Positions 1-64,000 of a DNA stretch of 64,000 nucleotides are shown in pieces. The translations under genes and the position numbers were made by a program. The notes beneath the pieces are model-generated. The model saw nothing but the letters and a program-made list of their open reading frames with translations, ran no database searches and was not told the origin of the DNA. Source of the DNA: an uncultured Thermoleophilaceae bacterium (GTDB lineage: Bacteria > Actinomycetota > Thermoleophilia > Solirubrobacterales > Thermoleophilaceae); contig CAWBNP010000002.1 in the NCBI GenBank assembly GCA_963790245.1, positions 1,101,625 through 1,165,624 of the forward strand, read 5' to 3'. Position 1 is the stretch's first letter; every line of letters starts with the position of its first letter.

Positions 1-485
1 TTTGAAGGGTCGACCGGCCCCTCGTACGGACAACCGAACGCGGTCGCGATCACGGCGCTGCAGCGGAGCCCCTCGCCCTTGACCTGCGGCACCATCCGCT
101 CCAGCGCCTCGATCGACTCCTCGATCGACCGGTTGACGTTTTTCTTGTTGTGGCTCTCGGAGGCGCTGAGGAAGAGCGCCACGTCGTGGAAAAGATCCCT
201 CTGCTCGAGGGCCGTGCGTAGGCCATGCTCGTTGGGAACGAGGACCGAGAGATCGACGCCGGCCGGGACTTCGATGCCTCTCAGGACGGGGATCGCATCG
301 TCGAGTTGGGGAATCACGTCGGGCCGGACAAAACTCGCGACCTCGATCCGGTTGAGGCCGGTCCGGGCCAGTCCATCGATCAGCCGGATCTTGTCCTCGG
401 TGGCGATCCGCTCCGGCTCGTTCTGGAATCCGTCGCGCGGTCCCACCTCGCGGATCCGGACCTGGGCAGGAAGCTCGGGGTTCAT
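1..485 (-). CDS. Hydroxymethylglutaryl-CoA lyase (partial; C-terminus lies beyond the window start)
   Basis: The frame is open to the window edge, so it is absent from the ORF track. My translation of the minus strand from ATG (485-483) reads MNPELPAQVRIREVGPRDGFQNE...IEVASFVRPDVIPQL...LSASESHNKKNVNRS, which is an HMGL-like pyruvate carboxyltransferase signature. The listed + ORFs 79..516 and 225..500 look like antisense shadows. Confidence 0.8.
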   Translation of the reverse strand, partial: MNPELPAQVRIREVGPRDGFQNEPERIATEDKIRLIDGLARTGLNRIEVASFVRPDVIPQLDDAIPVLRGIEVPAGVDLSVLVPNEHGLRTALEQRDLFHDVALFLSASESHNKKNVNRSIEESIEALERMVPQVKGEGLRCSAVIATAFGCPYEGPVDPS

Positions 486-633
486 TCTCTTAGACACTAG
501 AGCCGCTTCGATTTGAACATGGGCGACCGGATCGGTGCCCCGCGGCGGTGGACGACTATCCGCCGGCAGCGTCAGTGGTGCGCGGCCAGTTCACGAATCT
601 GCACGTACTCCTCGACCGAGCCGGGCCGCGCGC

Positions 634-1041
634 TCATCCGGGGCCTCGCTCGACGCGTGTCGCGCCCTCGGCGGGCTGCATCCACGGCTGGGCCGAACTG
701 CCCCACACCTCGACCTGCGGCGCGAGCCAGGAGGTGTCCTCGAGCGTGCCCGCCTTGATGAACACGAGGCCGGGCATCTCGGGCAGCGTCGTCATTATCG
801 GAGAGCCGCAGTTCGAGCAGAAACTCCGCTGCGCGGGGGTCCCGCGATCCTCACCGACGGTCTCGAACGAGGACAACGAGTCGCCCGAGACCCTGAACGC
901 GGGCTTCGGGACGCCGACCAAAATCGAGCCGACCGAGCCCGTCGAGCGCTGGCAGTCGGTGCAGTGACAGAACGCCTGCATCGCCGGGTCGCCGTCGGCC
1001 TCGTAGGTGACCTGCCCGCACAAGCAATGGCCCTTGATCAC
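634..1041 (-). CDS. GFA/CENP-V family (glutathione-dependent formaldehyde-activating-like) zinc protein
   Basis: Cys pattern GHCLCG...CHCTDCQ...CSNCGSP. I trimmed ORF 634..1140 to GTG at 1041, which is preceded by GGAAGGGAG. Confidence 0.7.
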   Translation of the reverse strand: MIKGHCLCGQVTYEADGDPAMQAFCHCTDCQRSTGSVGSILVGVPKPAFRVSGDSLSSFETVGEDRGTPAQRSFCSNCGSPIMTTLPEMPGLVFIKAGTLEDTSWLAPQVEVWGSSAQPWMQPAEGATRVERGPG

Positions 1042-1206
1042 GGCATCTCCCTTCCTAGCCAGCCCCGATAGAAGCCTTCCATGTCGGGAAACATACCCGT
1101 GCGCGCCCGGGTAGCACGGCCGCTCGCCGAACGGCGTCACGAGAAGGAGTGGTCTCGTGCCCCGTGCCCACGCGCTAAGGTCGCGGCCCCTACGGAGAGG
1201 ATCCGG

Positions 1207-2334
1207 ATGCGCGTTCAGGGCCTGCTTGACACAGCCGTTGAAGGCGGGGCGATTCCGGGCCTCGTGGCGGTCACTGCGACGGCCGACGGCGTCGGTGAGG
1301 TCACCGCTGCCGGGCTCGCCGAGGACACGGTCTTTCGTTACGCCTCGATGACGAAGCTGATCACGACGGTCGCGGTCATGCAGCTCGTCGAGCGCGGCGA
1401 GCTGGGCCTCGACCAGGAGGTCGCTTCGGTACTGCCGGAGTTCGCCGACCTCCAGGTGCTCGCCTCCTTTGACGGCGACGAACCGCTACTGCGCGCCCCG
1501 GCGAGCGCAGCGACGGTCGGCCAGCTGCTCAACCATACGGCGGGCTGTAGCTATTTCTTCAGCAACGAGTCGTTGCGGCGCTACAGCGAAATCACCCGTG
1601 CTCCCAACATCCTCACCGGCCTGCGCGAAAGCGTGATGGCGCCGCTGGTCGCCGATCCGGGCACGATCTGGGAGTACGGGTGCAATACCGACTGGGCCGG
1701 CTTCCTGGTCGAGCGGCTGGCGGGCTCAGATCTCGAGGCCTATCTGAGCGCCAACGTCTTCGAGCCGCTCGGCCTCGGCTCGATGACGTTCGCGCCAACC
1801 TCCGCACAGCGCGAACAGATGATCCCGATCCACCACCGTGCCGAGGATGGATCGGCGCTCGCCGGTGAGCTGGAACTGCCAAACCCGCCGGAGTTCTGGC
1901 CCGGTGGCCATGGCCTGCACGGAACGGCCGCGGACTACGGCCGCTTCATGTCCGCGCTGCTCGCGGGCGGTGAAGGCGTGCTCGAACCGGCGACCATCGA
2001 GCTGATGTTCACCGACACGCTCGGCGACATCGAGCTACCGGGCCTGATCCGGTCCGCTGACCCCGCCATCAGCAACGACATTCCCTCGTTACCGGTCCCC
2101 CAGGGCTGGGGGCTCGGCGTCCACCTGACGCTCGCCGACCTGCCGGGCATGCGCCGCGCCGGGACCGGCGACTGGGCCGGGCTGTTCAACAGCTACTACT
2201 GGATCGACAGGGCGAGCGGAGTAGCAGGGGCGATCTTCACGCAGTTGCTGCCGTTCTTCGACCAGCGCGTCATCGCGGCCGCGATCGGGTTCGAGCAGGC
2301 CGTCTACGAAGCGATCGCTGTCGCCGACCGCTGA
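1207..2334 (+). CDS. Serine hydrolase, class C beta-lactamase/esterase family
   Basis: SxxK motif (YASMTKLIT) near the N-terminus and a beta-lactamase-like length. I chose ATG 1207 (after GGAGAGG) inside ORF 1081..2334. Confidence 0.8.
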   Translation: MRVQGLLDTAVEGGAIPGLVAVTATADGVGEVTAAGLAEDTVFRYASMTKLITTVAVMQLVERGELGLDQEVASVLPEFADLQVLASFDGDEPLLRAPASAATVGQLLNHTAGCSYFFSNESLRRYSEITRAPNILTGLRESVMAPLVADPGTIWEYGCNTDWAGFLVERLAGSDLEAYLSANVFEPLGLGSMTFAPTSAQREQMIPIHHRAEDGSALAGELELPNPPEFWPGGHGLHGTAADYGRFMSALLAGGEGVLEPATIELMFTDTLGDIELPGLIRSADPAISNDIPSLPVPQGWGLGVHLTLADLPGMRRAGTGDWAGLFNSYYWIDRASGVAGAIFTQLLPFFDQRVIAAAIGFEQAVYEAIAVADR

Positions 2335-2538
2335 CCGGATCCGACCGTTGCGGCAGGTGACCGCCTCGGAGGAAGTGCAGTACCGCCGGATCGTCGAGGG
2401 CCCGGACTCCCGGAGCGCTCGGCGCGCGGGGTCCTCAGGCCGGAGCTTCTCCTTGCAGAGCGCTCGGACCTCGGCAACGTCGGGCCCGACCGCACCTGAT
2501 AGACCACGGCCACCAATCGAAGCGAGGAGGAGAGCCGT

Positions 2539-3579
2539 ATGTCTGAGGTCAACCAGCGTCTGTTGCTACGCACCCGGCCGACGGGTCGCGTCACGCTCGA
2601 GAACTTCGAGGTCCAGGAGACGCCGGTGCCCGACCCCGATCAGGGCGAGGCGATCCTGCGAACGCTCTACCTCTCGCTCGACCCGACCAACCGGATCTGG
2701 ATGGCCCAGGACTCCTACCTGCCGCGGGTGGCCGAGGGGGCGGTGATGCGGGGGATGGGCATCGCCCAGGTCGTCGCCTCCAACGACGACCGCTTTGAAG
2801 TCGGGGACCTCGCGATGGGCGCCTGCGGCTGGCAGGACTACTCCTCCTCGAAGGACGCCGAGGTCCCCTGGACTCCCCTCCCCCGCGGGCTGCCGATCCC
2901 GATTAGCACGATGCTCGGAGCACTCGGTGTCACCGGCCTCACCGCGTATTTCGGGATGACCGACGTCGCCAGGGCCCAAGCCGGTGAGACGGTCGTCGTT
3001 TCCGCGGCCGCGGGCGCGGTCGGCTCGATCGCCGGACAGATCGGCAAGGCACTCGGATGCCGCGTAGTCGGGCTTGCGGGCACCGCGGACAAGTGCGCGT
3101 GGCTGACCGACGAGCTCGGCTTCGATGCGGCCGTCTGTTACAAGGACGACGACTGGCGCGAACAGCTCGTCGCGGCCTGCCCGGACGGGGTCGACGTCAA
3201 CTTCGAGAACGTCGGCGGCGAGATCATGGAGCAGCTGCTCGGGATGCTGAATATCGGCGCACGGGTCGCGGTCTGCGGAATGATTTCGGCTTACAACGAA
3301 GACGTACCGCCCCCGGGGCCGCGCAACCTCGCGAACCTGATCTTCAAGCGCGCGACGATGCAGGGGTTCCTGGTGCTCGACTACCTCGACCGCAGTGATG
3401 AGGCGCTCACGCAGATGCTGCCCTGGTTGTCTGAGGGCAAGATCCGGGGGGAGGAGACGATCGTCGAGGGCGCCATCAGAGACGCGCCGGAGACACTCAA
3501 CATGCTCTTCGACGGGACCAACCGGGGCAAGCTGCTGCTCAAGGTCGCTGATCCGCCGCTCGAGGTCCCGACGGCCTGA
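2539..3579 (+). CDS. NADP-dependent oxidoreductase, medium-chain dehydrogenase/reductase (YncB/alkenal reductase-like)
   Basis: 346 aa, Gly-rich cofactor loop VSAAAGAVGSIAGQIGK, strong RBS GAGGAGGAG upstream of the ATG. Confidence 0.8.
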   Translation: MSEVNQRLLLRTRPTGRVTLENFEVQETPVPDPDQGEAILRTLYLSLDPTNRIWMAQDSYLPRVAEGAVMRGMGIAQVVASNDDRFEVGDLAMGACGWQDYSSSKDAEVPWTPLPRGLPIPISTMLGALGVTGLTAYFGMTDVARAQAGETVVVSAAAGAVGSIAGQIGKALGCRVVGLAGTADKCAWLTDELGFDAAVCYKDDDWREQLVAACPDGVDVNFENVGGEIMEQLLGMLNIGARVAVCGMISAYNEDVPPPGPRNLANLIFKRATMQGFLVLDYLDRSDEALTQMLPWLSEGKIRGEETIVEGAIRDAPETLNMLFDGTNRGKLLLKVADPPLEVPTA

Positions 3580-3757
3580 GCACCGGCTCGTCCAAGGCGG
3601 CCACACAGGTCGGCGCACAGATCAGTTCCGGCTGCCTTTCGGTGACCGCGGAACACCTGCACCGCGGTTGCGTGAGGCCCCTCACACACACCCGCCGCCC
3701 CGCTGTCAGGCTTCATCTGAGGCCACTAACAAACCGTAAGTGGCAGAAAGGACAAGC

Positions 3758-4003
3758 ATGCCGACCACGTCCCGCACGCCCCGTCGCCTTGGCGACCTGG
3801 ACCTGTCTAAAACGATTATCTCCGAGGACGTCGTCGCAGTCCGCGAGGACGGCGGTCGCTACACGATCTACTCGTATTCCCAGGGCGGAGCGGAGCTGAC
3901 CGAACTCGCTCGCGACGTCAAGGCTGCCGAGGCGCTCCACGTGCTCGACGAGATCGACGTTCTCGACCTGTTGCCGGCGGAGGCTCAAGCGCTCGCCGCC
4001 TGA
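3758..4003 (+). CDS. Small hypothetical protein
   Basis: High GC3 ORF (track 3740..4003) with an internal ATG at 3758. No recognisable motif. Confidence 0.35.
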   Translation: MPTTSRTPRRLGDLDLSKTIISEDVVAVREDGGRYTIYSYSQGGAELTELARDVKAAEALHVLDEIDVLDLLPAEAQALAA

Positions 4004-4031
4004 GCCATGTAGGTAGGTTTCGAGCCGGCCG

Positions 4032-4913
4032 ATGCAGCTCGAGGGAATCCACCACATCACGGCGATCACCGGTGACGCACCGGCCAACGTCGACTTCTAC
4101 GTGGGGGTTCTCGGGCTGCGGATGGTCAAGAAGACGGTCAACCAAGACGACCCGACCGTCTACCACCTCTTTTACGCCGACGAACGCGGGTCGCCCGGTG
4201 CGGACCTGACTTTCTTCGAGTACCCGGGCGCCCGGCCCGGACGCACCGGTGACGGGATGGTCCACAGGATCGTCTCGCGCGTTGGATCGACCGCGGCGCT
4301 CGACTTCTGGGAGGCGCGCCTGGAGGGCAGCGAGCGCAGCGAGGCGGGCCTCCGCTTCAGCGACCCGGAAGGGCTCGACCACGAGCTGGTGGTTTCAGAC
4401 AGCTCCGACCCTCCATTGACCGCGAAAGCTCCCGACATCCCGGAGGAGTTCGCGCTCCAGGGCTTCGAGGGCGTGCGAGCGTTCGCCTCGAACCCCTCGG
4501 CCAGTCGCCCGTTGCTCGAGCAGACGCTCGGATTCGAGGGGGATGAGCTGCGTGGGGAACTACGCGGCGGTCGCTACTCCTACGACCCGCCGCCCGAGGT
4601 CGACCCGATCCCCGGCGCCGGGACGGTCCACCACGTCGCGTTCGCCTCCTACATCGATGACCAGGACGGCTGGCAGCAGCGCGTCGCGGACGCCGGCGCG
4701 CCAGTGACGCCCGTCATCGACCGGTTCTACTTCCGCTCGATCTACTTCCGCGAACCGAGCGGCGTCCTGTTCGAGATCGCCACGATGGGGCCCGGATTCG
4801 GCGCCGACGAGGATCCCGAGCACCTCGGCGAGCGGCTGTCGCTGCCGCCGAAGTTCGAGTCGCGCCGCGAGGAGCTCGAGCGGACACTCACGCCGCTGCC
4901 GAATCGGCGATGA
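4032..4913 (+). CDS. VOC/glyoxalase-family ring-cleaving dioxygenase-like protein (two-domain)
   Basis: The N-terminus GIHHITAITGDAPANVDFYVGVLGLRMVKKTVNQDD...HLFY is typical of the MhqO/YkcA-type glyoxalase/dioxygenase family. Confidence 0.75.
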   Translation: MQLEGIHHITAITGDAPANVDFYVGVLGLRMVKKTVNQDDPTVYHLFYADERGSPGADLTFFEYPGARPGRTGDGMVHRIVSRVGSTAALDFWEARLEGSERSEAGLRFSDPEGLDHELVVSDSSDPPLTAKAPDIPEEFALQGFEGVRAFASNPSASRPLLEQTLGFEGDELRGELRGGRYSYDPPPEVDPIPGAGTVHHVAFASYIDDQDGWQQRVADAGAPVTPVIDRFYFRSIYFREPSGVLFEIATMGPGFGADEDPEHLGERLSLPPKFESRREELERTLTPLPNRR

Positions 4914-5752
4914 TCCGGCCGATGGCGGGTGGCCAGACAGTGGCGGGGCGGACCTGCGTCGTGACCGGCGCGGGGTCGGGCATCGGTCGTGCGCTGGCCC
5001 AGCGTCTCGCGGGCCAGGACTGCCCGGTGGCGATCTGTGACTGGGACGAGGACGGGCTGCGCGACACCGAGGCGACGATCGCCGGCCCTGTGCTCGCCCA
5101 GAAGCTCGACGTCCGCGACCGCGGCGCGCAGATGGCGTTCGCGAGCGAGGTCGCCGAGTGGGCGCCCGAACCGTTCGGCATGGTCGTCGCCAACGCCGGG
5201 GTGACGGTCTCCCAACTGGCCGCCGAGGCCGCCCCGGAGGACGACGAGTGGGTGATGGACGTCAACTTCTGGGGCGTGGTCCACGGCACGCGCGCGTTTC
5301 TGCCGATCCTGCTCGAGCAGGGCAGCGGGGCGATTGTCAACATCTCGAGCGTCTTCGGCCTGATCGGCTTTCCGTCACAGAGCGCCTACTGCGCCTCCAA
5401 GCACGCCGTTCGCGGCTACACCGAGTCGCTGCGCCATGAGCTGCGGGGCTCCGGCGTCACCGCGGTCGCGGTCCACCCCGGCGGAATCCAGACCAACATC
5501 GTGCGCCATTCGCGCTTTCACAAGGACGATCAGGGCAACACCGACCGGACGGTGCTGGAGCGCGAGTTCGACAACATCGCGCGGACGTCTCCCGCGAAGG
5601 CCGCCAAGACGATCCAGGACGGAGTCGAGAAGGGCAAGGGCCGGATCCTGATCGGCCCGGACGCGGCGATGCTGGCGGGGCTGCTCAGGATGGCCCCGGT
5701 CAGCTACTACAGCGTCATGAAGAGGCTCGAGCCGTTCGTTCGACGTAGCTGA
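4910..5752 (+). CDS. SDR family oxidoreductase
   Basis: TGAGSGIG cofactor motif and S...YxxxK (YCASK). The ATG overlaps the upstream stop (ATGA). Confidence 0.85.
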   Translation: MIRPMAGGQTVAGRTCVVTGAGSGIGRALAQRLAGQDCPVAICDWDEDGLRDTEATIAGPVLAQKLDVRDRGAQMAFASEVAEWAPEPFGMVVANAGVTVSQLAAEAAPEDDEWVMDVNFWGVVHGTRAFLPILLEQGSGAIVNISSVFGLIGFPSQSAYCASKHAVRGYTESLRHELRGSGVTAVAVHPGGIQTNIVRHSRFHKDDQGNTDRTVLEREFDNIARTSPAKAAKTIQDGVEKGKGRILIGPDAAMLAGLLRMAPVSYYSVMKRLEPFVRRS

Positions 5753-5778
5753 GGCCTGGCGCAGCGAGTTTCGTGCCC

Positions 5779-6648
5779 TTAGCCGATCTCGGCGAGGCCG
5801 TCCTTGATCGCGAGGTGGCCCGAGTCGGTGCTGGTCTGGAACGCTAGGCGACGGTCGTCGGCGCGCCAGATCGTGGTCGCGATCTGCTCGTGCGGCTGGA
5901 CGATCCCCGAGAAGCGGACGGCGAGCCGTCGCAGGCGGGTCGGATCATCAGCGCAGCCCTTCTCGATCACGGCGCGTGAGCAGAAGGCCATCGTGCACAG
6001 CCCGTGGACGATGATCCCCGGCAGCCCGACGGACTTGGCGAACTCGTCGTCGGTGTGGATCGGCATCGGGTCGCCCGACGCGGCCGCGTAACGGTGGGTC
6101 TGATCGCTGTCGAACCGCTGCTCAACGAAGGCCAGCGGTTCCTCGCCGTGCTCGATGCTGTGCTCCGGCGCGGCTTCTCCGGCTGATTCGGCCAGCTCCG
6201 CTCCGCGGAAGAACGCGGTCATGTACTGCTCGACCGCCAGGTCTCCTCCGGGCGTGCGCGTCTCGACCTTGACGATCGCCGTCGCACCTGAGCTGCGCGC
6301 GTGCGCGCCGACCACCGCCGAGCGCGTCTCCAGGATGTCGCCGGGGACGATCGGGCGGTGGTAGAAGAAGTCTTGTTCGCCGTGGACGACGGTCATCAGG
6401 ATCTCGGGCGGAACGACCGCACCGACGGCGGTCGCGAAGGACTGGAAGGCCGGGACGACGGCGAACACCGGCGGAGCCAGGTCACCCGAGCGGTGCGCGG
6501 GCAACTCGTCGTTGGTCGCCTCCGCGTAGGCGACGATTCGCTCGCGCTCGACCTCGAAGGTACTCGTCTCCCCCCACTCTCCGACCTTGTCCAGCGCCCA
6601 GACCGGACCAGTGGCGGCGCCCACTAGGCCCCACCGGGGCCATGCCAT
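5779..6648 (-). CDS. MaoC-like (R)-specific enoyl-CoA hydratase/dehydratase, fused double hot-dog
   Basis: 289 aa with two hot-dog halves. The C-terminal half carries the MaoC motif (PIHTDDEFAKSVGLPGIIVHG). Confidence 0.75.
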   Translation of the reverse strand: MAWPRWGLVGAATGPVWALDKVGEWGETSTFEVERERIVAYAEATNDELPAHRSGDLAPPVFAVVPAFQSFATAVGAVVPPEILMTVVHGEQDFFYHRPIVPGDILETRSAVVGAHARSSGATAIVKVETRTPGGDLAVEQYMTAFFRGAELAESAGEAAPEHSIEHGEEPLAFVEQRFDSDQTHRYAAASGDPMPIHTDDEFAKSVGLPGIIVHGLCTMAFCSRAVIEKGCADDPTRLRRLAVRFSGIVQPHEQIATTIWRADDRRLAFQTSTDSGHLAIKDGLAEIG

Positions 6649-6680
6649 GCGGCGATCTGTCTATCGAAGCGTGTCATCGG

Positions 6681-7847
6681 CTAGAGCCCCATCCCCCGGC
6701 CGATCAGCTCCTTCATGATCTCGGTCGTCCCGCCGTAGATGCGCGTGATGCGCGCGTCGACCCATGCGCGTGAGATCGAGTACTCCGTCGTGTAGCCGTA
6801 GCCGCCGTGGAGCTGGAGGCACCGGTCGGCGATCCGTCCGAGCATCTCGGTCGTCCACCACTTCGCCATCGCCGCCTGCTCGATCGAGAGCTCGCCCTCG
6901 ACATGCGCGGCTATGCACTGGTCGACGAACGTCCGCACGATCGTCAGCTCAGTCTTCATCTCGGCCATGGCGAAGCGCGAGTTCTGGAAGCTGCCGATCG
7001 GCCGGCCGAAGGCGGTCCGTTCCTTGACGTACTCGAGCGTCGTGTCGAACGCCGCCTCCGCCCCGGCCATCGCCGCGACGGCGATGATCATCCGCTCGGG
7101 GACGAGCTTGTCCATCAGCTGGAAGAAGCCGGTTCCCTCCTCACCGAGCAGATTCTCGGCTGGCACCTCGACGTCGTCGAAGAACAGCTCCGCGGTGTCC
7201 GAGGCGTGCTGACCGATCTTCTCGATCTGCTTGCCGCGGGAGAAGCCGGGCGAGTCCGCGTCGACCACGATCAGCGACATGCCGGCGTGGGCCGCATCCG
7301 GATCGGTCTTGGCGACGACGATCACGTGGTCGCAATTGATCCCGTTGGTGATGAACGTCTTCGAGCCGTTGACGATGTAGGAGCCGCCCTCGCGTCGTGC
7401 GCGGGTCTTGACGCCGTTGAGGTCGGAGCCGGTCCCGGGCTCGGTCATCGCGATCGCCCAAATCGCCTCGCCCGTCGCGATCGGCGGCAGCCAGCGCGCC
7501 TTCTGCTCGTCGGTCCCGGCGCTCATCAGGTAGGGGACGCAGAGGTCGGTCGTCAGCGACGGGTTCGAGAACGCCGCCCCCATATGCGAGCGGACCGCCT
7601 CCTCGGTGAGCACGACGTTGAAGCGCCAGTCGTCGATCCCGGGACCGCCGAACTCTTCGGGGATCGCCATCCCCATGAACCCGTACTCGGCCGCCTTGAC
7701 CGACAGCTCGCGGGGGACGAGCCCGGCCGAATCCCATTCGTCGAAGTGCGGGGCGATCTGATCGGCGATGAACCGCCGGAAGCTCTCGCGGTAGTCCTCG
7801 TGCTCAGGCTCGAAGATGCTGCGCTTGGGGGCGGTCACGGTGCTCAT
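6681..7847 (-). CDS. Acyl-CoA dehydrogenase
   Basis: 388 aa with ACAD signatures (AMTEPGTGSD, QLHGGYGYTTEYSISRAWVDARITRIYGGTTEIM). Confidence 0.9.
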   Translation of the reverse strand: MSTVTAPKRSIFEPEHEDYRESFRRFIADQIAPHFDEWDSAGLVPRELSVKAAEYGFMGMAIPEEFGGPGIDDWRFNVVLTEEAVRSHMGAAFSNPSLTTDLCVPYLMSAGTDEQKARWLPPIATGEAIWAIAMTEPGTGSDLNGVKTRARREGGSYIVNGSKTFITNGINCDHVIVVAKTDPDAAHAGMSLIVVDADSPGFSRGKQIEKIGQHASDTAELFFDDVEVPAENLLGEEGTGFFQLMDKLVPERMIIAVAAMAGAEAAFDTTLEYVKERTAFGRPIGSFQNSRFAMAEMKTELTIVRTFVDQCIAAHVEGELSIEQAAMAKWWTTEMLGRIADRCLQLHGGYGYTTEYSISRAWVDARITRIYGGTTEIMKELIGRGMGL

Positions 7848-7934
7848 CGGCTGGCTTTGTCCTCTCGGGTCGATCGGTCGGGCCAGCGCAAGATACCGAA
7901 CAGTTGCTTGGAAACGGGTCCCGCACGCCCCGCC

Positions 7935-7987
7935 GCCACCGTTCTTACCTTTTCGTTCTCACGGGACGAAAAGGTAAGAACGGTGGC
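7935..7987. repeat. Perfect 22-bp inverted repeat/hairpin with a 9-nt loop in a divergent intergenic region
   Basis: GCCACCGTTCTTACCTTTTCGT (7935-7956), loop TCTCACGGG, then ACGAAAAGGTAAGAACGGTGGC (7966-7987). I checked the arms base by base. They are clearly lower in GC than the surrounding sequence. Confidence 0.9.
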
Positions 7988-8140
7988 CGGGACGACCTGC
8001 GTCGGGTGCGCGGTTCGGCTGGGCGTGGGACGCTGTGGTGGTGAGCGTCTGAGCAGCCTCGACCGTCGGGCCGGCCCACCGGGGAAGGGCTGGACCCGGG
8101 CCTCCCGGGCCCGTTCCCGGTCGGGCGCTATGCAGGTGAG

Positions 8141-9373
8141 TTGCGCGACTTCATGCGCGCTCGCGCACGCGTGCTCGTGCTAGGCGAGGTGAGCGGCTTC
8201 CGACGGGCGCGGGCGAGCTCGTACTTCGAGTTGCGGGACGCGGCAGGGGCGATCCCGTGCTCGATCTGGAACTCCGACCTCGACCGCCTCGCGATCGACG
8301 AGCGGTCGCTGCGCGACGGCGCCGAGGTCGTCGTCGGGGGCGGCCCGGACTACTACCCCGGGAGCGCGACGGCGACGCCGTCGTTCAGCTTCCGCGCGAC
8401 CCACCTGCGGTTCGCCGGCGAGGGCGATCTGCTTGCCCAGCTCGCCCGCCTGCGCCAGCGACTCGAAGCAGACGGACTGTTCGAGCCACAGAAGTTGCTC
8501 CGCCGACCGCTGATCCCGAAGACGATCGGCATCGTCACCGCTCGGGGTAGCGCCGCCTGCTCCGACCTGCTCGCCGGACTCGCCCGCCGGGGCTGGAAAG
8601 GAACGATCGTCTGGGCCGACGCTCCGGTCCAGAACCGCCGCGCCGCACCGGCGATCGCGCAGGCGCTACGCGATCTGGCGGCCCTCGAGGCGGTCGAGGT
8701 CGCAGTCGTCTGCCGCGGCGGTGGCGGCTTGTTCGACCTCTGGGCGTTTTGCGACGAAGCGCTCTGCCGAACGGTTTCCCTACTGCGGCTGCCGGTGATC
8801 AGCGCCGTCGGTCACGAGTCCGACCACACTCTGATCGACGACGTGTCGGCGCTCGCCTGTTCGACTCCCACGCACGCCGCCGAAATGGTCGTCGGTGTTT
8901 CGATTCCGGATGCGGGAGACAGGCTCGCGACCGCCGCCGCCGCCGCCTCGGCGAGCGGCCGCAACGCCGTGAAGATGCGCGGCCGGCGGCTTGTCGAGCT
9001 TGCGGGGGCGCCCGCGCGCACGGTTCGTGCCGAGCGCTCGCGGCTGCACCAGACGCTGCGCGAGGTGCGAGCCTCCGGGCTACGCGGCGTCCGTCAGCAC
9101 CGATCGCTGACCGCTCGCCACGGCCTCGTTCTGACGCGCCGCATCACCGCCGAACGCCAGCGCGGTGTCCCCGTACGCCGGGAGCTGCTCGCCGGGCTCG
9201 AGCTCGCTCTGCGTGCTCACGAGCCTGGTCGCACGCTCCAGCGCGGCTACGCGCTCGTCGAGGACCCGGGAGGCGAACCGATCACCAGCGCAGTGGCTGC
9301 ACGACGCAGAGCTGCCCTGACCATCCGCTTCGCCGACGATGCTGTGAACGTGCGGACCGAACCCGATGACTGA
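8141..9373 (+). CDS. xseA: Exodeoxyribonuclease VII large subunit
   Basis: OB-fold N-terminus (VLVLGEVSGFRRARASSYFELRD) and a catalytic core (VISAVGHESDHTLIDDV). The frame is open upstream to 8045, so the true start may be earlier than TTG 8141. Confidence 0.85.
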   Translation: MRDFMRARARVLVLGEVSGFRRARASSYFELRDAAGAIPCSIWNSDLDRLAIDERSLRDGAEVVVGGGPDYYPGSATATPSFSFRATHLRFAGEGDLLAQLARLRQRLEADGLFEPQKLLRRPLIPKTIGIVTARGSAACSDLLAGLARRGWKGTIVWADAPVQNRRAAPAIAQALRDLAALEAVEVAVVCRGGGGLFDLWAFCDEALCRTVSLLRLPVISAVGHESDHTLIDDVSALACSTPTHAAEMVVGVSIPDAGDRLATAAAAASASGRNAVKMRGRRLVELAGAPARTVRAERSRLHQTLREVRASGLRGVRQHRSLTARHGLVLTRRITAERQRGVPVRRELLAGLELALRAHEPGRTLQRGYALVEDPGGEPITSAVAARRRAALTIRFADDAVNVRTEPDD

Positions 9374-9617
9374 GAACGCCGAGCATCAGACATATGAGTC
9401 GGCCACCGCCAGGCTCGAGGAGATCATCACCCGCCTTGACTCGGGCGAGGCCGAGCTGCGCGAAACGCTTGCGCTCTGCGTCGAGGCAAAGCAGCTGATC
9501 GAGTTCTGCAAACTGGAGCTCGAGGAGGTCTCCGGCGCGCTGACCGAGCTGCGGCTCGACGAGCTCGTCTCTGAACTCGGGCGCCGGACTGATGAGGCCG
9601 ACCGAGAGACCCCTTAG
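9366..9617 (+). CDS. xseB: Exodeoxyribonuclease VII small subunit
   Basis: 83 aa, with YESATARLEEIITRLDSGEAELRETL typical of XseB. It overlaps xseA by 8 nt. Confidence 0.85.
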   Translation: MTENAEHQTYESATARLEEIITRLDSGEAELRETLALCVEAKQLIEFCKLELEEVSGALTELRLDELVSELGRRTDEADRETP

Positions 9618-11074
9618 GGCTTCGCCGGTTCCTTCCCGTTGTTCTCGCCGGGCGCCGGGACGAGTGACGCCTCCCCGCGCTCGAGGCTCGGGAATCGCTC
9701 GTCGTTGAACAGCGACGGAGGCTGAACGAAGCACGGCGGTATGTCCGGCTTTGCTATTGGCTGCTCCCCACCTGTCGGCTTGCAGTCGAACGCCTCGACC
9801 GTCCCGAAGCCTCGGGAACGGGAGAGGTAGTTCGGAGCCGGGTAGGCGTTACCACGGTCATAGGCCGGGCGATCGCGCGCGATACCGATGCCGCGCGAGC
9901 TGATGATCCCGAACTGCCGCAGGTAGTGGCGGGGACCACCGTCGCCGGTCGGGGGCAACACGCCGGAGAGACTGGAACCGCCGTTGGTTATGAAGTCGGC
10001 GACCTGTCCGCGCTGGTAACTCGCGAACGAGAGGAACGGATTGAGCTCGGGAAGGAAGCGGTGGGCGCTCCGAAGGAGCGGCTCGGCGCCGCGCAGGAAG
10101 CGGGACGCCTGGGGCAGAGTCCGGTCGGACTCCTCGATCACTACGTCGAGCCCTTCGAAGAGGGTCTCGAGATCGGGAGCCAGCTTGCCGACGTTGCGCG
10201 CGGTCGGCGGGATATCGCGCGCGACGGGGATCAGATCATTGACCAGCGGCTTGGTATCGCCCGCAAACCCCTCGAGCCGCTGGAATGTGAGCCGCGACTC
10301 CTCGAGGAAAGTCGGGAGCACCTGAATCGTCTCGGCCAGTGCATCGCGACGCGAGGCCAGGGCGCCGAAGAAGCCATTCGCGTTTCCGACCAGGGATCGC
10401 AGCTCGCCCTCGCGCTCGGTCAGCGTGCGGAAGACCACCCCGGCGTTTCGGACCAGCCGTTGCACTGCGGGCTCCTGCTGATCGACGACCTCGAGCAGGT
10501 CATCGCCCCGGAAGACGAACGACGGCAGCGTCCCGATCGCGTCGTTGAGGTTCTCGCCGTTGCCGTCGATCGTCTTCGCGAGCTCGCGCGCGACGCCTTG
10601 GAACGCGCGGCGCGTCGGTTTGTCAAAGGTCGAGATCACCTCATCGATCTCGGTCGGCTCGGCGATACTCGCACGCGGCAGCGTCCCGCCATCAGCCAGC
10701 TTCGGAACCTCTTCGGAGCCCTGGGTCAGCTCAATGTAGATCTGTCCCAGCAGCGTCTTCTGGCGCAGCACGGCCCTCGTGTCGGACGGGATCGGGGCAA
10801 AGCGCGCATCGAGCTCCATCTCGACCAGCATTCCGCCCTCCCGGCGGAGTTCCTTGGTCTTGACCTTGCCGACCGTCAACCCGGAGATCCGTACATCGGC
10901 CTCGTTGACGAGCAGTGCGGCCTCGTCGAAGTAGGCCTTGAAGCGGTAGCCCTGCGCGCCGAGCGGGACGGCCCCGCCGAACGAGATCCAGAGGAACATC
11001 AACAGACCGAAGCACGACAGCGCGAAGCCGACGAGCGCAGCGATCTTGGCCGGTGAGGGTGCTGTCTTGTCCAT
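9614..11074 (-). CDS. MCE family protein (6th of 6)
   Basis: N-terminal TM helix followed by an MlaD/MCE domain (YRFKAYFDEAALLVNEADVRISGLTVGKV). Its ATG overlaps the upstream stop by 1 nt. Confidence 0.85.
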   Translation of the reverse strand: MDKTAPSPAKIAALVGFALSCFGLLMFLWISFGGAVPLGAQGYRFKAYFDEAALLVNEADVRISGLTVGKVKTKELRREGGMLVEMELDARFAPIPSDTRAVLRQKTLLGQIYIELTQGSEEVPKLADGGTLPRASIAEPTEIDEVISTFDKPTRRAFQGVARELAKTIDGNGENLNDAIGTLPSFVFRGDDLLEVVDQQEPAVQRLVRNAGVVFRTLTEREGELRSLVGNANGFFGALASRRDALAETIQVLPTFLEESRLTFQRLEGFAGDTKPLVNDLIPVARDIPPTARNVGKLAPDLETLFEGLDVVIEESDRTLPQASRFLRGAEPLLRSAHRFLPELNPFLSFASYQRGQVADFITNGGSSLSGVLPPTGDGGPRHYLRQFGIISSRGIGIARDRPAYDRGNAYPAPNYLSRSRGFGTVEAFDCKPTGGEQPIAKPDIPPCFVQPPSLFNDERFPSLERGEASLVPAPGENNGKEPAKP

Positions 11075-12402
11075 CAGCCGGGGCAGAGCCCTGGGTCGTT
11101 GAGCAGGTCGGTGACGCCGAGCAGGGCGGATGTGAGCTCGGGACTTGGCGAGGAGTTGATCAGAGCGTCGAGCGTAGAGCAGCTCGCGGAGGAGATGAAC
11201 CGGCGGTAGGGGCCCTGGGCATCTCCGGTAGAGAACACCGAGACGCCGTTCTGAGCTACCCAGCCGAGCCAGAACAGATAGCCCTCGTCGCGAGCGGTGC
11301 CACCTTCCGGACCCTCGGCGCCGCCGGGGTTGTTGGCGGCGATGTTGAAGAACCGGTTGAGTTCTGCAAAGGAGGCTCGGAGATCGGGACCCGCACGCCC
11401 GAGGTCGCGTGCTGCCGGGCGCACGACATCGACGTAGGGAACTGCGGCGCGCACGAGCGGACGGACGTCCTCGCGAAGGATCGGCTCGCCCTCGCGAGCG
11501 AACTGCTCGACCACCGGATTGGTGCGGTCGAGTTCACGGACAACCGGCTGGAGCGAGTCAAGCGCGGGCAGCTTCTGCCCGAGCTCGTTGACTCGCAGGA
11601 GCGTCTGTTTGGCTTGGCCGAGGGTTGCGGGGAGCTGACTGACCGCGCTCGAGACGCCCTGCTCCTGCGAGCCGATCGCGCGGAACACCCGATTGGACTC
11701 GCGCACGAGGGTCGCGAGCTCGTCGTCACGGGTGGCCAGCTCGCTCGCGCTCTGGTTGGTGTTCGAGATCAGCCGCGTGAGGTTCTCCCTGCGCAGCGCG
11801 ACCTGCTCGTTCAGCCGCCGGATGTCGCGGAAGAGCGGACCGAGCCGGCGGAAGACCTCGCGTAGATCCCCTCCGCGGTCCTCGAGGCCCTTGCCGGCGC
11901 CGGTCAGCAGCAGGCGCAGATATGCGCGGGTATCGGAGTCGAGCGCCGAGAGGATTTCATCGGGGTTGATGTCGGGTGCGGTGTTCTCGACCGAGATCAG
12001 CGAGTTCTCCTCGAGCGCCGGCTCCGACTTCGAACCCGGGTCGAGCTCGAGAAACATGTCCTTGAGCCCCGTCCGTGGACGCAGTAGGGCGGTGGCATCC
12101 GAGCGCACCAGATCGGAGTACTCCGGGTCGAGGTCCATCCGCACCCGGGCAAGCCCGTTCTCGAGTTCGACCTCGCCGATATCGCCGACCCGCATGCCCG
12201 AGACGCGAACCGTCTGGCCCTGGCCGGGATTGACACCGCGCGCATTGGTGAATTCAGCCCACATGTAGACCGGGCCGCGCTCGACGATCGGCAGGCGAAC
12301 GCCCTGCTCGAGAAGGATGTAGGTCGTCACGGCCACCGAGAGGACGACCAGCGCAACGATCGCGATCGCGTCCGGCAGGCGGCCCAGCACTGCGCGCTTC
12401 AT
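11074..12402 (-). CDS. MCE family protein (5th of 6)
   Basis: N-terminal TM helix plus an MCE domain (WAEFTNARGVNPGQGQTVRVSGMRVGDI). ATGA overlap with the upstream gene. Confidence 0.85.
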   Translation of the reverse strand: MKRAVLGRLPDAIAIVALVVLSVAVTTYILLEQGVRLPIVERGPVYMWAEFTNARGVNPGQGQTVRVSGMRVGDIGEVELENGLARVRMDLDPEYSDLVRSDATALLRPRTGLKDMFLELDPGSKSEPALEENSLISVENTAPDINPDEILSALDSDTRAYLRLLLTGAGKGLEDRGGDLREVFRRLGPLFRDIRRLNEQVALRRENLTRLISNTNQSASELATRDDELATLVRESNRVFRAIGSQEQGVSSAVSQLPATLGQAKQTLLRVNELGQKLPALDSLQPVVRELDRTNPVVEQFAREGEPILREDVRPLVRAAVPYVDVVRPAARDLGRAGPDLRASFAELNRFFNIAANNPGGAEGPEGGTARDEGYLFWLGWVAQNGVSVFSTGDAQGPYRRFISSASCSTLDALINSSPSPELTSALLGVTDLLNDPGLCPG

Positions 12403-13974
12403 CGCTTACCCCCCAGCTCGGAGAGCAGCGGATCGAGTTCGGTGGCGCCGCGGATGTGGCGGTCGAGGCCCTCGAGCTGCTCGGTTGCCCGCTCGGCGTC
12501 GAGCCCGGCTCCACGGGGCTGGGGCCGTACCATCTCGCCGGCGAGCTCGGGTCCACCGGCGACCGGCTCGAGGTTCGGCGGCTCCTGGGTCTCGCAGGGA
12601 ACGTCGGGACGGAAGCTGGGTTGGCGGTCGGGACGCATCGGCACGATCCCCTGGAGCGGGAAGTCGAGCTGGGCGAAGATGTCATCGCCCAGGACCCCGG
12701 GTGAGGCGAGGGTCACCGGGCCGCCGCCCGCCTGCACCCGGAAGTACGGCGTGTTGGCATCCGAGAGGCGGCTCTCGCCCGCGAGGCCGACGAACGAGCG
12801 TGGCGACTGCTCGAAGAACGGCTCGCCGTCGAGTTTCTCGAAGATACGGATGCGGGATCGGCGTCTTGGAGAAGGGCAGCAGCACGTTGTTCTGGCAGGA
12901 GGCGAATGCCCGCGTCTGCTCGAGCGTACGGGTCTGCTGGAGGTTCAGGTGGGCAAGGCGCGGGACGGTCTTGCGCAGGCGGGGCGCGAGCGCGCCGAGC
13001 TCGCTCCGGGAGACCAGCTGACGGGCCTGGCGGGTGAACGGGATCTGCTCGTCGAGCGCCGGGCGCGAGGAGCGCGCTGCCGGGAGCGCGGCGTCGGCGA
13101 ACTCGCCGAGCGAGGGCAGCCCGCGGTTGAGCGACTGGAGGGCCGGGCGGCCGGTGATCAGGACGTCGCGCAGGGCCGGAATCGTCGCGCGCAGCGAATC
13201 GTCCTCACGTGCGAAGGCCCCGGCCGTCCGGTTGAGGTTGACGACCAGGTCGCGGAGCGATTGCTCGTCCCGCACCAGCGCGCCGAAGATCTTCTGCTGG
13301 GCGGCGATCACGCCGCTCAGGTCGTGGGGACGACGCCCGAGCGTCGCCTCGTTGGCGATCGAAGTGCTGCGGTACGCCCCCTCCCAGTGGCGGATCGCCT
13401 CGTTGAAGCCCTCGGCCCCGCCGCGGTCCAGACCCTTGGAGAACTCGGCGAGGAAGCTGCGCAGATCATCGCGCGTGTCGGACTGGAGTGCCGTCAACAG
13501 CTCACCGAACTGGACCGGCGAAGCGGTCTGGTTGACAGGGATCGTGCCGCCATTCGCCAGTTCGGGCGACGAGGGAGCGCCGGGCTCGAGGTCGACGAAG
13601 TAATTGCCCTCCAGGAAGATCCGCGAGCGCACCGTAACCCGGGCGTCCTCGCGCACCGGCAATCCGGCGTCGTCGATCTCCATCGACAGGCGGATCAGAT
13701 TCGATCCGTCGCCGACCGGCTCGATTTCGGTGACGGTGCCGACGTCAACGCCCGCCGTTCGAACGGGGGAACCTCGCTTGATGTCGTTGACGTCGCTGAA
13801 GACCGCATCGACGGCGAAGGTCTGTGTGAACGGCCGCTGGCCACCGTAAGCGAAGTAGATCACTGCAGCGAGCACCAGGAGCGCAACGACGCCGACCCGC
13901 AGCCGTGGCCAGCCGCCGAGTCGCGGAGCGACCCGCTCGAGCGGGGTGCTCGGGTTCTTGATCGGCCTGGCCAT
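12399..13974 (-). pseudogene. MCE family protein (4th of 6); reading frame interrupted near 12838-12862 as assembled
   Basis: ORF 12682..13974 has a normal TM plus MCE N-terminus. After ...CQNNVLLPFSKTPIPHPY its tail turns Arg/Pro-rich and looks like out-of-frame sequence. The +1 frame continues plausibly (FEKLDGEPFFEQSPRSFVGLAGESRLSDANTPYFRVQAGGGPVTL...) and ends in an ATGA overlap with the next mce gene at 12399-12402. Confidence 0.7.
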
Positions 13975-13976
13975 TG

Positions 13977-15512
13977 CTACTTCACGTCCTTCAGCGAGTT
14001 GATGCCCAGCTCGCGCGTCTTGAAGGTCGGACCGGCGCGCCCGGGGGTGCTCGGATCAATCACGACGTTGCTGCCGCCCAGCTGATCGGGGTTGTTGCTC
14101 GGCTTGTAGCGAGCGCCGGTCTGGAGGCTGTCGAGGTATCCGCGCTGGCCGCTCTCGCAGTCGGCGCGGCCGCGCTCGTCGACCGCCGGGGAGTAGTACT
14201 GGCGGTGGAGGGCCTGCAGATCGTTGCCCGACGGGTCGCGCGCATCCTGCGGGTCCTGATTGGCGGGGATGTCGACCGGCCGCTCGGCTGTCGAGTCGCC
14301 GAGCCGGTTGTTCTGGCCGGCGAGGTCGGAGCGCAGCAGAACCCGCTGGATGTTGCCTCCTGGAAGCGGTTCGGAGAGGTGCTCGGAGAGCCCGGTCCAG
14401 TAGTAGTTCCAGTAGTTGCAGACGGTCTGGTAGGGAGCCACGAATTCGAGCAGCGGGGCGGTCACCTCGAGGGTCGTCTCGAGATCGCGCAGCGCCAGCA
14501 GGGTGTTCGGGTTCTCCGCGAGCGTGTCGAGCGAGCGGAAGACGTCCTCCGTGCGGCGGTGGAACGGAGGCGCGTCCTCGAGTACGGGGCCGCCGGTCTC
14601 GAGCGCCCGCGTCACTGCGGGCAACCGTCGCTCGAGCTCGCGCACGGCGGGATCCAATTCCGTGAACAAGACCTCGGCCCGCGCGAGGAAGGGACGCTGG
14701 ACGGGAAAGCTCTGGATACCCGCTTGGAGGGTTCGCGGGGAACGCTCGATCGCCGAGCGGAGCGCCGCCGGGTCGGCGCCGAGCGCCTCGAAGGTCGTCG
14801 CCATGTTCGCGAACAGCTCTGCATAGGTGCCGGCGACGGGGGCGATCTCGGCCACGAACCGCTCGGCGCTCGGGAACAGCCTCCGCAGCTGGGTCTGCGG
14901 ATCGGAGAGGTTGCGCATCACCGGCTCGAGGTGGGTCAGGAACGGAACGAGCCCGCCGATCGTCTCGTTGATCGCGCTCCCGCGGCCGGCGAGCGCGGTG
15001 CCGTAGCCGAGCAACACGGTGCGCTGCGAGTCGCGCGTCGGCTGGTCGTTCTGGCTGAAGAACTCGTCGAATTCGACCGGCCGGGTCGCATTGCGCAACG
15101 GGATCCGGTCACCCGCCACGAGCGAGCGATCACTCGAGCCGGGCGTCAGCTCGATGTACTTCAGGCCTACCGCCGAGCGCGGCCTCACCATCACGGCGGT
15201 GTCCTCGGGCAGCGGCTCGATCGCCTTGTCGAGCTTGATGTCGGCGACCGCGATCGAATCGCCGTTCCTCGGATCGACATCCGGGCGCAGGCCGCTCAGC
15301 TGGCCGACGCGGAAGCCGCCGACCCGCACCTCCGCGCCCTTGGCGAGGTTCGAGCCGCTCGGCAGCTCGGCGCTGAGGTCATAGGTCGGGACGAACGGAA
15401 AACCCTTGTTGGCGTTGTAGCCGAGGAAGACGGCAACCACGATCACGAGCATCGTGATCGCCCCGACGAGCACCGGGCTGGCGACGATCGAGGTGTTGGG
15501 CTTGCGGCTCAT
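13977..15512 (-). CDS. MCE family protein (3rd of 6)
   Basis: TM helix plus an MCE domain (YDLSAELPSGSNLAKGAEVRVGGFRVGQL). Confidence 0.85.
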   Translation of the reverse strand: MSRKPNTSIVASPVLVGAITMLVIVVAVFLGYNANKGFPFVPTYDLSAELPSGSNLAKGAEVRVGGFRVGQLSGLRPDVDPRNGDSIAVADIKLDKAIEPLPEDTAVMVRPRSAVGLKYIELTPGSSDRSLVAGDRIPLRNATRPVEFDEFFSQNDQPTRDSQRTVLLGYGTALAGRGSAINETIGGLVPFLTHLEPVMRNLSDPQTQLRRLFPSAERFVAEIAPVAGTYAELFANMATTFEALGADPAALRSAIERSPRTLQAGIQSFPVQRPFLARAEVLFTELDPAVRELERRLPAVTRALETGGPVLEDAPPFHRRTEDVFRSLDTLAENPNTLLALRDLETTLEVTAPLLEFVAPYQTVCNYWNYYWTGLSEHLSEPLPGGNIQRVLLRSDLAGQNNRLGDSTAERPVDIPANQDPQDARDPSGNDLQALHRQYYSPAVDERGRADCESGQRGYLDSLQTGARYKPSNNPDQLGGSNVVIDPSTPGRAGPTFKTRELGINSLKDVK

Positions 15513-17089
15513 GGCGAGAGGAGGAAGTCGAGCAGCCCGCCGGGCGCGGTCGGTTGATCCCCTGGGGCGGATGGCTGCTCGGAGGGGGCGGAGGCAGTCT
15601 CTGGGATCGCAGGCGGCTGGTCATCCCGGCCCGCGCTTCGCTCGGCCGGACGGCTTCTGACGGCACGGGCCGGGCGCTCGCGGGCATCGGCGGCTTTGGC
15701 GTCGGCCGGCGGCCGCTCGGTCGGATCGGGATCGGCCGGGCCGAAGTCGAAGCGGCCGACCTTGCCCTTGGCCTCGCTCAGACCGGGCTGGTAGGGGCCG
15801 AGCAGAGAGCCGCAACGGGCGATATCCGATTCGGTCGGGTTGGCCGAGTAGGGCGAGCACTTGGTGTCGCGCAGCAGGACGATCCGCAGCAGGTGCGAGA
15901 CCTCGTCATAGACGTTGGTCGACAGCGTCTGGTGGTAGATGTAGTTCCAGAAGGCCTCCATCCCGGTGAGCCCCTGGCCCTCGCGGTAGGCGGTCTTGTC
16001 GGGCTTGGGTGGCGCCAGCCTGGCGGCGAGCGGATCGTCCTCCGTCGAGCGCGCCCGATCGTCAAGCGCCTGCAGGAACTGGCGCAGCGGCTCGCCGAGC
16101 CGCGGCGCGTCCTCCGCCAGATCGCGCAGCGTGGAGACCTCCTCACGGCTCTCGCGCAGCGCTTCGCGGCCTGCCCGCGTGCTGTCGGAGAGGCCGCGAT
16201 TGGAGTCGCGTGCCGACTCGGCGAACGGCCGCAGGGCGCTGATGAACCGGCGCAGCTCCGGTGCGCCGGAGCGCAACCGGTCGAGCAGCGGGATCTGGCG
16301 GCCCGCGGTGTCCTCGAGCTGGGCAAGGGTCGGTCGCAACTGGCCGAGGAAGATCGGCAGATCGCGCCATTGAGCGGCGATGCTCTGTTCGCGGGAGGCC
16401 TGGATCGTGGCCGTCTCGGAGGCCTCGGTCGCCCACCGCGAGAGCTGCTCCTTTGCCGGGGCGACGGCCGCAGCGACCGTGTCCGAGTCGCGGATGAACC
16501 TGGAGATCGAGCGATTCTGGTCAGCCAGGATCTTGAAGGTCTCGCTCGTCTCGCGGAGCCCCGGATGGGCTCGCCGGATCACCTCGTTGAGATCATCGGG
16601 ACGGCCCGCGAGACCCGTCCCGAGCTCCGAGAGAATCAACCGGAACCGCTCCCGGTAGGGCAGGCGCATGACGTTCTGCACGAGGTCTACCGGGATCGTC
16701 GAGGAGGTCTGTTCGACGGGCACGGTGCCGCCTGCGGGAAGCGGATCCCCCGTGCCGAGTTCGCAGTCGACGAAGTACTCGCCGATCAGGGATTGCTGAC
16801 GCACTCCACACTCGGCGTCCCTGCGCAGCGACTGGAAACCCGGCTCGGAGATGTCGATCTCGACCACGACACGCCGGGGCTCGTCCTCGGTCAACTCGAA
16901 TCCTTCGACCGTCCCGCCCCGTACCCCGCCGACCTTGACGTCGCCACCCTCGACCAGTCCGAAGACATTGTCGAACACGACGTGGTAGCGCTTGCCCTCG
17001 AGCTCGCTCTCCGAGGCGGCGGTCAGGACGGCAGCGCCGATCCCCAGCGCGACCACGGCCAAGATCGTGACGAACCCCCGGGCGGTCAC
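15509..17089 (-). CDS. MCE family protein (2nd of 6), with a Pro/Ala-rich C-terminal tail
   Basis: TM helix plus an MCE domain (YHVVFDNVFGLVEGGDVKVGGVRGGTV). 4-nt overlaps at both ends. Confidence 0.85.
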   Translation of the reverse strand: MTARGFVTILAVVALGIGAAVLTAASESELEGKRYHVVFDNVFGLVEGGDVKVGGVRGGTVEGFELTEDEPRRVVVEIDISEPGFQSLRRDAECGVRQQSLIGEYFVDCELGTGDPLPAGGTVPVEQTSSTIPVDLVQNVMRLPYRERFRLILSELGTGLAGRPDDLNEVIRRAHPGLRETSETFKILADQNRSISRFIRDSDTVAAAVAPAKEQLSRWATEASETATIQASREQSIAAQWRDLPIFLGQLRPTLAQLEDTAGRQIPLLDRLRSGAPELRRFISALRPFAESARDSNRGLSDSTRAGREALRESREEVSTLRDLAEDAPRLGEPLRQFLQALDDRARSTEDDPLAARLAPPKPDKTAYREGQGLTGMEAFWNYIYHQTLSTNVYDEVSHLLRIVLLRDTKCSPYSANPTESDIARCGSLLGPYQPGLSEAKGKVGRFDFGPADPDPTERPPADAKAADARERPARAVRSRPAERSAGRDDQPPAIPETASAPSEQPSAPGDQPTAPGGLLDFLLSP

Positions 17090-18570
17090 TCGATCGGCCC
17101 CGTCGCGCGATCGTCCTCATCGCAGTCGAGCTCGCGCTGCTCGGCCTCCGAGAAAACGTTGGACCCGTCGGCCGCCGGTTCCTCGGATGCGCCGGGGCAG
17201 CGCTTGAACTGCTCGGTCCGGGCGAACTCCTTGAAGACCTCACCGCGGAGGTTCGACGTATCGAAGCCGAGCGAATCGGAGAAGTCGGCGAGCACGCAGC
17301 CGCCCGCGAGGACGGCGGCCTCGGGACAGGGCACCCCGGGCGGCAGTTGGGGCGTGAACGCATTGAAGTAGATCTGGGAGCGCGAGAAACCGCCGAGCGC
17401 ATCGGTTCCGCCGGTGTGGGAAAAGTCATCCAGCCAGCCGAAGAAGTCGGTCGTGTAGGGCCGGCCGTGCGCGATGACCGGCGCGCTGTCAGACAGCGCC
17501 TCCCCCAGCTCGGGGAACGCGCCCCGGCGCTGCTCGCCGTTGCGGCGAGCCTCGTCGAGCGCGATTCGGGTCAGCCCCGGGAACGTACGGTTCAGCTCGA
17601 CGAGGTCGTTGGCTTGTCCCGGTGAGCGCAGCACGCGCGAGAGCTCCCGGACCGGATCGACGGCGTCGCGCGCGAACGGCCGCAGCTGCGCCAGGTAAGG
17701 ACGCAGCCGCTTTGCAACCGGCTTCGATGCCGCTACGAACGGCTCGACACGGTCCAGTGTGTCGCGCAGGTTGACGAACGTCGTGTTGGCTGAACGCATG
17801 AAGGGCGGGAAGCGCTCGACGACCTCGGCCAACGCGACGCGCTCGGCAGCCAGCGCTCCGGTCGTACGATTGAGGTTGGTGATCAGCGGCCCGAGATCCT
17901 CCCGACGGTCCGAGAGGGCCGTCACAAGTGAGGAGGTATCGACAAGGAAGCGCTCAAGCACGACGGGGTCCTGACTGAGCTCCTCGAACAACCGGCTACT
18001 CGCCGAGAGCGAGGAGTTGAGGTAGCGCAGGCCGCGATTGGCGTCCTCGCCGCGCCCTGCGTACTGGCGGGCCTGTCCCTTGAAGAAGCCCTGCAGCGCG
18101 CCGCGCGTCTTCTCGTCGAAGATGCTCAGGAACTGATCGAACTCGACGTTGGTCGTCGTGTTCCCGACCCGAATCAGGCCGCCGTCGGGAATCGGCTGTT
18201 GGCCCTTCTCGGCCGGCGCCATGTAGAGATCGATGTACTTGTTCGCGATCGAGGCCTGACCGCCCTGGCGGATCACCGCGCGCGTCCCCTCCCGCAACGG
18301 CGCGTAGCGCTCGTCGATCTCGACGTCGACCTCGATCAGGCCGTTGGGCCCGATGTCGACGCCTTTGACCAGACCCGCCTGCGCTCCGCCGACGAGCGCC
18401 AGGTTGCCGCTCACCAGCTGCCCGGCGTTCTCGAACTGGATCCGCACCTGATAGCCGCCCTGACCTGAGAGCAGGACGAGCAGGACCAGGACGAGCGCCG
18501 CCAGGACCGCCCCGAAGGCGGCCACTCGCCCGACCGTGCTCAGCGACGGTCGCGCTCCCTGCTCGCTCAA
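17086..18570 (-). CDS. MCE family protein (1st of 6)
   Basis: TM helix plus an MCE domain (YQVRIQFENAGQLVSGNLALVGGAQAGLV). TTG start at 18570, with an in-frame GTG alternative downstream. Confidence 0.85.
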   Translation of the reverse strand: MSEQGARPSLSTVGRVAAFGAVLAALVLVLLVLLSGQGGYQVRIQFENAGQLVSGNLALVGGAQAGLVKGVDIGPNGLIEVDVEIDERYAPLREGTRAVIRQGGQASIANKYIDLYMAPAEKGQQPIPDGGLIRVGNTTTNVEFDQFLSIFDEKTRGALQGFFKGQARQYAGRGEDANRGLRYLNSSLSASSRLFEELSQDPVVLERFLVDTSSLVTALSDRREDLGPLITNLNRTTGALAAERVALAEVVERFPPFMRSANTTFVNLRDTLDRVEPFVAASKPVAKRLRPYLAQLRPFARDAVDPVRELSRVLRSPGQANDLVELNRTFPGLTRIALDEARRNGEQRRGAFPELGEALSDSAPVIAHGRPYTTDFFGWLDDFSHTGGTDALGGFSRSQIYFNAFTPQLPPGVPCPEAAVLAGGCVLADFSDSLGFDTSNLRGEVFKEFARTEQFKRCPGASEEPAADGSNVFSEAEQRELDCDEDDRATGPIE

Positions 18571-18629
18571 TTGTCCACCCGGGTCACCCTCAGCACCGGC
18601 CCTCGCTACCTCCCGCTGGCTGCCTCCGT

Positions 18630-19532
18630 CTACCGAGGGTACCCGACCGTACCGTCATCGCGCGCCTCCATGAATGCCGCGTTGCGCGCCTTCATGAAGG
18701 CCGCAAACGAGCCGGCCGTGACGAACATGAAAACGCTGTAGACGGCGGCCGGGATCGCCAGCCTGGTGTCGATCGCCGCGGCGACCGTGATCGTCAGCGT
18801 GCTGTTGTGGATGCCGAGCTCCATCGCGATCGCCGTCGCCTGGCGGTCGGAGAGGCGTCCGAGCCGGGCGGCCGCGAAGCTGAAGGACATCGCGACGACG
18901 TTGAACGCCAGTGCCGCCGGGCCGACAATCGCCAGGCTGCCGGCGATCAGAGCGCGCTCCTCGAAGACCGCGGCGGCGATGATCCCGATGAAGACGACCA
19001 GCGCCACTCGCTTGAGGCGGGGCTCGAGCGCCTGCGCTCGTTCAGGCGCTCGCGCAGCGAAGCTCATCCCGATCGCGAGCGGGATCAGCGTGATCAGGAA
19101 GACGCGGATCACGATCCCGATCAGCGAGACCTCGTTGGTCAGCCCGGTGACGCCGAAGTGCGCTATCGCAAGGCCGAGGAACAGCGGAACGGTCACGACG
19201 GCCGCGACACTCGAGACGGCGGTCATCGTGACCGACAGAGCGGTCTCGCCGCGCGCGAGGTGGGTGAGCAGGTTCGCCATCGTTCCGCCGGGCGAGGCGC
19301 CGAGCAGCACGAGACCGACCGCCAGCAGCGGGTCAAGCCCGAAGATCTCCGCTACCGCGAAGGCGAGCAGCGGCGAGACGAGCAGCAGATTGCCAAGTCC
19401 GATCGCCACCCCCCGCGGCGCCGTGAGTACCCGCCTGAAGTCCTCGGTGCGGAGCGAGAGACCGAGCGTGGCCATGATCACGGCGAGGCCGATCGGCAAG
19501 AACAGCTCGACTAGCGGCGAGGCCTCCTCCAC
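18630..19532 (-). CDS. Bile acid:sodium symporter (BASS/SBF) family transporter
   Basis: 300 aa polytopic protein with the SBF signature region LLGASPGGTMANLLTHLARGETALSVTM. It is on the same strand as the first mce gene and 59 nt upstream of it. Confidence 0.8.
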   Translation of the reverse strand: MEEASPLVELFLPIGLAVIMATLGLSLRTEDFRRVLTAPRGVAIGLGNLLLVSPLLAFAVAEIFGLDPLLAVGLVLLGASPGGTMANLLTHLARGETALSVTMTAVSSVAAVVTVPLFLGLAIAHFGVTGLTNEVSLIGIVIRVFLITLIPLAIGMSFAARAPERAQALEPRLKRVALVVFIGIIAAAVFEERALIAGSLAIVGPAALAFNVVAMSFSFAAARLGRLSDRQATAIAMELGIHNSTLTITVAAAIDTRLAIPAAVYSVFMFVTAGSFAAFMKARNAAFMEARDDGTVGYPR

Positions 19533-19663
19533 GCGTAGCTGACCTTACACCGGTCCCGTCCGAAACGTGGTGTGAAAACCCTCCACCCAGGGTGGCTGTT
19601 CGCCACCGCGGCGCGGATTGATGATGGCCGTGCAAGCCAAACCACCGTCCGAGGAGGACTCAG

Positions 19664-20071
19664 ATGAACACCAAGATGATCCGCAGCACCACCCTGGCCC
19701 TCGTGGCCGCCCTGTCGCTCACCGCAGTCGCCCTGCCCGGTACGGCGCTCGCCGCCAAGTCGGCCAAGGTCAAGGTCACGCTCAAGTCCAACGGCGGAGA
19801 CTTCTCCGGCAAGGTCAAGAGCAAGTCCGCCGTCTGCATCGCAGAGCGCGACGTCGTCGTCTACATCCAGGACGGGAACCGCCCGAACCCGACCACCGAC
19901 GAGGAGTACTCCTCGGACACGAGTGGCACCGACGGCAGCTGGTCGCTCGGCAACAACCGCGCCTCGGGGGCGACGTTCTACGCCCGCGTCGCCAAGAGCC
20001 CCGGCTGCAAGGCCGCGACCAGCAAGTCGGTCACCGAGCCCGAGGATCCGTTCGCTGACGAGGACCTCTAG
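19664..20071 (+). CDS. Small secreted hypothetical protein
   Basis: Sec-type signal peptide (MNTKMIRSTTLALVAALSLTAVALPGTALA/AK), RBS GAGGAGGA, two Cys residues. No known motif. Confidence 0.6.
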   Translation: MNTKMIRSTTLALVAALSLTAVALPGTALAAKSAKVKVTLKSNGGDFSGKVKSKSAVCIAERDVVVYIQDGNRPNPTTDEEYSSDTSGTDGSWSLGNNRASGATFYARVAKSPGCKAATSKSVTEPEDPFADEDL

Positions 20072-20094
20072 GCCCTCGCTTCGGACAGCAGCAT

Positions 20095-20127
20095 CAGAAC
20101 GGGGCCCCCAAGCGGGGTCCCGTTCTG
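20095..20127. terminator. GC-rich hairpin between convergent genes (bidirectional terminator candidate, no U-tract)
   Basis: CAGAACGGG GCCCC caagc GGGGT CCCGTTCTG gives a stem of about 14 bp. It lies between the stops at 20071 (+) and 20130 (-). Confidence 0.55.
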
Positions 20128-20129
20128 CG

Positions 20130-21956
20130 TTAACGGACCGGCAGCGAGAGGCGCAGGTCGGAGAGCCCCAGCGAAAAGAGCGCGTTAGACGGCCGAGCGA
20201 ACGGCGCGTCGTTGCCGAGCAGCTCGAGCTTCGGCGTGTGGCCGGGGGCGAACCGCCAGCCGTTTGGATACAGCTCGAACCGCTCGATCCCGCGGCCGGT
20301 CGGACGGTAGAGACCGCGCGCGACGAGCGTCTGGGTCCGTCCGTCCGCCGCGACGTCCCAGAGCCGAGCGGCGATCTGTGCGTGCTCGGGCCGGGCGCCG
20401 ATGACGGTGGCGCGCACTCGCACCCGCGGGGAGCCGAGCAGCGTGTACGCGGCTCCGGCGGGGACGGTCGGCAGCCGGTAGGTCGCGACGCCGGGCTGGT
20501 CCCCCGCCGCGACCTGCGCGCACGCGTTGCCGCCGCCGGTGACGGGGTCGATCGCCACGCCGACAGTGGGGCCGCCCGCAAGCGAGCCGACGCGGCGCTC
20601 GGCCGGATCGCTGAAGCGCACCGAACGGGTCGCGAGCCTGCCGAACGTTTTCGCCGCGAACGGCCCGCGCGATCGCTCCGACCGGGGGCAGGTCTGGGTC
20701 AGCGCCTCGACCGTCTCCGCTCGGCCTCTCCCCCGTCCGCGCAGATGTCGATCGAAGAACGACGCGATCCTCGATTCGAGCAGCTTCCGGTCGGCCGTCT
20801 TGTTCTGCGCCCGCTGGTGGCCGAAGTCGCCGAACAGCAGTGACAGCGGGGTCGCCGGGTGAAGCCTGCGTGTCCGCTCGGCGTAGCGGAGCGCCTCGCT
20901 GACGGGAAACAGATCGTCGGTGAAACCGCTCGAGATCAGCAGCGGCGGTGGGCGGCGAGCCGGATCGACGTGGTAGGCCGAGTGAAAGCGCGAGAGCTGC
21001 GAGACCGTGTCGATGGCGAGACGATCGGTGTAGGGCTCGCCGAGCGTGGCGCGTCCCACCCAGCCCGCGACGTCGGCCTCCGGATCGAGACCGAGCGGTG
21101 CGAGGTAGCCCATCGGCCGCCCGGGCACGAACGGCTCGCCGACCGGCTGGCCCGGACCGGTCGCGTTCTGGGCCGCCGCGAAGACGCCGTTCGCGAATGT
21201 CAGCTTCTCGACTCCGACCGGATCGCTGCTCGATCGCGGCGGGCTCGGGACGCCCGACCGGACGCGCCCGTTGGGCGCGATCGCCGAGAGCAGGTCCGAC
21301 CACGGGATCACCGGCGCGGCGGCGGCCAGCGAGAGCGGGCGGCCGGCAGGGCTTCGCCAGCGGACCAGGCGGCCGTCGGGAAGCGCCGTGCGGGAGTTGA
21401 GCGCGGCGAGCTCGAGGCTCTGGCCGCCGCCGTAGGAATCGCCGCTGACCCCGATCCGGCGCGGGTCCGCGAAGCCCTGATCGACGAGCCGTCCGATCAG
21501 GGTCTGGGTGTCCCGCGCCTCGTAGCGGATGTCGGCGAGGTGGATGTAGCCCGCGGCGCAGGCGACCGGGGAACGCAGCCGCGCCTCTGGCGTACCGCAC
21601 GAGCCCCACAGTCCGCGCGAGGTGTAGGTGAGAACGAGGTAACCGCGCCGCGCGAACTCGAAGGCGTTGCCTGTGTAGGCCGACGAGCTCGGGTCGAGGT
21701 ACTCGTGCTTGGAGTTGCCGAAGCCGTGCAGCAGCACGATCAGCGGCCGGCGGCGGACTGCGGCGCTCGGCGCCGTCACCGTCGCGTCGAGCGGAACGCC
21801 GTCCCACGTGCTGACGAGGCCGTCGCAGCGATGGAGGCCCCCGACGGCTCGGCAGTTGTCCAGGTCCAGTGGCGCACCGGCGGCCGCCGGTGCGGGCGCG
21901 GCGAGAAGCGTGAGCGCAGCCAGACCCAGGACGCGCCTCCGCGCTCGGCGCGCCAT
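20130..21956 (-). CDS. Secreted alpha/beta hydrolase (CocE/NonD or S15 X-Pro dipeptidyl-peptidase-like)
   Basis: Signal peptide, HGFGNSK oxyanion region, nucleophile elbow GVSGDSYGG, 608 aa. Confidence 0.65.
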   Translation of the reverse strand: MARRARRRVLGLAALTLLAAPAPAAAGAPLDLDNCRAVGGLHRCDGLVSTWDGVPLDATVTAPSAAVRRRPLIVLLHGFGNSKHEYLDPSSSAYTGNAFEFARRGYLVLTYTSRGLWGSCGTPEARLRSPVACAAGYIHLADIRYEARDTQTLIGRLVDQGFADPRRIGVSGDSYGGGQSLELAALNSRTALPDGRLVRWRSPAGRPLSLAAAAPVIPWSDLLSAIAPNGRVRSGVPSPPRSSSDPVGVEKLTFANGVFAAAQNATGPGQPVGEPFVPGRPMGYLAPLGLDPEADVAGWVGRATLGEPYTDRLAIDTVSQLSRFHSAYHVDPARRPPPLLISSGFTDDLFPVSEALRYAERTRRLHPATPLSLLFGDFGHQRAQNKTADRKLLESRIASFFDRHLRGRGRGRAETVEALTQTCPRSERSRGPFAAKTFGRLATRSVRFSDPAERRVGSLAGGPTVGVAIDPVTGGGNACAQVAAGDQPGVATYRLPTVPAGAAYTLLGSPRVRVRATVIGARPEHAQIAARLWDVAADGRTQTLVARGLYRPTGRGIERFELYPNGWRFAPGHTPKLELLGNDAPFARPSNALFSLGLSDLRLSLPVR

Positions 21957-22925
21957 TCAGCCCGCGAGCTCGGCGAGCCCTGCGTCGCGGGAGCGGACCG
22001 GCACATAGCCCAGCTCGGTGCGCGCCTTGGAGATGTCGATCGTCGTTTCGAGCGCCGAGAGCCAGACGGCCATCCGCGTGATCGGTGGTGTGGAGCGAAT
22101 CCGCAACGCCCGCCAGACGGTCTCGGTGATGCCGGCCGCCGCGAGCGCGAGCGGCGCAGGCATGTTGTGCTCGGTGGGCGTCAACCCGACGGTGGCCAGC
22201 AGACGGGTGACAAAGCTCCGGAACTCGACCGGGTCACCGTCGGTGACGAAGTACGCCTCGCCCGGGCGGCCCTTCGCGGCGCCGAGCAGCAGCCCCTCGA
22301 CGACGTTGTCGACGTGGGTCGTCGAAGTCAGATGGCGGCCGCCGCCGATCCATGCGAAGCGGCCCGCGCGAACCGCGTCGGCGAGGCCGGGCAGGATCGT
22401 CGAATCCCCCGGCCCCCAGACCAGGCGCGGCCTGATCACGACCGTCTCCATCCCGGCGCCATAAGAGCGGACGAGTTGCTCGGCCGCCGCCTTGGTCGCG
22501 GGGTAGAGGGCCGGCGAATCGGGCCGCAGCGGGGCCGACTCGTCGACCGAGACGAGCGGCTGACCGGCCATCAGCGCGGCCTCGGTCCCGACGTGGACGA
22601 ACCGCTTGACCGACGCCTCGCCGCAGCCGCGCAGCGCGTTCTTCGTGCCGGTGACGTTGCCGCGCTCGAACTCCGACCGGGGACCCCACTCCAGCACCGC
22701 GGCGGCCGCGTGGAACGCGGTATCGCAGCCCCGCGCTCCCGCTGCGATCGAGGCGGGGGATTCGAGGTCGCCGGCCACCGGCTCCGCGCCGAGTGCGCGG
22801 ACCGCCGCGGCCGAGCGATCCGACCTGGCCAGTGCCCGGACGGTCCATCCCTCCGCGACGAGTCGCCCGATCAGCCGACCCCCGATAAAGCCTGAGCCTC
22901 CGGTCACGAAGGCAGTGCCCGCCAT
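21957..22925 (-). CDS. NAD-dependent epimerase/dehydratase family (extended SDR)
   Basis: N-terminal VTGGSGFIGGRL Rossmann motif and YxxxK (YPATK). Its stop directly abuts the downstream start. Confidence 0.8.
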   Translation of the reverse strand: MAGTAFVTGGSGFIGGRLIGRLVAEGWTVRALARSDRSAAAVRALGAEPVAGDLESPASIAAGARGCDTAFHAAAAVLEWGPRSEFERGNVTGTKNALRGCGEASVKRFVHVGTEAALMAGQPLVSVDESAPLRPDSPALYPATKAAAEQLVRSYGAGMETVVIRPRLVWGPGDSTILPGLADAVRAGRFAWIGGGRHLTSTTHVDNVVEGLLLGAAKGRPGEAYFVTDGDPVEFRSFVTRLLATVGLTPTEHNMPAPLALAAAGITETVWRALRIRSTPPITRMAVWLSALETTIDISKARTELGYVPVRSRDAGLAELAG

Positions 22926-23029
22926 GCCTCAGACGATAGCCGCGGTCAGCCGATGAACGGAACGTTTTTACTCGCGCAGGAATTCGCGCTGCGTCGCGTG
23001 CGCGCTAGGCAGCGCGCAAAGCCCAACTT

Positions 23030-23980
23030 TCATTCGATCGATTTGGTCGGCTGCTCGGCGGCGTCGATCGGCGGCAGGAAGGGCTCCGTGTCCAGTGGCT
23101 GGCCGGCCTCGATCTGGCGGCCGCGCTCGAGCTCGGCATTGAGCTCGGCGCCGACCAGCACGGCGATGTTCGAGATCCAGAGCCACACGAGGAAGCTGAT
23201 AACGCCGCCGAGACTCCCGTAGGTCTTGTCGTAGGAGCCGAAGTTGGCGATGTAGAGCGCGAACGCTCCGGAAGCGAGCAGCCACAGCAGCACGGCGACC
23301 ACCCCGCCCGGCGAAACCCACGGGAAGCCGGGCTGGCGGACGTTCGGCGTCGTGTAGTAGAGCAACGAGAAGATCCCGGCGACCAGCAGCACGAGGACGG
23401 GCCACTTTGCGATCTCCCAGACCGTGACGGCGGTGCTCCCGAGCCCGAGCAGGTTGCCGACCGCCTCGGCGATGCTGCCGGTCAGCACGACGGCGAAGGC
23501 GCCGACCAGCAGAAGCACAAGGATCACGACGGTCAGGCCGAGGCGTAGCGGGATCGTCTTCCAGAAGGGCCGGCCTTCTTCCACGTCCCAGATCTGGTTC
23601 GCCGCCTGGATGAACGCCCCGATGTATCCCGAAGCCGACCACAGCGCGCCACCGATCCCGATCACGAGCGCCAGACCCGCTGCGCTCTCGTTCGCTTGCA
23701 GGCCGGTCATCGCATCGGTGAGCAGCTCGCCCCCGCCCCCGGCGGCCAAACCGGTGATCTGATTGAGCAGCGGCTGAGTCGTCTCGGGACCGACCAGGCC
23801 GAGGATCGAGACGAACACGAGCAGCGCCGGGAATAGCGACAGCACTCCGTAGTAGGTCAGCGCCGCGGCCCAGGTCGTGACCTGGTCCTCGCGGAGCTCG
23901 CTGACCGTGCGCCTGAGCGCGGCTCGGAGGCCCGACCCGGGCAGGTCTGTGGGTGAGGCAGGCGGTCGCGTGGCTGTCAG
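23030..23980 (-). CDS. YihY/BrkB (virulence factor BrkB) family membrane protein
   Basis: LRRTVSELREDQVTTWAAALTYYGVLSLFPALLVFVSILG is the YihY signature. The track ORF 23030..24550 runs through the upstream phosphatase gene, so I trimmed it. The exact start is uncertain; it may be a CTG near 23980. Confidence 0.65.
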   Translation of the reverse strand: MTATRPPASPTDLPGSGLRAALRRTVSELREDQVTTWAAALTYYGVLSLFPALLVFVSILGLVGPETTQPLLNQITGLAAGGGGELLTDAMTGLQANESAAGLALVIGIGGALWSASGYIGAFIQAANQIWDVEEGRPFWKTIPLRLGLTVVILVLLLVGAFAVVLTGSIAEAVGNLLGLGSTAVTVWEIAKWPVLVLLVAGIFSLLYYTTPNVRQPGFPWVSPGGVVAVLLWLLASGAFALYIANFGSYDKTYGSLGGVISFLVWLWISNIAVLVGAELNAELERGRQIEAGQPLDTEPFLPPIDAAEQPTKSIE

Positions 23981-23997
23981 ATCCCCTCCCGAGACGG

Positions 23998-24777
23998 CTA
24001 TGAAACGGGCTCGAGCAGCAGCTCGCGGAGTATCGCTCGCCGGTTGGTATCGATTCCGGCTGCAGCCTCGAGGTACTTCTCGATCGAGCCGTGCTCGCGC
24101 TCGACCTCGGCGATCGAGAGCTCCAGGTATGGAAGCTGCGAACGAAACACGTCGACGAGCTCGGCGTCGGGCTCGCGTCCGAGCCACTCCGAGGCCGCGG
24201 CGCTGATCCGTTCGCGCCCGAAGAACGAGTCGCTGCGCAGGTAGTCGGCCTCGACCGTCTCCCGCTCGACCCCGAGGGCATACAGCAGCATCGCGCAGAC
24301 GAACCCTGTGCGGTCCTTGCCGGCGTGGCAGTGAACGACCAGCGGCACCCGGCCGGCGATGATCCGCTTGGCGAGATCGGCGATCACCGGGGCGTAGACG
24401 CGCGGGTAGCCGGTGTAGGCGTTGCGCATGTAGGCCTGAGCGGCCTCGGAGATCCGCTGCTCGATCAGCCCGTAGGCGCCCTCGACGGTGGCGGTGCCGT
24501 CGCGCTCGCCGTCGAGCTCGATGGTCTCGGGCCGCAATCCTTCGCGCCATCGGCTCGGGGAGCGCTGCCGCTCGCCCGGCGTGCGCAGGTCACAGACCAA
24601 TGCGACCTCGAGCTCGCCGAGCCGGTCGAGGTCCCGATCGGTCAGCGCGTGGAGCGCCTCGGAGCGGTAGATCAGCCCCGTCCGAACCCGCATCCCCTCG
24701 CCCGCGGTCAGCCCGCCGAGGTCGCGGAAGTTGGGTGCGCCCTGCAGCGCGATCGAATCGTCTGCCATACGGACCAC
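23998..24777 (-). CDS. Protein-tyrosine phosphatase-like (Y_phosphatase3 type)
   Basis: CX5R active-site loop VHCHAGKDRTG and the N-terminal NFRDLGG motif. An alternative ATG start is at 24768. Confidence 0.8.
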   Translation of the reverse strand: MVRMADDSIALQGAPNFRDLGGLTAGEGMRVRTGLIYRSEALHALTDRDLDRLGELEVALVCDLRTPGERQRSPSRWREGLRPETIELDGERDGTATVEGAYGLIEQRISEAAQAYMRNAYTGYPRVYAPVIADLAKRIIAGRVPLVVHCHAGKDRTGFVCAMLLYALGVERETVEADYLRSDSFFGRERISAAASEWLGREPDAELVDVFRSQLPYLELSIAEVEREHGSIEKYLEAAAGIDTNRRAILRELLLEPVS

Positions 24778-24821
24778 CGTACGCGTAATCTGTCACCGCA
24801 CCCGAGGACGAGAGTTAACGA

Positions 24822-26564
24822 ATGGGATTCATCACCCCCGCGCCGCCGCCCGTCGACATCGAGGAGTGGAAGACCAAGCCTCACCTCGAGCGGATCAAGC
24901 CGCTCGCCCAGGACTGGGCTGTCAACGGCTTCGGCACTCCGGGTGCGGTCTACCTGCTCTACATCGTCAAGCTCGTGCTCTTCTCGATCGGCGCGATCTG
25001 GCTGATCTCGGCGACGCCCGGCCTCGGCGGCCTCAGCGATTTCGCGCAGTGGTGGCGTGAGCCGATCGTCTGGCAGAAGCTCGTCGTCTGGATGATTCTC
25101 TGGGAGCTGCTCGGTCTCGGCTCGGGGTCGATGCCGCTCACGTTCCGCTTCCTGCCGCCGATCGGGGGCATCCTCTTCTGGCTCCGTCCGGGCGCGATCC
25201 GACTGCCGCCGTGGCCCGACAAGGTCCCGTTCACGCGCGGCTCGCGGCGCACGATCGTCGACGTCGCGCTTTGCGCCGGCGTGCTGATCGGAGCGATCTA
25301 CCTGCTGCTCTCCCCGGGTCTGCCGAGCGCGGGGATCGAGGCCGGCCGGCTCGATCCGTACGCGATCGGAGCCGAGCTGATCCTGCTCGTCCTGCTCGGC
25401 CTGCGCGACAAGGTCTCCTACCTCTCGACCCGGCCGGAGATCTACGGCCTTCTGCTGGTCGTCTTCCTGTTCCCGCTCGAGAACATGGTCGTCGCCTCGC
25501 AGATCGTGCTCGTCTGCGTCTGGTTCGGCGCGGCCTCCTCGAAGCTCAACCACCACTTCCCGTACGTGGTCTCGGTGATGATCTCCAACACGCCGTGGAA
25601 CCGCTCGCGGTTCATGAAGCGGCACCTCTACCGCAACCACCCCGAGGATCTGCAGCCCTCGCGGTTCGCGTTCACCGCCGCCCACACCGGCACGGCGATC
25701 GAGTTCCTGTTCCCGTTGTTGCTGCTGGCGACCCAGGGCGGAGCGATCGGCGCGATCGCGGTGGTCGCGATGCTGATCTTCCACATCCACATCACCTCTA
25801 CGTTCCCGCTGGCGGTCCCGCTTGAGTGGAACCTGTTCATGATGTTCGGGCTGTTTTTCCTGTTCACGGGGACGAATGCCGCGGCGCCGTTCACGGACCT
25901 CGAGAGCCCGCTGCTGTGGGCGATCGTCCTGACCAGCGGCGTGCTGGTGCCGATCCTCGGGAACTTCCGACCCGACCTGATCTCGTTCCTGCCGTCGATG
26001 CGCTACTACGCCGGCAACTGGGCGACCAGTCAATGGCTGTTCCGCAAGGACTCGGGCGCCGAGGAGAAGCTCGAGGCGCGGGTGACGAAGTCCGCGCCGA
26101 TCGTCGTCAATCAGCTGACCGCGCTGTATGACCGCGACACGGCCGAGCTGACGCTCTCCAAGGCGCTCGCGTTCCGCGCGATGCACTCACATGGCCGAGC
26201 ACTCAACGGCCTGCTGCCGCGGGCCGTTGACAAGCTGGAGGACTACACGGTTCGTGAGGGGGAGTTCCTGGCCGGCGTGACACTCGGGTTCAACTTCGGT
26301 GACGGCCACTTCCACGGCGAGCAGCTGCTGGCCGCGGTCCAGGAGCAGTGCGACTTCGAAGCGGGTGAGCTGCGCGTGATCTCACTCGAGTCCCAGCCGG
26401 CGCATATCCAGCGCCAGCGCTATCGGATCTACGATGCGAAGACCGGGCTGATCGAGGAGGGCAACGTCAACGTCGCCGACATGAGAGCGCGCCTTCCGTG
26501 GCTCTCGCCGACCGACGAGTTCCCGGTCGAGATCACCGGCGGCCGCGCCGCGCCCGCTACGTGA
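24822..26564 (+). CDS. Large polytopic membrane protein of unknown function (resembles the DUF3556 family as I recall it)
   Basis: 580 aa. A multi-TM N-terminal two-thirds is followed by a soluble C-terminal region. No catalytic motif recognised. The family assignment is from memory and needs an HMM check. Confidence 0.6.
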   Translation: MGFITPAPPPVDIEEWKTKPHLERIKPLAQDWAVNGFGTPGAVYLLYIVKLVLFSIGAIWLISATPGLGGLSDFAQWWREPIVWQKLVVWMILWELLGLGSGSMPLTFRFLPPIGGILFWLRPGAIRLPPWPDKVPFTRGSRRTIVDVALCAGVLIGAIYLLLSPGLPSAGIEAGRLDPYAIGAELILLVLLGLRDKVSYLSTRPEIYGLLLVVFLFPLENMVVASQIVLVCVWFGAASSKLNHHFPYVVSVMISNTPWNRSRFMKRHLYRNHPEDLQPSRFAFTAAHTGTAIEFLFPLLLLATQGGAIGAIAVVAMLIFHIHITSTFPLAVPLEWNLFMMFGLFFLFTGTNAAAPFTDLESPLLWAIVLTSGVLVPILGNFRPDLISFLPSMRYYAGNWATSQWLFRKDSGAEEKLEARVTKSAPIVVNQLTALYDRDTAELTLSKALAFRAMHSHGRALNGLLPRAVDKLEDYTVREGEFLAGVTLGFNFGDGHFHGEQLLAAVQEQCDFEAGELRVISLESQPAHIQRQRYRIYDAKTGLIEEGNVNVADMRARLPWLSPTDEFPVEITGGRAAPAT

Positions 26565-27976
26565 CCAACGCGATCGTCGTGGGCGCGGGCCCGAACGGGC
26601 TGGCCTGTGCGGTCGCCCTCGCGCGTGCGGGAGTAGAGGTGACCGTCCTCGAGGCGGCCGAGACGATCGGCGGAGGCACCCGCACCTCCGAGCTGACGGT
26701 CCCGGGAGTGCTCCACGACCATTGCTCGGCGGTCCACCCGATGGCGGTCGGATCGCCGTTCCTGCGCTCGCTCGGGCTCGAGCGTCACGGTTTGGAGTGG
26801 TGCTGGCCGGAGGTCGACCTCGCCCACCCGCTCGACGACGGCAGCGCCGGGGCGCTGTTCCACTCGGTCGAGAGGACCGCTGCGGCCCTGGGCGCCGACG
26901 GCAGGCGCTGGCGGCGACTGTTCGGCGGGCCGTCGGAATCCTTCGAGGCGCTCGTCGACGATCTGATGCAGCCACTGCTGCGGGTTCCTTCCCACCCCGT
27001 GCGACTCGCGCGGTTCGGGATCCCCGCCGTCGCGCCCGCGACGGTGCTCGCCCGAGCGTTCAAGACGCCGCAAGCCAAGGCGTTGTTCGGCGGCGTTGCC
27101 GCGCACGCCTTCAGCCCGCTGACGCAGCTGCTCAGCTCCTCGGTCGGGTGCGCCCTGATCTGCGCCTGCCACAGCTTCGGCTGGGCGGTCGCGCGCGGCG
27201 GCTCGCGGGCGATCACCGATGCGCTCGCGGCGGACCTGGCTGAGCATGGAGGGACGATCGAGACCGATGTGCAGGTCCGATCGCTGGCCGATCTCGCCCC
27301 GGCGGGCGCAGTCGTGCTCGACCTCGCGCCGCGGGGAGTCGCGCAGATCGCCGGAGACCGGCTGCCGCGGCGGGTCGCGCGTGCCTACGGGCGCTACCGC
27401 CACGGGCCGGGCGCCTTCAAGGTTGATGTCGCGGTGCAGGGCGGGGTCCCGTGGACCAACGAGGCTTGCCGCCGTGCCGGAACCGTCCACGCGGTCGGCG
27501 ACTTCGACGAGCTGGTGCTCGCCGAGGCCGAGATCAACCGCGGCCGAATGCCGGAGCGACCGCTGGTGCTCGTCGGACAGCAGTACCTGGCCGACCCGTC
27601 CCGCTCGGCCGGTGACGTCCACCCGGTCTGGGCCTACGCCCACGTCCCGAGCGGTTACGACGGCGACGCCACGGAAGTGGTCCTCGACCAGATCGAGCGG
27701 TTCGCGCCGGGGCTGCGCGAACGGATCGTCGCGCGAGCGGTCAAGCCGACGACCGAGTTTTCCGCCTACAACGCCAACTACATCGGCGGCGACATCATCA
27801 CGGGTAAGAACACCGCTTGGCAGACGGCGATCCGGCCGCGGCTCGCGATCGACCCCTACGACACCGGGATCCCAGGCGTGTTCCTCTGCTCGGCGGCGAC
27901 TCCGCCCGGCGCCGGCGTCCACGGGATGAACGGATTCAACGCCGCGCGCTCGGCGTTGCGCCACCTCGACGTCTGA
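26561..27976 (+). CDS. FAD/NAD(P)-dependent oxidoreductase, phytoene desaturase (CrtI)-like family
   Basis: Dinucleotide fold VVGAGPNGLACAVALARAGVEVTVLEA at the N-terminus. GTG 26561 overlaps the upstream stop (GTGA). The track ORF 26498.. carries a spurious extension. Confidence 0.75.
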   Translation: MTNAIVVGAGPNGLACAVALARAGVEVTVLEAAETIGGGTRTSELTVPGVLHDHCSAVHPMAVGSPFLRSLGLERHGLEWCWPEVDLAHPLDDGSAGALFHSVERTAAALGADGRRWRRLFGGPSESFEALVDDLMQPLLRVPSHPVRLARFGIPAVAPATVLARAFKTPQAKALFGGVAAHAFSPLTQLLSSSVGCALICACHSFGWAVARGGSRAITDALAADLAEHGGTIETDVQVRSLADLAPAGAVVLDLAPRGVAQIAGDRLPRRVARAYGRYRHGPGAFKVDVAVQGGVPWTNEACRRAGTVHAVGDFDELVLAEAEINRGRMPERPLVLVGQQYLADPSRSAGDVHPVWAYAHVPSGYDGDATEVVLDQIERFAPGLRERIVARAVKPTTEFSAYNANYIGGDIITGKNTAWQTAIRPRLAIDPYDTGIPGVFLCSAATPPGAGVHGMNGFNAARSALRHLDV

Positions 27977-28055
27977 TGCGAGACACCCGTGATCGTGGGC
28001 GTGCGACGTGCGATCCACGGGCGCCGGGGTTGCACATCGGGCGTCCGGACATCGG

Positions 28056-28808
28056 TTGAGCCTGCTCGAGGCCGCCGGGATCCTGCTCGCGGGGCTCGCC
28101 GCCGGTTCGATCAACGCGGTCGCCGGGTCGGGGACGCTCGTCACCTTTCCGGCGCTGCTCGCCGTCGGCCTACCGCCGATCACGGCCAACGTCACGAACG
28201 GGCTCGGACTGGTGCCAGGTTCGATCGCGGCCGTCCACCAGTACCGCGAGGAGCTGCGCGGCCACTGGCGCGGGGCGCTCGGGCTCGCACTGTGGTCAGG
28301 ACTCGGCGCGATCGCCGGAGCGATCCTTCTGCTCGCGCTGCCGGCAGAGTGGTTCCGCTACGCCGCGCCGGTGTTGATCGCGATTGCGCTGGTGCTCGTC
28401 GTCGCCGGCCCCCGGATCTCGGCGTGGGTCACCGCACGACGGACCGCCGGCCGAGTCGCCGGCCGCCACTCGCTGCCACTGGGCATCGGCCTGACGGGGG
28501 TCTACGGGGGCTACTTCGGCGCCGGCCAGGGAATCGTCCTGTTCGCTCTGCTCGGGACCGCGCTGCCCGACGAGATCCAGCGGGTCAACGCGCTCAAGAA
28601 CCTGTTCGCGGGTACGGCCAACGCGGTCTCTGCCCTTGTGTTCGTCCTGATCGCCGACATCGACTTCCGAGCGGCCGGACTGATTGCGGTCGGCGCTGTC
28701 GCGGGCGGGATCCTCGGCGCCCGAATCGGCCGGAGGCTTTCGCCCGGAGCGCTTCGCGGCCTGGTCGTCGCCGTCGGCATCGCGGCCATAGTCCAGCTGC
28801 TGCTCTGA
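28056..28808 (+). CDS. TauE/SafE family sulfite/anion exporter
   Basis: LAGLAAGSINAVAGSGTLVTFPALL and a repeated half-domain with GGYFGAGQG. The start is uncertain (TTG 28056 or an upstream codon at 28008). Confidence 0.75.
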   Translation: MSLLEAAGILLAGLAAGSINAVAGSGTLVTFPALLAVGLPPITANVTNGLGLVPGSIAAVHQYREELRGHWRGALGLALWSGLGAIAGAILLLALPAEWFRYAAPVLIAIALVLVVAGPRISAWVTARRTAGRVAGRHSLPLGIGLTGVYGGYFGAGQGIVLFALLGTALPDEIQRVNALKNLFAGTANAVSALVFVLIADIDFRAAGLIAVGAVAGGILGARIGRRLSPGALRGLVVAVGIAAIVQLLL

Positions 28809-28913
28809 CCGCCGGACAGACGCTCGCGGGCCTCTTTGTACATCGGGCCAAAGACCCGATGGTGGTGATCGCCGAATCTCCCCGGGTCAGCAACCGACGA
28901 GGAGACGCCACGC

Positions 28914-29267
28914 ATGAAACTGGTGATCGGGATCGTTAGGCCGGAGCAGGCAAACGACGTTCTGGAATCGCTCTACAACTCCGAGGTCAACGGGTTCTCG
29001 GTCAGCCGGGTCCAAGGCCACGGAGGCGAGCTCGACCGCGTCGAGACCTACCGCGGCACGACCGTGAAGATGGGTCTCTCGGAGAAGGTCCGCTTCGAGA
29101 TCGCTGTCTCCGACGCGTTCGTCGACCCGGCGATCGAGGCGCTTTGCGAGGGCGGCCGGACCGGCGAGGTCGGTGACGGGAAGATCTTCGTCGTGCCGCT
29201 CGAGCGGGTCGTACGGATCCGCACCGGCGAGACCGACGACAGCGCTGTCACCCCGGTGGGTGCCTGA
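28914..29267 (+). CDS. glnK: P-II family nitrogen regulatory protein
   Basis: 117 aa. T-loop with conserved Tyr (ETYRGTT) and the C-terminal PII signature TGEVGDGKIFVVPLERVVRIRTGE. Confidence 0.85.
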   Translation: MKLVIGIVRPEQANDVLESLYNSEVNGFSVSRVQGHGGELDRVETYRGTTVKMGLSEKVRFEIAVSDAFVDPAIEALCEGGRTGEVGDGKIFVVPLERVVRIRTGETDDSAVTPVGA

Positions 29268-30586
29268 TGATCGACACCGGAGATACCGCCTGGATGCTGG
29301 CCAGCACAGCTTTGGTGCTGCTGATGACGATCGGGCTCGGGCTGTTCTACGCCGGGCTCGTCCGTTCCAAGAACACGCTCAACACGTTCATGATGTGCGT
29401 CGCGGCGATCGGCATCGCCGCTGTCACCTGGGCGCTGGTCGGCTATTCGCTCGCCTTCTCGGAAGGCAGCTGGTTCATCGGCGGGCTCGACTACGCACTG
29501 ATGAACGGTGTCATGTTCGATCCGATCGACAACCCTTTCTTCGTCGACGCGGGCGGCGCCCAGACGATCCCCCACCTCGTCTTCTTCGCCTTTCAGGCGA
29601 CCTTCTGCATCATCACGGTCGCGCTCGTCTCGGGCGCGGTCGTGGAGCGGATGCGGTTCGGCGCGTTTCTGCTGTTCGCCGCCCTGTGGTCCGTGCTCGT
29701 CTACGCCGTGCTCGCGCACTGGGGCTTCGGCGGCGGCTGGCTGGTCGCCGGCGGGACCCTCGGCGCCCCCGGGACGCTCGACTTCGCGGGCGGCATCGCC
29801 GTCGAGATGGCCTCCGGCTTCTCGGCGCTCGCGGCCGCGATCGTGGTCGGGGCGCGCAAGGACTACGGTCGCCAGGCGATCCTGCCCCACAACGCCGTCT
29901 ACGTGCTGCTCGGCGCGGGCCTGCTGTGGTTCGGCTGGTTCGGCTTCAACGGGGGCAGCGGCTTCGGAGTCAACGAGCTCAGCGTGCTCGCGTTCACCAA
30001 CACGCTGCTGACGCCCGCCTGCGCGCTGCTGATGTGGTTCCTGCTCGACCACCTGCGCGGGCGGCGGATCACCGCGATCGGCGCGGCGACCGCGATCATC
30101 GTCGGTTGCGTGGGCATCACCCCGGCGGGCGGCTTCATCAGCCCGGTGTGGGCGATGGTGCTCGGGTTCGGAGTCGCGATCCCGTGCTGGGCGGTCGTGG
30201 CCTTCCGGCCGCGGACGAGGGTCGACGAGACGCTCGACGTGCTCGCCGCACACGGCATCGCCGGCTTCACCGGCATCCTGTTCATCGGCTTCTTCGCCCA
30301 GGCGGACTGGAACGGCCTGGCCGACGGGCTGGTGTTCGGCAATCCCGGTCAGCTGCTCGCGCAGGCGCTCGCGGTCGCGACGGTGCCGGTCTACGCGTTC
30401 GTGGTGACCTACATCCTGCTGCGGATCGTTGGATTCATCATGCCGCTGCGGGCGAGTGCGCAGGAGGAAGGCCAGGGGATGGACGTCATCTACCACGGCG
30501 AGGAGGCCTACGCGACGGGCGAGGGCGCGATCCTCGTCCGGCCGGACACCCCGATCGAGGACGTCCTCGCGGGGACTAAGCGCTAG
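29267..30586 (+). CDS. amt: Ammonium transporter
   Basis: DTAWMLASTALVLLMTIGLGLFYAGLVRSKN, with later FAGGIAVEM and AAHGIAGFTG motifs. Its start overlaps the PII stop by 1 nt. Confidence 0.9.
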   Translation: MIDTGDTAWMLASTALVLLMTIGLGLFYAGLVRSKNTLNTFMMCVAAIGIAAVTWALVGYSLAFSEGSWFIGGLDYALMNGVMFDPIDNPFFVDAGGAQTIPHLVFFAFQATFCIITVALVSGAVVERMRFGAFLLFAALWSVLVYAVLAHWGFGGGWLVAGGTLGAPGTLDFAGGIAVEMASGFSALAAAIVVGARKDYGRQAILPHNAVYVLLGAGLLWFGWFGFNGGSGFGVNELSVLAFTNTLLTPACALLMWFLLDHLRGRRITAIGAATAIIVGCVGITPAGGFISPVWAMVLGFGVAIPCWAVVAFRPRTRVDETLDVLAAHGIAGFTGILFIGFFAQADWNGLADGLVFGNPGQLLAQALAVATVPVYAFVVTYILLRIVGFIMPLRASAQEEGQGMDVIYHGEEAYATGEGAILVRPDTPIEDVLAGTKR

Positions 30587-30598
30587 CGCGCGAGACGG

Positions 30599-33064
30599 TC
30601 AACCAAAGTCACCGAGCTCGATCCCCAGACGTCGGGGATCGAGCTCGATCGGCGTGACGCTGCCCGGCCGGAACTCAACGTGGTCGGGCGGCTGGCGCAA
30701 CGCGCGCCGGCGGCGCGGCGCGCGTCCGCGGGGTTGGGTGGGGGTCGGACCCGACGGTGTCGGGACGACCAGCTCGCGACGCAGCGGCTCCGCGGTGATC
30801 GTGATCCGTTCGTCCTCGTGGGTGACCTCGATCGGGGCGCCGTCGAGCAGCCGGTAGGTGACGCCGCCGTCCAGCTCGACCTGGATCCTGCTGCCCCGGA
30901 AGGAGATGCGGAAGCTGATCCGCTCGAGACCGGCCGGCATCCGCGGGCGGAAGGAAAGCTCGCCGTCGTGGTCGCGCATCCCGCCAAAGCCCGCGACCAC
31001 CGCGAGCCAGCCGCCGGCCGACGCCGCGATGTGCAGCCCCTCCCCCGTGTTGCGCTGCAGATCGTCGAGGTCCATCAGCGCCGATTCCGCGAGGTACTCA
31101 TAAGCCAGATCGACGTGACCGACCTCGGCGGCGACGATCGCCTGCATGGCGGCCGAGAGCGATGAGTCACGGACGGTCAGCGGCTCGTAGTAGGCGAAGT
31201 TGCGCTCCTTCTCCTCGAGCGTGAAGGCGTCACCGCGCAGGTAGAGAGCCATCACGAGGTCGGCCTGCTTGACGACCTGGCGCCGGTAGAGCTCGAAGTA
31301 GGGGAAGTGCAGCAGCAGCGGATAGCGGTCGGGCTCGACGGCGTCGAAATCCCACGCCTTGTGCTCGGTGAACCCCTCCGCCTGTGGGTGGACCTCGAGC
31401 CGCTCGTCGTAGGGAACGGCCATCGCGTCGGCGGCCGCTCGCCAGTCTCCGAGCTCCTCTTCGGCGACGCCGAGCTCGGCGGCGCGGTCGGGCTGGCGGC
31501 CGCAGCTGTCGGCCGCCGAGCGCAGGTTCTTCTGCGCCATCAGGTTGGTGTAGATGTTGTCGTCGGCGAGGGCGCTGTACTCGTCGGGTCCGGTCACCCC
31601 GTCGATCCGGAACTCGCCCTCGAGGTCGTAGTGGCCGAGCGACAGCCACAGCCGCGCCGTCTCGACCAGCAACTCGGTCCCGACCTCGCTCTCGAACGGC
31701 TCGTCGCCGACGACCGCGAGGTAGCGGGTGACGGCGTCGGCGATGCTCGCGTTGACGTGGAAGGCGGCGGTGCCGGCCGGCCAATAGCCCGAGGACTCCT
31801 CGCCGTGCAGGGTGCGCCAGGGGAAGGCCGCCCCCCTCAGCCCGAGCTCCTTTGCGCGCTCGCGCGCGGCGGGAAGGATCGAATGGCGCCAGCGCAGCGC
31901 GTCGGCCGCGGCCTCGGGGCGCGTGTAGATCAGTAGCGGCAGGACGTAGGTCTCGGCGTCCCAGAAGGCGTGCCCGTCATATCCGGGGCCGGTGAGCCCC
32001 TTGGCCGGGATCGCGCGGACCTCGGCGCGGGCCGAGTTCTGGAGCCCTTGGAACATCCCGAAGCGAACGGCCTGCTGGAGCTCGGGGTCGCCGTCGAGCT
32101 CGACGTCGGCGGCCTCCCAGTACTCGTCGAGATAGGCGCGCTGGCTGGCGACGAATCCGTCCCAGCCGGTGTGGGCCGCCTCGGCGAGCGCCGCCTCGAC
32201 CTGCCCGCGTAGCGAGGGGAGCGAGCGGCGGCTCGACCACCCGTAGGCGACGAACTTGGTCAGCTCCAGGGCCCCGCCGGTCGGCAGGTCCGAGGCGATC
32301 GTCAACCGCGCCAGGTCGTCCTCGGTCTCGACGCGGACGACCTCGGTTCCGTCGGGCGCGCTTAGCGTGTGGTCCATCGCGACGGCCAGCAGCAGGTCGC
32401 TCGCCTCGGTTGCGTGAGCGAGTGTGGCCCGCATGCCGTCGGACGCGTGCTGGCGGGGCTGCAGCGGCCGTTCGAGGATCGCCGCGCTGCGCGGGTCATC
32501 GGCCTGGCCGAGCAACGGCTCGTTGGCGACCAGTTCCGACTGGATCACGACGCGCGCGGCGTCGCCGAGCGGCTCGACGCAGTAGTGGATGGCGACGATC
32601 GCGCGCTGGACGAGCGAGACCATGCGCGTCGAGGTGACCCGGACGCCTCGTCCCGTCGGAGAGACCCACTCGACAACTCTGCGCAGCAGGCCGGCGCGGA
32701 AATCGAGCACGCGCTCGTGGCTGCGCACCTCGCCGTAGCGCAAGTCGAACATCTCGTCCTCGACCAGCAGCCGGATCAGCTTCCCGTTGGTCACGTTGAC
32801 GACCGTCTGACCGGTCTCCGGATACCCGTAGCCGAGTTCGGCGTGCGGCAGGGGGCGACGCTCGTAGAACCCGTTCAAGTAGGTCCCGGGCAGCATGTTC
32901 GGCTCGCCCTCGTCGAGGTTGCCGCGGATCCCGACGTGGCCGTTGGAAAGCGCGAACACCGACTCGGACTGGGCCATCCGGTCGAGGTCGAGCGTGTGCT
33001 CGACGACGGTCCAGGGATCGACGCCGTAGCGCTCCAGCTCGCCTGCCCCCGGATTGGGGGCCAT
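30599..33064 (-). CDS. Glycoside hydrolase family 65 phosphorylase (trehalose/maltose/kojibiose phosphorylase-like)
   Basis: 821 aa. N-terminal ESVFALSNGHVGIRGNLDEG and a central catalytic region (GYDGHAFWDAETY) are typical of GH65. Confidence 0.85.
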   Translation of the reverse strand: MAPNPGAGELERYGVDPWTVVEHTLDLDRMAQSESVFALSNGHVGIRGNLDEGEPNMLPGTYLNGFYERRPLPHAELGYGYPETGQTVVNVTNGKLIRLLVEDEMFDLRYGEVRSHERVLDFRAGLLRRVVEWVSPTGRGVRVTSTRMVSLVQRAIVAIHYCVEPLGDAARVVIQSELVANEPLLGQADDPRSAAILERPLQPRQHASDGMRATLAHATEASDLLLAVAMDHTLSAPDGTEVVRVETEDDLARLTIASDLPTGGALELTKFVAYGWSSRRSLPSLRGQVEAALAEAAHTGWDGFVASQRAYLDEYWEAADVELDGDPELQQAVRFGMFQGLQNSARAEVRAIPAKGLTGPGYDGHAFWDAETYVLPLLIYTRPEAAADALRWRHSILPAARERAKELGLRGAAFPWRTLHGEESSGYWPAGTAAFHVNASIADAVTRYLAVVGDEPFESEVGTELLVETARLWLSLGHYDLEGEFRIDGVTGPDEYSALADDNIYTNLMAQKNLRSAADSCGRQPDRAAELGVAEEELGDWRAAADAMAVPYDERLEVHPQAEGFTEHKAWDFDAVEPDRYPLLLHFPYFELYRRQVVKQADLVMALYLRGDAFTLEEKERNFAYYEPLTVRDSSLSAAMQAIVAAEVGHVDLAYEYLAESALMDLDDLQRNTGEGLHIAASAGGWLAVVAGFGGMRDHDGELSFRPRMPAGLERISFRISFRGSRIQVELDGGVTYRLLDGAPIEVTHEDERITITAEPLRRELVVPTPSGPTPTQPRGRAPRRRRALRQPPDHVEFRPGSVTPIELDPRRLGIELGDFG

Positions 33065-35145
33065 CAGCCGATCAACTCCCCGAGGTCGGTGACGACGATG
33101 TCCGCACCCTGCTCAGCGAGCGCGGCACCGTGCCCGTTGCCGACGCGGTCGACGCCGACCACCAGGGCGAACCCGCCGGCCGCGCCGGCCTGCACGCCCG
33201 CGATCGCGTCCTCGAAGACAACCGCTTGATCGGGTCGCGCGTGCAGCGCCGCGGCCCCCGCGAGGAAGGTGTCGGGCGCGGGCTTGCCGGGGAGGCCCCG
33301 CTCGGCGGCGACCACGCCGTCGATGCGCGCGTCGAAAAGATCCTCGATGCCGACGCGGCGCAGGACCAGCTGGGTGTTGGCGCTCGAGGAGACAACCGCA
33401 CAGCGCAGTCCACTCTCGTGCGCGCGCCGGACGTATGCGATCGAGTCGTCGAAGGTCTGGACCCCCTCGCTCTCGATCAGCGCGTGGACGCGGCTGTCCT
33501 TGTCGGCCGCGATCGCCGCGACGGTGAAGGCGTCCGGCGGGTCGCCGGGCAAGCCCTCGGGCAGGGTGATCGAGCGAGCGGCGAGGAACGCCCGGATGCC
33601 GTCCTGGCGCGGCTTGCCGTCGACGTGCCGGGCATAGTCTTCGTCCAGGTCGAACGGCTCCTGAGGATCGTCCCGGTCGGCGCCCCAGCGCTCGAGAAAC
33701 TGGTCGAAGCTCGCCTTCCACGCGCGCGCGTGGGTCGCCGCGGTGCGCGTCAGGACCCCGTCGAGATCGAACAGCAGGGCCGTAGTCGCGGGCGGCAGGC
33801 CCAGGCTGGCGACATCAGGGTTCTCTCCCGCGACCTGGGGCGGCGCCTGGCTGATCAGCCGCGCACCGCGGCCGCGGGTCATGAAGCTGATCGACCAGCG
33901 CAGCAGCACGATCGCGCGGTTCTGGAAGTCGAGCAGGTAGACGATGTGGACGAGCAGCCAGGTGATCCACGCGATCGGACCGGAGAGGCGGATACCACCG
34001 GGTAGCTCGGCGACCGCCTTGGCACGACCGATTGTCGCGAGGTTGCCCTTGTCGCGGTAGGCGAACGGCCGCGAGACGCGTCCCTTGAGGCGGTCGGCGA
34101 TCAGCCGTGCGGCGTAGCGGCCCTGCTGCATCGCCACCGGCGCGACGCCGGGCAGATCGAGCAGCTCGCCGTCGGGGGCGCGGACCCGGACCATGTCACC
34201 GAGCGCGAGGATCTCGGGCCGGTCGGCGACCGTCAGATCGGGCTCGACCGCGATCCGGCCGAGGCGGTCCGCCTCGGCGCCGGTCGCCCGCGCGAGGACT
34301 CCCGCCAGCTCGGCGGCTTGTACCCCGGCGGCCCAGATGATCGTGTGCGCGGCGATCCGCGAGCGCTCACCCCCGCCGTCCTCGATCGTCACCGAGTCGG
34401 CATCGATGTCAACGACCCGCCGGCCGAGCATCGGCGTCACCCCAAGCGAGCGCAGCGAGCGCTCGGCACGGGCTGACAGTCGCGGATCGAAGCTGCTGAG
34501 GATCGCGTCGCCCATCTCGAGCAGCAGGATCTCCCCGTCGCGGGTGTCGACCGAGCGAAACTCGCGCGGCAGGGCGTCGCGCGCCAGCTCGGCGATCTGA
34601 CCGGCCATTTCGACGCCGGTCGGCCCGCCGCCGACGATCACGAATCGGAGCCAAGCCGCGCGCCGTTCATGGTCCTGCTCGAGCTCCGCGGCCTCGAACG
34701 CGCTGAGTACACGGCGGCGGACGGCGACCGCGCTCTCGAGCGACTTGACCTCGAGCGCGTGCTCGCGCCACTGGTCGTTGCCGAAATAGGAGTAGGTCGA
34801 GCCGCCGGCCAGGATCAGCGTGTCGTAGGCGATCTCGAGCCGCTCCGGACCGGCTACACCGGGTGCGATGCTGACCGATTGCCGCTCGGGATCGATCGCG
34901 GTCACCTCGCCGAGCAGGACGCGGACATTCTGTTGGGCGCGGAAGATCCGCCGCAGCGGCATCGCGATCTCGGTCGAAGACAGAGCCCCGGTCGCGACCT
35001 GGTAGCTGAGCGGCTGGAACAGGTGGAAGTTGCGTGCGTCGATCAGGGTCACGTTCACGGGCGCGCGCTTGAGGGACCGGGCGGCACTAAGGCCTCCGAA
35101 GCCGCCGCCGACGATCACTACATGGTGGTTTTTGGCATCGGCCAT
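33064..35145 (-). CDS. Fusion protein: type II NADH dehydrogenase (NDH-2)-like flavoprotein (about aa 1-430) plus a beta-phosphoglucomutase-family HAD hydrolase (about aa 455-693)
   Basis: The N-terminus has HVVIVGGGFGGLSAA and a second GGGPTGVE dinucleotide motif plus a C-terminal amphipathic/membrane segment. After a Pro-rich linker (nt about 33780-33855) comes HAD motif I, LLFDLDGVLT, and a beta-PGM-like core. It is a single uninterrupted ORF. Confidence 0.8.
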   Translation of the reverse strand: MADAKNHHVVIVGGGFGGLSAARSLKRAPVNVTLIDARNFHLFQPLSYQVATGALSSTEIAMPLRRIFRAQQNVRVLLGEVTAIDPERQSVSIAPGVAGPERLEIAYDTLILAGGSTYSYFGNDQWREHALEVKSLESAVAVRRRVLSAFEAAELEQDHERRAAWLRFVIVGGGPTGVEMAGQIAELARDALPREFRSVDTRDGEILLLEMGDAILSSFDPRLSARAERSLRSLGVTPMLGRRVVDIDADSVTIEDGGGERSRIAAHTIIWAAGVQAAELAGVLARATGAEADRLGRIAVEPDLTVADRPEILALGDMVRVRAPDGELLDLPGVAPVAMQQGRYAARLIADRLKGRVSRPFAYRDKGNLATIGRAKAVAELPGGIRLSGPIAWITWLLVHIVYLLDFQNRAIVLLRWSISFMTRGRGARLISQAPPQVAGENPDVASLGLPPATTALLFDLDGVLTRTAATHARAWKASFDQFLERWGADRDDPQEPFDLDEDYARHVDGKPRQDGIRAFLAARSITLPEGLPGDPPDAFTVAAIAADKDSRVHALIESEGVQTFDDSIAYVRRAHESGLRCAVVSSSANTQLVLRRVGIEDLFDARIDGVVAAERGLPGKPAPDTFLAGAAALHARPDQAVVFEDAIAGVQAGAAGGFALVVGVDRVGNGHGAALAEQGADIVVTDLGELIG

Positions 35146-35181
35146 CGCCGACGATGCTAGACAGCGGATTCTGCCGGGGCT

Positions 35182-36048
35182 CTACGCAGCGACGGGCAAC
35201 GGGAAGCTGACACCGGTCAGCTCCTCGGAGAGCGTCCACAGCTGAGCGGCGACGCGCTCGTCCCGCGCGGCGTTGCTGCAACCGACGAGCGTCGGCCTGC
35301 CGCGCATCTCGCCGATTCCGTCGGGACCGATATAGCTGCCGCTTGGCAGGTCTTCGGTCGCCGCATGGATGGTCGGCCGCGCGCCGTTCGCCTCGCTCTG
35401 AGCGAACAGCAAGTTGCCCGGGATCATCAGCACCTTGTCCAGAAGATTGGTCGAGTGGCCCTGGAGCCCCGTCGCGGCGTAGCCGGGATGAGCGGCGAGG
35501 GCGCGCACATCGGAGTCGGCGGCGGCGAGCTTTCGCCCGAGCTCGAAGGTAAACAGCAGGTTGGCTAGCTTCGACTGCCCGTAGGCCGGCCAGCGCGAGT
35601 AGCGCTCGCGCTCCCAGTTGAGGTCGTGGAGGCGGATCTTGCCGATCCGGTGCGCGCCGGAGGCGACGGTCACGATCCGTTCGGTGACCCGCGGCAGCAG
35701 CAGGTTGGTGAGTGCGAAGTGGCCGAGGTGATTGGTCCCGATCTGCATCTCGAAGCCGTCGGTGGTTCGGCGTTCGGGCAGCGCCATCACACCGGCGTTG
35801 TTGATCAGGATGTCGATCGGCGCATCGCCCCAGCTCTCGGCGAACGCACGGACCGAGGAGAGGTCGGCGAGGTCGAGCGAGCGGACTTCGGCCCCTCCGG
35901 TCATCTCGGCGGCCGCGGCCTCGCCCTTTGCAGGGTCGCGCACCGCAAGCACGATCCTCGCCCCAGCGCTCGCGAGCTCGCGCGCAGCGATCTTCCCGAT
36001 ACCGCTGTTCGCGCCGGTGACGATGATCGTCTTGCCGCTGAGCTCCAC
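35182..36048 (-). CDS. SDR family oxidoreductase (retinol dehydrogenase/WWOX-like)
   Basis: [15 protein letters not shown] and YGQSK motifs. I trimmed track ORF 35182..36198 to GTG 36048. Confidence 0.8.
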
Positions 36049-36104
36049 GCCCGACAATCTACGCAACGGGTGGCGCAGGCCGGTAGGTCGGGCAGGTACT
36101 CGCC

Positions 36105-36133
36105 TTGACCCGTGCGGCGATCGTGCATAGGAT
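36105..36133 (+). promoter_or_regulatory. Candidate sigma-A type promoter for the fur-family operon
   Basis: TTGACC (36105-36110), a 17-nt spacer, then TAGGAT (36128-36133), about 55 nt upstream of GTG 36189. Pattern match only. Confidence 0.4.
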
Positions 36134-36188
36134 CGTTCGCAACTGCGAGGAGATCGCACTTGCGATACGTAGTGCTTAGAGGAGCACC

Positions 36189-36638
36189 GTGACGGCACCG
36201 CACAGCGGTCCAGTCGCGCTCGCTCCCGACCCGGAGGCCGCCCTCGAGGTGATGCGCGCCGCCGGCCTGCGTGTGTCGACCGCGCGACGGCTCACGATCG
36301 AGGCGCTCTACGAGGCCGATCGCCCGCTGACGGCGGAGCAGATCGCAGCGGATATCGCGGGCGGCGACGTCGCATCGGTCTATCGCAACCTCGACCGGCT
36401 CGAGCGGGTCGGGATCGTCCGCCACTTCCACCTCGGCCACTCTCCCAGCCTCTACGTGCGCGCGGGCGCCGGCGTCCGCGAGTACCTCGTCTGCCAGTCC
36501 TGCCAGGTCGTGCGGGCGGTCGACCCGGACGAACTGGACGGGGTTCGCGATCAGTTGCGCGAGCGGTTCGGCTGGGAGGCGCGGTTCACACACGACCCGG
36601 TCGTCGGCCTCTGCGGCGACTGTCAGGAGCCCGGCTGA
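36189..36638 (+). CDS. Fur family transcriptional regulator (possibly a nickel- or zinc-responsive Nur/Zur type)
   Basis: Winged-helix region ([23 protein letters not shown]), HFHLGH metal-site region, two CxxC pairs (CQSC, CGDC), RBS GAGGAG. Confidence 0.8.
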
Positions 36639-37378
36639 TGAGTTTCGAATGGCTCTTCGAGCCGGTCGAGAACATCGATGCGTGGCTGACCGGTCTGTTC
36701 GACGGGGCACCGTTGCTCGTTGCGCTCGGGATCGCCTTTGTACTCGGCCTCAGGCACGCATCCGATCCCGACCACCTCGTGGCGGTCACATCGCTGGTCG
36801 CGGCCGAAGACAGCAGCTCGCGGCAGGCGGCGCGACTCGGCGCCTGGTGGGGGATCGGACACGCGGCGATCCTGCTCTTGATCGGAGTTCCCCTGATCCT
36901 GCTCAAGTCCGAGTTGCCGACCTGGCTCGAAGCGGGCGCGGAGACGGCGGTCGGGGCGGTCATCCTCCTGCTGGCCGGTCGCGTTCTCTGGAAATGGGCC
37001 CACGGTGACTATCGGCTCAACTCCCACGACCATGAAGCCGAGGCGACGCACCGCCACTTGAGGCGCGGCGAGGGGAGCCACCAGCACACCGCCGTCCGCA
37101 CGCCACAACAGGCGCTCGCGATCGGCGTCCTCCACGGTCTCGCCGGCACCGGTGCCGTTGTACTGCTGCTGATCGCGGCCCTCCCGACCCAGCTCGAGGC
37201 GCTGCTGGCGCTGCTGGTCTTCGCGCCGATGTCGATCGCCTCGATGGCGGCATGCACGACGGCGTTCGCCTGGATCCTCACCCGCCGTGTGATCCAGCCG
37301 GTCTACCGGACGGTGTTGATCCCGGCGCTCGGACTGTTCGGCGTGATGTTCGGCCTCTGGTACACGGGAGTCACCTGA
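36638..37378 (+). CDS. NicO/NiCoT- or RcnA-like nickel/cobalt transporter (short form)
   Basis: HX4DH signature in a TM helix (LRHASDPDHLVAV) and a His-rich loop (HGDYRLNSHDHEAEATHRHLRRGEGSHQH). 246 aa, about 6 TM. 1-nt overlap with the fur-family stop. Confidence 0.6.
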   Translation: MSFEWLFEPVENIDAWLTGLFDGAPLLVALGIAFVLGLRHASDPDHLVAVTSLVAAEDSSSRQAARLGAWWGIGHAAILLLIGVPLILLKSELPTWLEAGAETAVGAVILLLAGRVLWKWAHGDYRLNSHDHEAEATHRHLRRGEGSHQHTAVRTPQQALAIGVLHGLAGTGAVVLLLIAALPTQLEALLALLVFAPMSIASMAACTTAFAWILTRRVIQPVYRTVLIPALGLFGVMFGLWYTGVT

Positions 37379-37381
37379 GCG

Positions 37382-37726
37382 GTGCCGGTGCGCATCGTCT
37401 TCCGATGCGGGTTCTGTGACGCGCGCCCCGACGCCGAAACCCAGCGCAGCCTGGAGCACCAGCTGAGGGCGGAGCTGTTCGGCGAGTACCTCGACGCACC
37501 CCCGTCCAACTGGCTGACCTGGACCGGCCGCGGCCTGTTCGGGCCGGCGCGCTATGCGTGCGCCGAGCACCGGGGTGACCTGGTCGCCTACCTGCGAACC
37601 CACTACTCCTCCGTCGGGCCACACCCGTGGAAAAAGGGTCCCTACCTGCGCCATCCCCCGGCGCGCTCACGGCCCGACGCCTCCCTCGCGCGGGCGGTCA
37701 CGCCTCGCTCGGGCAAGTCCTACTAG
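37382..37726 (+). CDS. Small Cys/His-containing hypothetical protein
   Basis: GTG start 3 nt after the transporter stop. High GC3. CGFC ... CAEH motifs. No family recognised. Confidence 0.5.
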   Translation: MPVRIVFRCGFCDARPDAETQRSLEHQLRAELFGEYLDAPPSNWLTWTGRGLFGPARYACAEHRGDLVAYLRTHYSSVGPHPWKKGPYLRHPPARSRPDASLARAVTPRSGKSY

Positions 37727-37809
37727 CTTCGCGTACACCTGATGCCGGTCGGGCCAGCGGCGGGCGAGCGTCTGCTCCGATCGCCTGCGGCTCACGATGA
37801 GAAACGCCA

Positions 37810-40059
37810 CTACCCGTGCCGCGCCGCCGCTACGGCCGCCTGCCCGTAGGAGATACCGCCGTCGTTCGGCGGCAGCCGCACCGGACGCAGTACCTGGAGC
37901 CCGGGTCCGAGAAGCGCCTCGCTCGTTCGCTCCAGCAGCAAGCGGTTCTGGAACACCCCGCCCGACAGGGCGACCGTGTCGAGACCACTCCCCTCGGCGA
38001 GCCTCGTGCACGCAGCAGCGATCCCGGCCGCGAGGCCGTTGTGGAAGCGTGCCGCGATCAGCGCAAGGTCGATCCCAGCGTCCCGATCGGCGACCAGCTC
38101 GCGCAGCAGGGAACGGGGGTCCAGGACGAGCGGCTCGCCGCCACCCAGCTCGAGCCCGTAAGCCGATCGCTCGGCGAGGTCGGCGGCAGCTTCGAGCTCC
38201 GCCGCCGCCTGGCCCTCGTAGCTGACCTCGACACGCAGGCCGAGCAGCGCCGCGACGGCGTCGAACAGGCGGCCGGCGCTCGAGGTGAGCGGCGAGGCGA
38301 TGCCGCTCCGGGCGAGCTCGGCGACCTGCGCCCAGCGCGCCGGATCGATTCCCGGCAGCGGTGCCGCCGGCTCCCCGTAGGCGGCCTCGAGCCAGACGCA
38401 CGCCATCCGCCACGGCTCGTGGATTGCGCGCTCGCCACCGGGCATCGCGACCGGCAGCAGGTGTCCGGCGCGCTCGCAGTCGGCGAGGCCGCCGATCAGT
38501 AGCTCCCCTCCCCAGACCGTCCCGTCCTCGCCATAACCGGTCCCGTCGAAGACGACACCGATCGCAGGACCGGGCTCCCCGTGCTCGGCCAGGCAGGCGG
38601 CGAAGTGGGCGTGATGATGCTGGACGCCGATCGTCTCCAGTCCGTAGAGCTCGAGCGCGTGCTTGGTGGACAGATACTCGGGATGGAGATCGTGGACGAC
38701 GAGCTCGGGCCGTACGTCGAAGACACGTTGGAAGTGCTCGACCCCCGAGCGGAAGGACGCCAGCGTCTCCCAGTTCTCGAGATCGCCGATGTGGTGTGAG
38801 ACCCAGGCACGCCGTCCCTTTGCCACGCAGAACGTGTTCTTCAGCTCGGCGCCGACAGCTAGCAGCGGCCGCTCGCTCGGAGCCGGTAGTTCGATCGCTC
38901 CCGGCACGTATCCGCGCGCGCGGCGGATGACCAGGGGACCCTGGCCGGTAGCCCGCACGACGGAGTCGTCGGTGCGGATGTGGATCGGCCGATCGTGGAC
39001 CAGCAACAGGTCGGCGATCGGATCAAGCCGCTCGCGGGCATCCTCGTCCTCGAAGGCGATCGGCTCGTCCGAGCGGTTGCCGCTCGTCATGACGAGCGGC
39101 GCTTCGCCGGCGTGCAGCAGCAGGTGGTGCAGCGGCGTGTAGGGGAGCATCACCCCGAGGTCGCTCGTGCGCGGCGCCACCGATCGGGCGACCGCCGCGG
39201 CGCGGCGGCGGCGCGCGATGACGATCGGGCGCTCACGGCCGACCAGAAGCTGCTCGTCCGCTGGGCCGAGCTCGACGAGCGCGCGCGCGGCATCGAGGTC
39301 CTGGGCCATCAGCGCGAATGGCCGATCCTCGCGGTGCTTGAGAGCACGCAGCGCCGACACTGCGGCCTCGTCTGTCGCCACACACGCGAGGTGGTACCCG
39401 CCGAGACCCTTGATCGCGAGGATCCGCCCGGCCGCCAGCGCCGTCGACGCGGTGGCGATCGGGTCCCCGGGGCTGCCGCCGACCAGCCGCACCGAGGGCC
39501 CGCAGTCCGCGCACGCGATCGGCTGCGCGTGGAAGCGGCGATCGACGGGGTCCTCGTACTCGGCGCGGCATCGCGCGCACATCTCGAAGCCGGCCATCGT
39601 CGTCAGCGGCCGGTCGTAGGGAACGCCCCGCACGATCGTGAAACGCGGCCCGCAGTTGGTGCAGTTGATGAACGGATAGCGGTGGCGACGGTCCGCGGGG
39701 TCGAATAGCTCGCGCAGGCAGTCCTCACAGGTCGCGCTGTCGGGGGCGACGAGCGCATCGGGGATGCCGCCAGGCGGGCTGGCGCGGATTTCGAAAGCCG
39801 CATCGCCGAGCGGGGAGCGCCGCTCGGTCGAGACGGACTCGATCGCCGCCAGCGGCGGGGCCTCGGCCGGCAGCCGATCCAGAAAGACAGCGACCACCGG
39901 ATCGGGGCCCTCGACCTCCAGCAGCACGCCGTGCTCGTCGTTGAGCACCCAGCCCGACAGCCCCAGACCGCCCGCGAGTTTGAACACGAACGGCCGGAAG
40001 CCGACGCCCTGCACCGTCCCCTCGACGCGCGCACGGACGCGCACGCGGTCAGCCCGCAA
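37810..40059 (-). CDS. hypF: [NiFe]-hydrogenase maturation carbamoyltransferase HypF
   Basis: Acylphosphatase-like N-terminus (VEGTVQGVGFRPFV), two CxxC-x18-CxxC zinc fingers, YrdC-like and Kae1-like domains, 749 aa. The start is TTG 40059 or GTG 40044. Confidence 0.9.
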   Translation of the reverse strand: MRADRVRVRARVEGTVQGVGFRPFVFKLAGGLGLSGWVLNDEHGVLLEVEGPDPVVAVFLDRLPAEAPPLAAIESVSTERRSPLGDAAFEIRASPPGGIPDALVAPDSATCEDCLRELFDPADRRHRYPFINCTNCGPRFTIVRGVPYDRPLTTMAGFEMCARCRAEYEDPVDRRFHAQPIACADCGPSVRLVGGSPGDPIATASTALAAGRILAIKGLGGYHLACVATDEAAVSALRALKHREDRPFALMAQDLDAARALVELGPADEQLLVGRERPIVIARRRRAAAVARSVAPRTSDLGVMLPYTPLHHLLLHAGEAPLVMTSGNRSDEPIAFEDEDARERLDPIADLLLVHDRPIHIRTDDSVVRATGQGPLVIRRARGYVPGAIELPAPSERPLLAVGAELKNTFCVAKGRRAWVSHHIGDLENWETLASFRSGVEHFQRVFDVRPELVVHDLHPEYLSTKHALELYGLETIGVQHHHAHFAACLAEHGEPGPAIGVVFDGTGYGEDGTVWGGELLIGGLADCERAGHLLPVAMPGGERAIHEPWRMACVWLEAAYGEPAAPLPGIDPARWAQVAELARSGIASPLTSSAGRLFDAVAALLGLRVEVSYEGQAAAELEAAADLAERSAYGLELGGGEPLVLDPRSLLRELVADRDAGIDLALIAARFHNGLAAGIAAACTRLAEGSGLDTVALSGGVFQNRLLLERTSEALLGPGLQVLRPVRLPPNDGGISYGQAAVAAARHG

Positions 40060-41341
40060 GCTCGGTTAGCTCCCTGAGCGCGTGGTAGGCGGTCGCCTGC
40101 GCCTCCTGGATGCGCGGGATGTTCTCCGATTCGATTACCAGGACGTGGTCGGCGAGCTGCTCGGCGAGGATCCGCCCGCCGTCGTAGCCGACCATCGCAA
40201 CTGTCACGAGCTCACTGCGGCGTGCCTCGGCGAGCGCCTCGATCACGTTCTCGGACCCACCGCTCGTGGAGAGCGCGAGCAGCGCGTCGCCGGGCCGTCC
40301 GTAGGCGATCACCTGGCGAGCGAAGATCGCCGCCGGGCCAACGTCATTGGCGATCGCGGTGATGATCGCAGCGTCCTCGGTGAGGTCGATCGCGCGCCGC
40401 GCCGGCCAGCCCTGAGGTGCGCCGCGAAAGTCGGCGACAAGATCGATCGCGTCGGTCGCGGAGCCCCCGTTGCCGAGCACGAGCAGGGTCCCGCCGCCCT
40501 CGAACGCCGCGCGCAGGGCGGCTGCCGCAGCCTCGAGCACGGGCCGCCCGTCGAGCAGCACCCGCTCGCGCAGCTTGCCGATCTCCTCCGCCTTCAGCAA
40601 CACCGAGCGGCGGACGTCTTCGAGCACCGCATCGAGATCGTCCTGGCTCTCGGCGAGGAACGGATAGAGGAAGCTCGACGCCCCACTGTCGTGGGTGCGG
40701 CGCCGGTCTCGGCCGCCGAGCAGGCCGCGATGGTCGAAGAAGACGTGGCAGAGCTCCCAGAGCAGGTGATAGGCGGTCTCGGCGATCTCCTGGTCGACGA
40801 ACGGATCGCCCGTTGCCGGTGCCAGCTCGTGCTCTGCGCCCGCACCTGCATCGAACGCGATGCTCAGACAGCCGCGGCCGCGCGCGATCGCGAGGGCAGC
40901 AACTGTTGCGGGCTCGGCGTCGTGCGCGATCACGATGTCGTCGGCCTCCGCGACCAGCTCGACCTGCCTCGTGATCTCCCCGCCTTCGAGCGTCAGACCG
41001 ATCGCGGGCAAGGCCCGCTTGCCGACGATCACGGGGTGGACGAACTCGACGGCGACGTGGCGGACATCAGAGCGCGACTGGGGCGTGACGCCGAGTGCGA
41101 TCAGCCGGCCGCCGCGCGCGAACCGCTCGGCCATCTCGTGGCAGAGCCGTGCCAGCCGCTCGGCGTGCGCGTCGAAGAACCCACCGCTGCTGCGCAGACG
41201 CAGGTCGAGCAGCTCGTCGAACCGACCCGCTACGCGGTCGCTAAGCAGCGCTGAGCACCCGTCCCGCGACCTCCGCGAGCCAATCGGCGAACTGATCGAC
41301 CCCCTCTCCGGTTTTCGCGCTGACAAGCAGACAGCGGGCAT
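40049..41341 (-). CDS. Tandem SIS-domain protein (GmhA/phosphoheptose isomerase-like) inside the hyp operon
   Basis: The C-terminal half has canonical GmhA-like motifs (LVLGNGGSATDAIDLVADF, LLALSTSGGSENV). The N-terminal half is a degenerate SIS copy (GGRLIALGVTPQSRSDVRHVAVEF). The start is uncertain: ATG 41341 overlaps hypB by about 100 nt, and a rare CTG at 41248 is the alternative. Confidence 0.7.
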   Translation of the reverse strand: MPAVCLSARKPERGSISSPIGSRRSRDGCSALLSDRVAGRFDELLDLRLRSSGGFFDAHAERLARLCHEMAERFARGGRLIALGVTPQSRSDVRHVAVEFVHPVIVGKRALPAIGLTLEGGEITRQVELVAEADDIVIAHDAEPATVAALAIARGRGCLSIAFDAGAGAEHELAPATGDPFVDQEIAETAYHLLWELCHVFFDHRGLLGGRDRRRTHDSGASSFLYPFLAESQDDLDAVLEDVRRSVLLKAEEIGKLRERVLLDGRPVLEAAAAALRAAFEGGGTLLVLGNGGSATDAIDLVADFRGAPQGWPARRAIDLTEDAAIITAIANDVGPAAIFARQVIAYGRPGDALLALSTSGGSENVIEALAEARRSELVTVAMVGYDGGRILAEQLADHVLVIESENIPRIQEAQATAYHALRELTELAG

Positions 41342-41927
41342 CGGGGTTGACCTGCCCGACGTTGGCCACCAGCCGGTCGACGTCGAGATCGAGGTGCGGC
41401 AGCAGGTCGATCTTGTTGATCACGACCAGCTCACAGGCGCGGAACATGAGCGGGTACTTGAGCGGCTTCTCGACACCCTCCGTGACGCTCGCGACCATGG
41501 CGCGCGCGTCCTCGCCGATTCGGAATTCGGCCGGGCAGACGAGGTTGCCGACGTTCTCGACGAGCAGCAGGTCGATGTCTGAGAGCGGTAGCGACGGCAG
41601 CGCGCTGCGCACCATGTTCGCGTCGAGATGGCACTCTCCGCCAAATCCGTTACCAGTGTTGAGCTGGGTCACGGGGATGTGGAGCAGTGAGAGCCGATCT
41701 GCGTCGAAGGAGCCCTGCACGTCGCCCTCGAGCACCCCTGCGCGCAACTCGCCGAGCCCGTCGCCACCGAGGACCCGTTCGAGCAGGGTCGTCTTGCCGG
41801 CGCCCGGCGAGCTCATCAGATTCACCACGCGGACTTCCTCACGATCGAAATCGGAGCGGTTGGCTGCCGCGATCGTCGTATTCGCGTCGAGCGCGTCGCT
41901 GGCGACGGTCACCTTTGTGCGATGCAT
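41241..41927 (-). CDS. hypB: Hydrogenase nickel incorporation GTPase HypB
   Basis: P-loop MSSPGAGKTTLL and ENVGNLVCP motifs. I chose ATG 41927 (RBS AAGGAGGA) inside track ORF 41241..42134. Confidence 0.9.
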   Translation of the reverse strand: MHRTKVTVASDALDANTTIAAANRSDFDREEVRVVNLMSSPGAGKTTLLERVLGGDGLGELRAGVLEGDVQGSFDADRLSLLHIPVTQLNTGNGFGGECHLDANMVRSALPSLPLSDIDLLLVENVGNLVCPAEFRIGEDARAMVASVTEGVEKPLKYPLMFRACELVVINKIDLLPHLDLDVDRLVANVGQVNPDARCLLVSAKTGEGVDQFADWLAEVAGRVLSAA

Positions 41928-42265
41928 GCGTCCTCCTTGTCTTCGACGACGATTGACTCGACCTCGAACTCCTCGCCTGCCACCGCGCGCCCGGTGCCTC
42001 CACAGGCGCAGACAAAGACCGGGAGGTCGAGCTCCCATTCCTTTGCGCACGACTCGCAGCGCGCCCGCCCCGCGATCATCGTGTGGCGCAACTCGGCGCC
42101 CTCGCAGAGCGTGTCGCGCGCGACGATCCCCCAATAGAAGTCGAGCGAGTCGGGAACGACCTGGCGCAGCGCGCCGATCGTCATCTCCACAGCGGTCACG
42201 CGCCGGCCCGCGGCGTGCTTGAGGACCGTGCCGAGGATCGCCTCGCTCAGGGAGAGCTCGTGCAA
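41909..42265 (-). CDS. hypA: Hydrogenase nickel insertion protein HypA
   Basis: (TTG)HELSLSEAIL N-terminus and zinc site CESC...CACGG. TTG start at 42265. Confidence 0.85.
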   Translation of the reverse strand: MHELSLSEAILGTVLKHAAGRRVTAVEMTIGALRQVVPDSLDFYWGIVARDTLCEGAELRHTMIAGRARCESCAKEWELDLPVFVCACGGTGRAVAGEEFEVESIVVEDKEDACIAQR

Positions 42266-42798
42266 CGCAGCTCCTCGACGGTCTTCATGACGAGCGCGAC
42301 CGCGTCGTCGATCGCCGCCGCGACCTCGTCCGAGAGCCCGAAACCCATCTCGTCGATCTGGGCGGGTTCGCAGGAGACGACGACGACCTTGCCGGGCCAT
42401 CCGTTGACCGCCTTGATGAAGCGCAGGACGGTGCGCGGGTTCATGTCGTGTGGGTCGAGCAGTTCGCCGTCCTCGATCGGTCCCGCGAACTCCTCCTCGT
42501 CGGGTTCCATCACATACAGCGTTCCCGGTGCCTCCCCCTGGGTGCCCGCGTCGACGATCACGAGCGCGTGGTAGCCGCGCATCACCTCGTAGGCGAGGTC
42601 GAGCCCGCCGGTGCCGAAGTCGTGAACGCTGACTCCAGGCGGTAGCTCGCCCGCCTCGATCCGTCGCGCGACCTCAGGGCCGAACCCGTCGTCGGCGAGG
42701 AAGGCGTTGCCGATTCCCGCGATCAGGATCTGGGCTTCGGGCACGCGCGGGGAGACGAGTTCCTCGTTCGGATCGATCTCCGGCAGGTTCGAGGTCAC
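42247..42798 (-). CDS. [NiFe]-hydrogenase maturation endopeptidase (HupD/HoxM/HycI family)
   Basis: ILIAGIGNAFLADDGFGPEV and VIVDA motifs. GTGA overlap with the upstream gene. Confidence 0.85.
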   Translation of the reverse strand: MTSNLPEIDPNEELVSPRVPEAQILIAGIGNAFLADDGFGPEVARRIEAGELPPGVSVHDFGTGGLDLAYEVMRGYHALVIVDAGTQGEAPGTLYVMEPDEEEFAGPIEDGELLDPHDMNPRTVLRFIKAVNGWPGKVVVVSCEPAQIDEMGFGLSDEVAAAIDDAVALVMKTVEELRCTSSP

Positions 42799-43850
42799 GG
42801 GCGCAGTTCCACCTCCTTGGGCTTGAAGAACATGTAGCGGCCGCTCGAGCGCATCACGTCGGCGCCGGGATCGTCGTCGATCGTCACCGCGAGATGAACA
42901 CCCTCCTCGACATCGACGTAGATCCGCTCGATCGTCGCCGAGCGACCATTGAGCATCATGTCGTGTGGATCCCCCCCGGTGCCCAGCCGCAGGATGACCT
43001 TGCCGCCCTTCTGGAAGGTCCGGCCGTCGATCTCGATCTCGTGCTCGCCCGGCATGTTCATCGGCTCGGGCGAGGGCGTCATGACCGCATGCAGCTTGAA
43101 GATGTCCTCCGGGGTGGCGGCGGCCGCGCGCGCGATCATCTCGCGCACCGCGGGATCCTGGTCCTCGATCGACTCGAGCTCGCCGTCGCTCAGGGTCTGG
43201 ACGTGGAGCAGCAGGGCCTCCTCGATCTCGGTGCTGTCGAACAGGCCGCCGTTGCTCTGCGGTGCGAGCTGCGGATGATCGGGGAGCACGATCGCGGCGC
43301 CGAGGATCGCGCGGTCATCCTCGGAGGCGAGCACCGGGAAGGAGTTGACGTTCTCGCCGGGCGCTTCGAGCGGCGAGATGAACCGGCCTTCGGCGAGCCG
43401 CACAACCACGTGGGTCGAGAGCAGCGCCGAGCCGAGTGCGGTCGCGCGGTCGGCGTCGGGCACGTCGAAAGGCGTCAGGTTGTGGACGCACATTCGCACG
43501 CGATCGCCGTCGCGGCGCAGCCTCACCCGACCCTGTAGCTCGCCGAAGTCGAACTCCTGGCTGCCCGGCTGGTCAACGTCGATCCGCCGCGGAACGGCCT
43601 GGTGACGGTCTCCCGCGGCTTGCAGAAAGCGGACTTCGCCGCTCAGCGGCGCGTCCGCCGGCGCATCGACGCGGCAGTCGATCCGCAGGTGGTCGAAAGT
43701 CGAATCGCCGCCAGCGGCATAAGCGGTCGGGTAGATGATCCCGAACGGCGTCGGCGTCGCGTTCTTGGTCGCCGCGGGCGTGTAGGGGTAGAGCGCGTAG
43801 CCCTCGTAGAGCAACGAGGTGACGAGTTCTTCGAGCTTGGGATCCTTCAT
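42795..43850 (-). CDS. Conserved hypothetical protein of the hydrogenase operon
   Basis: 351 aa from ATG 43850 (MKDPKLEELVTSLLYEGYALYPY...). High GC3 and tight operon packing. No motif I can name. Confidence 0.7.
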   Translation of the reverse strand: MKDPKLEELVTSLLYEGYALYPYTPAATKNATPTPFGIIYPTAYAAGGDSTFDHLRIDCRVDAPADAPLSGEVRFLQAAGDRHQAVPRRIDVDQPGSQEFDFGELQGRVRLRRDGDRVRMCVHNLTPFDVPDADRATALGSALLSTHVVVRLAEGRFISPLEAPGENVNSFPVLASEDDRAILGAAIVLPDHPQLAPQSNGGLFDSTEIEEALLLHVQTLSDGELESIEDQDPAVREMIARAAAATPEDIFKLHAVMTPSPEPMNMPGEHEIEIDGRTFQKGGKVILRLGTGGDPHDMMLNGRSATIERIYVDVEEGVHLAVTIDDDPGADVMRSSGRYMFFKPKEVELRP

Positions 43851-43857
43851 CAGCTCT

Positions 43858-44508
43858 CTAGACCTCGGCCCTGGCGGCTTCCAGCAGTTCGTGTACGGCG
43901 GCCTCCAGGGACGGCAGACCACGCGCCACGCGGAAGGCGCGCAGCTCCTCGAGCGTTGCTTCGCCGAGCCGCATCACTCCGCCCTCCGGATAGTGCAGCG
44001 CGATCGTCTGCCGCCAGGTCTCGATCGGAAGCTCGAACTTCGCCTCCGAGGTCCAGGCAAGCTGGGTGATCTGCAGCCGGTCGGTTTCGCCGCGGTACAT
44101 GACGGTCCCGCTGAAGTGGAAGGTCAGTGGGACCTTGCCGCCCTGGACCGCCGAGAAATATTTGACCGCCGCGATCTCGGCGTCGATCGTCAGCGGCACA
44201 CGGATGTCGAAGCGCACCGAATCGGCAAAGCCCTGGACGAGATGCTCCTCGCGCGTCCAGAGGACACCGCGAGCGGTGTCGCCCCAGCGCTCGGGCTCGC
44301 CGAAGATCTCGCGCAGCCGCTCGCGCGTCTCCTCGCTGTAGGTCCGCTGAGCGGCCTCGATCTGGATCTGGGCCGTCAGCACGATTGCGTAGACCTCTCG
44401 CCCGGAGGTGTTGTTGGCCCGCATCTTGAACGCCAGCGTCGGGACCGCGGCACGGCGCACCGGCTCGGCGCCCAGGACCCAGAAGTCCGGCTCGGGCAGG
44501 CCGGTCAA
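43858..44508 (-). CDS. Conserved hypothetical protein of the hydrogenase operon (possibly DUF6084-type)
   Basis: 216 aa with no Cys motifs. 4-nt overlap with the upstream gene. The family name is recalled from annotations of actinobacterial hhy loci and is unverified. Confidence 0.65.
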   Translation of the reverse strand: MTGLPEPDFWVLGAEPVRRAAVPTLAFKMRANNTSGREVYAIVLTAQIQIEAAQRTYSEETRERLREIFGEPERWGDTARGVLWTREEHLVQGFADSVRFDIRVPLTIDAEIAAVKYFSAVQGGKVPLTFHFSGTVMYRGETDRLQITQLAWTSEAKFELPIETWRQTIALHYPEGGVMRLGEATLEELRAFRVARGLPSLEAAVHELLEAARAEV

Positions 44509-45140
44509 GCGCGCGCCTGGAGCTGCTCGAAGAACCCTGCGATGACGCGCTCGACGGCCGGGCCCCCTGAGAGCCCCTGCCAGTTGGCCTTGATCAGGCC
44601 GACGAGCTTGTAGGCCTCATCAGTCGGCGCGATCACATGCTGGGGCGGCTTGGCCCGTCGATTGACGAGCAACGTCTCGGCGTCGGCCTCGAGCGTCTCG
44701 AGCACGGGGTTGATCCTGGTCAGCTCGTCCCAGGCGCCGAGGTCGAGCTCGGACTCCGTGGCGCCGGCCGGACTCGGATACATCGCGACCACGTTCCCGC
44801 TGCCGCGGATGAAGAACGCGAGCCCGATCGGGATGCTGAACCGCGCCCAGATCTCATCCGGCAGGACGAACTCATCGAGCCAGAGCACGCGGTTGCCGGT
44901 CGGGCGGTACTCGGCGTCGCCCGAACGCAGCGCCCAGCAACTCTCACACGCGCAGACCATGTGGCGGTCCTCGAGGTTGAGCAGGTGGCGGTGGTCCTCG
45001 GGCATCGAGGTCCCGCAGATGTCGCAGGCCGCCTCGAGCGGCTCGGGCCCATCCGGCATCTCGCGCGCCGACAGACGCTTGAGCGCACCGATCGCCCGGG
45101 CGCGGCTGACCTCCGGGGCAGTCATGGGCTGGTCAGGCAT
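44505..45140 (-). CDS. Conserved Cys-rich hypothetical protein of the hydrogenase operon (possibly DUF5947-type)
   Basis: 211 aa from ATG 45140. Cys cluster CDICG...HRHLLNLEDRHMVCACESC. I trimmed track ORF 44505..45416. Confidence 0.65.
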   Translation of the reverse strand: MPDQPMTAPEVSRARAIGALKRLSAREMPDGPEPLEAACDICGTSMPEDHRHLLNLEDRHMVCACESCWALRSGDAEYRPTGNRVLWLDEFVLPDEIWARFSIPIGLAFFIRGSGNVVAMYPSPAGATESELDLGAWDELTRINPVLETLEADAETLLVNRRAKPPQHVIAPTDEAYKLVGLIKANWQGLSGGPAVERVIAGFFEQLQARA

Positions 45141-45977
45141 GCAGCGCCACGCGCGCGACCGATCCGTTCTCACGCAGGAGCGGCACGGGCGCGAGCTGGA
45201 TTCGATCGTCGTCGAGTGATCGTCCGGCGCGCGGCAGGAAGAACCGTCGCTCGCAGCTCGGGCAGGCCAGGACGCCCTCGCTGAGCGTGCTCGTACTGAG
45301 CGGAGCCTGGCAACCGGCGCAGGAGTCGTGGTAGGCGAGCAGCTCCCCGTCGACGTTGGCCACCACCAGCGCCTCGCCGTCGACCGTGAAAGCGCCGAGC
45401 GCTCCGGGCACGACATCGGTGGCGCCGTCGAGGTCCTGCCAGCCGGTCACCTTCGGAGGCGCGGGCGCTCCACCATTCATCATCACCATCGGCAGGCCGA
45501 CCCCCGTGAGCGCCGGGCCGGCTTCGGCGACAACCCCTTCGACCTCGATGCCGAGCAGATCGGGGGCAGCCTCCTCCAGCGCCTTCTCGACCGCGAGCTC
45601 GAGCGTCGAGGCCGACGCCGCGCAGCCGTCGCAGCTTCCGTCGAGCCGCAGGCGGGCGATCCCGTCCTCGATGCCCAGCAGCTCAACTCCTCCCCCGTGT
45701 GACTTCATGTAGGGCCTGACCTCGTCGAGCCCCCCTGGACCCGTTGCTCGAGCGGCACCGGGTGGAGGTCGTGGATCAGGAGCAGCGAAGCAACCAGATC
45801 GTCCTCGGCGAGCGCGATCCGCGTCCCCTCGTCGAGGGGCACCAGCACACGCCGAAGCCCCTCCCCGTACATCTCGAGCATCGTCGCGACCAGCTCGTCG
45901 GCCGCCCGGCTGATCGCCGGGTCGGCCGATGCCTCGATCTGGGCACTGAGCTGCCCGATTCGCTCGATCAGCGTCAC
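45133..45977 (-). pseudogene. NifU-like plus Rieske-like (4-Cys) iron-sulfur protein, HhyE-like; frame broken at a C6/G6 run (45731-45736) as assembled
   Basis: GTG 45977 overlaps the hhyL stop (GTGA). The upstream frame reads ...LLLIHDLHPVPLEQRVQGG and then stops 7 codons later. The downstream frame resumes as LDEVRPYMKSHGGGVELLGIEDG...GSCDGCAAS (NifU C-terminal signature) and ends with CAGC...CPSC in a Rieske-fold-like context. Confidence 0.75.
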
Positions 45978-47758
45978 GACATCCCCGTCGGGCGGTGCAT
46001 CACCTTCTTGACCCGGCCACCCCCGGTGTACATGTGCACGCCGCACGGCAGGCACGGATCGAAGCTCCTCACGGCGCGCATGATGTCCACGCCCTTGAAG
46101 TTCTCCGGTCCGTTCTCCTCGAAGATCGGCGTGTTCTGCACCGCGTCCTCGTAGGGTCCGGGCGTCCCGTAGCTGTCGCGTGGATTGGAGTTCCACGGCG
46201 TCGGCGGGTACGGCTGGTAGTTGGCGATCTTGCCGTCCTCGATCACCATGTGGTGTGAGAGCACGCCACGCGCCGCTTCGTGGAACCCGACGCTGACGGC
46301 CGAGTCTGGAACGGTGAACTCGTTCCAGCTCTTGGTCCGGCCCGAGCGCACCTCGGCAAACGCCTTGTCCAGGTTGTGCAGCGCGACCAGCGCCGAATAC
46401 GCCTGGTGGTAGGTGCGCGCCCGGTCGCGCTCGATCGCGTTGGACTTCTCCGGGATCTTCCACTCGATCTCCATCTCGGGGCTGCTCGGCGTCTTGGGCA
46501 ACACCATCTGCAGGCTGTGCCCGGTCGCCTTGAGGTACCCGATGTCGAGGATGCCGGCCTTGGCCGTCACCCACTGGCGCGCGAACGGCCCGCCGCCCGT
46601 GTCGCAGGCGACGTAGCGGTCGTTGCGGGCGTCGTAGATCCGGGGTGAGGTAACCCAGGAGTACTTGTCCGCGAAATCGCGCTTCTGCGGCTTGGGCAGC
46701 GTCACCTTGTTCCACGGATGGCGCTTGTCGACCGGGTTGCCGAGCGGGTCCTTGGTCACGAACGTCTTCTCGTCCCCCCAGTCATCGAAGTACGAGGAGC
46801 CGAGCAGGATCCGGATCATCAGGTTGATCTCGACGAGGTCGGTCGAGATCAGCTCACCGTCGATCACCACCCCGGGCGTCACGAACCGGCTGCGGCCCCA
46901 ATCGGTCATCGACTTGTAGTCGTAGAGCCGGCCATTGCCCGCCGGATCGTCGAACGCCCCCCAGCAGACGAGGTTCGTGTCCCGATAGCCGACCATGTCG
47001 TAACCCGGCAACTCCGTCAGGAAGAAGTCGTAGAGGTCGTCGTGCATCGGGACGGTCCGCTTGACGTACTCCATGTAGCGCATCAGACGCACGTAGTAGT
47101 CGGTCAGCGTCTGGTGCGTGATGTGTGCCGAACAGCCGCCCGGCATGATCGTCGAGGGGTGCGTGTGGCGACCGCCGAACAGGCAGTACATCTCACGCGT
47201 CCAGCGCGCCACCCCGAGCGTCTCGAGGTAGAACTCGCCGGTGAACGGGTTCAGGGCCCGCATGATGTCGGCGATCGTCTTGTAGCCGTGGATGTCGCTT
47301 CCCGCGGCCGAGGTCGTCTCGGCCTTGGCCAGCAGCGCCGGGTTGGTGTCCTTGACCATCTGCTCACAGAAATCCACGTTCGCCATGCAGTCGTTGAAGA
47401 TCGCGTGGTCGAACATGTAGTCGGCGAGCTCGGCCAGGTTGAACGCGTAGTCGCCGAGCTTCGGCGGCGTAACGCCATAGGCCATGTTCTGGTTCAGGCA
47501 CGAGGTCGTGCAGTGGTTGTCGCCGCAGATACCGCAGATGCGGCTCGTGATGAAGTGCGCGTCACGCGGGTCGATCCCCTTCATGAAGATGTCGAACCCC
47601 CGGAAGATCATCGACGTCGAGTAGCACTTGTTCACGACCTGGTTGGTGAAGTCGATCTCGGTGTGGATGCCGAGCGACCCGACGATCCGGGTGATCGGAT
47701 CCCAGGACATCTCCTTGACGACAACCTTCTGTTCGCGCGGGCTCTCTACCGTTGACAT
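45974..47758 (-). CDS. hhyL: [NiFe]-hydrogenase large subunit, group 1h (group 5, high-affinity type)
   Basis: L1 motif TSRICGICGDNH and L2 motif SFDPCLPCGVH, followed by a C-terminal extension (MYTGGGRVKKVMHRPTGMS) for protease processing. Confidence 0.92.
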   Translation of the reverse strand: MSTVESPREQKVVVKEMSWDPITRIVGSLGIHTEIDFTNQVVNKCYSTSMIFRGFDIFMKGIDPRDAHFITSRICGICGDNHCTTSCLNQNMAYGVTPPKLGDYAFNLAELADYMFDHAIFNDCMANVDFCEQMVKDTNPALLAKAETTSAAGSDIHGYKTIADIMRALNPFTGEFYLETLGVARWTREMYCLFGGRHTHPSTIMPGGCSAHITHQTLTDYYVRLMRYMEYVKRTVPMHDDLYDFFLTELPGYDMVGYRDTNLVCWGAFDDPAGNGRLYDYKSMTDWGRSRFVTPGVVIDGELISTDLVEINLMIRILLGSSYFDDWGDEKTFVTKDPLGNPVDKRHPWNKVTLPKPQKRDFADKYSWVTSPRIYDARNDRYVACDTGGGPFARQWVTAKAGILDIGYLKATGHSLQMVLPKTPSSPEMEIEWKIPEKSNAIERDRARTYHQAYSALVALHNLDKAFAEVRSGRTKSWNEFTVPDSAVSVGFHEAARGVLSHHMVIEDGKIANYQPYPPTPWNSNPRDSYGTPGPYEDAVQNTPIFEENGPENFKGVDIMRAVRSFDPCLPCGVHMYTGGGRVKKVMHRPTGMS

Positions 47759-47774
47759 TTCGTTCTCCTCCGCG

Positions 47775-48839
47775 CTACCAGCGCTTGGCGTAGCCGGTCG
47801 TGAGCTCGGGTCGGTTGTGTCTCCACTCCGGCTCCTTGTCGTAGTTGTTGTCGATGTTCTTGTGGCGGAAGTAGCGGATCACCGGGCCGCTGACGAACTT
47901 CTCGAAGTTCGACGCCGCCGCGCCCCACTTGTCCTCGTCCATGAAAGGCATGTACTTGTCGGGGAAGCCCGGCATCGTGCAGGCCATGCAGATGCCGCCG
48001 ACATTCGGGCAGCCTCCGTAGCCCGATTGCCAGCCGCGGACCGGCACGTTGCACTTGACCACCGGGCCCTTGCAGCCGAGCTTGACCAGACAGCGTGGAT
48101 CGTCGCCGTACTCGGTCGCGAACTCACCCTGCTCGGCGAAGCCGGCCCGGTTGCAGCCCTCGCGGACCGTCCGCCCGAACAGCCATGTCGGCCGGTGGGC
48201 TTCGTCGAGCTCGGGCGGCGGCGCCATCCCGGCCAGCGCGAAGACGAGATACATCAGCGTCTCGGTCATGTTGTCGGGCTGGGCCGGACAGCCGGGGATG
48301 TTGATGATTGGCAGGCCGGCACTGGACTTCCAGTTCCAGCCGAGGTAGTCGCACATACCCATCGCGCCGGTCGGGTTGTTCGCCATCGCCGGGATTCCCC
48401 CGTAGGTCGCGCAGGTCCCGATCGCGACGACGGCCGCGGCCTTGGGAGCGAGCCGATCGACCCATTCGTTGGTCGTAATCGGCTGGCCGTTGTCGGGGTT
48501 GACGCCCATACCCGCCCAGTGGCCCTCGCCGCTGAGCTGCTCGTTGGGGATCGAGCCTTCGACGATCAGCACGAACGGATCGAGCTTGCCGGCTTCGGCG
48601 TCGTACCACGCCTGCATGAATTCGGCTCCGTTCTCAAAGGCGAGCACGGGCGTGTGGACGACGACCCGCGGCATCCCGGGGATCGCGCCCGTGATGATGT
48701 CCTCGAGGCTCGGGCTCGTCGCCGAGGTCATCGCGACGGAATCACCGTCACAACCCAGTCCGGTCGTCATCCAGATCACGTGCGCCGTGACCGCCTCGGT
48801 CGCGTGCTGGTTGGGTACGAACTCCATCTGGGTCGCCAT
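47775..48839 (-). CDS. hhyS: [NiFe]-hydrogenase small subunit, group 1h, no Tat signal
   Basis: ATG 48839 (RBS AGGAGAG). The N-terminus MATQMEFVPNQ... lacks an RRxF Tat motif. The proximal-cluster motif reads GCDGD where the canonical form is CxGC, so Asp replaces the second Cys. The distal region has multiple Cys (CPAQPDN, CKGPVVKCNVP, GGICMACTMPGFPD). Confidence 0.9.
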   Translation of the reverse strand: MATQMEFVPNQHATEAVTAHVIWMTTGLGCDGDSVAMTSATSPSLEDIITGAIPGMPRVVVHTPVLAFENGAEFMQAWYDAEAGKLDPFVLIVEGSIPNEQLSGEGHWAGMGVNPDNGQPITTNEWVDRLAPKAAAVVAIGTCATYGGIPAMANNPTGAMGMCDYLGWNWKSSAGLPIINIPGCPAQPDNMTETLMYLVFALAGMAPPPELDEAHRPTWLFGRTVREGCNRAGFAEQGEFATEYGDDPRCLVKLGCKGPVVKCNVPVRGWQSGYGGCPNVGGICMACTMPGFPDKYMPFMDEDKWGAAASNFEKFVSGPVIRYFRHKNIDNNYDKEPEWRHNRPELTTGYAKRW

Positions 48840-48858
48840 CAGCTCTCCTCTTTCCTCG

Positions 48859-49950
48859 TCAACAAATCCGCGGTAGCGGGTCGCCCACCAACTGATCCAT
48901 GACCCGTCTGCCGCCAAATGCCGTCTCCACCAGAACCATCCCCGGAGGCTCTGTCCGAACCTCACCGATCTCCGCCGCCGCCTCGCAGCCCTCCACCGAC
49001 CGCAGCGCGGCGAGCGCCGCGTCGGCCGATTCCGGAGCGACGAACGCCACCAGCTTGCCCTCGTTCGCCACGTACATCGGGTCGATTCCGAGCAGTTCGG
49101 AGGCGCCCATCACGGCGGGCGCGACCGGGATCGCCGCCTCGCGCACGACCATCGCGACCGTCGAGGCGCGCGCCAGCTCGTTGAGAACCGAGGCGACTCC
49201 ACCGCGGGTCGCGTCGCGCATGCAGCGCAGCCCACCGCCCGCCTCTTCGAGCAGCGCGTCGACGGCCGGCCACAACGAGCAGGTATCGGACTCGATCTCG
49301 GCGTCGAGACCGAGTTCGCCTCGTGCGAGCATGATCGCCGTCCCGTGCTCGCCGATCGAGCCCGACACGATGATCCGGTCACCGGGGCGCAGCGCATCGG
49401 TCGCCGTTCGGGCGCGTGGGTCGCGCTCGCCGATACCCGTCGTGCAGATGTACAGCTTGTCGGCGTAGCCGCGCTCGACCACCTTCGTGTCGCCGGCGAT
49501 GATCTGCACCCCCGCCTCGCGCGCTGCCGACGCGATCGCCTCGACCTCGGCGCGCAGCTCCGGGGCGGGGAGTCCCTCCTCGAGGATCAGCGACAGCGTC
49601 AGGGCGAGCGGCCGGGCGCCCGAGACCGCGAGGTCGTTGACCGTCCCGTTGACGGCCAGCTCACCGATCGAGCCGCCGGGAAAGCGGATCGGCTTGACGA
49701 CGAAGGTGTCGGTCGTCATGGCGAGCTCGTGATCGCCGACGGTCACCGAGCCCGCGTCCCCGAGGGCGTTCAGCGACTCGGATTCGAAGGCCGGCACGAG
49801 CAGCCCTTCGATCAGCGTCGTGGTCGCCTTGCCGCCGGCGCCGTGGGCCATCGTGATCCGCTCGTCGCGGAACTTCGGCCGCTTGGCGCGGGCCGTCTCG
49901 ATGATCCCGAGGATCCGCTGTTCGCGGTCGGTGGGAGCGGCGGTCGGCAC
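48859..49950 (-). CDS. hypE: Hydrogenase maturation protein HypE
   Basis: AIR-synthase-like fold (MAHGAGGKAT) and the C-terminal PRIC motif. GTG 49950 overlaps the hypD stop by 1 nt. Confidence 0.9.
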   Translation of the reverse strand: MPTAAPTDREQRILGIIETARAKRPKFRDERITMAHGAGGKATTTLIEGLLVPAFESESLNALGDAGSVTVGDHELAMTTDTFVVKPIRFPGGSIGELAVNGTVNDLAVSGARPLALTLSLILEEGLPAPELRAEVEAIASAAREAGVQIIAGDTKVVERGYADKLYICTTGIGERDPRARTATDALRPGDRIIVSGSIGEHGTAIMLARGELGLDAEIESDTCSLWPAVDALLEEAGGGLRCMRDATRGGVASVLNELARASTVAMVVREAAIPVAPAVMGASELLGIDPMYVANEGKLVAFVAPESADAALAALRSVEGCEAAAEIGEVRTEPPGMVLVETAFGGRRVMDQLVGDPLPRIC

Positions 49951-51065
49951 TAGACCACTTCCTTCTCGCGCGCGAAGCGGCCGTAGTTGTAATAGGCCGC
50001 GCAGGCGCCCTCGGAGGAGACCATGCAGGTGCCGATCGGCCGCTCGGGCGTGCAGGCGGTCCCGAAGACCTTGCACTCCCAGGGCTTGATGACGCCCTTC
50101 AGCACCTCGCCGCACTGGCACGCCTTCGGGTCCGCGACGCGGACACCCGGAGTCGAGAACCGCCGCTCGGCGTCAAGCTCGGCGTAGTCGTCGGAGAGCC
50201 GCAGCGCACTCTGCGAGATGAAGCCCAGACCACGCCACTCGAAGTGCGGTCGCAGCTCGAAGACTTCGGCCATCGCCTTGAGTGCGGCGGGGTTGCCCTC
50301 GTAGGGGACGATCCGGCTGTACTGGTTCTCGACCTCGCAGCGGCCCTCGTCCAGCTGGCGCAGGATCATCTGGATCGCGTGCAGGATGTCGAGCGGCTCG
50401 AAGCCCGCGACGACGAGCGGCTTCTCGTAGTCGGCGGGGATGAACTCGAACGGCCGCGCGCCGACGACCGTCGCGACGTGCCCGGGGCCGATGAAGCCGT
50501 CGAGGCGCAGGTCCGGCGATTCGAGCAGCGCGCGCAGCGGTGGCACGATCGTCACGTGATTGCAGACACAGGTGAAGTTCGTGACGCCTTCGGCGCGGGC
50601 GCGCCTGATCGTCAGGGCGGTTGAGGGTGCGGTCGTCTCGAACCCGATCGCGAAGAAGACGACCTCGCGGTCGGGGTTGGCCTTCGCGATCCGCAGCGCG
50701 TCGAGCGGCGAGTAGACCATCCGGATGTCGGCGCCGGCCGCCTTCGCCTCGAGGAATGAGCTCTCCGAGCCGGGGACCCGCATCATGTCGCCGAAGCAGG
50801 TGAAGATCACCTCTTCGTTTCGGGCGATCGCGATGCCGTCATCGACGCGGCCCATCGGGATCACGCAAACCGGGCAGCCCGGTCCGTGGACCAGCTCGAC
50901 CGACTCGGGCAGCAGGTCGTCGATCCCGTACTTGTAGATCGAGTGCGTGTGGCCGCCGCAGACCTCCATGAACTTGTAGTGACGCCCGGGCTCCACGAGC
51001 GACAGGATCTCGCCGGCGAGCACGCGGCCCAGCTCGGGATCGCGGAACTCGTCCACGTATTTCAT
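49950..51065 (-). CDS. hypD: Hydrogenase maturation protein HypD
   Basis: MKYVDEFRD, CGGHTH, GPGCPVCV and the C-terminal Cys motifs. 371 aa. Confidence 0.92.
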   Translation of the reverse strand: MKYVDEFRDPELGRVLAGEILSLVEPGRHYKFMEVCGGHTHSIYKYGIDDLLPESVELVHGPGCPVCVIPMGRVDDGIAIARNEEVIFTCFGDMMRVPGSESSFLEAKAAGADIRMVYSPLDALRIAKANPDREVVFFAIGFETTAPSTALTIRRARAEGVTNFTCVCNHVTIVPPLRALLESPDLRLDGFIGPGHVATVVGARPFEFIPADYEKPLVVAGFEPLDILHAIQMILRQLDEGRCEVENQYSRIVPYEGNPAALKAMAEVFELRPHFEWRGLGFISQSALRLSDDYAELDAERRFSTPGVRVADPKACQCGEVLKGVIKPWECKVFGTACTPERPIGTCMVSSEGACAAYYNYGRFAREKEVV

Positions 51066-51292
51066 AGGCGGACCAAGGCCGTTCCAGCGTGAACGAGGAG
51101 CTCGTCGCCGACGACGACCGGCGCGACCAGTTCAACCTCGACGGTCGCACGTTCACCGTGTTCGTCGGCGCAGAGGGCGAGCCCGCGTCCGACGTCGATC
51201 AGCTCCACCCTCATCGCCACCGCGACGTCCCCGCATGTGATGCACCCGTCGGTGTGATCACAGGCCGGAAAGACGTCGGGGACCGTGGTCAC
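51062..51292 (-). CDS. HypC/HupF-family chaperone paralog with a non-canonical N-terminus
   Basis: 76 aa from GTG 51292 (GTGA overlap with the hypC stop). It has the HypC-like OB core (VAVAMRVELIDVG...GDELLVHAGTALVRL), but this is preceded by ...ACDHTDGCITCGD rather than starting at Met-Cys. Confidence 0.65.
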   Translation of the reverse strand: MTTVPDVFPACDHTDGCITCGDVAVAMRVELIDVGRGLALCADEHGERATVEVELVAPVVVGDELLVHAGTALVRL

Positions 51293-51567
51293 TCGATCAG
51301 GCTCCCCCGGAGTTCCTCGAGTTCCTGCTCGTAGTCCTCGCCCATGCCTTCGAGCAGCTTGCGGGTGGCGAGCGCCTCCTCCTCGTCCACCTTGGAGAGC
51401 GCGAAGCCGACGTGGATCAGCACCCAATCACCGGGGGCGGCACCGTCGCCGTCCTCATCGAGCAGCCCGATGTTGACCGTCCGCTGGACGCCTGCAACGT
51501 CGACTTTGGCCAGGCGATTCGCATCGTCCGTGATCTCCATCACCTGACCTGGTATCGCAAGACACAC
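51289..51567 (-). CDS. hypC: Hydrogenase maturation chaperone HypC
   Basis: (GTG)CLAIPGQV canonical N-terminus and WVLIHVGFAL. 92 aa. Confidence 0.85.
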   Translation of the reverse strand: MCLAIPGQVMEITDDANRLAKVDVAGVQRTVNIGLLDEDGDGAAPGDWVLIHVGFALSKVDEEEALATRKLLEGMGEDYEQELEELRGSLIE

Positions 51568-51615
51568 GTGAACGTCGACCTCTCTCCGAGTCGACAACCT
51601 CACTCCTCGCAATCG

Positions 51616-51644
51616 ACCCTAACCCCTCGCTACGAATGATGCAA
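51616..51644 (-). promoter_or_regulatory. Candidate promoter of the hyp-hhy operon
   Basis: On the minus strand: TTGCAT (51644-51639), a 17-nt spacer, then TAGGGT (51621-51616), about 45 nt upstream of the hypC GTG. Pattern match only. Confidence 0.3.
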
Positions 51645-51683
51645 GACCAACTTTCGCGGTCGGGATTGGCCGTCTGACCAACC

Positions 51684-51721
51684 ATATGTGCGCCTATAAT
51701 TTTGTTAGTATGCGCGCATAC
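51684..51721 (+). promoter_or_regulatory. marR promoter/operator candidate: consensus TATAAT flanked by TATG(T)GCGC repeats, including a 14-bp perfect palindrome
   Basis: TATAAT at 51695-51700. GTATGCGCGCATAC at 51708-51721 is self-complementary and contains the ATG at 51710. A related half-site, TATGTGCGC, is at 51684-51692. This is the lowest-GC patch in the region. Confidence 0.5.
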
Positions 51722-52168
51722 GTGGCAACGGACGGCCCTGGATCTACCCCGGGATTTTTGCTCTGGCAGGCCGCGAACCGCTGGCAGCGGACGCTGGGCG
51801 CGGCATTGCGGCCACTCGGCCTGACGCACGTGCAGTTCGTCCTGCTCGCCTCCGTCTGGTGGCTGGCCCGTACCCATGACTCGCTGCCGACCCAGCGGCA
51901 GATCGCCGACCAAGCGGGCACGGACCCGATGATGACCTCGCAGGTGCTCCGCGCCCTCGAGCGGCGCGGCTTGGTGTCCCGGGCGCGCGGGAGCGCCGAC
52001 GCGCGTGTCCGGACCGTGATGTGCACCCCGGAGGGAGCGCGCCTCAGTCAGCGCGCGGTGCGCGTCGTGGAGGCTGCCGACGCCGACTTCTTCGGAGGTG
52101 GCGCCGGAGCGTGTGAGCTTCGGCGACTGTGGGAGCTGACCGACCCCGCCCGGCATGACGACGGGTGA
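51710..52168 (+). CDS. MarR family transcriptional regulator
   Basis: Winged-helix region LTHVQFVLLASVWWL...TQRQIADQAGTDPMMTSQVLRALERRGLV. ATG 51710 lies about 10 nt after the -10 box, so the mRNA may be leaderless or nearly so. The track start is 51686. Confidence 0.8.
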   Translation: MRAYVATDGPGSTPGFLLWQAANRWQRTLGAALRPLGLTHVQFVLLASVWWLARTHDSLPTQRQIADQAGTDPMMTSQVLRALERRGLVSRARGSADARVRTVMCTPEGARLSQRAVRVVEAADADFFGGGAGACELRRLWELTDPARHDDG

Positions 52169-52180
52169 CCGGCTAGCCGG

Positions 52181-52651
52181 TCACCCAGCGGCGATGTACT
52201 GCTCGAGCTTGCCGCCGGCCTTCTTGCGCACCGCCGAACGGACGATCGGCGTCCAGCCCAGCAGCAGGCCGACCGGGCCGAGCGCCTGGCGCGCCCAGGC
52301 GTGGAAGTTGAACTCGTCGCGGTGCTCGACGATCAGACCATTCCGGAAGCGGAAGCTCGCCTGGATGTCGTTGACGACCGGCCGCCCCGTCTCGGTGAAC
52401 GTGTAGTGGGCGATCCAGTGGGCGGAACCGGTGGTCTCCTCCGCCTCGTGCTCGTGCAGCTCGATCCGCAGGTCACCGGGGACGGAGGTGAGCATCTTCC
52501 ACATCGCCCCCGCCCTGCTCCCCCGCAGGTCCGGGAAGACGGGGTCGGAGAAGCGAACCTCGGGCGAGTAGCAGGCGGCCATCGTCTCTCCGTCGCCTGC
52601 GTTGAAGGCGGTGTAGAACCGCTCGATCAGCAGATCGTTGGGGTGGGCCAT
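52181..52651 (-). CDS. NTF2-like (SnoaL-like) family protein
   Basis: 156 aa from ATG 52651, with LIERFYTAFNAGDGETMAACYSPEVRFSDPVF typical of the NTF2/SnoaL_2 fold. I trimmed track ORF 52181..53158. Confidence 0.7.
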   Translation of the reverse strand: MAHPNDLLIERFYTAFNAGDGETMAACYSPEVRFSDPVFPDLRGSRAGAMWKMLTSVPGDLRIELHEHEAEETTGSAHWIAHYTFTETGRPVVNDIQASFRFRNGLIVEHRDEFNFHAWARQALGPVGLLLGWTPIVRSAVRKKAGGKLEQYIAAG

Positions 52652-53097
52652 CAGGAATCTCCTTGCAGTGAGGGGGCGGGCTGAACGAGGCCGAGTTGGC
52701 TGAGGATCGTCGCCGCATCGAAGTAGACGCGCTCGCAGACCAGCCGATCCTCCTCGAACAGGAAGAAGGCGACGGTCCGGCAGCTGAACTGCTTGCCGGT
52801 CGCCGGGATGCCACGCAGCGGACCCACATGGGTCCCCTTGAGGTCGAACTCGACGATCACGCCCGCATCGGCGTGGTGCAGCGCGATCAGCTCGTTGCGC
52901 TGGTCGGGAAACGCGGCGCGTGTGTCCTGGAAGTAGCGGCGAACCTCCTCCTCCCCGTCGAAGACATCGCCGGTCGGGATGATCTCGTAGCGCGGGTGGC
53001 CGAAGGTGCCCATCGTCGTCTCGAAGTCGTGGACGTTCTCGGACTCCATGTGCTCGCGGACGATCGCTTCGCGGCGCTCGCGCAGCTCGTCGTTCAC
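52651..53097 (-). CDS. SnoaL-like ester cyclase/polyketide cyclase family protein
   Basis: 148 aa. VREHMESENVHDF...GTHVGPLRGIPATGKQF is the ester-cyclase (SnoaL) signature. Confidence 0.7.
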   Translation of the reverse strand: MNDELRERREAIVREHMESENVHDFETTMGTFGHPRYEIIPTGDVFDGEEEVRRYFQDTRAAFPDQRNELIALHHADAGVIVEFDLKGTHVGPLRGIPATGKQFSCRTVAFFLFEEDRLVCERVYFDAATILSQLGLVQPAPSLQGDS

Positions 53098-53645
53098 CGT
53101 GATCTCCAGTCCTCGGGGTCGATGTCGGCTGTCGGAAGGGTCTCCTCGACCTCGACACCGCAGGTCGCGATGATCCGTGCGACGGCGCCGTAGTACGCGC
53201 AGCAGACGATCAGCTCCGTCGTCTGGCGGGGGCCGAGCAGCTCGAGCACCGCGGCCGTCGTCTGCTCACCTCCGTCCACGTCGCGGGTGATCTGCTCGGC
53301 GTAGCTTGCGACCAGACGGCCGGCGTCATCGAGCGCGTCGAGGTTGCCCGCGACCGCTGCATCGATCTCGGCCTGCGGGACACCGATCGCCCGGCTGACG
53401 TTCTCGTGCTGGGCACGCTCATACGCCGATTCGGTCACGCGGGCCACGGTCAGGATCGCGAGTTGGCGCAGCCGCGGATCGAGCTCGGCCCGTAGGAGGT
53501 TCGCCGCTCCGAGCTCGGTCAGCGGCTTCAGCGCGGCGGGCGCGTTGGCGAACATCCGGACGATGTTGAGCGGCGGCAGGGCGGCGAGAATCGCGCGGGC
53601 CTCCTCGTCAAGCTGCTCGTCGGTCGGATAGGGGATCCGCGTCAT
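53094..53645 (-). CDS. Carboxymuconolactone decarboxylase (AhpD-like) family protein
   Basis: 183 aa from ATG 53645 (ATGA overlap). AhpD-like helical repeats (LAILTVARVTESAYERAQHENV). Confidence 0.65.
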   Translation of the reverse strand: MTRIPYPTDEQLDEEARAILAALPPLNIVRMFANAPAALKPLTELGAANLLRAELDPRLRQLAILTVARVTESAYERAQHENVSRAIGVPQAEIDAAVAGNLDALDDAGRLVASYAEQITRDVDGGEQTTAAVLELLGPRQTTELIVCCAYYGAVARIIATCGVEVEETLPTADIDPEDWRSR

Positions 53646-54484
53646 CGGCTGGGAATTACCGTCGCCCGGGATTCGGCGAGCCGTCGCGCGCCGTCGGGAT
53701 CGTGGGTCGGGACGACGACGACGGTGTGTCGGGCGCACAGCTCGCGCAGCCGGCGAGTCGATTCGCGGTGTAGCTCGGCGCTCTGGGCGACGCCGTCGAC
53801 GATGCCCTCGATCAGCGCACGCTCGGAGTAGGCGGCATCCCCGGCGATCAGGACGAGGTGGTCGCCCTGGTCGACGACCACCGACAGGTGGCCGAGCGTG
53901 TGGCCGGGGGTCGGAATCAGCCTCACGGCGCCGTCGTCGGTCAGGACGACGCTCGCATCGAAGCCCGCCCACGGCTCGCCGTCGAACTCCAGGGCGCTCG
54001 GCTCCAGCCAGTCCGGGTAGTGGCCGTTGAGATAGCCGTTGGCGGGGCCGTCGCGGGCCATCGACATCTTCGCCTCGCGTGCGCTCATCAGGATCTCGGC
54101 ATTCGGGAAGTGCGACAGCCCGCCCGCGTGGTCGCCGTGCATGTGGGTCATGACGAGGCGACCGACCTCGGTGGGCTCGTGGCCGAGCGCGCGCAGTTGC
54201 GGTCCGACCTCCTCGCCGGGCTCGACCCAGCGGCGCTCGGAGGTCTGGACGAACGGGTGCCACCAGGGCTGATAGCCGGGATCGTTGGCGTGCGAGCTCT
54301 CGCCGGTGTCGATCACGATCAAGCCGTCGGGATGCTCGATCGCATAGGCGCTGATCGGGAGGCGCGGAGCCCAGTTGCGGTCGGTCAGCACGTCGAGCAC
54401 GCGCGCCGGACGCGCGTTGCGGCGCGACTCGACGTGACGGGTTTTGATCTGCACCTCGCCGGTCTGGATGGCGTGGATCTTCAC
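53642..54484 (-). CDS. MBL-fold metallo-hydrolase (N-acyl homoserine lactonase-like)
   Basis: HxHxDH motif (THMHGDHAGG) and later His/Asp ligands (TPGHTLGH, AGDAAY). Confidence 0.8.
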   Translation of the reverse strand: MKIHAIQTGEVQIKTRHVESRRNARPARVLDVLTDRNWAPRLPISAYAIEHPDGLIVIDTGESSHANDPGYQPWWHPFVQTSERRWVEPGEEVGPQLRALGHEPTEVGRLVMTHMHGDHAGGLSHFPNAEILMSAREAKMSMARDGPANGYLNGHYPDWLEPSALEFDGEPWAGFDASVVLTDDGAVRLIPTPGHTLGHLSVVVDQGDHLVLIAGDAAYSERALIEGIVDGVAQSAELHRESTRRLRELCARHTVVVVPTHDPDGARRLAESRATVIPSR

Positions 54485-54497
54485 CGGGGCGGCCCGT

Positions 54498-55298
54498 CTA
54501 GAGCGGATAGAAGCGCCGCATCAGCGGCAGCAGGATCGAATGCGGCGTGTAGCGCCCGGCGAGCGAGCCGATCCGCATCGGCGCGTGTGGGACGACGACG
54601 CGCTTGCCCTGCTCGAGACCCTCGACGGCGGCCTTGGCGCACTCCTCGGAGCTGATCCAGAGAAAACCCGGCGCCGCTTCTGCGGCCTCGTCGATCGCGG
54701 CAACTTCCATGAACTCCGTGCGGACGGGACCCGGACAAAGCGCCGTGACGGTGACTCCGGACCCACCGAGTTCGCTCGAGATCGCCTCGCTGAACGACAG
54801 CGCGAAAGCCTTGGTTGCCGCGTAGGTCGCCTGCCCGGGGATCGGCTGGAAGCCGGCGCTCGAGGCCACGTTGAGAATCGCGCCGGCTCGACGGGCGACC
54901 ATGCCGCCCGCGACCGCGTGCGCGAGCGCGACGATCGCCTCGCAGTTGGTGCGGACCATCCGCGCTTCGGCCTCGCCGTCGAGTTCGGCGAAGTTCCCGC
55001 CCGAGCCGAAGCCGGCGTTGTTGACCAGGACATCGACGTGCAGGCCGGCGGCGGCGATCTGCATCATCAGCGACTCGCGCGCGGCCGAGTCGGTCACGTC
55101 GCAGGCGATCGTCTCGACCCGGACCGCGTGCGCCTCGCGCAGCTCAGCGGCGAGCGCCTCGAGCCGTTCGAGCCGCCGAGCGACGAGCGACAGACCGTGA
55201 CCGCGAGCCGCGAGCTCGCGTGCGATGTCCGCGCCGATGCCAGACGAGGCTCCGGTGACGATCGCGGTCGAGTCGGGGTGCGGCGCGGGCAGGCTCAT
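54498..55298 (-). CDS. SDR family oxidoreductase
   Basis: TGASSGIG, NNAG and YAATK motifs. Confidence 0.85.
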   Translation of the reverse strand: MSLPAPHPDSTAIVTGASSGIGADIARELAARGHGLSLVARRLERLEALAAELREAHAVRVETIACDVTDSAARESLMMQIAAAGLHVDVLVNNAGFGSGGNFAELDGEAEARMVRTNCEAIVALAHAVAGGMVARRAGAILNVASSAGFQPIPGQATYAATKAFALSFSEAISSELGGSGVTVTALCPGPVRTEFMEVAAIDEAAEAAPGFLWISSEECAKAAVEGLEQGKRVVVPHAPMRIGSLAGRYTPHSILLPLMRRFYPL

Positions 55299-55364
55299 CG
55301 AGGTCGGCGACAGACTAACGCCGGAGCACGTCCGCGCCGTCGCGGCGGTAAGACTTCACAACCG

Positions 55365-56069
55365 ATGAGCGACATCAAGCAGCAGTCATACCGCGATCCG
55401 CGCCCGGCCGGATCGATGGAGCCCTTCCACGCGTGGGCACGCACCCGCGAGCCGGGTTGGACCTATCCGCTCGTCCGCGTCCTGCTGACCCCGATCGCGA
55501 TCGGCCTCTACCGAACCCGTGCCCGGGGCCGCTCGAACGTCCCGGCCGCCGGGCCGGTGATCATCGCCCCGAACCACTTCTCCAACATGGACCACTTCTT
55601 CTGCGGGGTCTACCTGCGGCGCGAGATCCGCTTCATGGCGAAGTCGCAGTTCTTCGGCGGCAACCCGCTGCTCAGCTACCTGTTCCGGGTCGCCGGCCAC
55701 TTCCCCGTCCGGCGCGGCTACGCCGATCAGGAGGCGTTCGTAACGGCGCGCTCGATCCTCGGTCGCGGCGGTTGCGTCGGCATGTACGCCGAGGGCGGGC
55801 GATCACGGACCGGCGGGCTCGGCGAGCCGCGCCCGGGCATCGGCCGACTCGCGTTGGAGTCGGGTGCGCCGGTCGTGCCGGTCGCGATCCACGGCTCGCT
55901 CGCGGTCCGCCAGTGGCGTCGCGGACGGTTCCCGAAGATCACCGTCAGCTACGGGCAGCCATTTAGCCTCGACCAGGTCGCAGGCCCAAGCCGCGAGCAG
56001 CAGGTCGAGGCGGCCGAGCGGATCTTCGGGCGGGTCCGCGAGCTCTACGCCGCGCTCGACAGCGAGTGA
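55365..56069 (+). CDS. 1-acyl-sn-glycerol-3-phosphate acyltransferase family (PlsC-like)
   Basis: HX4D motif NHFSNMDH and the EGGRS motif. I chose ATG 55365 inside the long track ORF 54444..56069. Confidence 0.8.
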   Translation: MSDIKQQSYRDPRPAGSMEPFHAWARTREPGWTYPLVRVLLTPIAIGLYRTRARGRSNVPAAGPVIIAPNHFSNMDHFFCGVYLRREIRFMAKSQFFGGNPLLSYLFRVAGHFPVRRGYADQEAFVTARSILGRGGCVGMYAEGGRSRTGGLGEPRPGIGRLALESGAPVVPVAIHGSLAVRQWRRGRFPKITVSYGQPFSLDQVAGPSREQQVEAAERIFGRVRELYAALDSE

Positions 56070-56082
56070 TTGAATTCAGCCC

Positions 56083-56508
56083 GTGAACAGTTCCTGGACC
56101 CTCACCCAGTGGGTCTGTCTCGTTCTGGGCTTCTTGTTTCTGGCCCACGCGGCCGGCGGGATGGTCGTCAACCCGGACTTCGCCGTCGGGTCGGCGGCGA
56201 CGGCAGAGCGATGGCTTCTGATGGACTGGAACGGATGGCACGCGCTGAGCGGGCTGCTGCTCTGGAACACCTCGATCGTCGTCGCCTTCCGCGCCGACTG
56301 GGCGCGAATGTTCGCGCTCTTCGTGGCGATCGCCCAGCTCCCGGTCGTCGTTTGGATGCTCTTCGACCCACGCCCGCTCGGGCTGTTCCTGCTGCCGACC
56401 ACCACCGACCTGATTTTCCATTCGGCGACGGTCCTGCTGTTCGCGTGCCTGTTCGTGTTTGACCGGCCACGCGACGCGGAGACCGGCGCCGCGTCGGCTG
56501 CGGTCTGA
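56083..56508 (+). CDS. Small four-TM membrane protein (DUF4383-like)
   Basis: 141 aa, about four hydrophobic segments, conserved NGWHA-type motif (WNGWHALSG). The family name is from memory. Confidence 0.55.
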   Translation: MNSSWTLTQWVCLVLGFLFLAHAAGGMVVNPDFAVGSAATAERWLLMDWNGWHALSGLLLWNTSIVVAFRADWARMFALFVAIAQLPVVVWMLFDPRPLGLFLLPTTTDLIFHSATVLLFACLFVFDRPRDAETGAASAAV

Positions 56509-56530
56509 CACCGGTGGGTCGGGCTGGGGG

Positions 56531-57487
56531 GTGACGGCGATCGCGGCAATCGGGCTCGGCGGTGTGTTCGGCGCCCTGATGGCGAGCGGGGGTATCTGCT
56601 TCAACCGCGGATTGCGCGAGGCCACGCAACGACGCTGGACCGTTCTGCGCGTGTTCGCCTTCGCGGTCGCGCTGCAGCTGCTGCTGCTGCCCGTGCTGAT
56701 CGCGCTCGGCGTCGAGGTCTCGCCGATCGGGCTGTTCCCGCTCGCGCAGGTGGTCGGCGGCCTGACCTTCGGCGTGGGGATGGCGCTCGCCGGAGGCTGC
56801 ATCGCGGGGATCCTCTGGAAGACCGGGGCGGGATCGATCGCAACCGCGATCGCGATCGCCGCGTTTGCGGCCGGAGAGCTCCTGATCCGCGGGCCCGGTG
56901 CGGGCCTTGCCGATTCCCTCGACGCGACGCAGGTCGCCGGTGCGCCGACGCTCGACGGCGTACTCGGCCTCGGCTACGCACCGCTCGCGATCGCGCTCGG
57001 ACTGCTGTTGCTCGTCCTCCTGCTGCGTGGCGGTCGCGCCGGGATCGCCTTCGGCCTCGCTCTCGGGGCGGTGGCCGCCTTCGCTTGGGTGATCGCGGGG
57101 TGGGTCGACTACGGCTACGGGCTGGGCTTCGTCGGATCCGCCGACGGCGTCGCGCGCTCGATTTCGGAGGGCGGTGCACTGCCCTTCCAGGCGCTGCTCG
57201 CCGCGGGCGTGATCCTCGGTTCTGCGGTCGCGATCCGCGGGCCGCTGCGGCTGCCTGACGGCCCGCGCGCGGGCCGAGCGCTCGCGGGCGGCCTGCTGAT
57301 GGGAGTCGGCGGCACGCTCGCCCACGGCTGCAACATCGGCAACGGTCTGACCGGCGTCCCGCTGCTCTCGATCGGCTCGCTGCTCGCAACCTCGATGATG
57401 GCGGCCGGGGCGATCGCGACCTGGAAGCTGGCGCTGTCGAGATCGCCACGCCTGCGCGGTCGTGAGCGCCCGGAACCAGACTGGTGA
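56531..57487 (+). CDS. YeeE/YedE family (sulfur-compound transport-like) membrane protein
   Basis: Two repeated halves, each with a GGC/HGC motif (MALAGGCIAGILWK, GGTLAHGCNIGNGLTG). GTG 56531. Confidence 0.7.
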   Translation: MTAIAAIGLGGVFGALMASGGICFNRGLREATQRRWTVLRVFAFAVALQLLLLPVLIALGVEVSPIGLFPLAQVVGGLTFGVGMALAGGCIAGILWKTGAGSIATAIAIAAFAAGELLIRGPGAGLADSLDATQVAGAPTLDGVLGLGYAPLAIALGLLLLVLLLRGGRAGIAFGLALGAVAAFAWVIAGWVDYGYGLGFVGSADGVARSISEGGALPFQALLAAGVILGSAVAIRGPLRLPDGPRAGRALAGGLLMGVGGTLAHGCNIGNGLTGVPLLSIGSLLATSMMAAGAIATWKLALSRSPRLRGRERPEPDW

Positions 57488-57500
57488 CAGGCTCTGGACA

Positions 57501-58808
57501 ATGACGCTGCCCCCTGAGCTCGCGGCGCCGCCGATCGTCCAGACGATGAGCTGGCTGTTCCGGCCGATCGACTTCATGAACGGTGCCCGTCAGCGTTACG
57601 GCGACACCTTCTCGGTCCGCTTCCTCGGCTTTCAGACTCCGATGGTGATGATCTCGAGCCCCGCCGCGATCCGGGCGCTCTACGCCGGCCGCGAGAACGG
57701 CCTGCCGCCCGGCCGGACCGTCGCGCTCGAGCCGATCATGGGCCCGCGCTCGGTACTCCTGCTCGAGGGCGATGAGCACCTCGCGCGGCGGCGGCTGATG
57801 CTGCCGCCCTTCCACGGCGAGCGGATGCGCGCTTACGAGGAGCTGATCGAGCGGACCACCCACGCGGAGGTGGCCTCCTGGCCACGCGAGGTGCGGTTCC
57901 CGGCTCACCCCCGGATGCAGGCGATCACGCTCGAGGTCATCCTGCGAGCAGTCTTCGGAGTCAGCGACCCGGCCCGGCTCGAGCAGCTGCGCGAGTCGCT
58001 CGGCGGTCTGCTCGACACGACCGCCTCCCCCCGCCTCGCGATGCGCGTGCTGCTCTCGAGGAGGTTCGGCCGCGGGGATCCGCTCGGATCACTCGCCGAG
58101 ACCAACGCGACGATCGACGCGGCGCTGGCGGTCGAGATCGACGAGCGCCGAGCAGACCCGGAGCTCGAGCGGCGAGAGGACATCCTCTCGTTGCTGGTCG
58201 CCGCCCGCTTCGAGGACGGGGAGCCGATGGCCGATGGCGAGATCCGCGATCAGCTGATCACCCTGCTGCTCGCCGGCCACGAGACCACGGCGACGGCGCT
58301 CGCCTGGACGATCGATCTGCTGCTGCGCAACCCCGAGGCCCACGGCCGCCTCGTCGAGGAGATCGATCGCGACGAGGAGGATCGCTACCTGCGCGCCGTG
58401 ATCGCCGAGGCGCTGCGACTGCGGCCGGTGGTGCCGCTGGCGGGACGAAGGCTGCGCTCCGAGCTCCAGATCGAGGATTTCGTACTGCCGGCCGGGACCG
58501 ACATCACCCCCGCGATCTGGCTTGCGCACACCAATCCGCAGACCTATCCCGAGCCGCTCGCATTCCGGCCCGAGCGGTTCCTCGACGACAAACCCGAGAC
58601 CTACTCCTGGGTTCCGTTCGGGGGCGGCTCGCGCCGCTGCCTCGGCGCAGCCTTCGCCGAGCTCGAGATGCGCGTCGTCCTGCGCACCGTGCTCGGGTCG
58701 GTGCGGTTGCGCGGCGGCCGCTCCGCTCCCGAGCGGATCGCACGGCGCAACATCACCTTCTCGCCGAAAGGCGGGACCCCGGTCATCGCGACCGACCGCC
58801 GAGACTGA
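57501..58808 (+). CDS. Cytochrome P450
   Basis: Heme-thiolate loop FGGGSRRCLGAAFA, I-helix LLLAGHETTA, ExxR (EALRLRP). Confidence 0.9.
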   Translation: MTLPPELAAPPIVQTMSWLFRPIDFMNGARQRYGDTFSVRFLGFQTPMVMISSPAAIRALYAGRENGLPPGRTVALEPIMGPRSVLLLEGDEHLARRRLMLPPFHGERMRAYEELIERTTHAEVASWPREVRFPAHPRMQAITLEVILRAVFGVSDPARLEQLRESLGGLLDTTASPRLAMRVLLSRRFGRGDPLGSLAETNATIDAALAVEIDERRADPELERREDILSLLVAARFEDGEPMADGEIRDQLITLLLAGHETTATALAWTIDLLLRNPEAHGRLVEEIDRDEEDRYLRAVIAEALRLRPVVPLAGRRLRSELQIEDFVLPAGTDITPAIWLAHTNPQTYPEPLAFRPERFLDDKPETYSWVPFGGGSRRCLGAAFAELEMRVVLRTVLGSVRLRGGRSAPERIARRNITFSPKGGTPVIATDRRD

Positions 58809-58828
58809 AGAACACGACTGTTCGCCAT

Positions 58829-59464
58829 TTGACTATGCTCGCGGCGATGGCTGTCCAACAGCAACCGGCAGCGCGAATCGCGCCCGGAACGAGCGCCGAA
58901 ATCGGAACGACGAACGCGCTGATCGCGCGGGTGATCGGATCCGCGACCGGCGGGGCCCCACCCAACCTATTCACGACCCTCGCCCGCAACCGCGTCCTGT
59001 TTCGCAGGTGGCTGCGCTTTGCGTCGGCCCTGATGCCCGGCGGGACGTTGCCGCGGGCCGACAGCGAGCTCGTGATCCTGCGCGTCGCCCACAACTGCGG
59101 CTGCGCCTACGAGCTCGACCAGCACGAGCGGCTCGCGGCCGCCGCCGGGCTCGACGCCCTGCAGATAGCGCGCGCGGCCGACGGCGCAGCTGCGGAGGGC
59201 TGGTCACCGCGCCAGGCGCTGCTGCTGCGGGTCGCCGACGAGCTTCATTCCGAACGGAACATCTCCGACGAGCTCTGGGCCGAGCTGCGCCCGCTGCTCG
59301 GCGACGAGCAGCTGATCGAGCTGCTGATGCTGGTCGGCCACTACGAGATGCTCGCGATGACCCTCAACGGGTTGCGCGTTGCTCCCGACCCCGCGCCGAC
59401 CGGCCGTCCGCCACGGCTCGTGCGCGCGATCCAGAAGCGGCTTGAACGGCGGAGCCGCCGATGA
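58829..59464 (+). CDS. Carboxymuconolactone decarboxylase (AhpD-like) family protein
   Basis: ELVILRVAHNCGCAYELDQHERL is a CMD-type CxxC/His motif. Confidence 0.7.
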   Translation: MTMLAAMAVQQQPAARIAPGTSAEIGTTNALIARVIGSATGGAPPNLFTTLARNRVLFRRWLRFASALMPGGTLPRADSELVILRVAHNCGCAYELDQHERLAAAAGLDALQIARAADGAAAEGWSPRQALLLRVADELHSERNISDELWAELRPLLGDEQLIELLMLVGHYEMLAMTLNGLRVAPDPAPTGRPPRLVRAIQKRLERRSRR

Positions 59465-60318
59465 CGCCCGTCACCGGCAAGAAGTGCCTGATCACGGGCG
59501 CGGCGAGCGGGATCGGCCGCGCGACCGCGATCATGGCCGCCGAACGCGGGGCCGAGCTGTTCCTGACCGACATCGCCGCCTCCGGCCTCGAGCAAACCGC
59601 CGCCGAGATCACCGCTGCCGGCGGTCGCGTCAGCTACTGGCGCGCGCTCGACATCTCCGACCACGAGGCGGTCGTGGCGATGGCCGAAGAGGTGCATGCC
59701 GCGCACGGAAGCCTCGACATCGTGATGAACATCGCCGGGATCTCGGCATGGGGCTCAGTCGAGAACCTCGAACACCGCCACTGGCGGCAGATGGTCGAGG
59801 TCAACCTGATGGGGCCGATCCACGTGATCGAGTCCTTCATCCCTCCGATGATCGAGGCCGGCCGCGGCGGCCACCTCGTCAATGTCTCCTCTGCCGCCGG
59901 GCTGTTCGGCCTCCCCTGGCACGCCGCCTACAGCGCGAGCAAGTTCGGCCTCCGCGGTGTCTCCGAGGTGCTGCGCTTCGACCTCCGCCGCCACGGCATC
60001 GGCGTGAGCCTCGTCTGCCCGGGTGGTGTCGCCACCCCGCTGGTCGGAACGGTCGAGATCGCGGGCATCAACCGCGAGCACCGGTCGATCAAGAACCTGA
60101 CGGCCCACTTCGAGCGGCGGGCCGTCCCACCCAGGAAGGTCGCCGCCGCGATCCTCAAGGGAGTGCAGCGCAACCGCTACATGGTCTTCACCTCGCCCGA
60201 CATCTGGGTCGGCTACTTCTTCCAGCGGAAGTTCGCGCTCCCCTACGAGATCGTGATGCGGATCGCCAACGACCGGCTCGTCAAGGTCGCAAAGCGCTCA
60301 ACGGAGAATTCGTCGTAG
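59461..60318 (+). CDS. SDR family oxidoreductase
   Basis: TGAASGIG, NIAG and YSASK motifs. ATGA overlap with the upstream gene. Confidence 0.85.
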   Translation: MTPVTGKKCLITGAASGIGRATAIMAAERGAELFLTDIAASGLEQTAAEITAAGGRVSYWRALDISDHEAVVAMAEEVHAAHGSLDIVMNIAGISAWGSVENLEHRHWRQMVEVNLMGPIHVIESFIPPMIEAGRGGHLVNVSSAAGLFGLPWHAAYSASKFGLRGVSEVLRFDLRRHGIGVSLVCPGGVATPLVGTVEIAGINREHRSIKNLTAHFERRAVPPRKVAAAILKGVQRNRYMVFTSPDIWVGYFFQRKFALPYEIVMRIANDRLVKVAKRSTENSS

Positions 60319-60405
60319 GTCGCCGCCCGGCAGCACTGGGACAGGACTACGCCTCGGCGCGGTCCGGCACCTCAGGGTCGCGACCGTCGTTAACCGAGCG
60401 CGACC

Positions 60406-61071
60406 TCAGAGCATCCCGCTCCCGGACAGCAGCGCGCGGACCTGGACCATCAGCGGACCGTGGAGCTCGGTAAGGCGGTCCCCTTCCCCCGCGCAGAGCC
60501 GCTGGGTCACCAGCGCGCCGGTTCCGGCGACGACCAGCTCGCAGGCGAATCGCTGGGCGTCGGTGTTGGCTCCGAGCTGCCCTGCGACGCCCGCCGCAAA
60601 TCGCCGCTGGACCTCGACCCGCCGGTCGAGCGCCGCCGGCCCGGCGCCGTAGACCTCGATCAGGAACGTCCGCGCGATCGCCGGCTCGGCCGCAAGCACC
60701 GCGAGGTAACGCGCGAGCATCCCGTCAACCAGCGCAAGCGCCAGCGGCTCGTCGACGTTGCCGGCTTCCGGTGTTGGGCGGCCGCCGATCGCGTCGAGCA
60801 CCCGCGCGACGGCCGCGTCGTAGGCAGCGAGGAAGCAGGTCTCCTTGTTCGGGTAGTGCTCGTAGAAGGTCTCGCGCGAGACCCCCGCGCGGCGCAGCAC
60901 CTCGGCGACGGAAGTCTTGACGTAGCCGTGCTCGGCGACCGCCTCGCCCATCGCCCGGAGCAGCCGCTCGCGCTGGGAACCGGTCACCTGCTCCCGGCTG
61001 AGGCCGTGGCGACCGCGCGGTAGCCGATCGATGGCCGGAGGTTCCTCGGTCGAGCTCGCGGTGGACGCCAC
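60406..61071 (-). CDS. TetR/AcrR family transcriptional regulator
   Basis: HTH region RERLLRAMGEAVAEHGYVKTSVAEVLRRAGVSRETFYEHYPNKE. Confidence 0.85.
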   Translation of the reverse strand: MASTASSTEEPPAIDRLPRGRHGLSREQVTGSQRERLLRAMGEAVAEHGYVKTSVAEVLRRAGVSRETFYEHYPNKETCFLAAYDAAVARVLDAIGGRPTPEAGNVDEPLALALVDGMLARYLAVLAAEPAIARTFLIEVYGAGPAALDRRVEVQRRFAAGVAGQLGANTDAQRFACELVVAGTGALVTQRLCAGEGDRLTELHGPLMVQVRALLSGSGML

Positions 61072-61120
61072 CGCCGGACCGTAGCAACCGTGAACACCGC
61101 TGTTCGCAGGTCTGGGGAGA

Positions 61121-61924
61121 ATGGCGGCGGTGGAGACCGGCTCACGATCCGAGTTGACCGAGCGGCTGCGTGCGGCCGGATGCGTGTTCGCGGAGGAGGA
61201 AGCGCGGTTGCTGCTCGAGTCGGCTCCCGACGGCGAGCGGTTGGAACCGCTCGTCCGGCGCCGCGAGGCCGGCGAGCCGCTCGAGCAGGTGCTCGGCTGG
61301 GCGCAATTCGCCCGGCTGCGGCTCGCGGTCGAGCCGGGCGTCTTCGTCCCTCGTCACCGGACCGAGCTCCTGGCGCGCGAGGCGCTCGCCCGCGCCGCCG
61401 ATTCTTCGGCACCGGTCGTCGTCGAGCTCTGCTGCGGTGCCGCGCCGATCGGCGCGGCGGTGGCGGATGAGCTCGCGCAAGCGGAGCTCTACGCGACCGA
61501 TATCGACCCGGCAGCAATCGACCTCGCCCGGCGGAACCTGCCGTCAAACGCCACGGTGCTGCCCGGCGACCTCTACCACCCACTGCCCGAAGCGCTCCGC
61601 GGCCGAATCGACGTGCTCGTCGCCAATCCCCCCTACGTCCCGAGCGACGCGATCCAATCGCTACCCCGCGAAGCCCGTCTGCACGAACCGGCTGCCGCGC
61701 TCGACGGGGGAGCCGACGGTCTTGACTTCCACCGCCGAATAGCGGTCGGAGCGCCGGGCTGGCTGGTACCGGGCGGCTCGTTGCTGCTCGAGACAAGTGC
61801 TGGACAGGCCGTCGCGGCCGTGGAGTTCGTCGCCGCGGCAGGCCTCCGCGCGCGCGTCGTCAGCGACCCCGACCTCGATGCGACCGTCGTGGTCGGCGAG
61901 CGCGCCTCAGCCGCGCCGCTTTGA
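61121..61924 (+). CDS. PrmC/HemK-related N5-glutamine methyltransferase family protein
   Basis: NPPY motif (VANPPYVP), SAM motif (VVELCCGAAPIG), and the VFVPRHRTE element typical of PrmC-related proteins. Confidence 0.75.
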   Translation: MAAVETGSRSELTERLRAAGCVFAEEEARLLLESAPDGERLEPLVRRREAGEPLEQVLGWAQFARLRLAVEPGVFVPRHRTELLAREALARAADSSAPVVVELCCGAAPIGAAVADELAQAELYATDIDPAAIDLARRNLPSNATVLPGDLYHPLPEALRGRIDVLVANPPYVPSDAIQSLPREARLHEPAAALDGGADGLDFHRRIAVGAPGWLVPGGSLLLETSAGQAVAAVEFVAAAGLRARVVSDPDLDATVVVGERASAAPL

Positions 61925-63079
61925 GAGCGGCGAGGGGAACCGCGGCAACACCCGCGCGCCGCCGAACCACTCGGTCAGCCGCGCGGCCTCGCCCTCCAGG
62001 AACGCGATTGCATCCGAGCCGACGTCCTCGAGCAGCTGCAGCTCGACCGCGGCGGCGTCGTCCTGGCGCCAGCCGCCGACGATCCGGCCGTCCCACCAGA
62101 CCGTCGGCCCGGCGTTGCCGTTCGTATCGAACAGCTGCGGCTTGTAGTCGCCGAGGTACCAGTCGCGCTCGCTCCAGCCCATCGTCGTCGGGTCGAGCGG
62201 CGGCAGCAAAGCTCCCCACGGATCCGGCGGCCCGGTCGGCTCGAGGTCGTCGGGCAGCAGATAGCCGGGCCGCCCGTCGAGATTCACCTCGACTGCCTCC
62301 AAGTCCGCGAGCGCGCCGCGTACGGCGCCGAGCGTCGATCCAAGCCACCACTTGATGTCGACCTCGGTCCCTGGTCCGAAGACGCGCAGCCAGCGCTCGA
62401 CCAGGCCGGCAGTGCCCTCGCGCGCGCTGACGGGCGGGATCGGCTCGCCGAGCCACGCCGCCGTCGATGCCCAGCGCGGGCGCGAGGTCGACCAAACTCC
62501 GTCGTTGGTCGCGCGCACGATCCGGCCCGCTGCTGACAGCGTCGTGAGTACACGCGGCCCGATCGCCACCGGTCCACCCCACGACTTGCCGTGCCCCTGC
62601 ACGATCGACCCCTCGAGCAGCGAGATTTCAGAACGCAACTCCGAAGACGTCGCCTCGCGGCCACCCTCGAGCGCGCCCAGCACCTGCTCGCCGACCGCGT
62701 CGAGCCAGCGCTCACCATCCTCGACCAGCCCCGCTCCCTCGACGTCGCGGATCAGCCGGCCGCGCTCGGCGAGCGCGACCCGATCACTCGCGCCGGCCTG
62801 AGCGTCAGCGAGGGTCTCACGCGGAAAGACGAACAGCGTCCGTCGCATCGCGAGGTGCTTGACCAGCGACCGATCGGCGTAGAGCGCGCGCTCGAGCTCG
62901 GCGACCTCAAACCGTTCCACCCTCGCCCACGCCGAGAGCCCGATCGTCCCGGGGTCGGTTCCGTGCAGGCACACCATCGCCCGCGCGGCGTCCTCGACGC
63001 TCGCGGCCCGGTCGCCGGGCCTGACGCGGTGGCGCCGGCCCAGCCGCGCCCGTCGCTCGGCGACCTCGATCTTCAGCAC
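61907..63079 (-). CDS. Winged-helix DNA-binding domain protein (DUF1006; AlkZ/YcaQ-like DNA glycosylase family)
   Basis: GTG 63079. The length and motifs (VKHLAMRRTLFVFP, LLPPLDPTTMGW, WWDGRIVGGW) match my recollection of this family. Confidence 0.6.
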   Translation of the reverse strand: MLKIEVAERRARLGRRHRVRPGDRAASVEDAARAMVCLHGTDPGTIGLSAWARVERFEVAELERALYADRSLVKHLAMRRTLFVFPRETLADAQAGASDRVALAERGRLIRDVEGAGLVEDGERWLDAVGEQVLGALEGGREATSSELRSEISLLEGSIVQGHGKSWGGPVAIGPRVLTTLSAAGRIVRATNDGVWSTSRPRWASTAAWLGEPIPPVSAREGTAGLVERWLRVFGPGTEVDIKWWLGSTLGAVRGALADLEAVEVNLDGRPGYLLPDDLEPTGPPDPWGALLPPLDPTTMGWSERDWYLGDYKPQLFDTNGNAGPTVWWDGRIVGGWRQDDAAAVELQLLEDVGSDAIAFLEGEAARLTEWFGGARVLPRFPSPLSKRRG

Positions 63080-63119
63080 GCGGCCATCCTGCCAGGCGCG
63101 CCGGGGCGCGCCCCGGAAC

Positions 63120-64000
63120 TTAGTGGCGAACGGCGAGCCGCGGTGAGGCGAGGCCGGTGGCATCGAGCCGTCCGCGCAAGACGACCCGCTCTTCGAGCAT
63201 CCAGCGCTCGGCCTCCTCGGGCGCCGCGCGGTCAAGCGCCGCGTCTGAGGCGACGACTGACACCTCGCGGTCCTTGGCGAGGTCGGACAGCCGTGCCGCC
63301 TCGTTGACCGGGTCGCCGATCACGGTGTACTCGAAGCGGTGCTCCGCACCGACGTTGCCGGCCACCGCGCGCCCGGCGGAGACGCCGATCCCGAACCCGA
63401 TGTCGGGCATCTCGCGGTCGAGGCGCTCGGCGATCTGCCGCCCGGCCGCCAGCGCGCAGCCCGCCGGGTCCCGGACGTCCACGGGCGCGCCGAACAGGCA
63501 CAGCGCCGCGTCGCCCTCGAACTTGTTGACCAAGCCGTTCTCGTCTTCGACGACCTCGACCACGACCCGGAAGAACCGGTTCAGCAGCCGCACGACCTCG
63601 GTCGGCGGCAGCGCCAGCGACATGGCCGTCGAGCCCGTCAGGTCCACGAACACGGCGCCGATCTCACGTTCTTCGCCTCCGAGTCGGGTGCCGTCGCGCA
63701 GCGCGGCCCGCGCCACCTCGTGACCGACCTGGCGGCCGAACATGTCGCGGATGCGCTCACGCTCGCGCAGCCCTTCGGCCATCCGGTTGAAGCCGGCCTG
63801 CAGCATCCCGATCTCGCTGGCGTCGTCGATCGCGACCTCGGCCTCGAGTTCGCCGCGGCCGACCCGGTCGATCGCCCGGCGGACGGACGTGAGCGGATCG
63901 GCGACCGCTCGCGCGGAGATCTTCGTCGCGAGCAGGCTGATGGACAGCGCCACGAGCGCCAAGAAGATCGACGCCCCGGCGAGGTACTCGGTCTCGACCC
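63120..64000 (-). CDS. HAMP-domain adenylate/guanylate cyclase (partial; N-terminus beyond the window end)
   Basis: The frame stays open to position 64000 (…VETEYLAGASIFLALVALSISLL TM helix). A HAMP region follows, then the class III cyclase core (GAVFVDLTGSTAM, NKFEGDAALCLFGAP, TVIGDPVNEAARL). Confidence 0.85.
   Translation of the reverse strand, partial: VETEYLAGASIFLALVALSISLLATKISARAVADPLTSVRRAIDRVGRGELEAEVAIDDASEIGMLQAGFNRMAEGLRERERIRDMFGRQVGHEVARAALRDGTRLGGEEREIGAVFVDLTGSTAMSLALPPTEVVRLLNRFFRVVVEVVEDENGLVNKFEGDAALCLFGAPVDVRDPAGCALAAGRQIAERLDREMPDIGFGIGVSAGRAVAGNVGAEHRFEYTVIGDPVNEAARLSDLAKDREVSVVASDAALDRAAPEEAERWMLEERVVLRGRLDATGLASPRLAVRH

Follow-up and report, generated by a model that had tools for sequence, protein, structure and literature searches.

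The window, a 64-kb stretch of DNA from a soil Thermoleophilaceae bacterium, carries six consecutive minus-strand open reading frames whose products all scored above the Pfam gathering threshold for MlaD (E-values from 1.6e-07 to 1.4e-15). Each protein has a single MlaD stretch, and inspection of the translations revealed one N-terminal hydrophobic segment per protein (6/6). The description given in an earlier sequence-only reading, namely six adjacent genes whose products each combine a TM helix at the N terminus with an MlaD/MCE domain, was thus confirmed, for the fourth gene after repair of a single nucleotide. We name the genes mceA to mceF by position (Table 1). That reading had also described the genes as joined throughout by overlaps of 1–4 nt. 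The A/B, B/C and E/F junctions do overlap, by 4, 4 and 1 nt, respectively, but mceC and mceD are separated by a 2-nt gap, and the 4-nt overlap between mceD and mceE appears only once the mceD frameshift has been repaired. The original observation on the cluster is therefore partly confirmed.

Table 1. Features of the mce cluster and its upstream region (positions in the window).
Feature	Position	Strand	Evidence and remarks
Divergent intergenic region, 131 nt, between the BASS gene and a small gene for a probable secreted protein	19533..19663	.	Sequence read
BASS/SBF secondary transporter gene, 300 aa	18630..19532	-	Pfam SBF 1.1e-36; first gene of the co-directional cluster
BASS-mceA spacer, 59 nt	18571..18629	-	Hairpin spans BASS 3′ end and spacer
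mceA-position gene, 494 aa	17086..18570	-	Pfam MlaD 1.6e-07; TM helix, MCE barrel, helical region, tail
mceB-position gene, 526 aa	15509..17089	-	Pfam MlaD 3.8e-12; 4-nt overlap with mceA
mceC-position gene, 511 aa	13977..15512	-	Pfam MlaD 9.3e-11; 4-nt overlap with mceB
mceD-position gene, +1 nt insertion near 12844	12399..13974	-	Pfam MlaD 7.6e-14
mceE-position gene, 442 aa	11074..12402	-	Pfam MlaD 2.9e-12; no lipobox
mceF-position gene, 486 aa	9614..11074	-	Pfam MlaD 1.4e-15; 1-nt overlap with mceE; last gene of the cluster

The in-frame part of mceD covers 12682–13974, and the C-terminal 112 codons carry on in another frame (12399–12737). Three-frame translation and DNA alignment with the intact 524-aa orthologue of a related locus (L001, 13835–15409) located one extra T near position 12844; because of this insertion, the tight gene-to-gene junctions need the repair of mceD. 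The insertion costs MceD its last ~140 residues, as would be expected if this copy of the operon were a decaying pseudogene cluster. We consider such decay very unlikely, since the remaining genes are intact and differ in length from their L001 counterparts by at most 4 residues, and since the frameshift comes from one base in an assembly of 2.37 Mb. In another related locus, L002, which comes from a separate MAG chromosome assembly, the mceE/F frames are likewise fused or shifted, so that an assembly error is at least as likely as decay.

The AF2 model of MceA contains a TM helix (residues 12–35), a β-barrel (residues 40–140; block pLDDT 66–92, mostly above 80) and helices at 144–338 with the low pLDDT expected of a monomer. 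In a Foldseek search, this model was best matched by subunits of Mce1 (8FEF, 8FED), with 290–400 aligned columns, and the best PDB sequence match of MceF was Mce1B (8fed_B, 2.8e-09). Weak Pfam matches to Mce4_CUP1, below threshold, were present in four of the six proteins. The N-terminal hydrophobic segment of MceE contains no cysteine, and the protein therefore lacks a lipobox. A protein identical to MceE has already been deposited for a 2.37-Mb contig. When we compared the six proteins with the MceA–F proteins of Rhodococcus and Pseudonocardia by BLASTP, the bit scores ranged from 30 to 92 and formed no diagonal. Thus, of the heterohexamer-type layout that had been likened to mce1–4, the six MCE genes are present, but their products do not match the canonical MceA–F one-to-one.

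Directly upstream of mceA, on the same strand, lies the 300-aa BASS gene at the distance of 59 nt that had been reported. Its product scored 126.8 bits against the SBF family (cut-off, 24.3) and aligned over its full length (residues 11–283, ~260–270 aligned residues) with the ASBT_Yf and ASBT_Nm structures, with E-values of 1e-25 to 1e-29. It is a complete ASBT-type carrier of standard length with no extra domain. The cargo of bacterial and plant BASS members is often a small organic anion, not a bile acid.

A promoter and a terminator between the BASS gene and mceA had been named as grounds for separating the two; we searched the spacer for a sigma-70-like promoter and a T-tailed terminator and found neither. 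The hairpin at the BASS 3′ end and spacer folds better than shuffled sequences (z −2.2), although the equivalent region of L001 has no fold above background (z +0.31) despite DNA identity of ~80%; the spacer itself is conserved in L001. No consensus promoter was found in the divergent intergenic region upstream of the BASS gene; judged from gene orientation only, the promoter of the seven-gene unit probably lies there.

The claim that the 64 kb contain no gene resembling MlaE/YrbE or MlaF/MceG was borne out by every search we made. Pfam scans of the 50 window ORFs detected neither MlaE/YrbE nor an ABC ATPase, and they gave no match to the PqiA family. HMMs for YrbE and MceG, run with --max against the six-frame translation of the window, returned nothing better than an E-value of 0.16. 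With phmmer and HMM searches, for which the queries were taken from two canonical operons (Rhodococcus pRB11 and Pseudonocardia pBCI2-1), neither YrbE nor MceG was found among the 1.21 million residues of six-frame translation from the window and 83 loci. For three further contexts of 21 kb each, the precomputed Pfam annotation likewise contained no MlaE, and the sole ABC ATPase there was part of a ZnuA/ABC-3 metal-uptake operon. Altogether, none of 87 orthologous loci had yrbE or mceG within 10 kb, in about 0.7 Mb of Thermoleophilaceae/Solirubrobacterales DNA. What is conserved about the locus, across the sampled relatives, is that neither yrbE nor mceG is present in cis.

At E ≤ 1e-10, 2638 homologues of MceA were found, and the best 120 of these 2638 are 53–91% identical to it; the five labelled entries among these 120 are assigned to Thermoleophilaceae (four) and Actinomycetota (one). 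Orthologues of mceC with 45–60% identity occur in 80 metagenome loci. All 87 related loci, 23 of which were complete, agree with the gene order A–F. The mceA–F family is thus probably a large, vertically inherited and strictly collinear one of soil Thermoleophilaceae and Solirubrobacterales. Its surroundings vary: 16 loci have a chorismate-binding enzyme encoded next upstream of mceA, whereas other loci have an epimerase, SufBD or PMT there, and a Yip1-like 4-TM protein, not encoded in the window, follows mceF in only 9 loci.

We then asked how the BASS gene behaves in these relatives. It stands directly upstream of mceA in only one of 27 informative related loci, the 92% relative L001, and downstream of mceF in only one of the 16 loci with a downstream flank, L002; BASS homologues near the hexad were limited to the window and these two loci. 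No BASS gene was present in the fetched 10-kb flanks of MceA relatives at 63%, 60% and 57% identity, the sequence of the 60% relative (L093) ending ~2.5 kb past mceF. Conversely, BASS orthologues with 69–73% identity were found in three contexts, all without mce genes, where their neighbours are TetR, FMO, esterase or aldo-keto-reductase genes. The BASS gene is therefore a lineage-specific neighbour of the mce operon and not a conserved partner.

These results bear on one of two alternatives that had been offered for the locus, the pairing of the MCE tunnel with an ion-coupled carrier. The BASS protein would then stand in for YrbE, both as partner in the membrane and as energiser of the hexamer, giving an ion-coupled MCE transporter. 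It is the only multi-pass transporter encoded in cis, immediately upstream and on the same strand, and MCE proteins with non-ABC partners are known: PqiB works with PqiA, and LetB with LetA. However, the hexad occurs without BASS in 26 of the 27 loci with an upstream flank and 15 of the 16 with a downstream flank, the orthologues at 69–73% identity stand alone, two enzyme genes part BASS from the mce genes in L002, and the protein itself is of the ordinary ASBT type. The proposed pairing fails because the neighbourhood is not conserved, an outcome that the sequence-only reading had itself set as refuting; it is largely refuted already, and we regard it as extremely improbable.

A looser relation, restricted to this lineage, is easier to entertain: the BASS protein and the hexad could take up related compounds, amphipathic or hydrophobic, and be encoded on one transcript, a link through substrate or regulon with no physical coupling. 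The closeness of the two genes on one strand, the conserved spacer between them with no recognisable promoter or terminator, and the arrangement in L002 are consistent with it. In L002 a BASS orthologue (67–68% identity) lies ~2.1 kb downstream of mceF, past an FMO gene and an SDR gene of the same direction; in L093, too, mceF is followed by this FMO-SDR pair, and FMO-like genes adjoin BASS orthologues in L089 and L092. The hexad thus has a BASS orthologue nearby in two separate lineages, differently arranged: upstream in the window and L001 and downstream in L002. This proximity is somewhat above chance expectation and so hints at some functional relation. Nevertheless, the association is missing from either side in most relatives, the FMOs of L089 and L092 are just 24–29% identical to the mce-linked ones, and we found no regulator or operator common to BASS and Mce. 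A link of this kind is rather unlikely.

The lipid-catabolism genes that had been noted in the flanks are real: Pfam identified acyl-CoA dehydrogenase, MaoC hydratase, SDR and alpha/beta-hydrolase genes. They are cut off from mceF, however, by the convergent housekeeping genes xseA and xseB, of which xseB directly follows mceF. The suggestion of a shared steroid theme proved weak, with no KstR-type operator near the cluster and a ‘3-beta-HSD’ match that turned out to be a generic NAD-epimerase-fold protein.

Taking the locus as a whole, the best explanation is probably a self-contained mce operon that obtains its permease and ATPase from elsewhere and beside which the BASS gene is incidental. 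On the model of the Mce1 structure, the six distinct subunits would form one heterohexamer: their six TM helices, N-terminal in each chain, would lie in the membrane, followed by a ring of six MCE β-barrels, from which a helical needle and the C-terminal tails would reach into the cell wall. Such an assembly could carry hydrophobic molecules, presumably lipids, across the envelope. An MlaE/YrbE-type permease pair and an MceG-type ATPase would come from another locus, as MceG does in M. tuberculosis. The BASS protein would be an ordinary stand-alone ten-helix secondary carrier that takes no part in the Mce machine; its gene would have come to sit before the operon in this lineage, where it may be co-transcribed. 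Borrowing of components had been the other of the two alternatives. It gains support because yrbE and mceG are missing in cis throughout the orthologous clade, and it is the most economical reading; the original interpretation is in this respect partly supported.

The same clade-wide absence is what one would also see if the hexad used no MlaE/YrbE-type permease at all, with none encoded in these genomes, the tunnel being passive, energised by an unrelated partner in trans, or anchored solely by its six TM helices. The lack of a one-to-one match to the canonical MceA–F tested and the missing lipobox cysteine in the E-position protein indicate that the system is deeply diverged, and the non-ABC partners PqiA and LetA are again a precedent. 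To our knowledge, however, the characterised single-domain MCE rings (MlaD, Mce1 and TGD2) are all seated on an MlaE-type permease. There is no other conserved membrane protein in cis, since the Yip1-like one is confined to its 9 loci, and Mce components can be encoded apart, as with MceG in M. tuberculosis. We therefore hold a permease-free hexad to be unlikely, and it is distinctly doubtful that Thermoleophilaceae/Solirubrobacterales have, across the clade, a heterohexameric Mce with no MlaE/YrbE or MceG anywhere in the genome. If true, this would mean an MCE tunnel that is independent of a permease or driven by an unrelated membrane partner, and that was recruited beside BASS or FMO-SDR genes in a few lineages.

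Several observations count against the explanation by a self-contained operon with borrowed components: the canonical eight-gene yrbEAB-mceA–F module has been described as broadly conserved (PMC13492129), BASS lies near the hexad in two lineages, and the mceD frameshift is possibly a sign of decay. In the literature, we found no described precedent for a clade-wide split of an mce hexad from its permease genes.

Among the closest known systems are mycobacterial Mce1–Mce4 (YrbEA/B, MceA–F and MceG). They share six tandem, differing and tightly packed genes and the plan of each gene product: a single TM helix at the N terminus, then one MCE domain, a long stretch of helix and a tail; M. smegmatis Mce1 (8FEF, 8FED) provided the closest PDB matches in both sequence and structure. 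Unlike the window and all sampled relatives, Mce1–Mce4 have a yrbEA/yrbEB pair upstream. Loci of this type also have co-directional Mam/Mas genes downstream, where the window has convergent xseB and xseA, and a lipoprotein at the E position, where the window has a protein without a lipobox. Their hosts are Actinomycetes, whereas the window comes from Thermoleophilia, and the canonical MceA–F of two actinomycete operons have no one-to-one counterparts among the window proteins.

E. coli MlaFEDB shares the MCE fold and the N-terminal TM anchor, the barrel giving target-normalised TM-scores of 0.8–0.9 against MlaD structures. MlaD, however, forms a homohexamer from a single gene, has a short helical part and is encoded in an operon with mlaE and mlaF, none of which applies to the window. 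PqiAB and LetAB set the precedent for an MCE tunnel with a membrane partner other than an ABC permease, which is the logic behind the ion-coupled-carrier reading; PqiB and LetB have 3 and 7 MCE domains per chain, respectively, and partners of the PqiA family, whereas each window protein has a single MCE domain. Components encoded away from the MCE gene, as proposed here for the permease and ATPase, are exemplified by MceG/Mkl of M. tuberculosis and plant TGD1/2/3. In M. tuberculosis the ATPase alone is encoded in trans, with the YrbE permeases in cis, whereas in the present system both would be supplied in trans.

The minus strand of the window (GC ~69%; its closest relatives are labelled Thermoleophilaceae) carries seven co-directional ORFs between positions 9614 and 19532, the first of which encodes a BASS carrier of the SBF family (see table). 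Each of the six ORFs that follow gave a Pfam MlaD match above the gathering score (6/6) and starts with one hydrophobic helix. An AlphaFold model of the first mce subunit, built with 69 orthologues as input, featured a transmembrane helix at residues 12-35 and an MCE β-barrel at residues 40-140. The barrel had block pLDDT values of 66-92, mostly above 80, and the long helical region after it was modelled with low confidence, which is to be expected when one subunit of a hexameric needle is taken by itself. By structure, this model matched the six Mce1 subunits of M. smegmatis best and MlaD next. These results confirm that the cluster of one BASS gene and six MCE genes, initially recognized in the sequence-only reading, is real.

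Features of the window and of related loci
Feature	Locus	Positions	Strand	Description
BASS	window	18630-19532	-	300 aa; Pfam SBF, 1.1e-36; near end-to-end alignment with the bile-acid-family carriers ASBT_Yf and ASBT_Nm, E 1e-25 to 1e-29
BASS-mceA spacer	window	18571-18629		59 nt
Hairpin	window	18560-18650	-	~75 nt, -38 kcal/mol; across BASS stop codon and spacer
mceA	window	17086-18570	-	
mceB	window	15509-17089	-	4-nt overlap with mceA
mceC	window	13977-15512	-	4-nt overlap with mceB
mceD	window	12399-13974	-	repaired; 2-nt gap to mceC
mceD, out-of-frame C-terminal part	window	12399-12737	-	
mceE	window	11074-12402	-	4-nt overlap with repaired mceD
mceF	window	9614-11074	-	1-nt overlap with mceE
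S15/S9-type alpha/beta hydrolase	window	20130-21956	-	608 aa
DUF3556 transmembrane protein	window	24822-26564	+	full-length, 580 aa, E 6.5e-240
KstR-like palindrome	window	32865		inside GH65 gene
NDH-2-type oxidoreductase	window	33064-35145	-	693 aa; pyridine-nucleotide-disulphide oxidoreductase with C-terminal HAD hydrolase domain
[NiFe]-hydrogenase cluster	window	37810-51065	-	also hypF, hypD and hypE-like maturation genes, DUF6084, DUF5947
Hydrogenase large subunit	window	45974-47758	-	
Hydrogenase small subunit	window	47775-48965	-	
Merged mceE/mceF frames	L002	16054-18872		778-aa ORF followed by 155-aa ORF
FMO-like monooxygenase and SDR	L002	18869-21019		directly after mceF, co-directional
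FMO-like monooxygenase and SDR	L093	18985-21086		directly after mceF, co-directional

The junctions between the mce genes largely agree with the overlaps of 1-4 nt that had been reported throughout the operon; the exceptions are C/D, which is a short gap, and D/E, which overlaps only after repair of a frameshift in mceD. As it stands, the mceD ORF stops at 12682, 279 nt short of mceE, and its missing C-terminal part lies in another frame. Alignment with L001, a 92% relative having an intact 524-aa MceD, traced the interruption to one extra T near 12844, outside any homopolymer run, which removes ~140 C-terminal residues. All other genes shared with L001 are of equal length or differ by no more than 4 residues. 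The extra nucleotide may have arisen in assembly, or it may be a genuine mutation that inactivates the gene. In L002, a Solirubrobacterales chromosome from another MAG assembly, the mceE and mceF frames merge and then shift, which suggests indel errors of assembly.

To our knowledge, every characterised single-domain MCE ring rests on an MlaE-type permease. Neither MlaE nor ABC_tran turned up when 50 ORFs of the window were scanned with Pfam. The seeds for further searches were the YrbEA, YrbEB and MceG proteins of two canonical operons, on the Rhodococcus plasmid pRB11 and the Pseudonocardia plasmid pBCI2-1, both of which have the textbook yrbEA-yrbEB-mceA-F ... ATPase arrangement. The phmmer and HMM searches of the six-frame translation, with filters off, returned a best E of only 0.16. 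The claim that the 64 kb contain no MlaE/YrbE or MceG-like gene was therefore upheld.

We compared the window with related loci, three of which came from a genome-collection scan and 80 more from a metagenome scan with an MceC alignment (45-60% identity); look-ups of MceA homologues provided four more contexts with DNA (L086, L087, L093 and L094). Both yrbE and mceG were missing from 83 of 83 related loci in a six-frame search of ~0.66 Mb. They were likewise missing from three further Pfam-annotated contexts, in which the sole ABC ATPase was part of a ZnuA/ABC-3 metal-uptake operon. Thus, it is the lack of these two genes that is conserved among the related loci. Every one of them is compatible with the gene order A-B-C-D-E-F, and all six genes are present in 23. 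With E <= 1e-10, 2638 MceA homologues were found, and identity was 53-91% throughout the best 120; the hexad family is common in soil, with thousands of MceA homologues in soil metagenomes.

The six Mce proteins aligned to canonical MceA-F with bit scores of 30-92 and no diagonal, so that a one-to-one correspondence was not seen; a lipobox cysteine is missing from the N-terminal segment of the protein at the E position. When a profile was searched that had been made from four canonical YrbE sequences, 7996 matches were obtained, and among the 120 matches listed all organism-named ones were from Mycobacteriales. The mce operons in the plasmid collection were all from Actinomycetes (24-28% identity), and no Thermoleophilia record was found in that collection. 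The operon is a self-contained, deeply diverged unit of six genes.

The flanks of the hexad are variable and mostly of a housekeeping nature. In 16 loci the upstream gene encodes a chorismate-binding enzyme, and 8 of the 16 have ilvN, usually together with ilvB, farther upstream; other loci have an epimerase gene and a small ORF. A divergent WS/DGAT (wax-ester synthase/diacylglycerol acyltransferase) gene lies ~0.2-2 kb upstream of mceA in seven loci (L030, L047, L048, L049, L054, L057 and L076). Directly downstream of mceF, mostly at 20-70 nt, nine loci (L044, L048, L054, L057, L063, L065, L076, L078 and L043) encode a ~238-aa protein with approximately four transmembrane helices and weak Yip1 and DUF4153 matches. 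Neither the window nor L001 or L002 encodes this protein, a possible membrane accessory of one subclade; as it is confined to these nine loci, we rejected it as the cis partner of the hexad. A conserved 92-aa ORF upstream of mceA was also rejected, as it represents two unrelated small proteins that are both missing from the window; one of them lacks any hydrophobic stretch and seems to be soluble. The pairs of FMO-like (Baeyer-Villiger-type) monooxygenase and SDR genes after mceF in L002 and L093, the 60% MceA relative, share 70% and 77% identity and look like an operon extension.

The sequence-only reading had raised the idea that the MCE hexamer is paired with the BASS carrier. In the BASS-mceA spacer we found neither a promoter nor a T-tailed terminator. 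A hairpin there beats shuffled sequences (z -2.2) and has no T-tail; the equivalent L001 sequence folds no better than background, and we discarded the hairpin as a conserved terminator between the two genes. Among the loci searched, BASS homologues occurred near the hexad at three places only: the window, L001, where the position is the same, and L002, where a 67-68% identical BASS lies ~2.1 kb downstream of mceF, beyond the monooxygenase and SDR genes. Among loci that extend 1 kb or more beyond the hexad on the side in question, BASS was upstream of mceA in 1 of 27 (L001) and downstream of mceF in 1 of 16 (L002). The gene upstream of mceA is on the opposite strand in the 74% relative, encodes PMT in the 60% relative and SufBD in the 57% relative; the 63% relative has an epimerase gene and a small ORF at this place, and BASS was not found within 10 kb. 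Three BASS orthologues (73%, 70% and 69% identity) adjoin TetR, beta-lactamase-fold, aldo-keto-reductase, ADH, MMPL and FMO genes, with no mce genes within reach. The neighbourhood is thus not conserved, an outcome named beforehand as refuting the pairing, and it is highly improbable that BASS is the energising partner of the hexad. A looser link, via substrate or regulon, is suggested by the two different juxtapositions and the recurring FMO neighbours; in L089 and L092, the FMO-like genes near BASS share only 24-29% identity with those linked to mce, and we consider such a link unlikely.

The proposed steroid or lipid substrate theme turned out to be a weak one. Convergent xseAB stands between mceF and the acyl-CoA dehydrogenase, MaoC and SDR genes, and the match to '3-beta-HSD' is instead a generic NAD-epimerase-fold protein. 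No KstR-type box was found near the cluster; the single KstR-like palindrome in the window is far from it, and a steroid regulon was dismissed. Rfam returned zero family matches and no riboswitch over the whole window. Enoyl-CoA hydratase also adjoins the hexad in some relatives and, together with the WS/DGAT neighbours, gives only a hint that a fatty-acid or neutral-lipid role fits somewhat better than a steroid role.

Other genes of the window include the 608-aa hydrolase gene, located between an epimerase-fold gene and a small gene whose product is probably secreted. L001 has no counterpart, its two neighbours being ~190 nt apart there, and the gene is a recent insertion or deletion beside the cluster. 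The DUF3556 gene, ~5 kb from the cluster, is kept in L001 and missing in other relatives. The window also carries a [NiFe]-hydrogenase cluster, and the NDH-2-type ORF adjoins a GH65 glycoside phosphorylase gene.

The hexad comprises six different single-MCE subunits with a fixed gene order, tight gene coupling and a Mce1-like domain architecture. By analogy with Mce1, the subunits would form one heterohexameric ring and needle, anchored by their six transmembrane helices, and hydrophobic molecules would be moved across the envelope. MceG is encoded in trans in M. tuberculosis. From this precedent and the MlaE-type permease under every characterised single-domain ring, a YrbE pair and an ATPase supplied from another locus would therefore be the simplest completion, and we consider it the probable one. 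That the conserved absence of yrbE and mceG reflects a truly permease-free Mce system is rather doubtful in view of the same rings.

If the permease and ATPase are merely elsewhere, the point is a modest one on operon evolution and shared motors, and one YrbE/MceG set might serve one or several hexads. Genomes without any MlaE would mean that an MCE tunnel does without an ABC permease, in an actinobacterium that is presumably monoderm, with a direct bearing on how such tunnels are energised; we know the Mce mechanism to be understood for ABC-driven complexes only. The usual view of Mce systems is that of a module whose eight genes, yrbEAB and mceA-F, do not vary. A recent review describes this yrbEAB-mceA-F module as broadly conserved (PMC13492129). 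Our literature search found no description of mce operons without yrbE, nor of Thermoleophilia Mce systems. An ion-coupled BASS-MCE machine is attractive but unsupported; what remains is a clade-wide permease-less operon, in which a large environmental clade inherits the six-subunit MCE part as a stand-alone unit.
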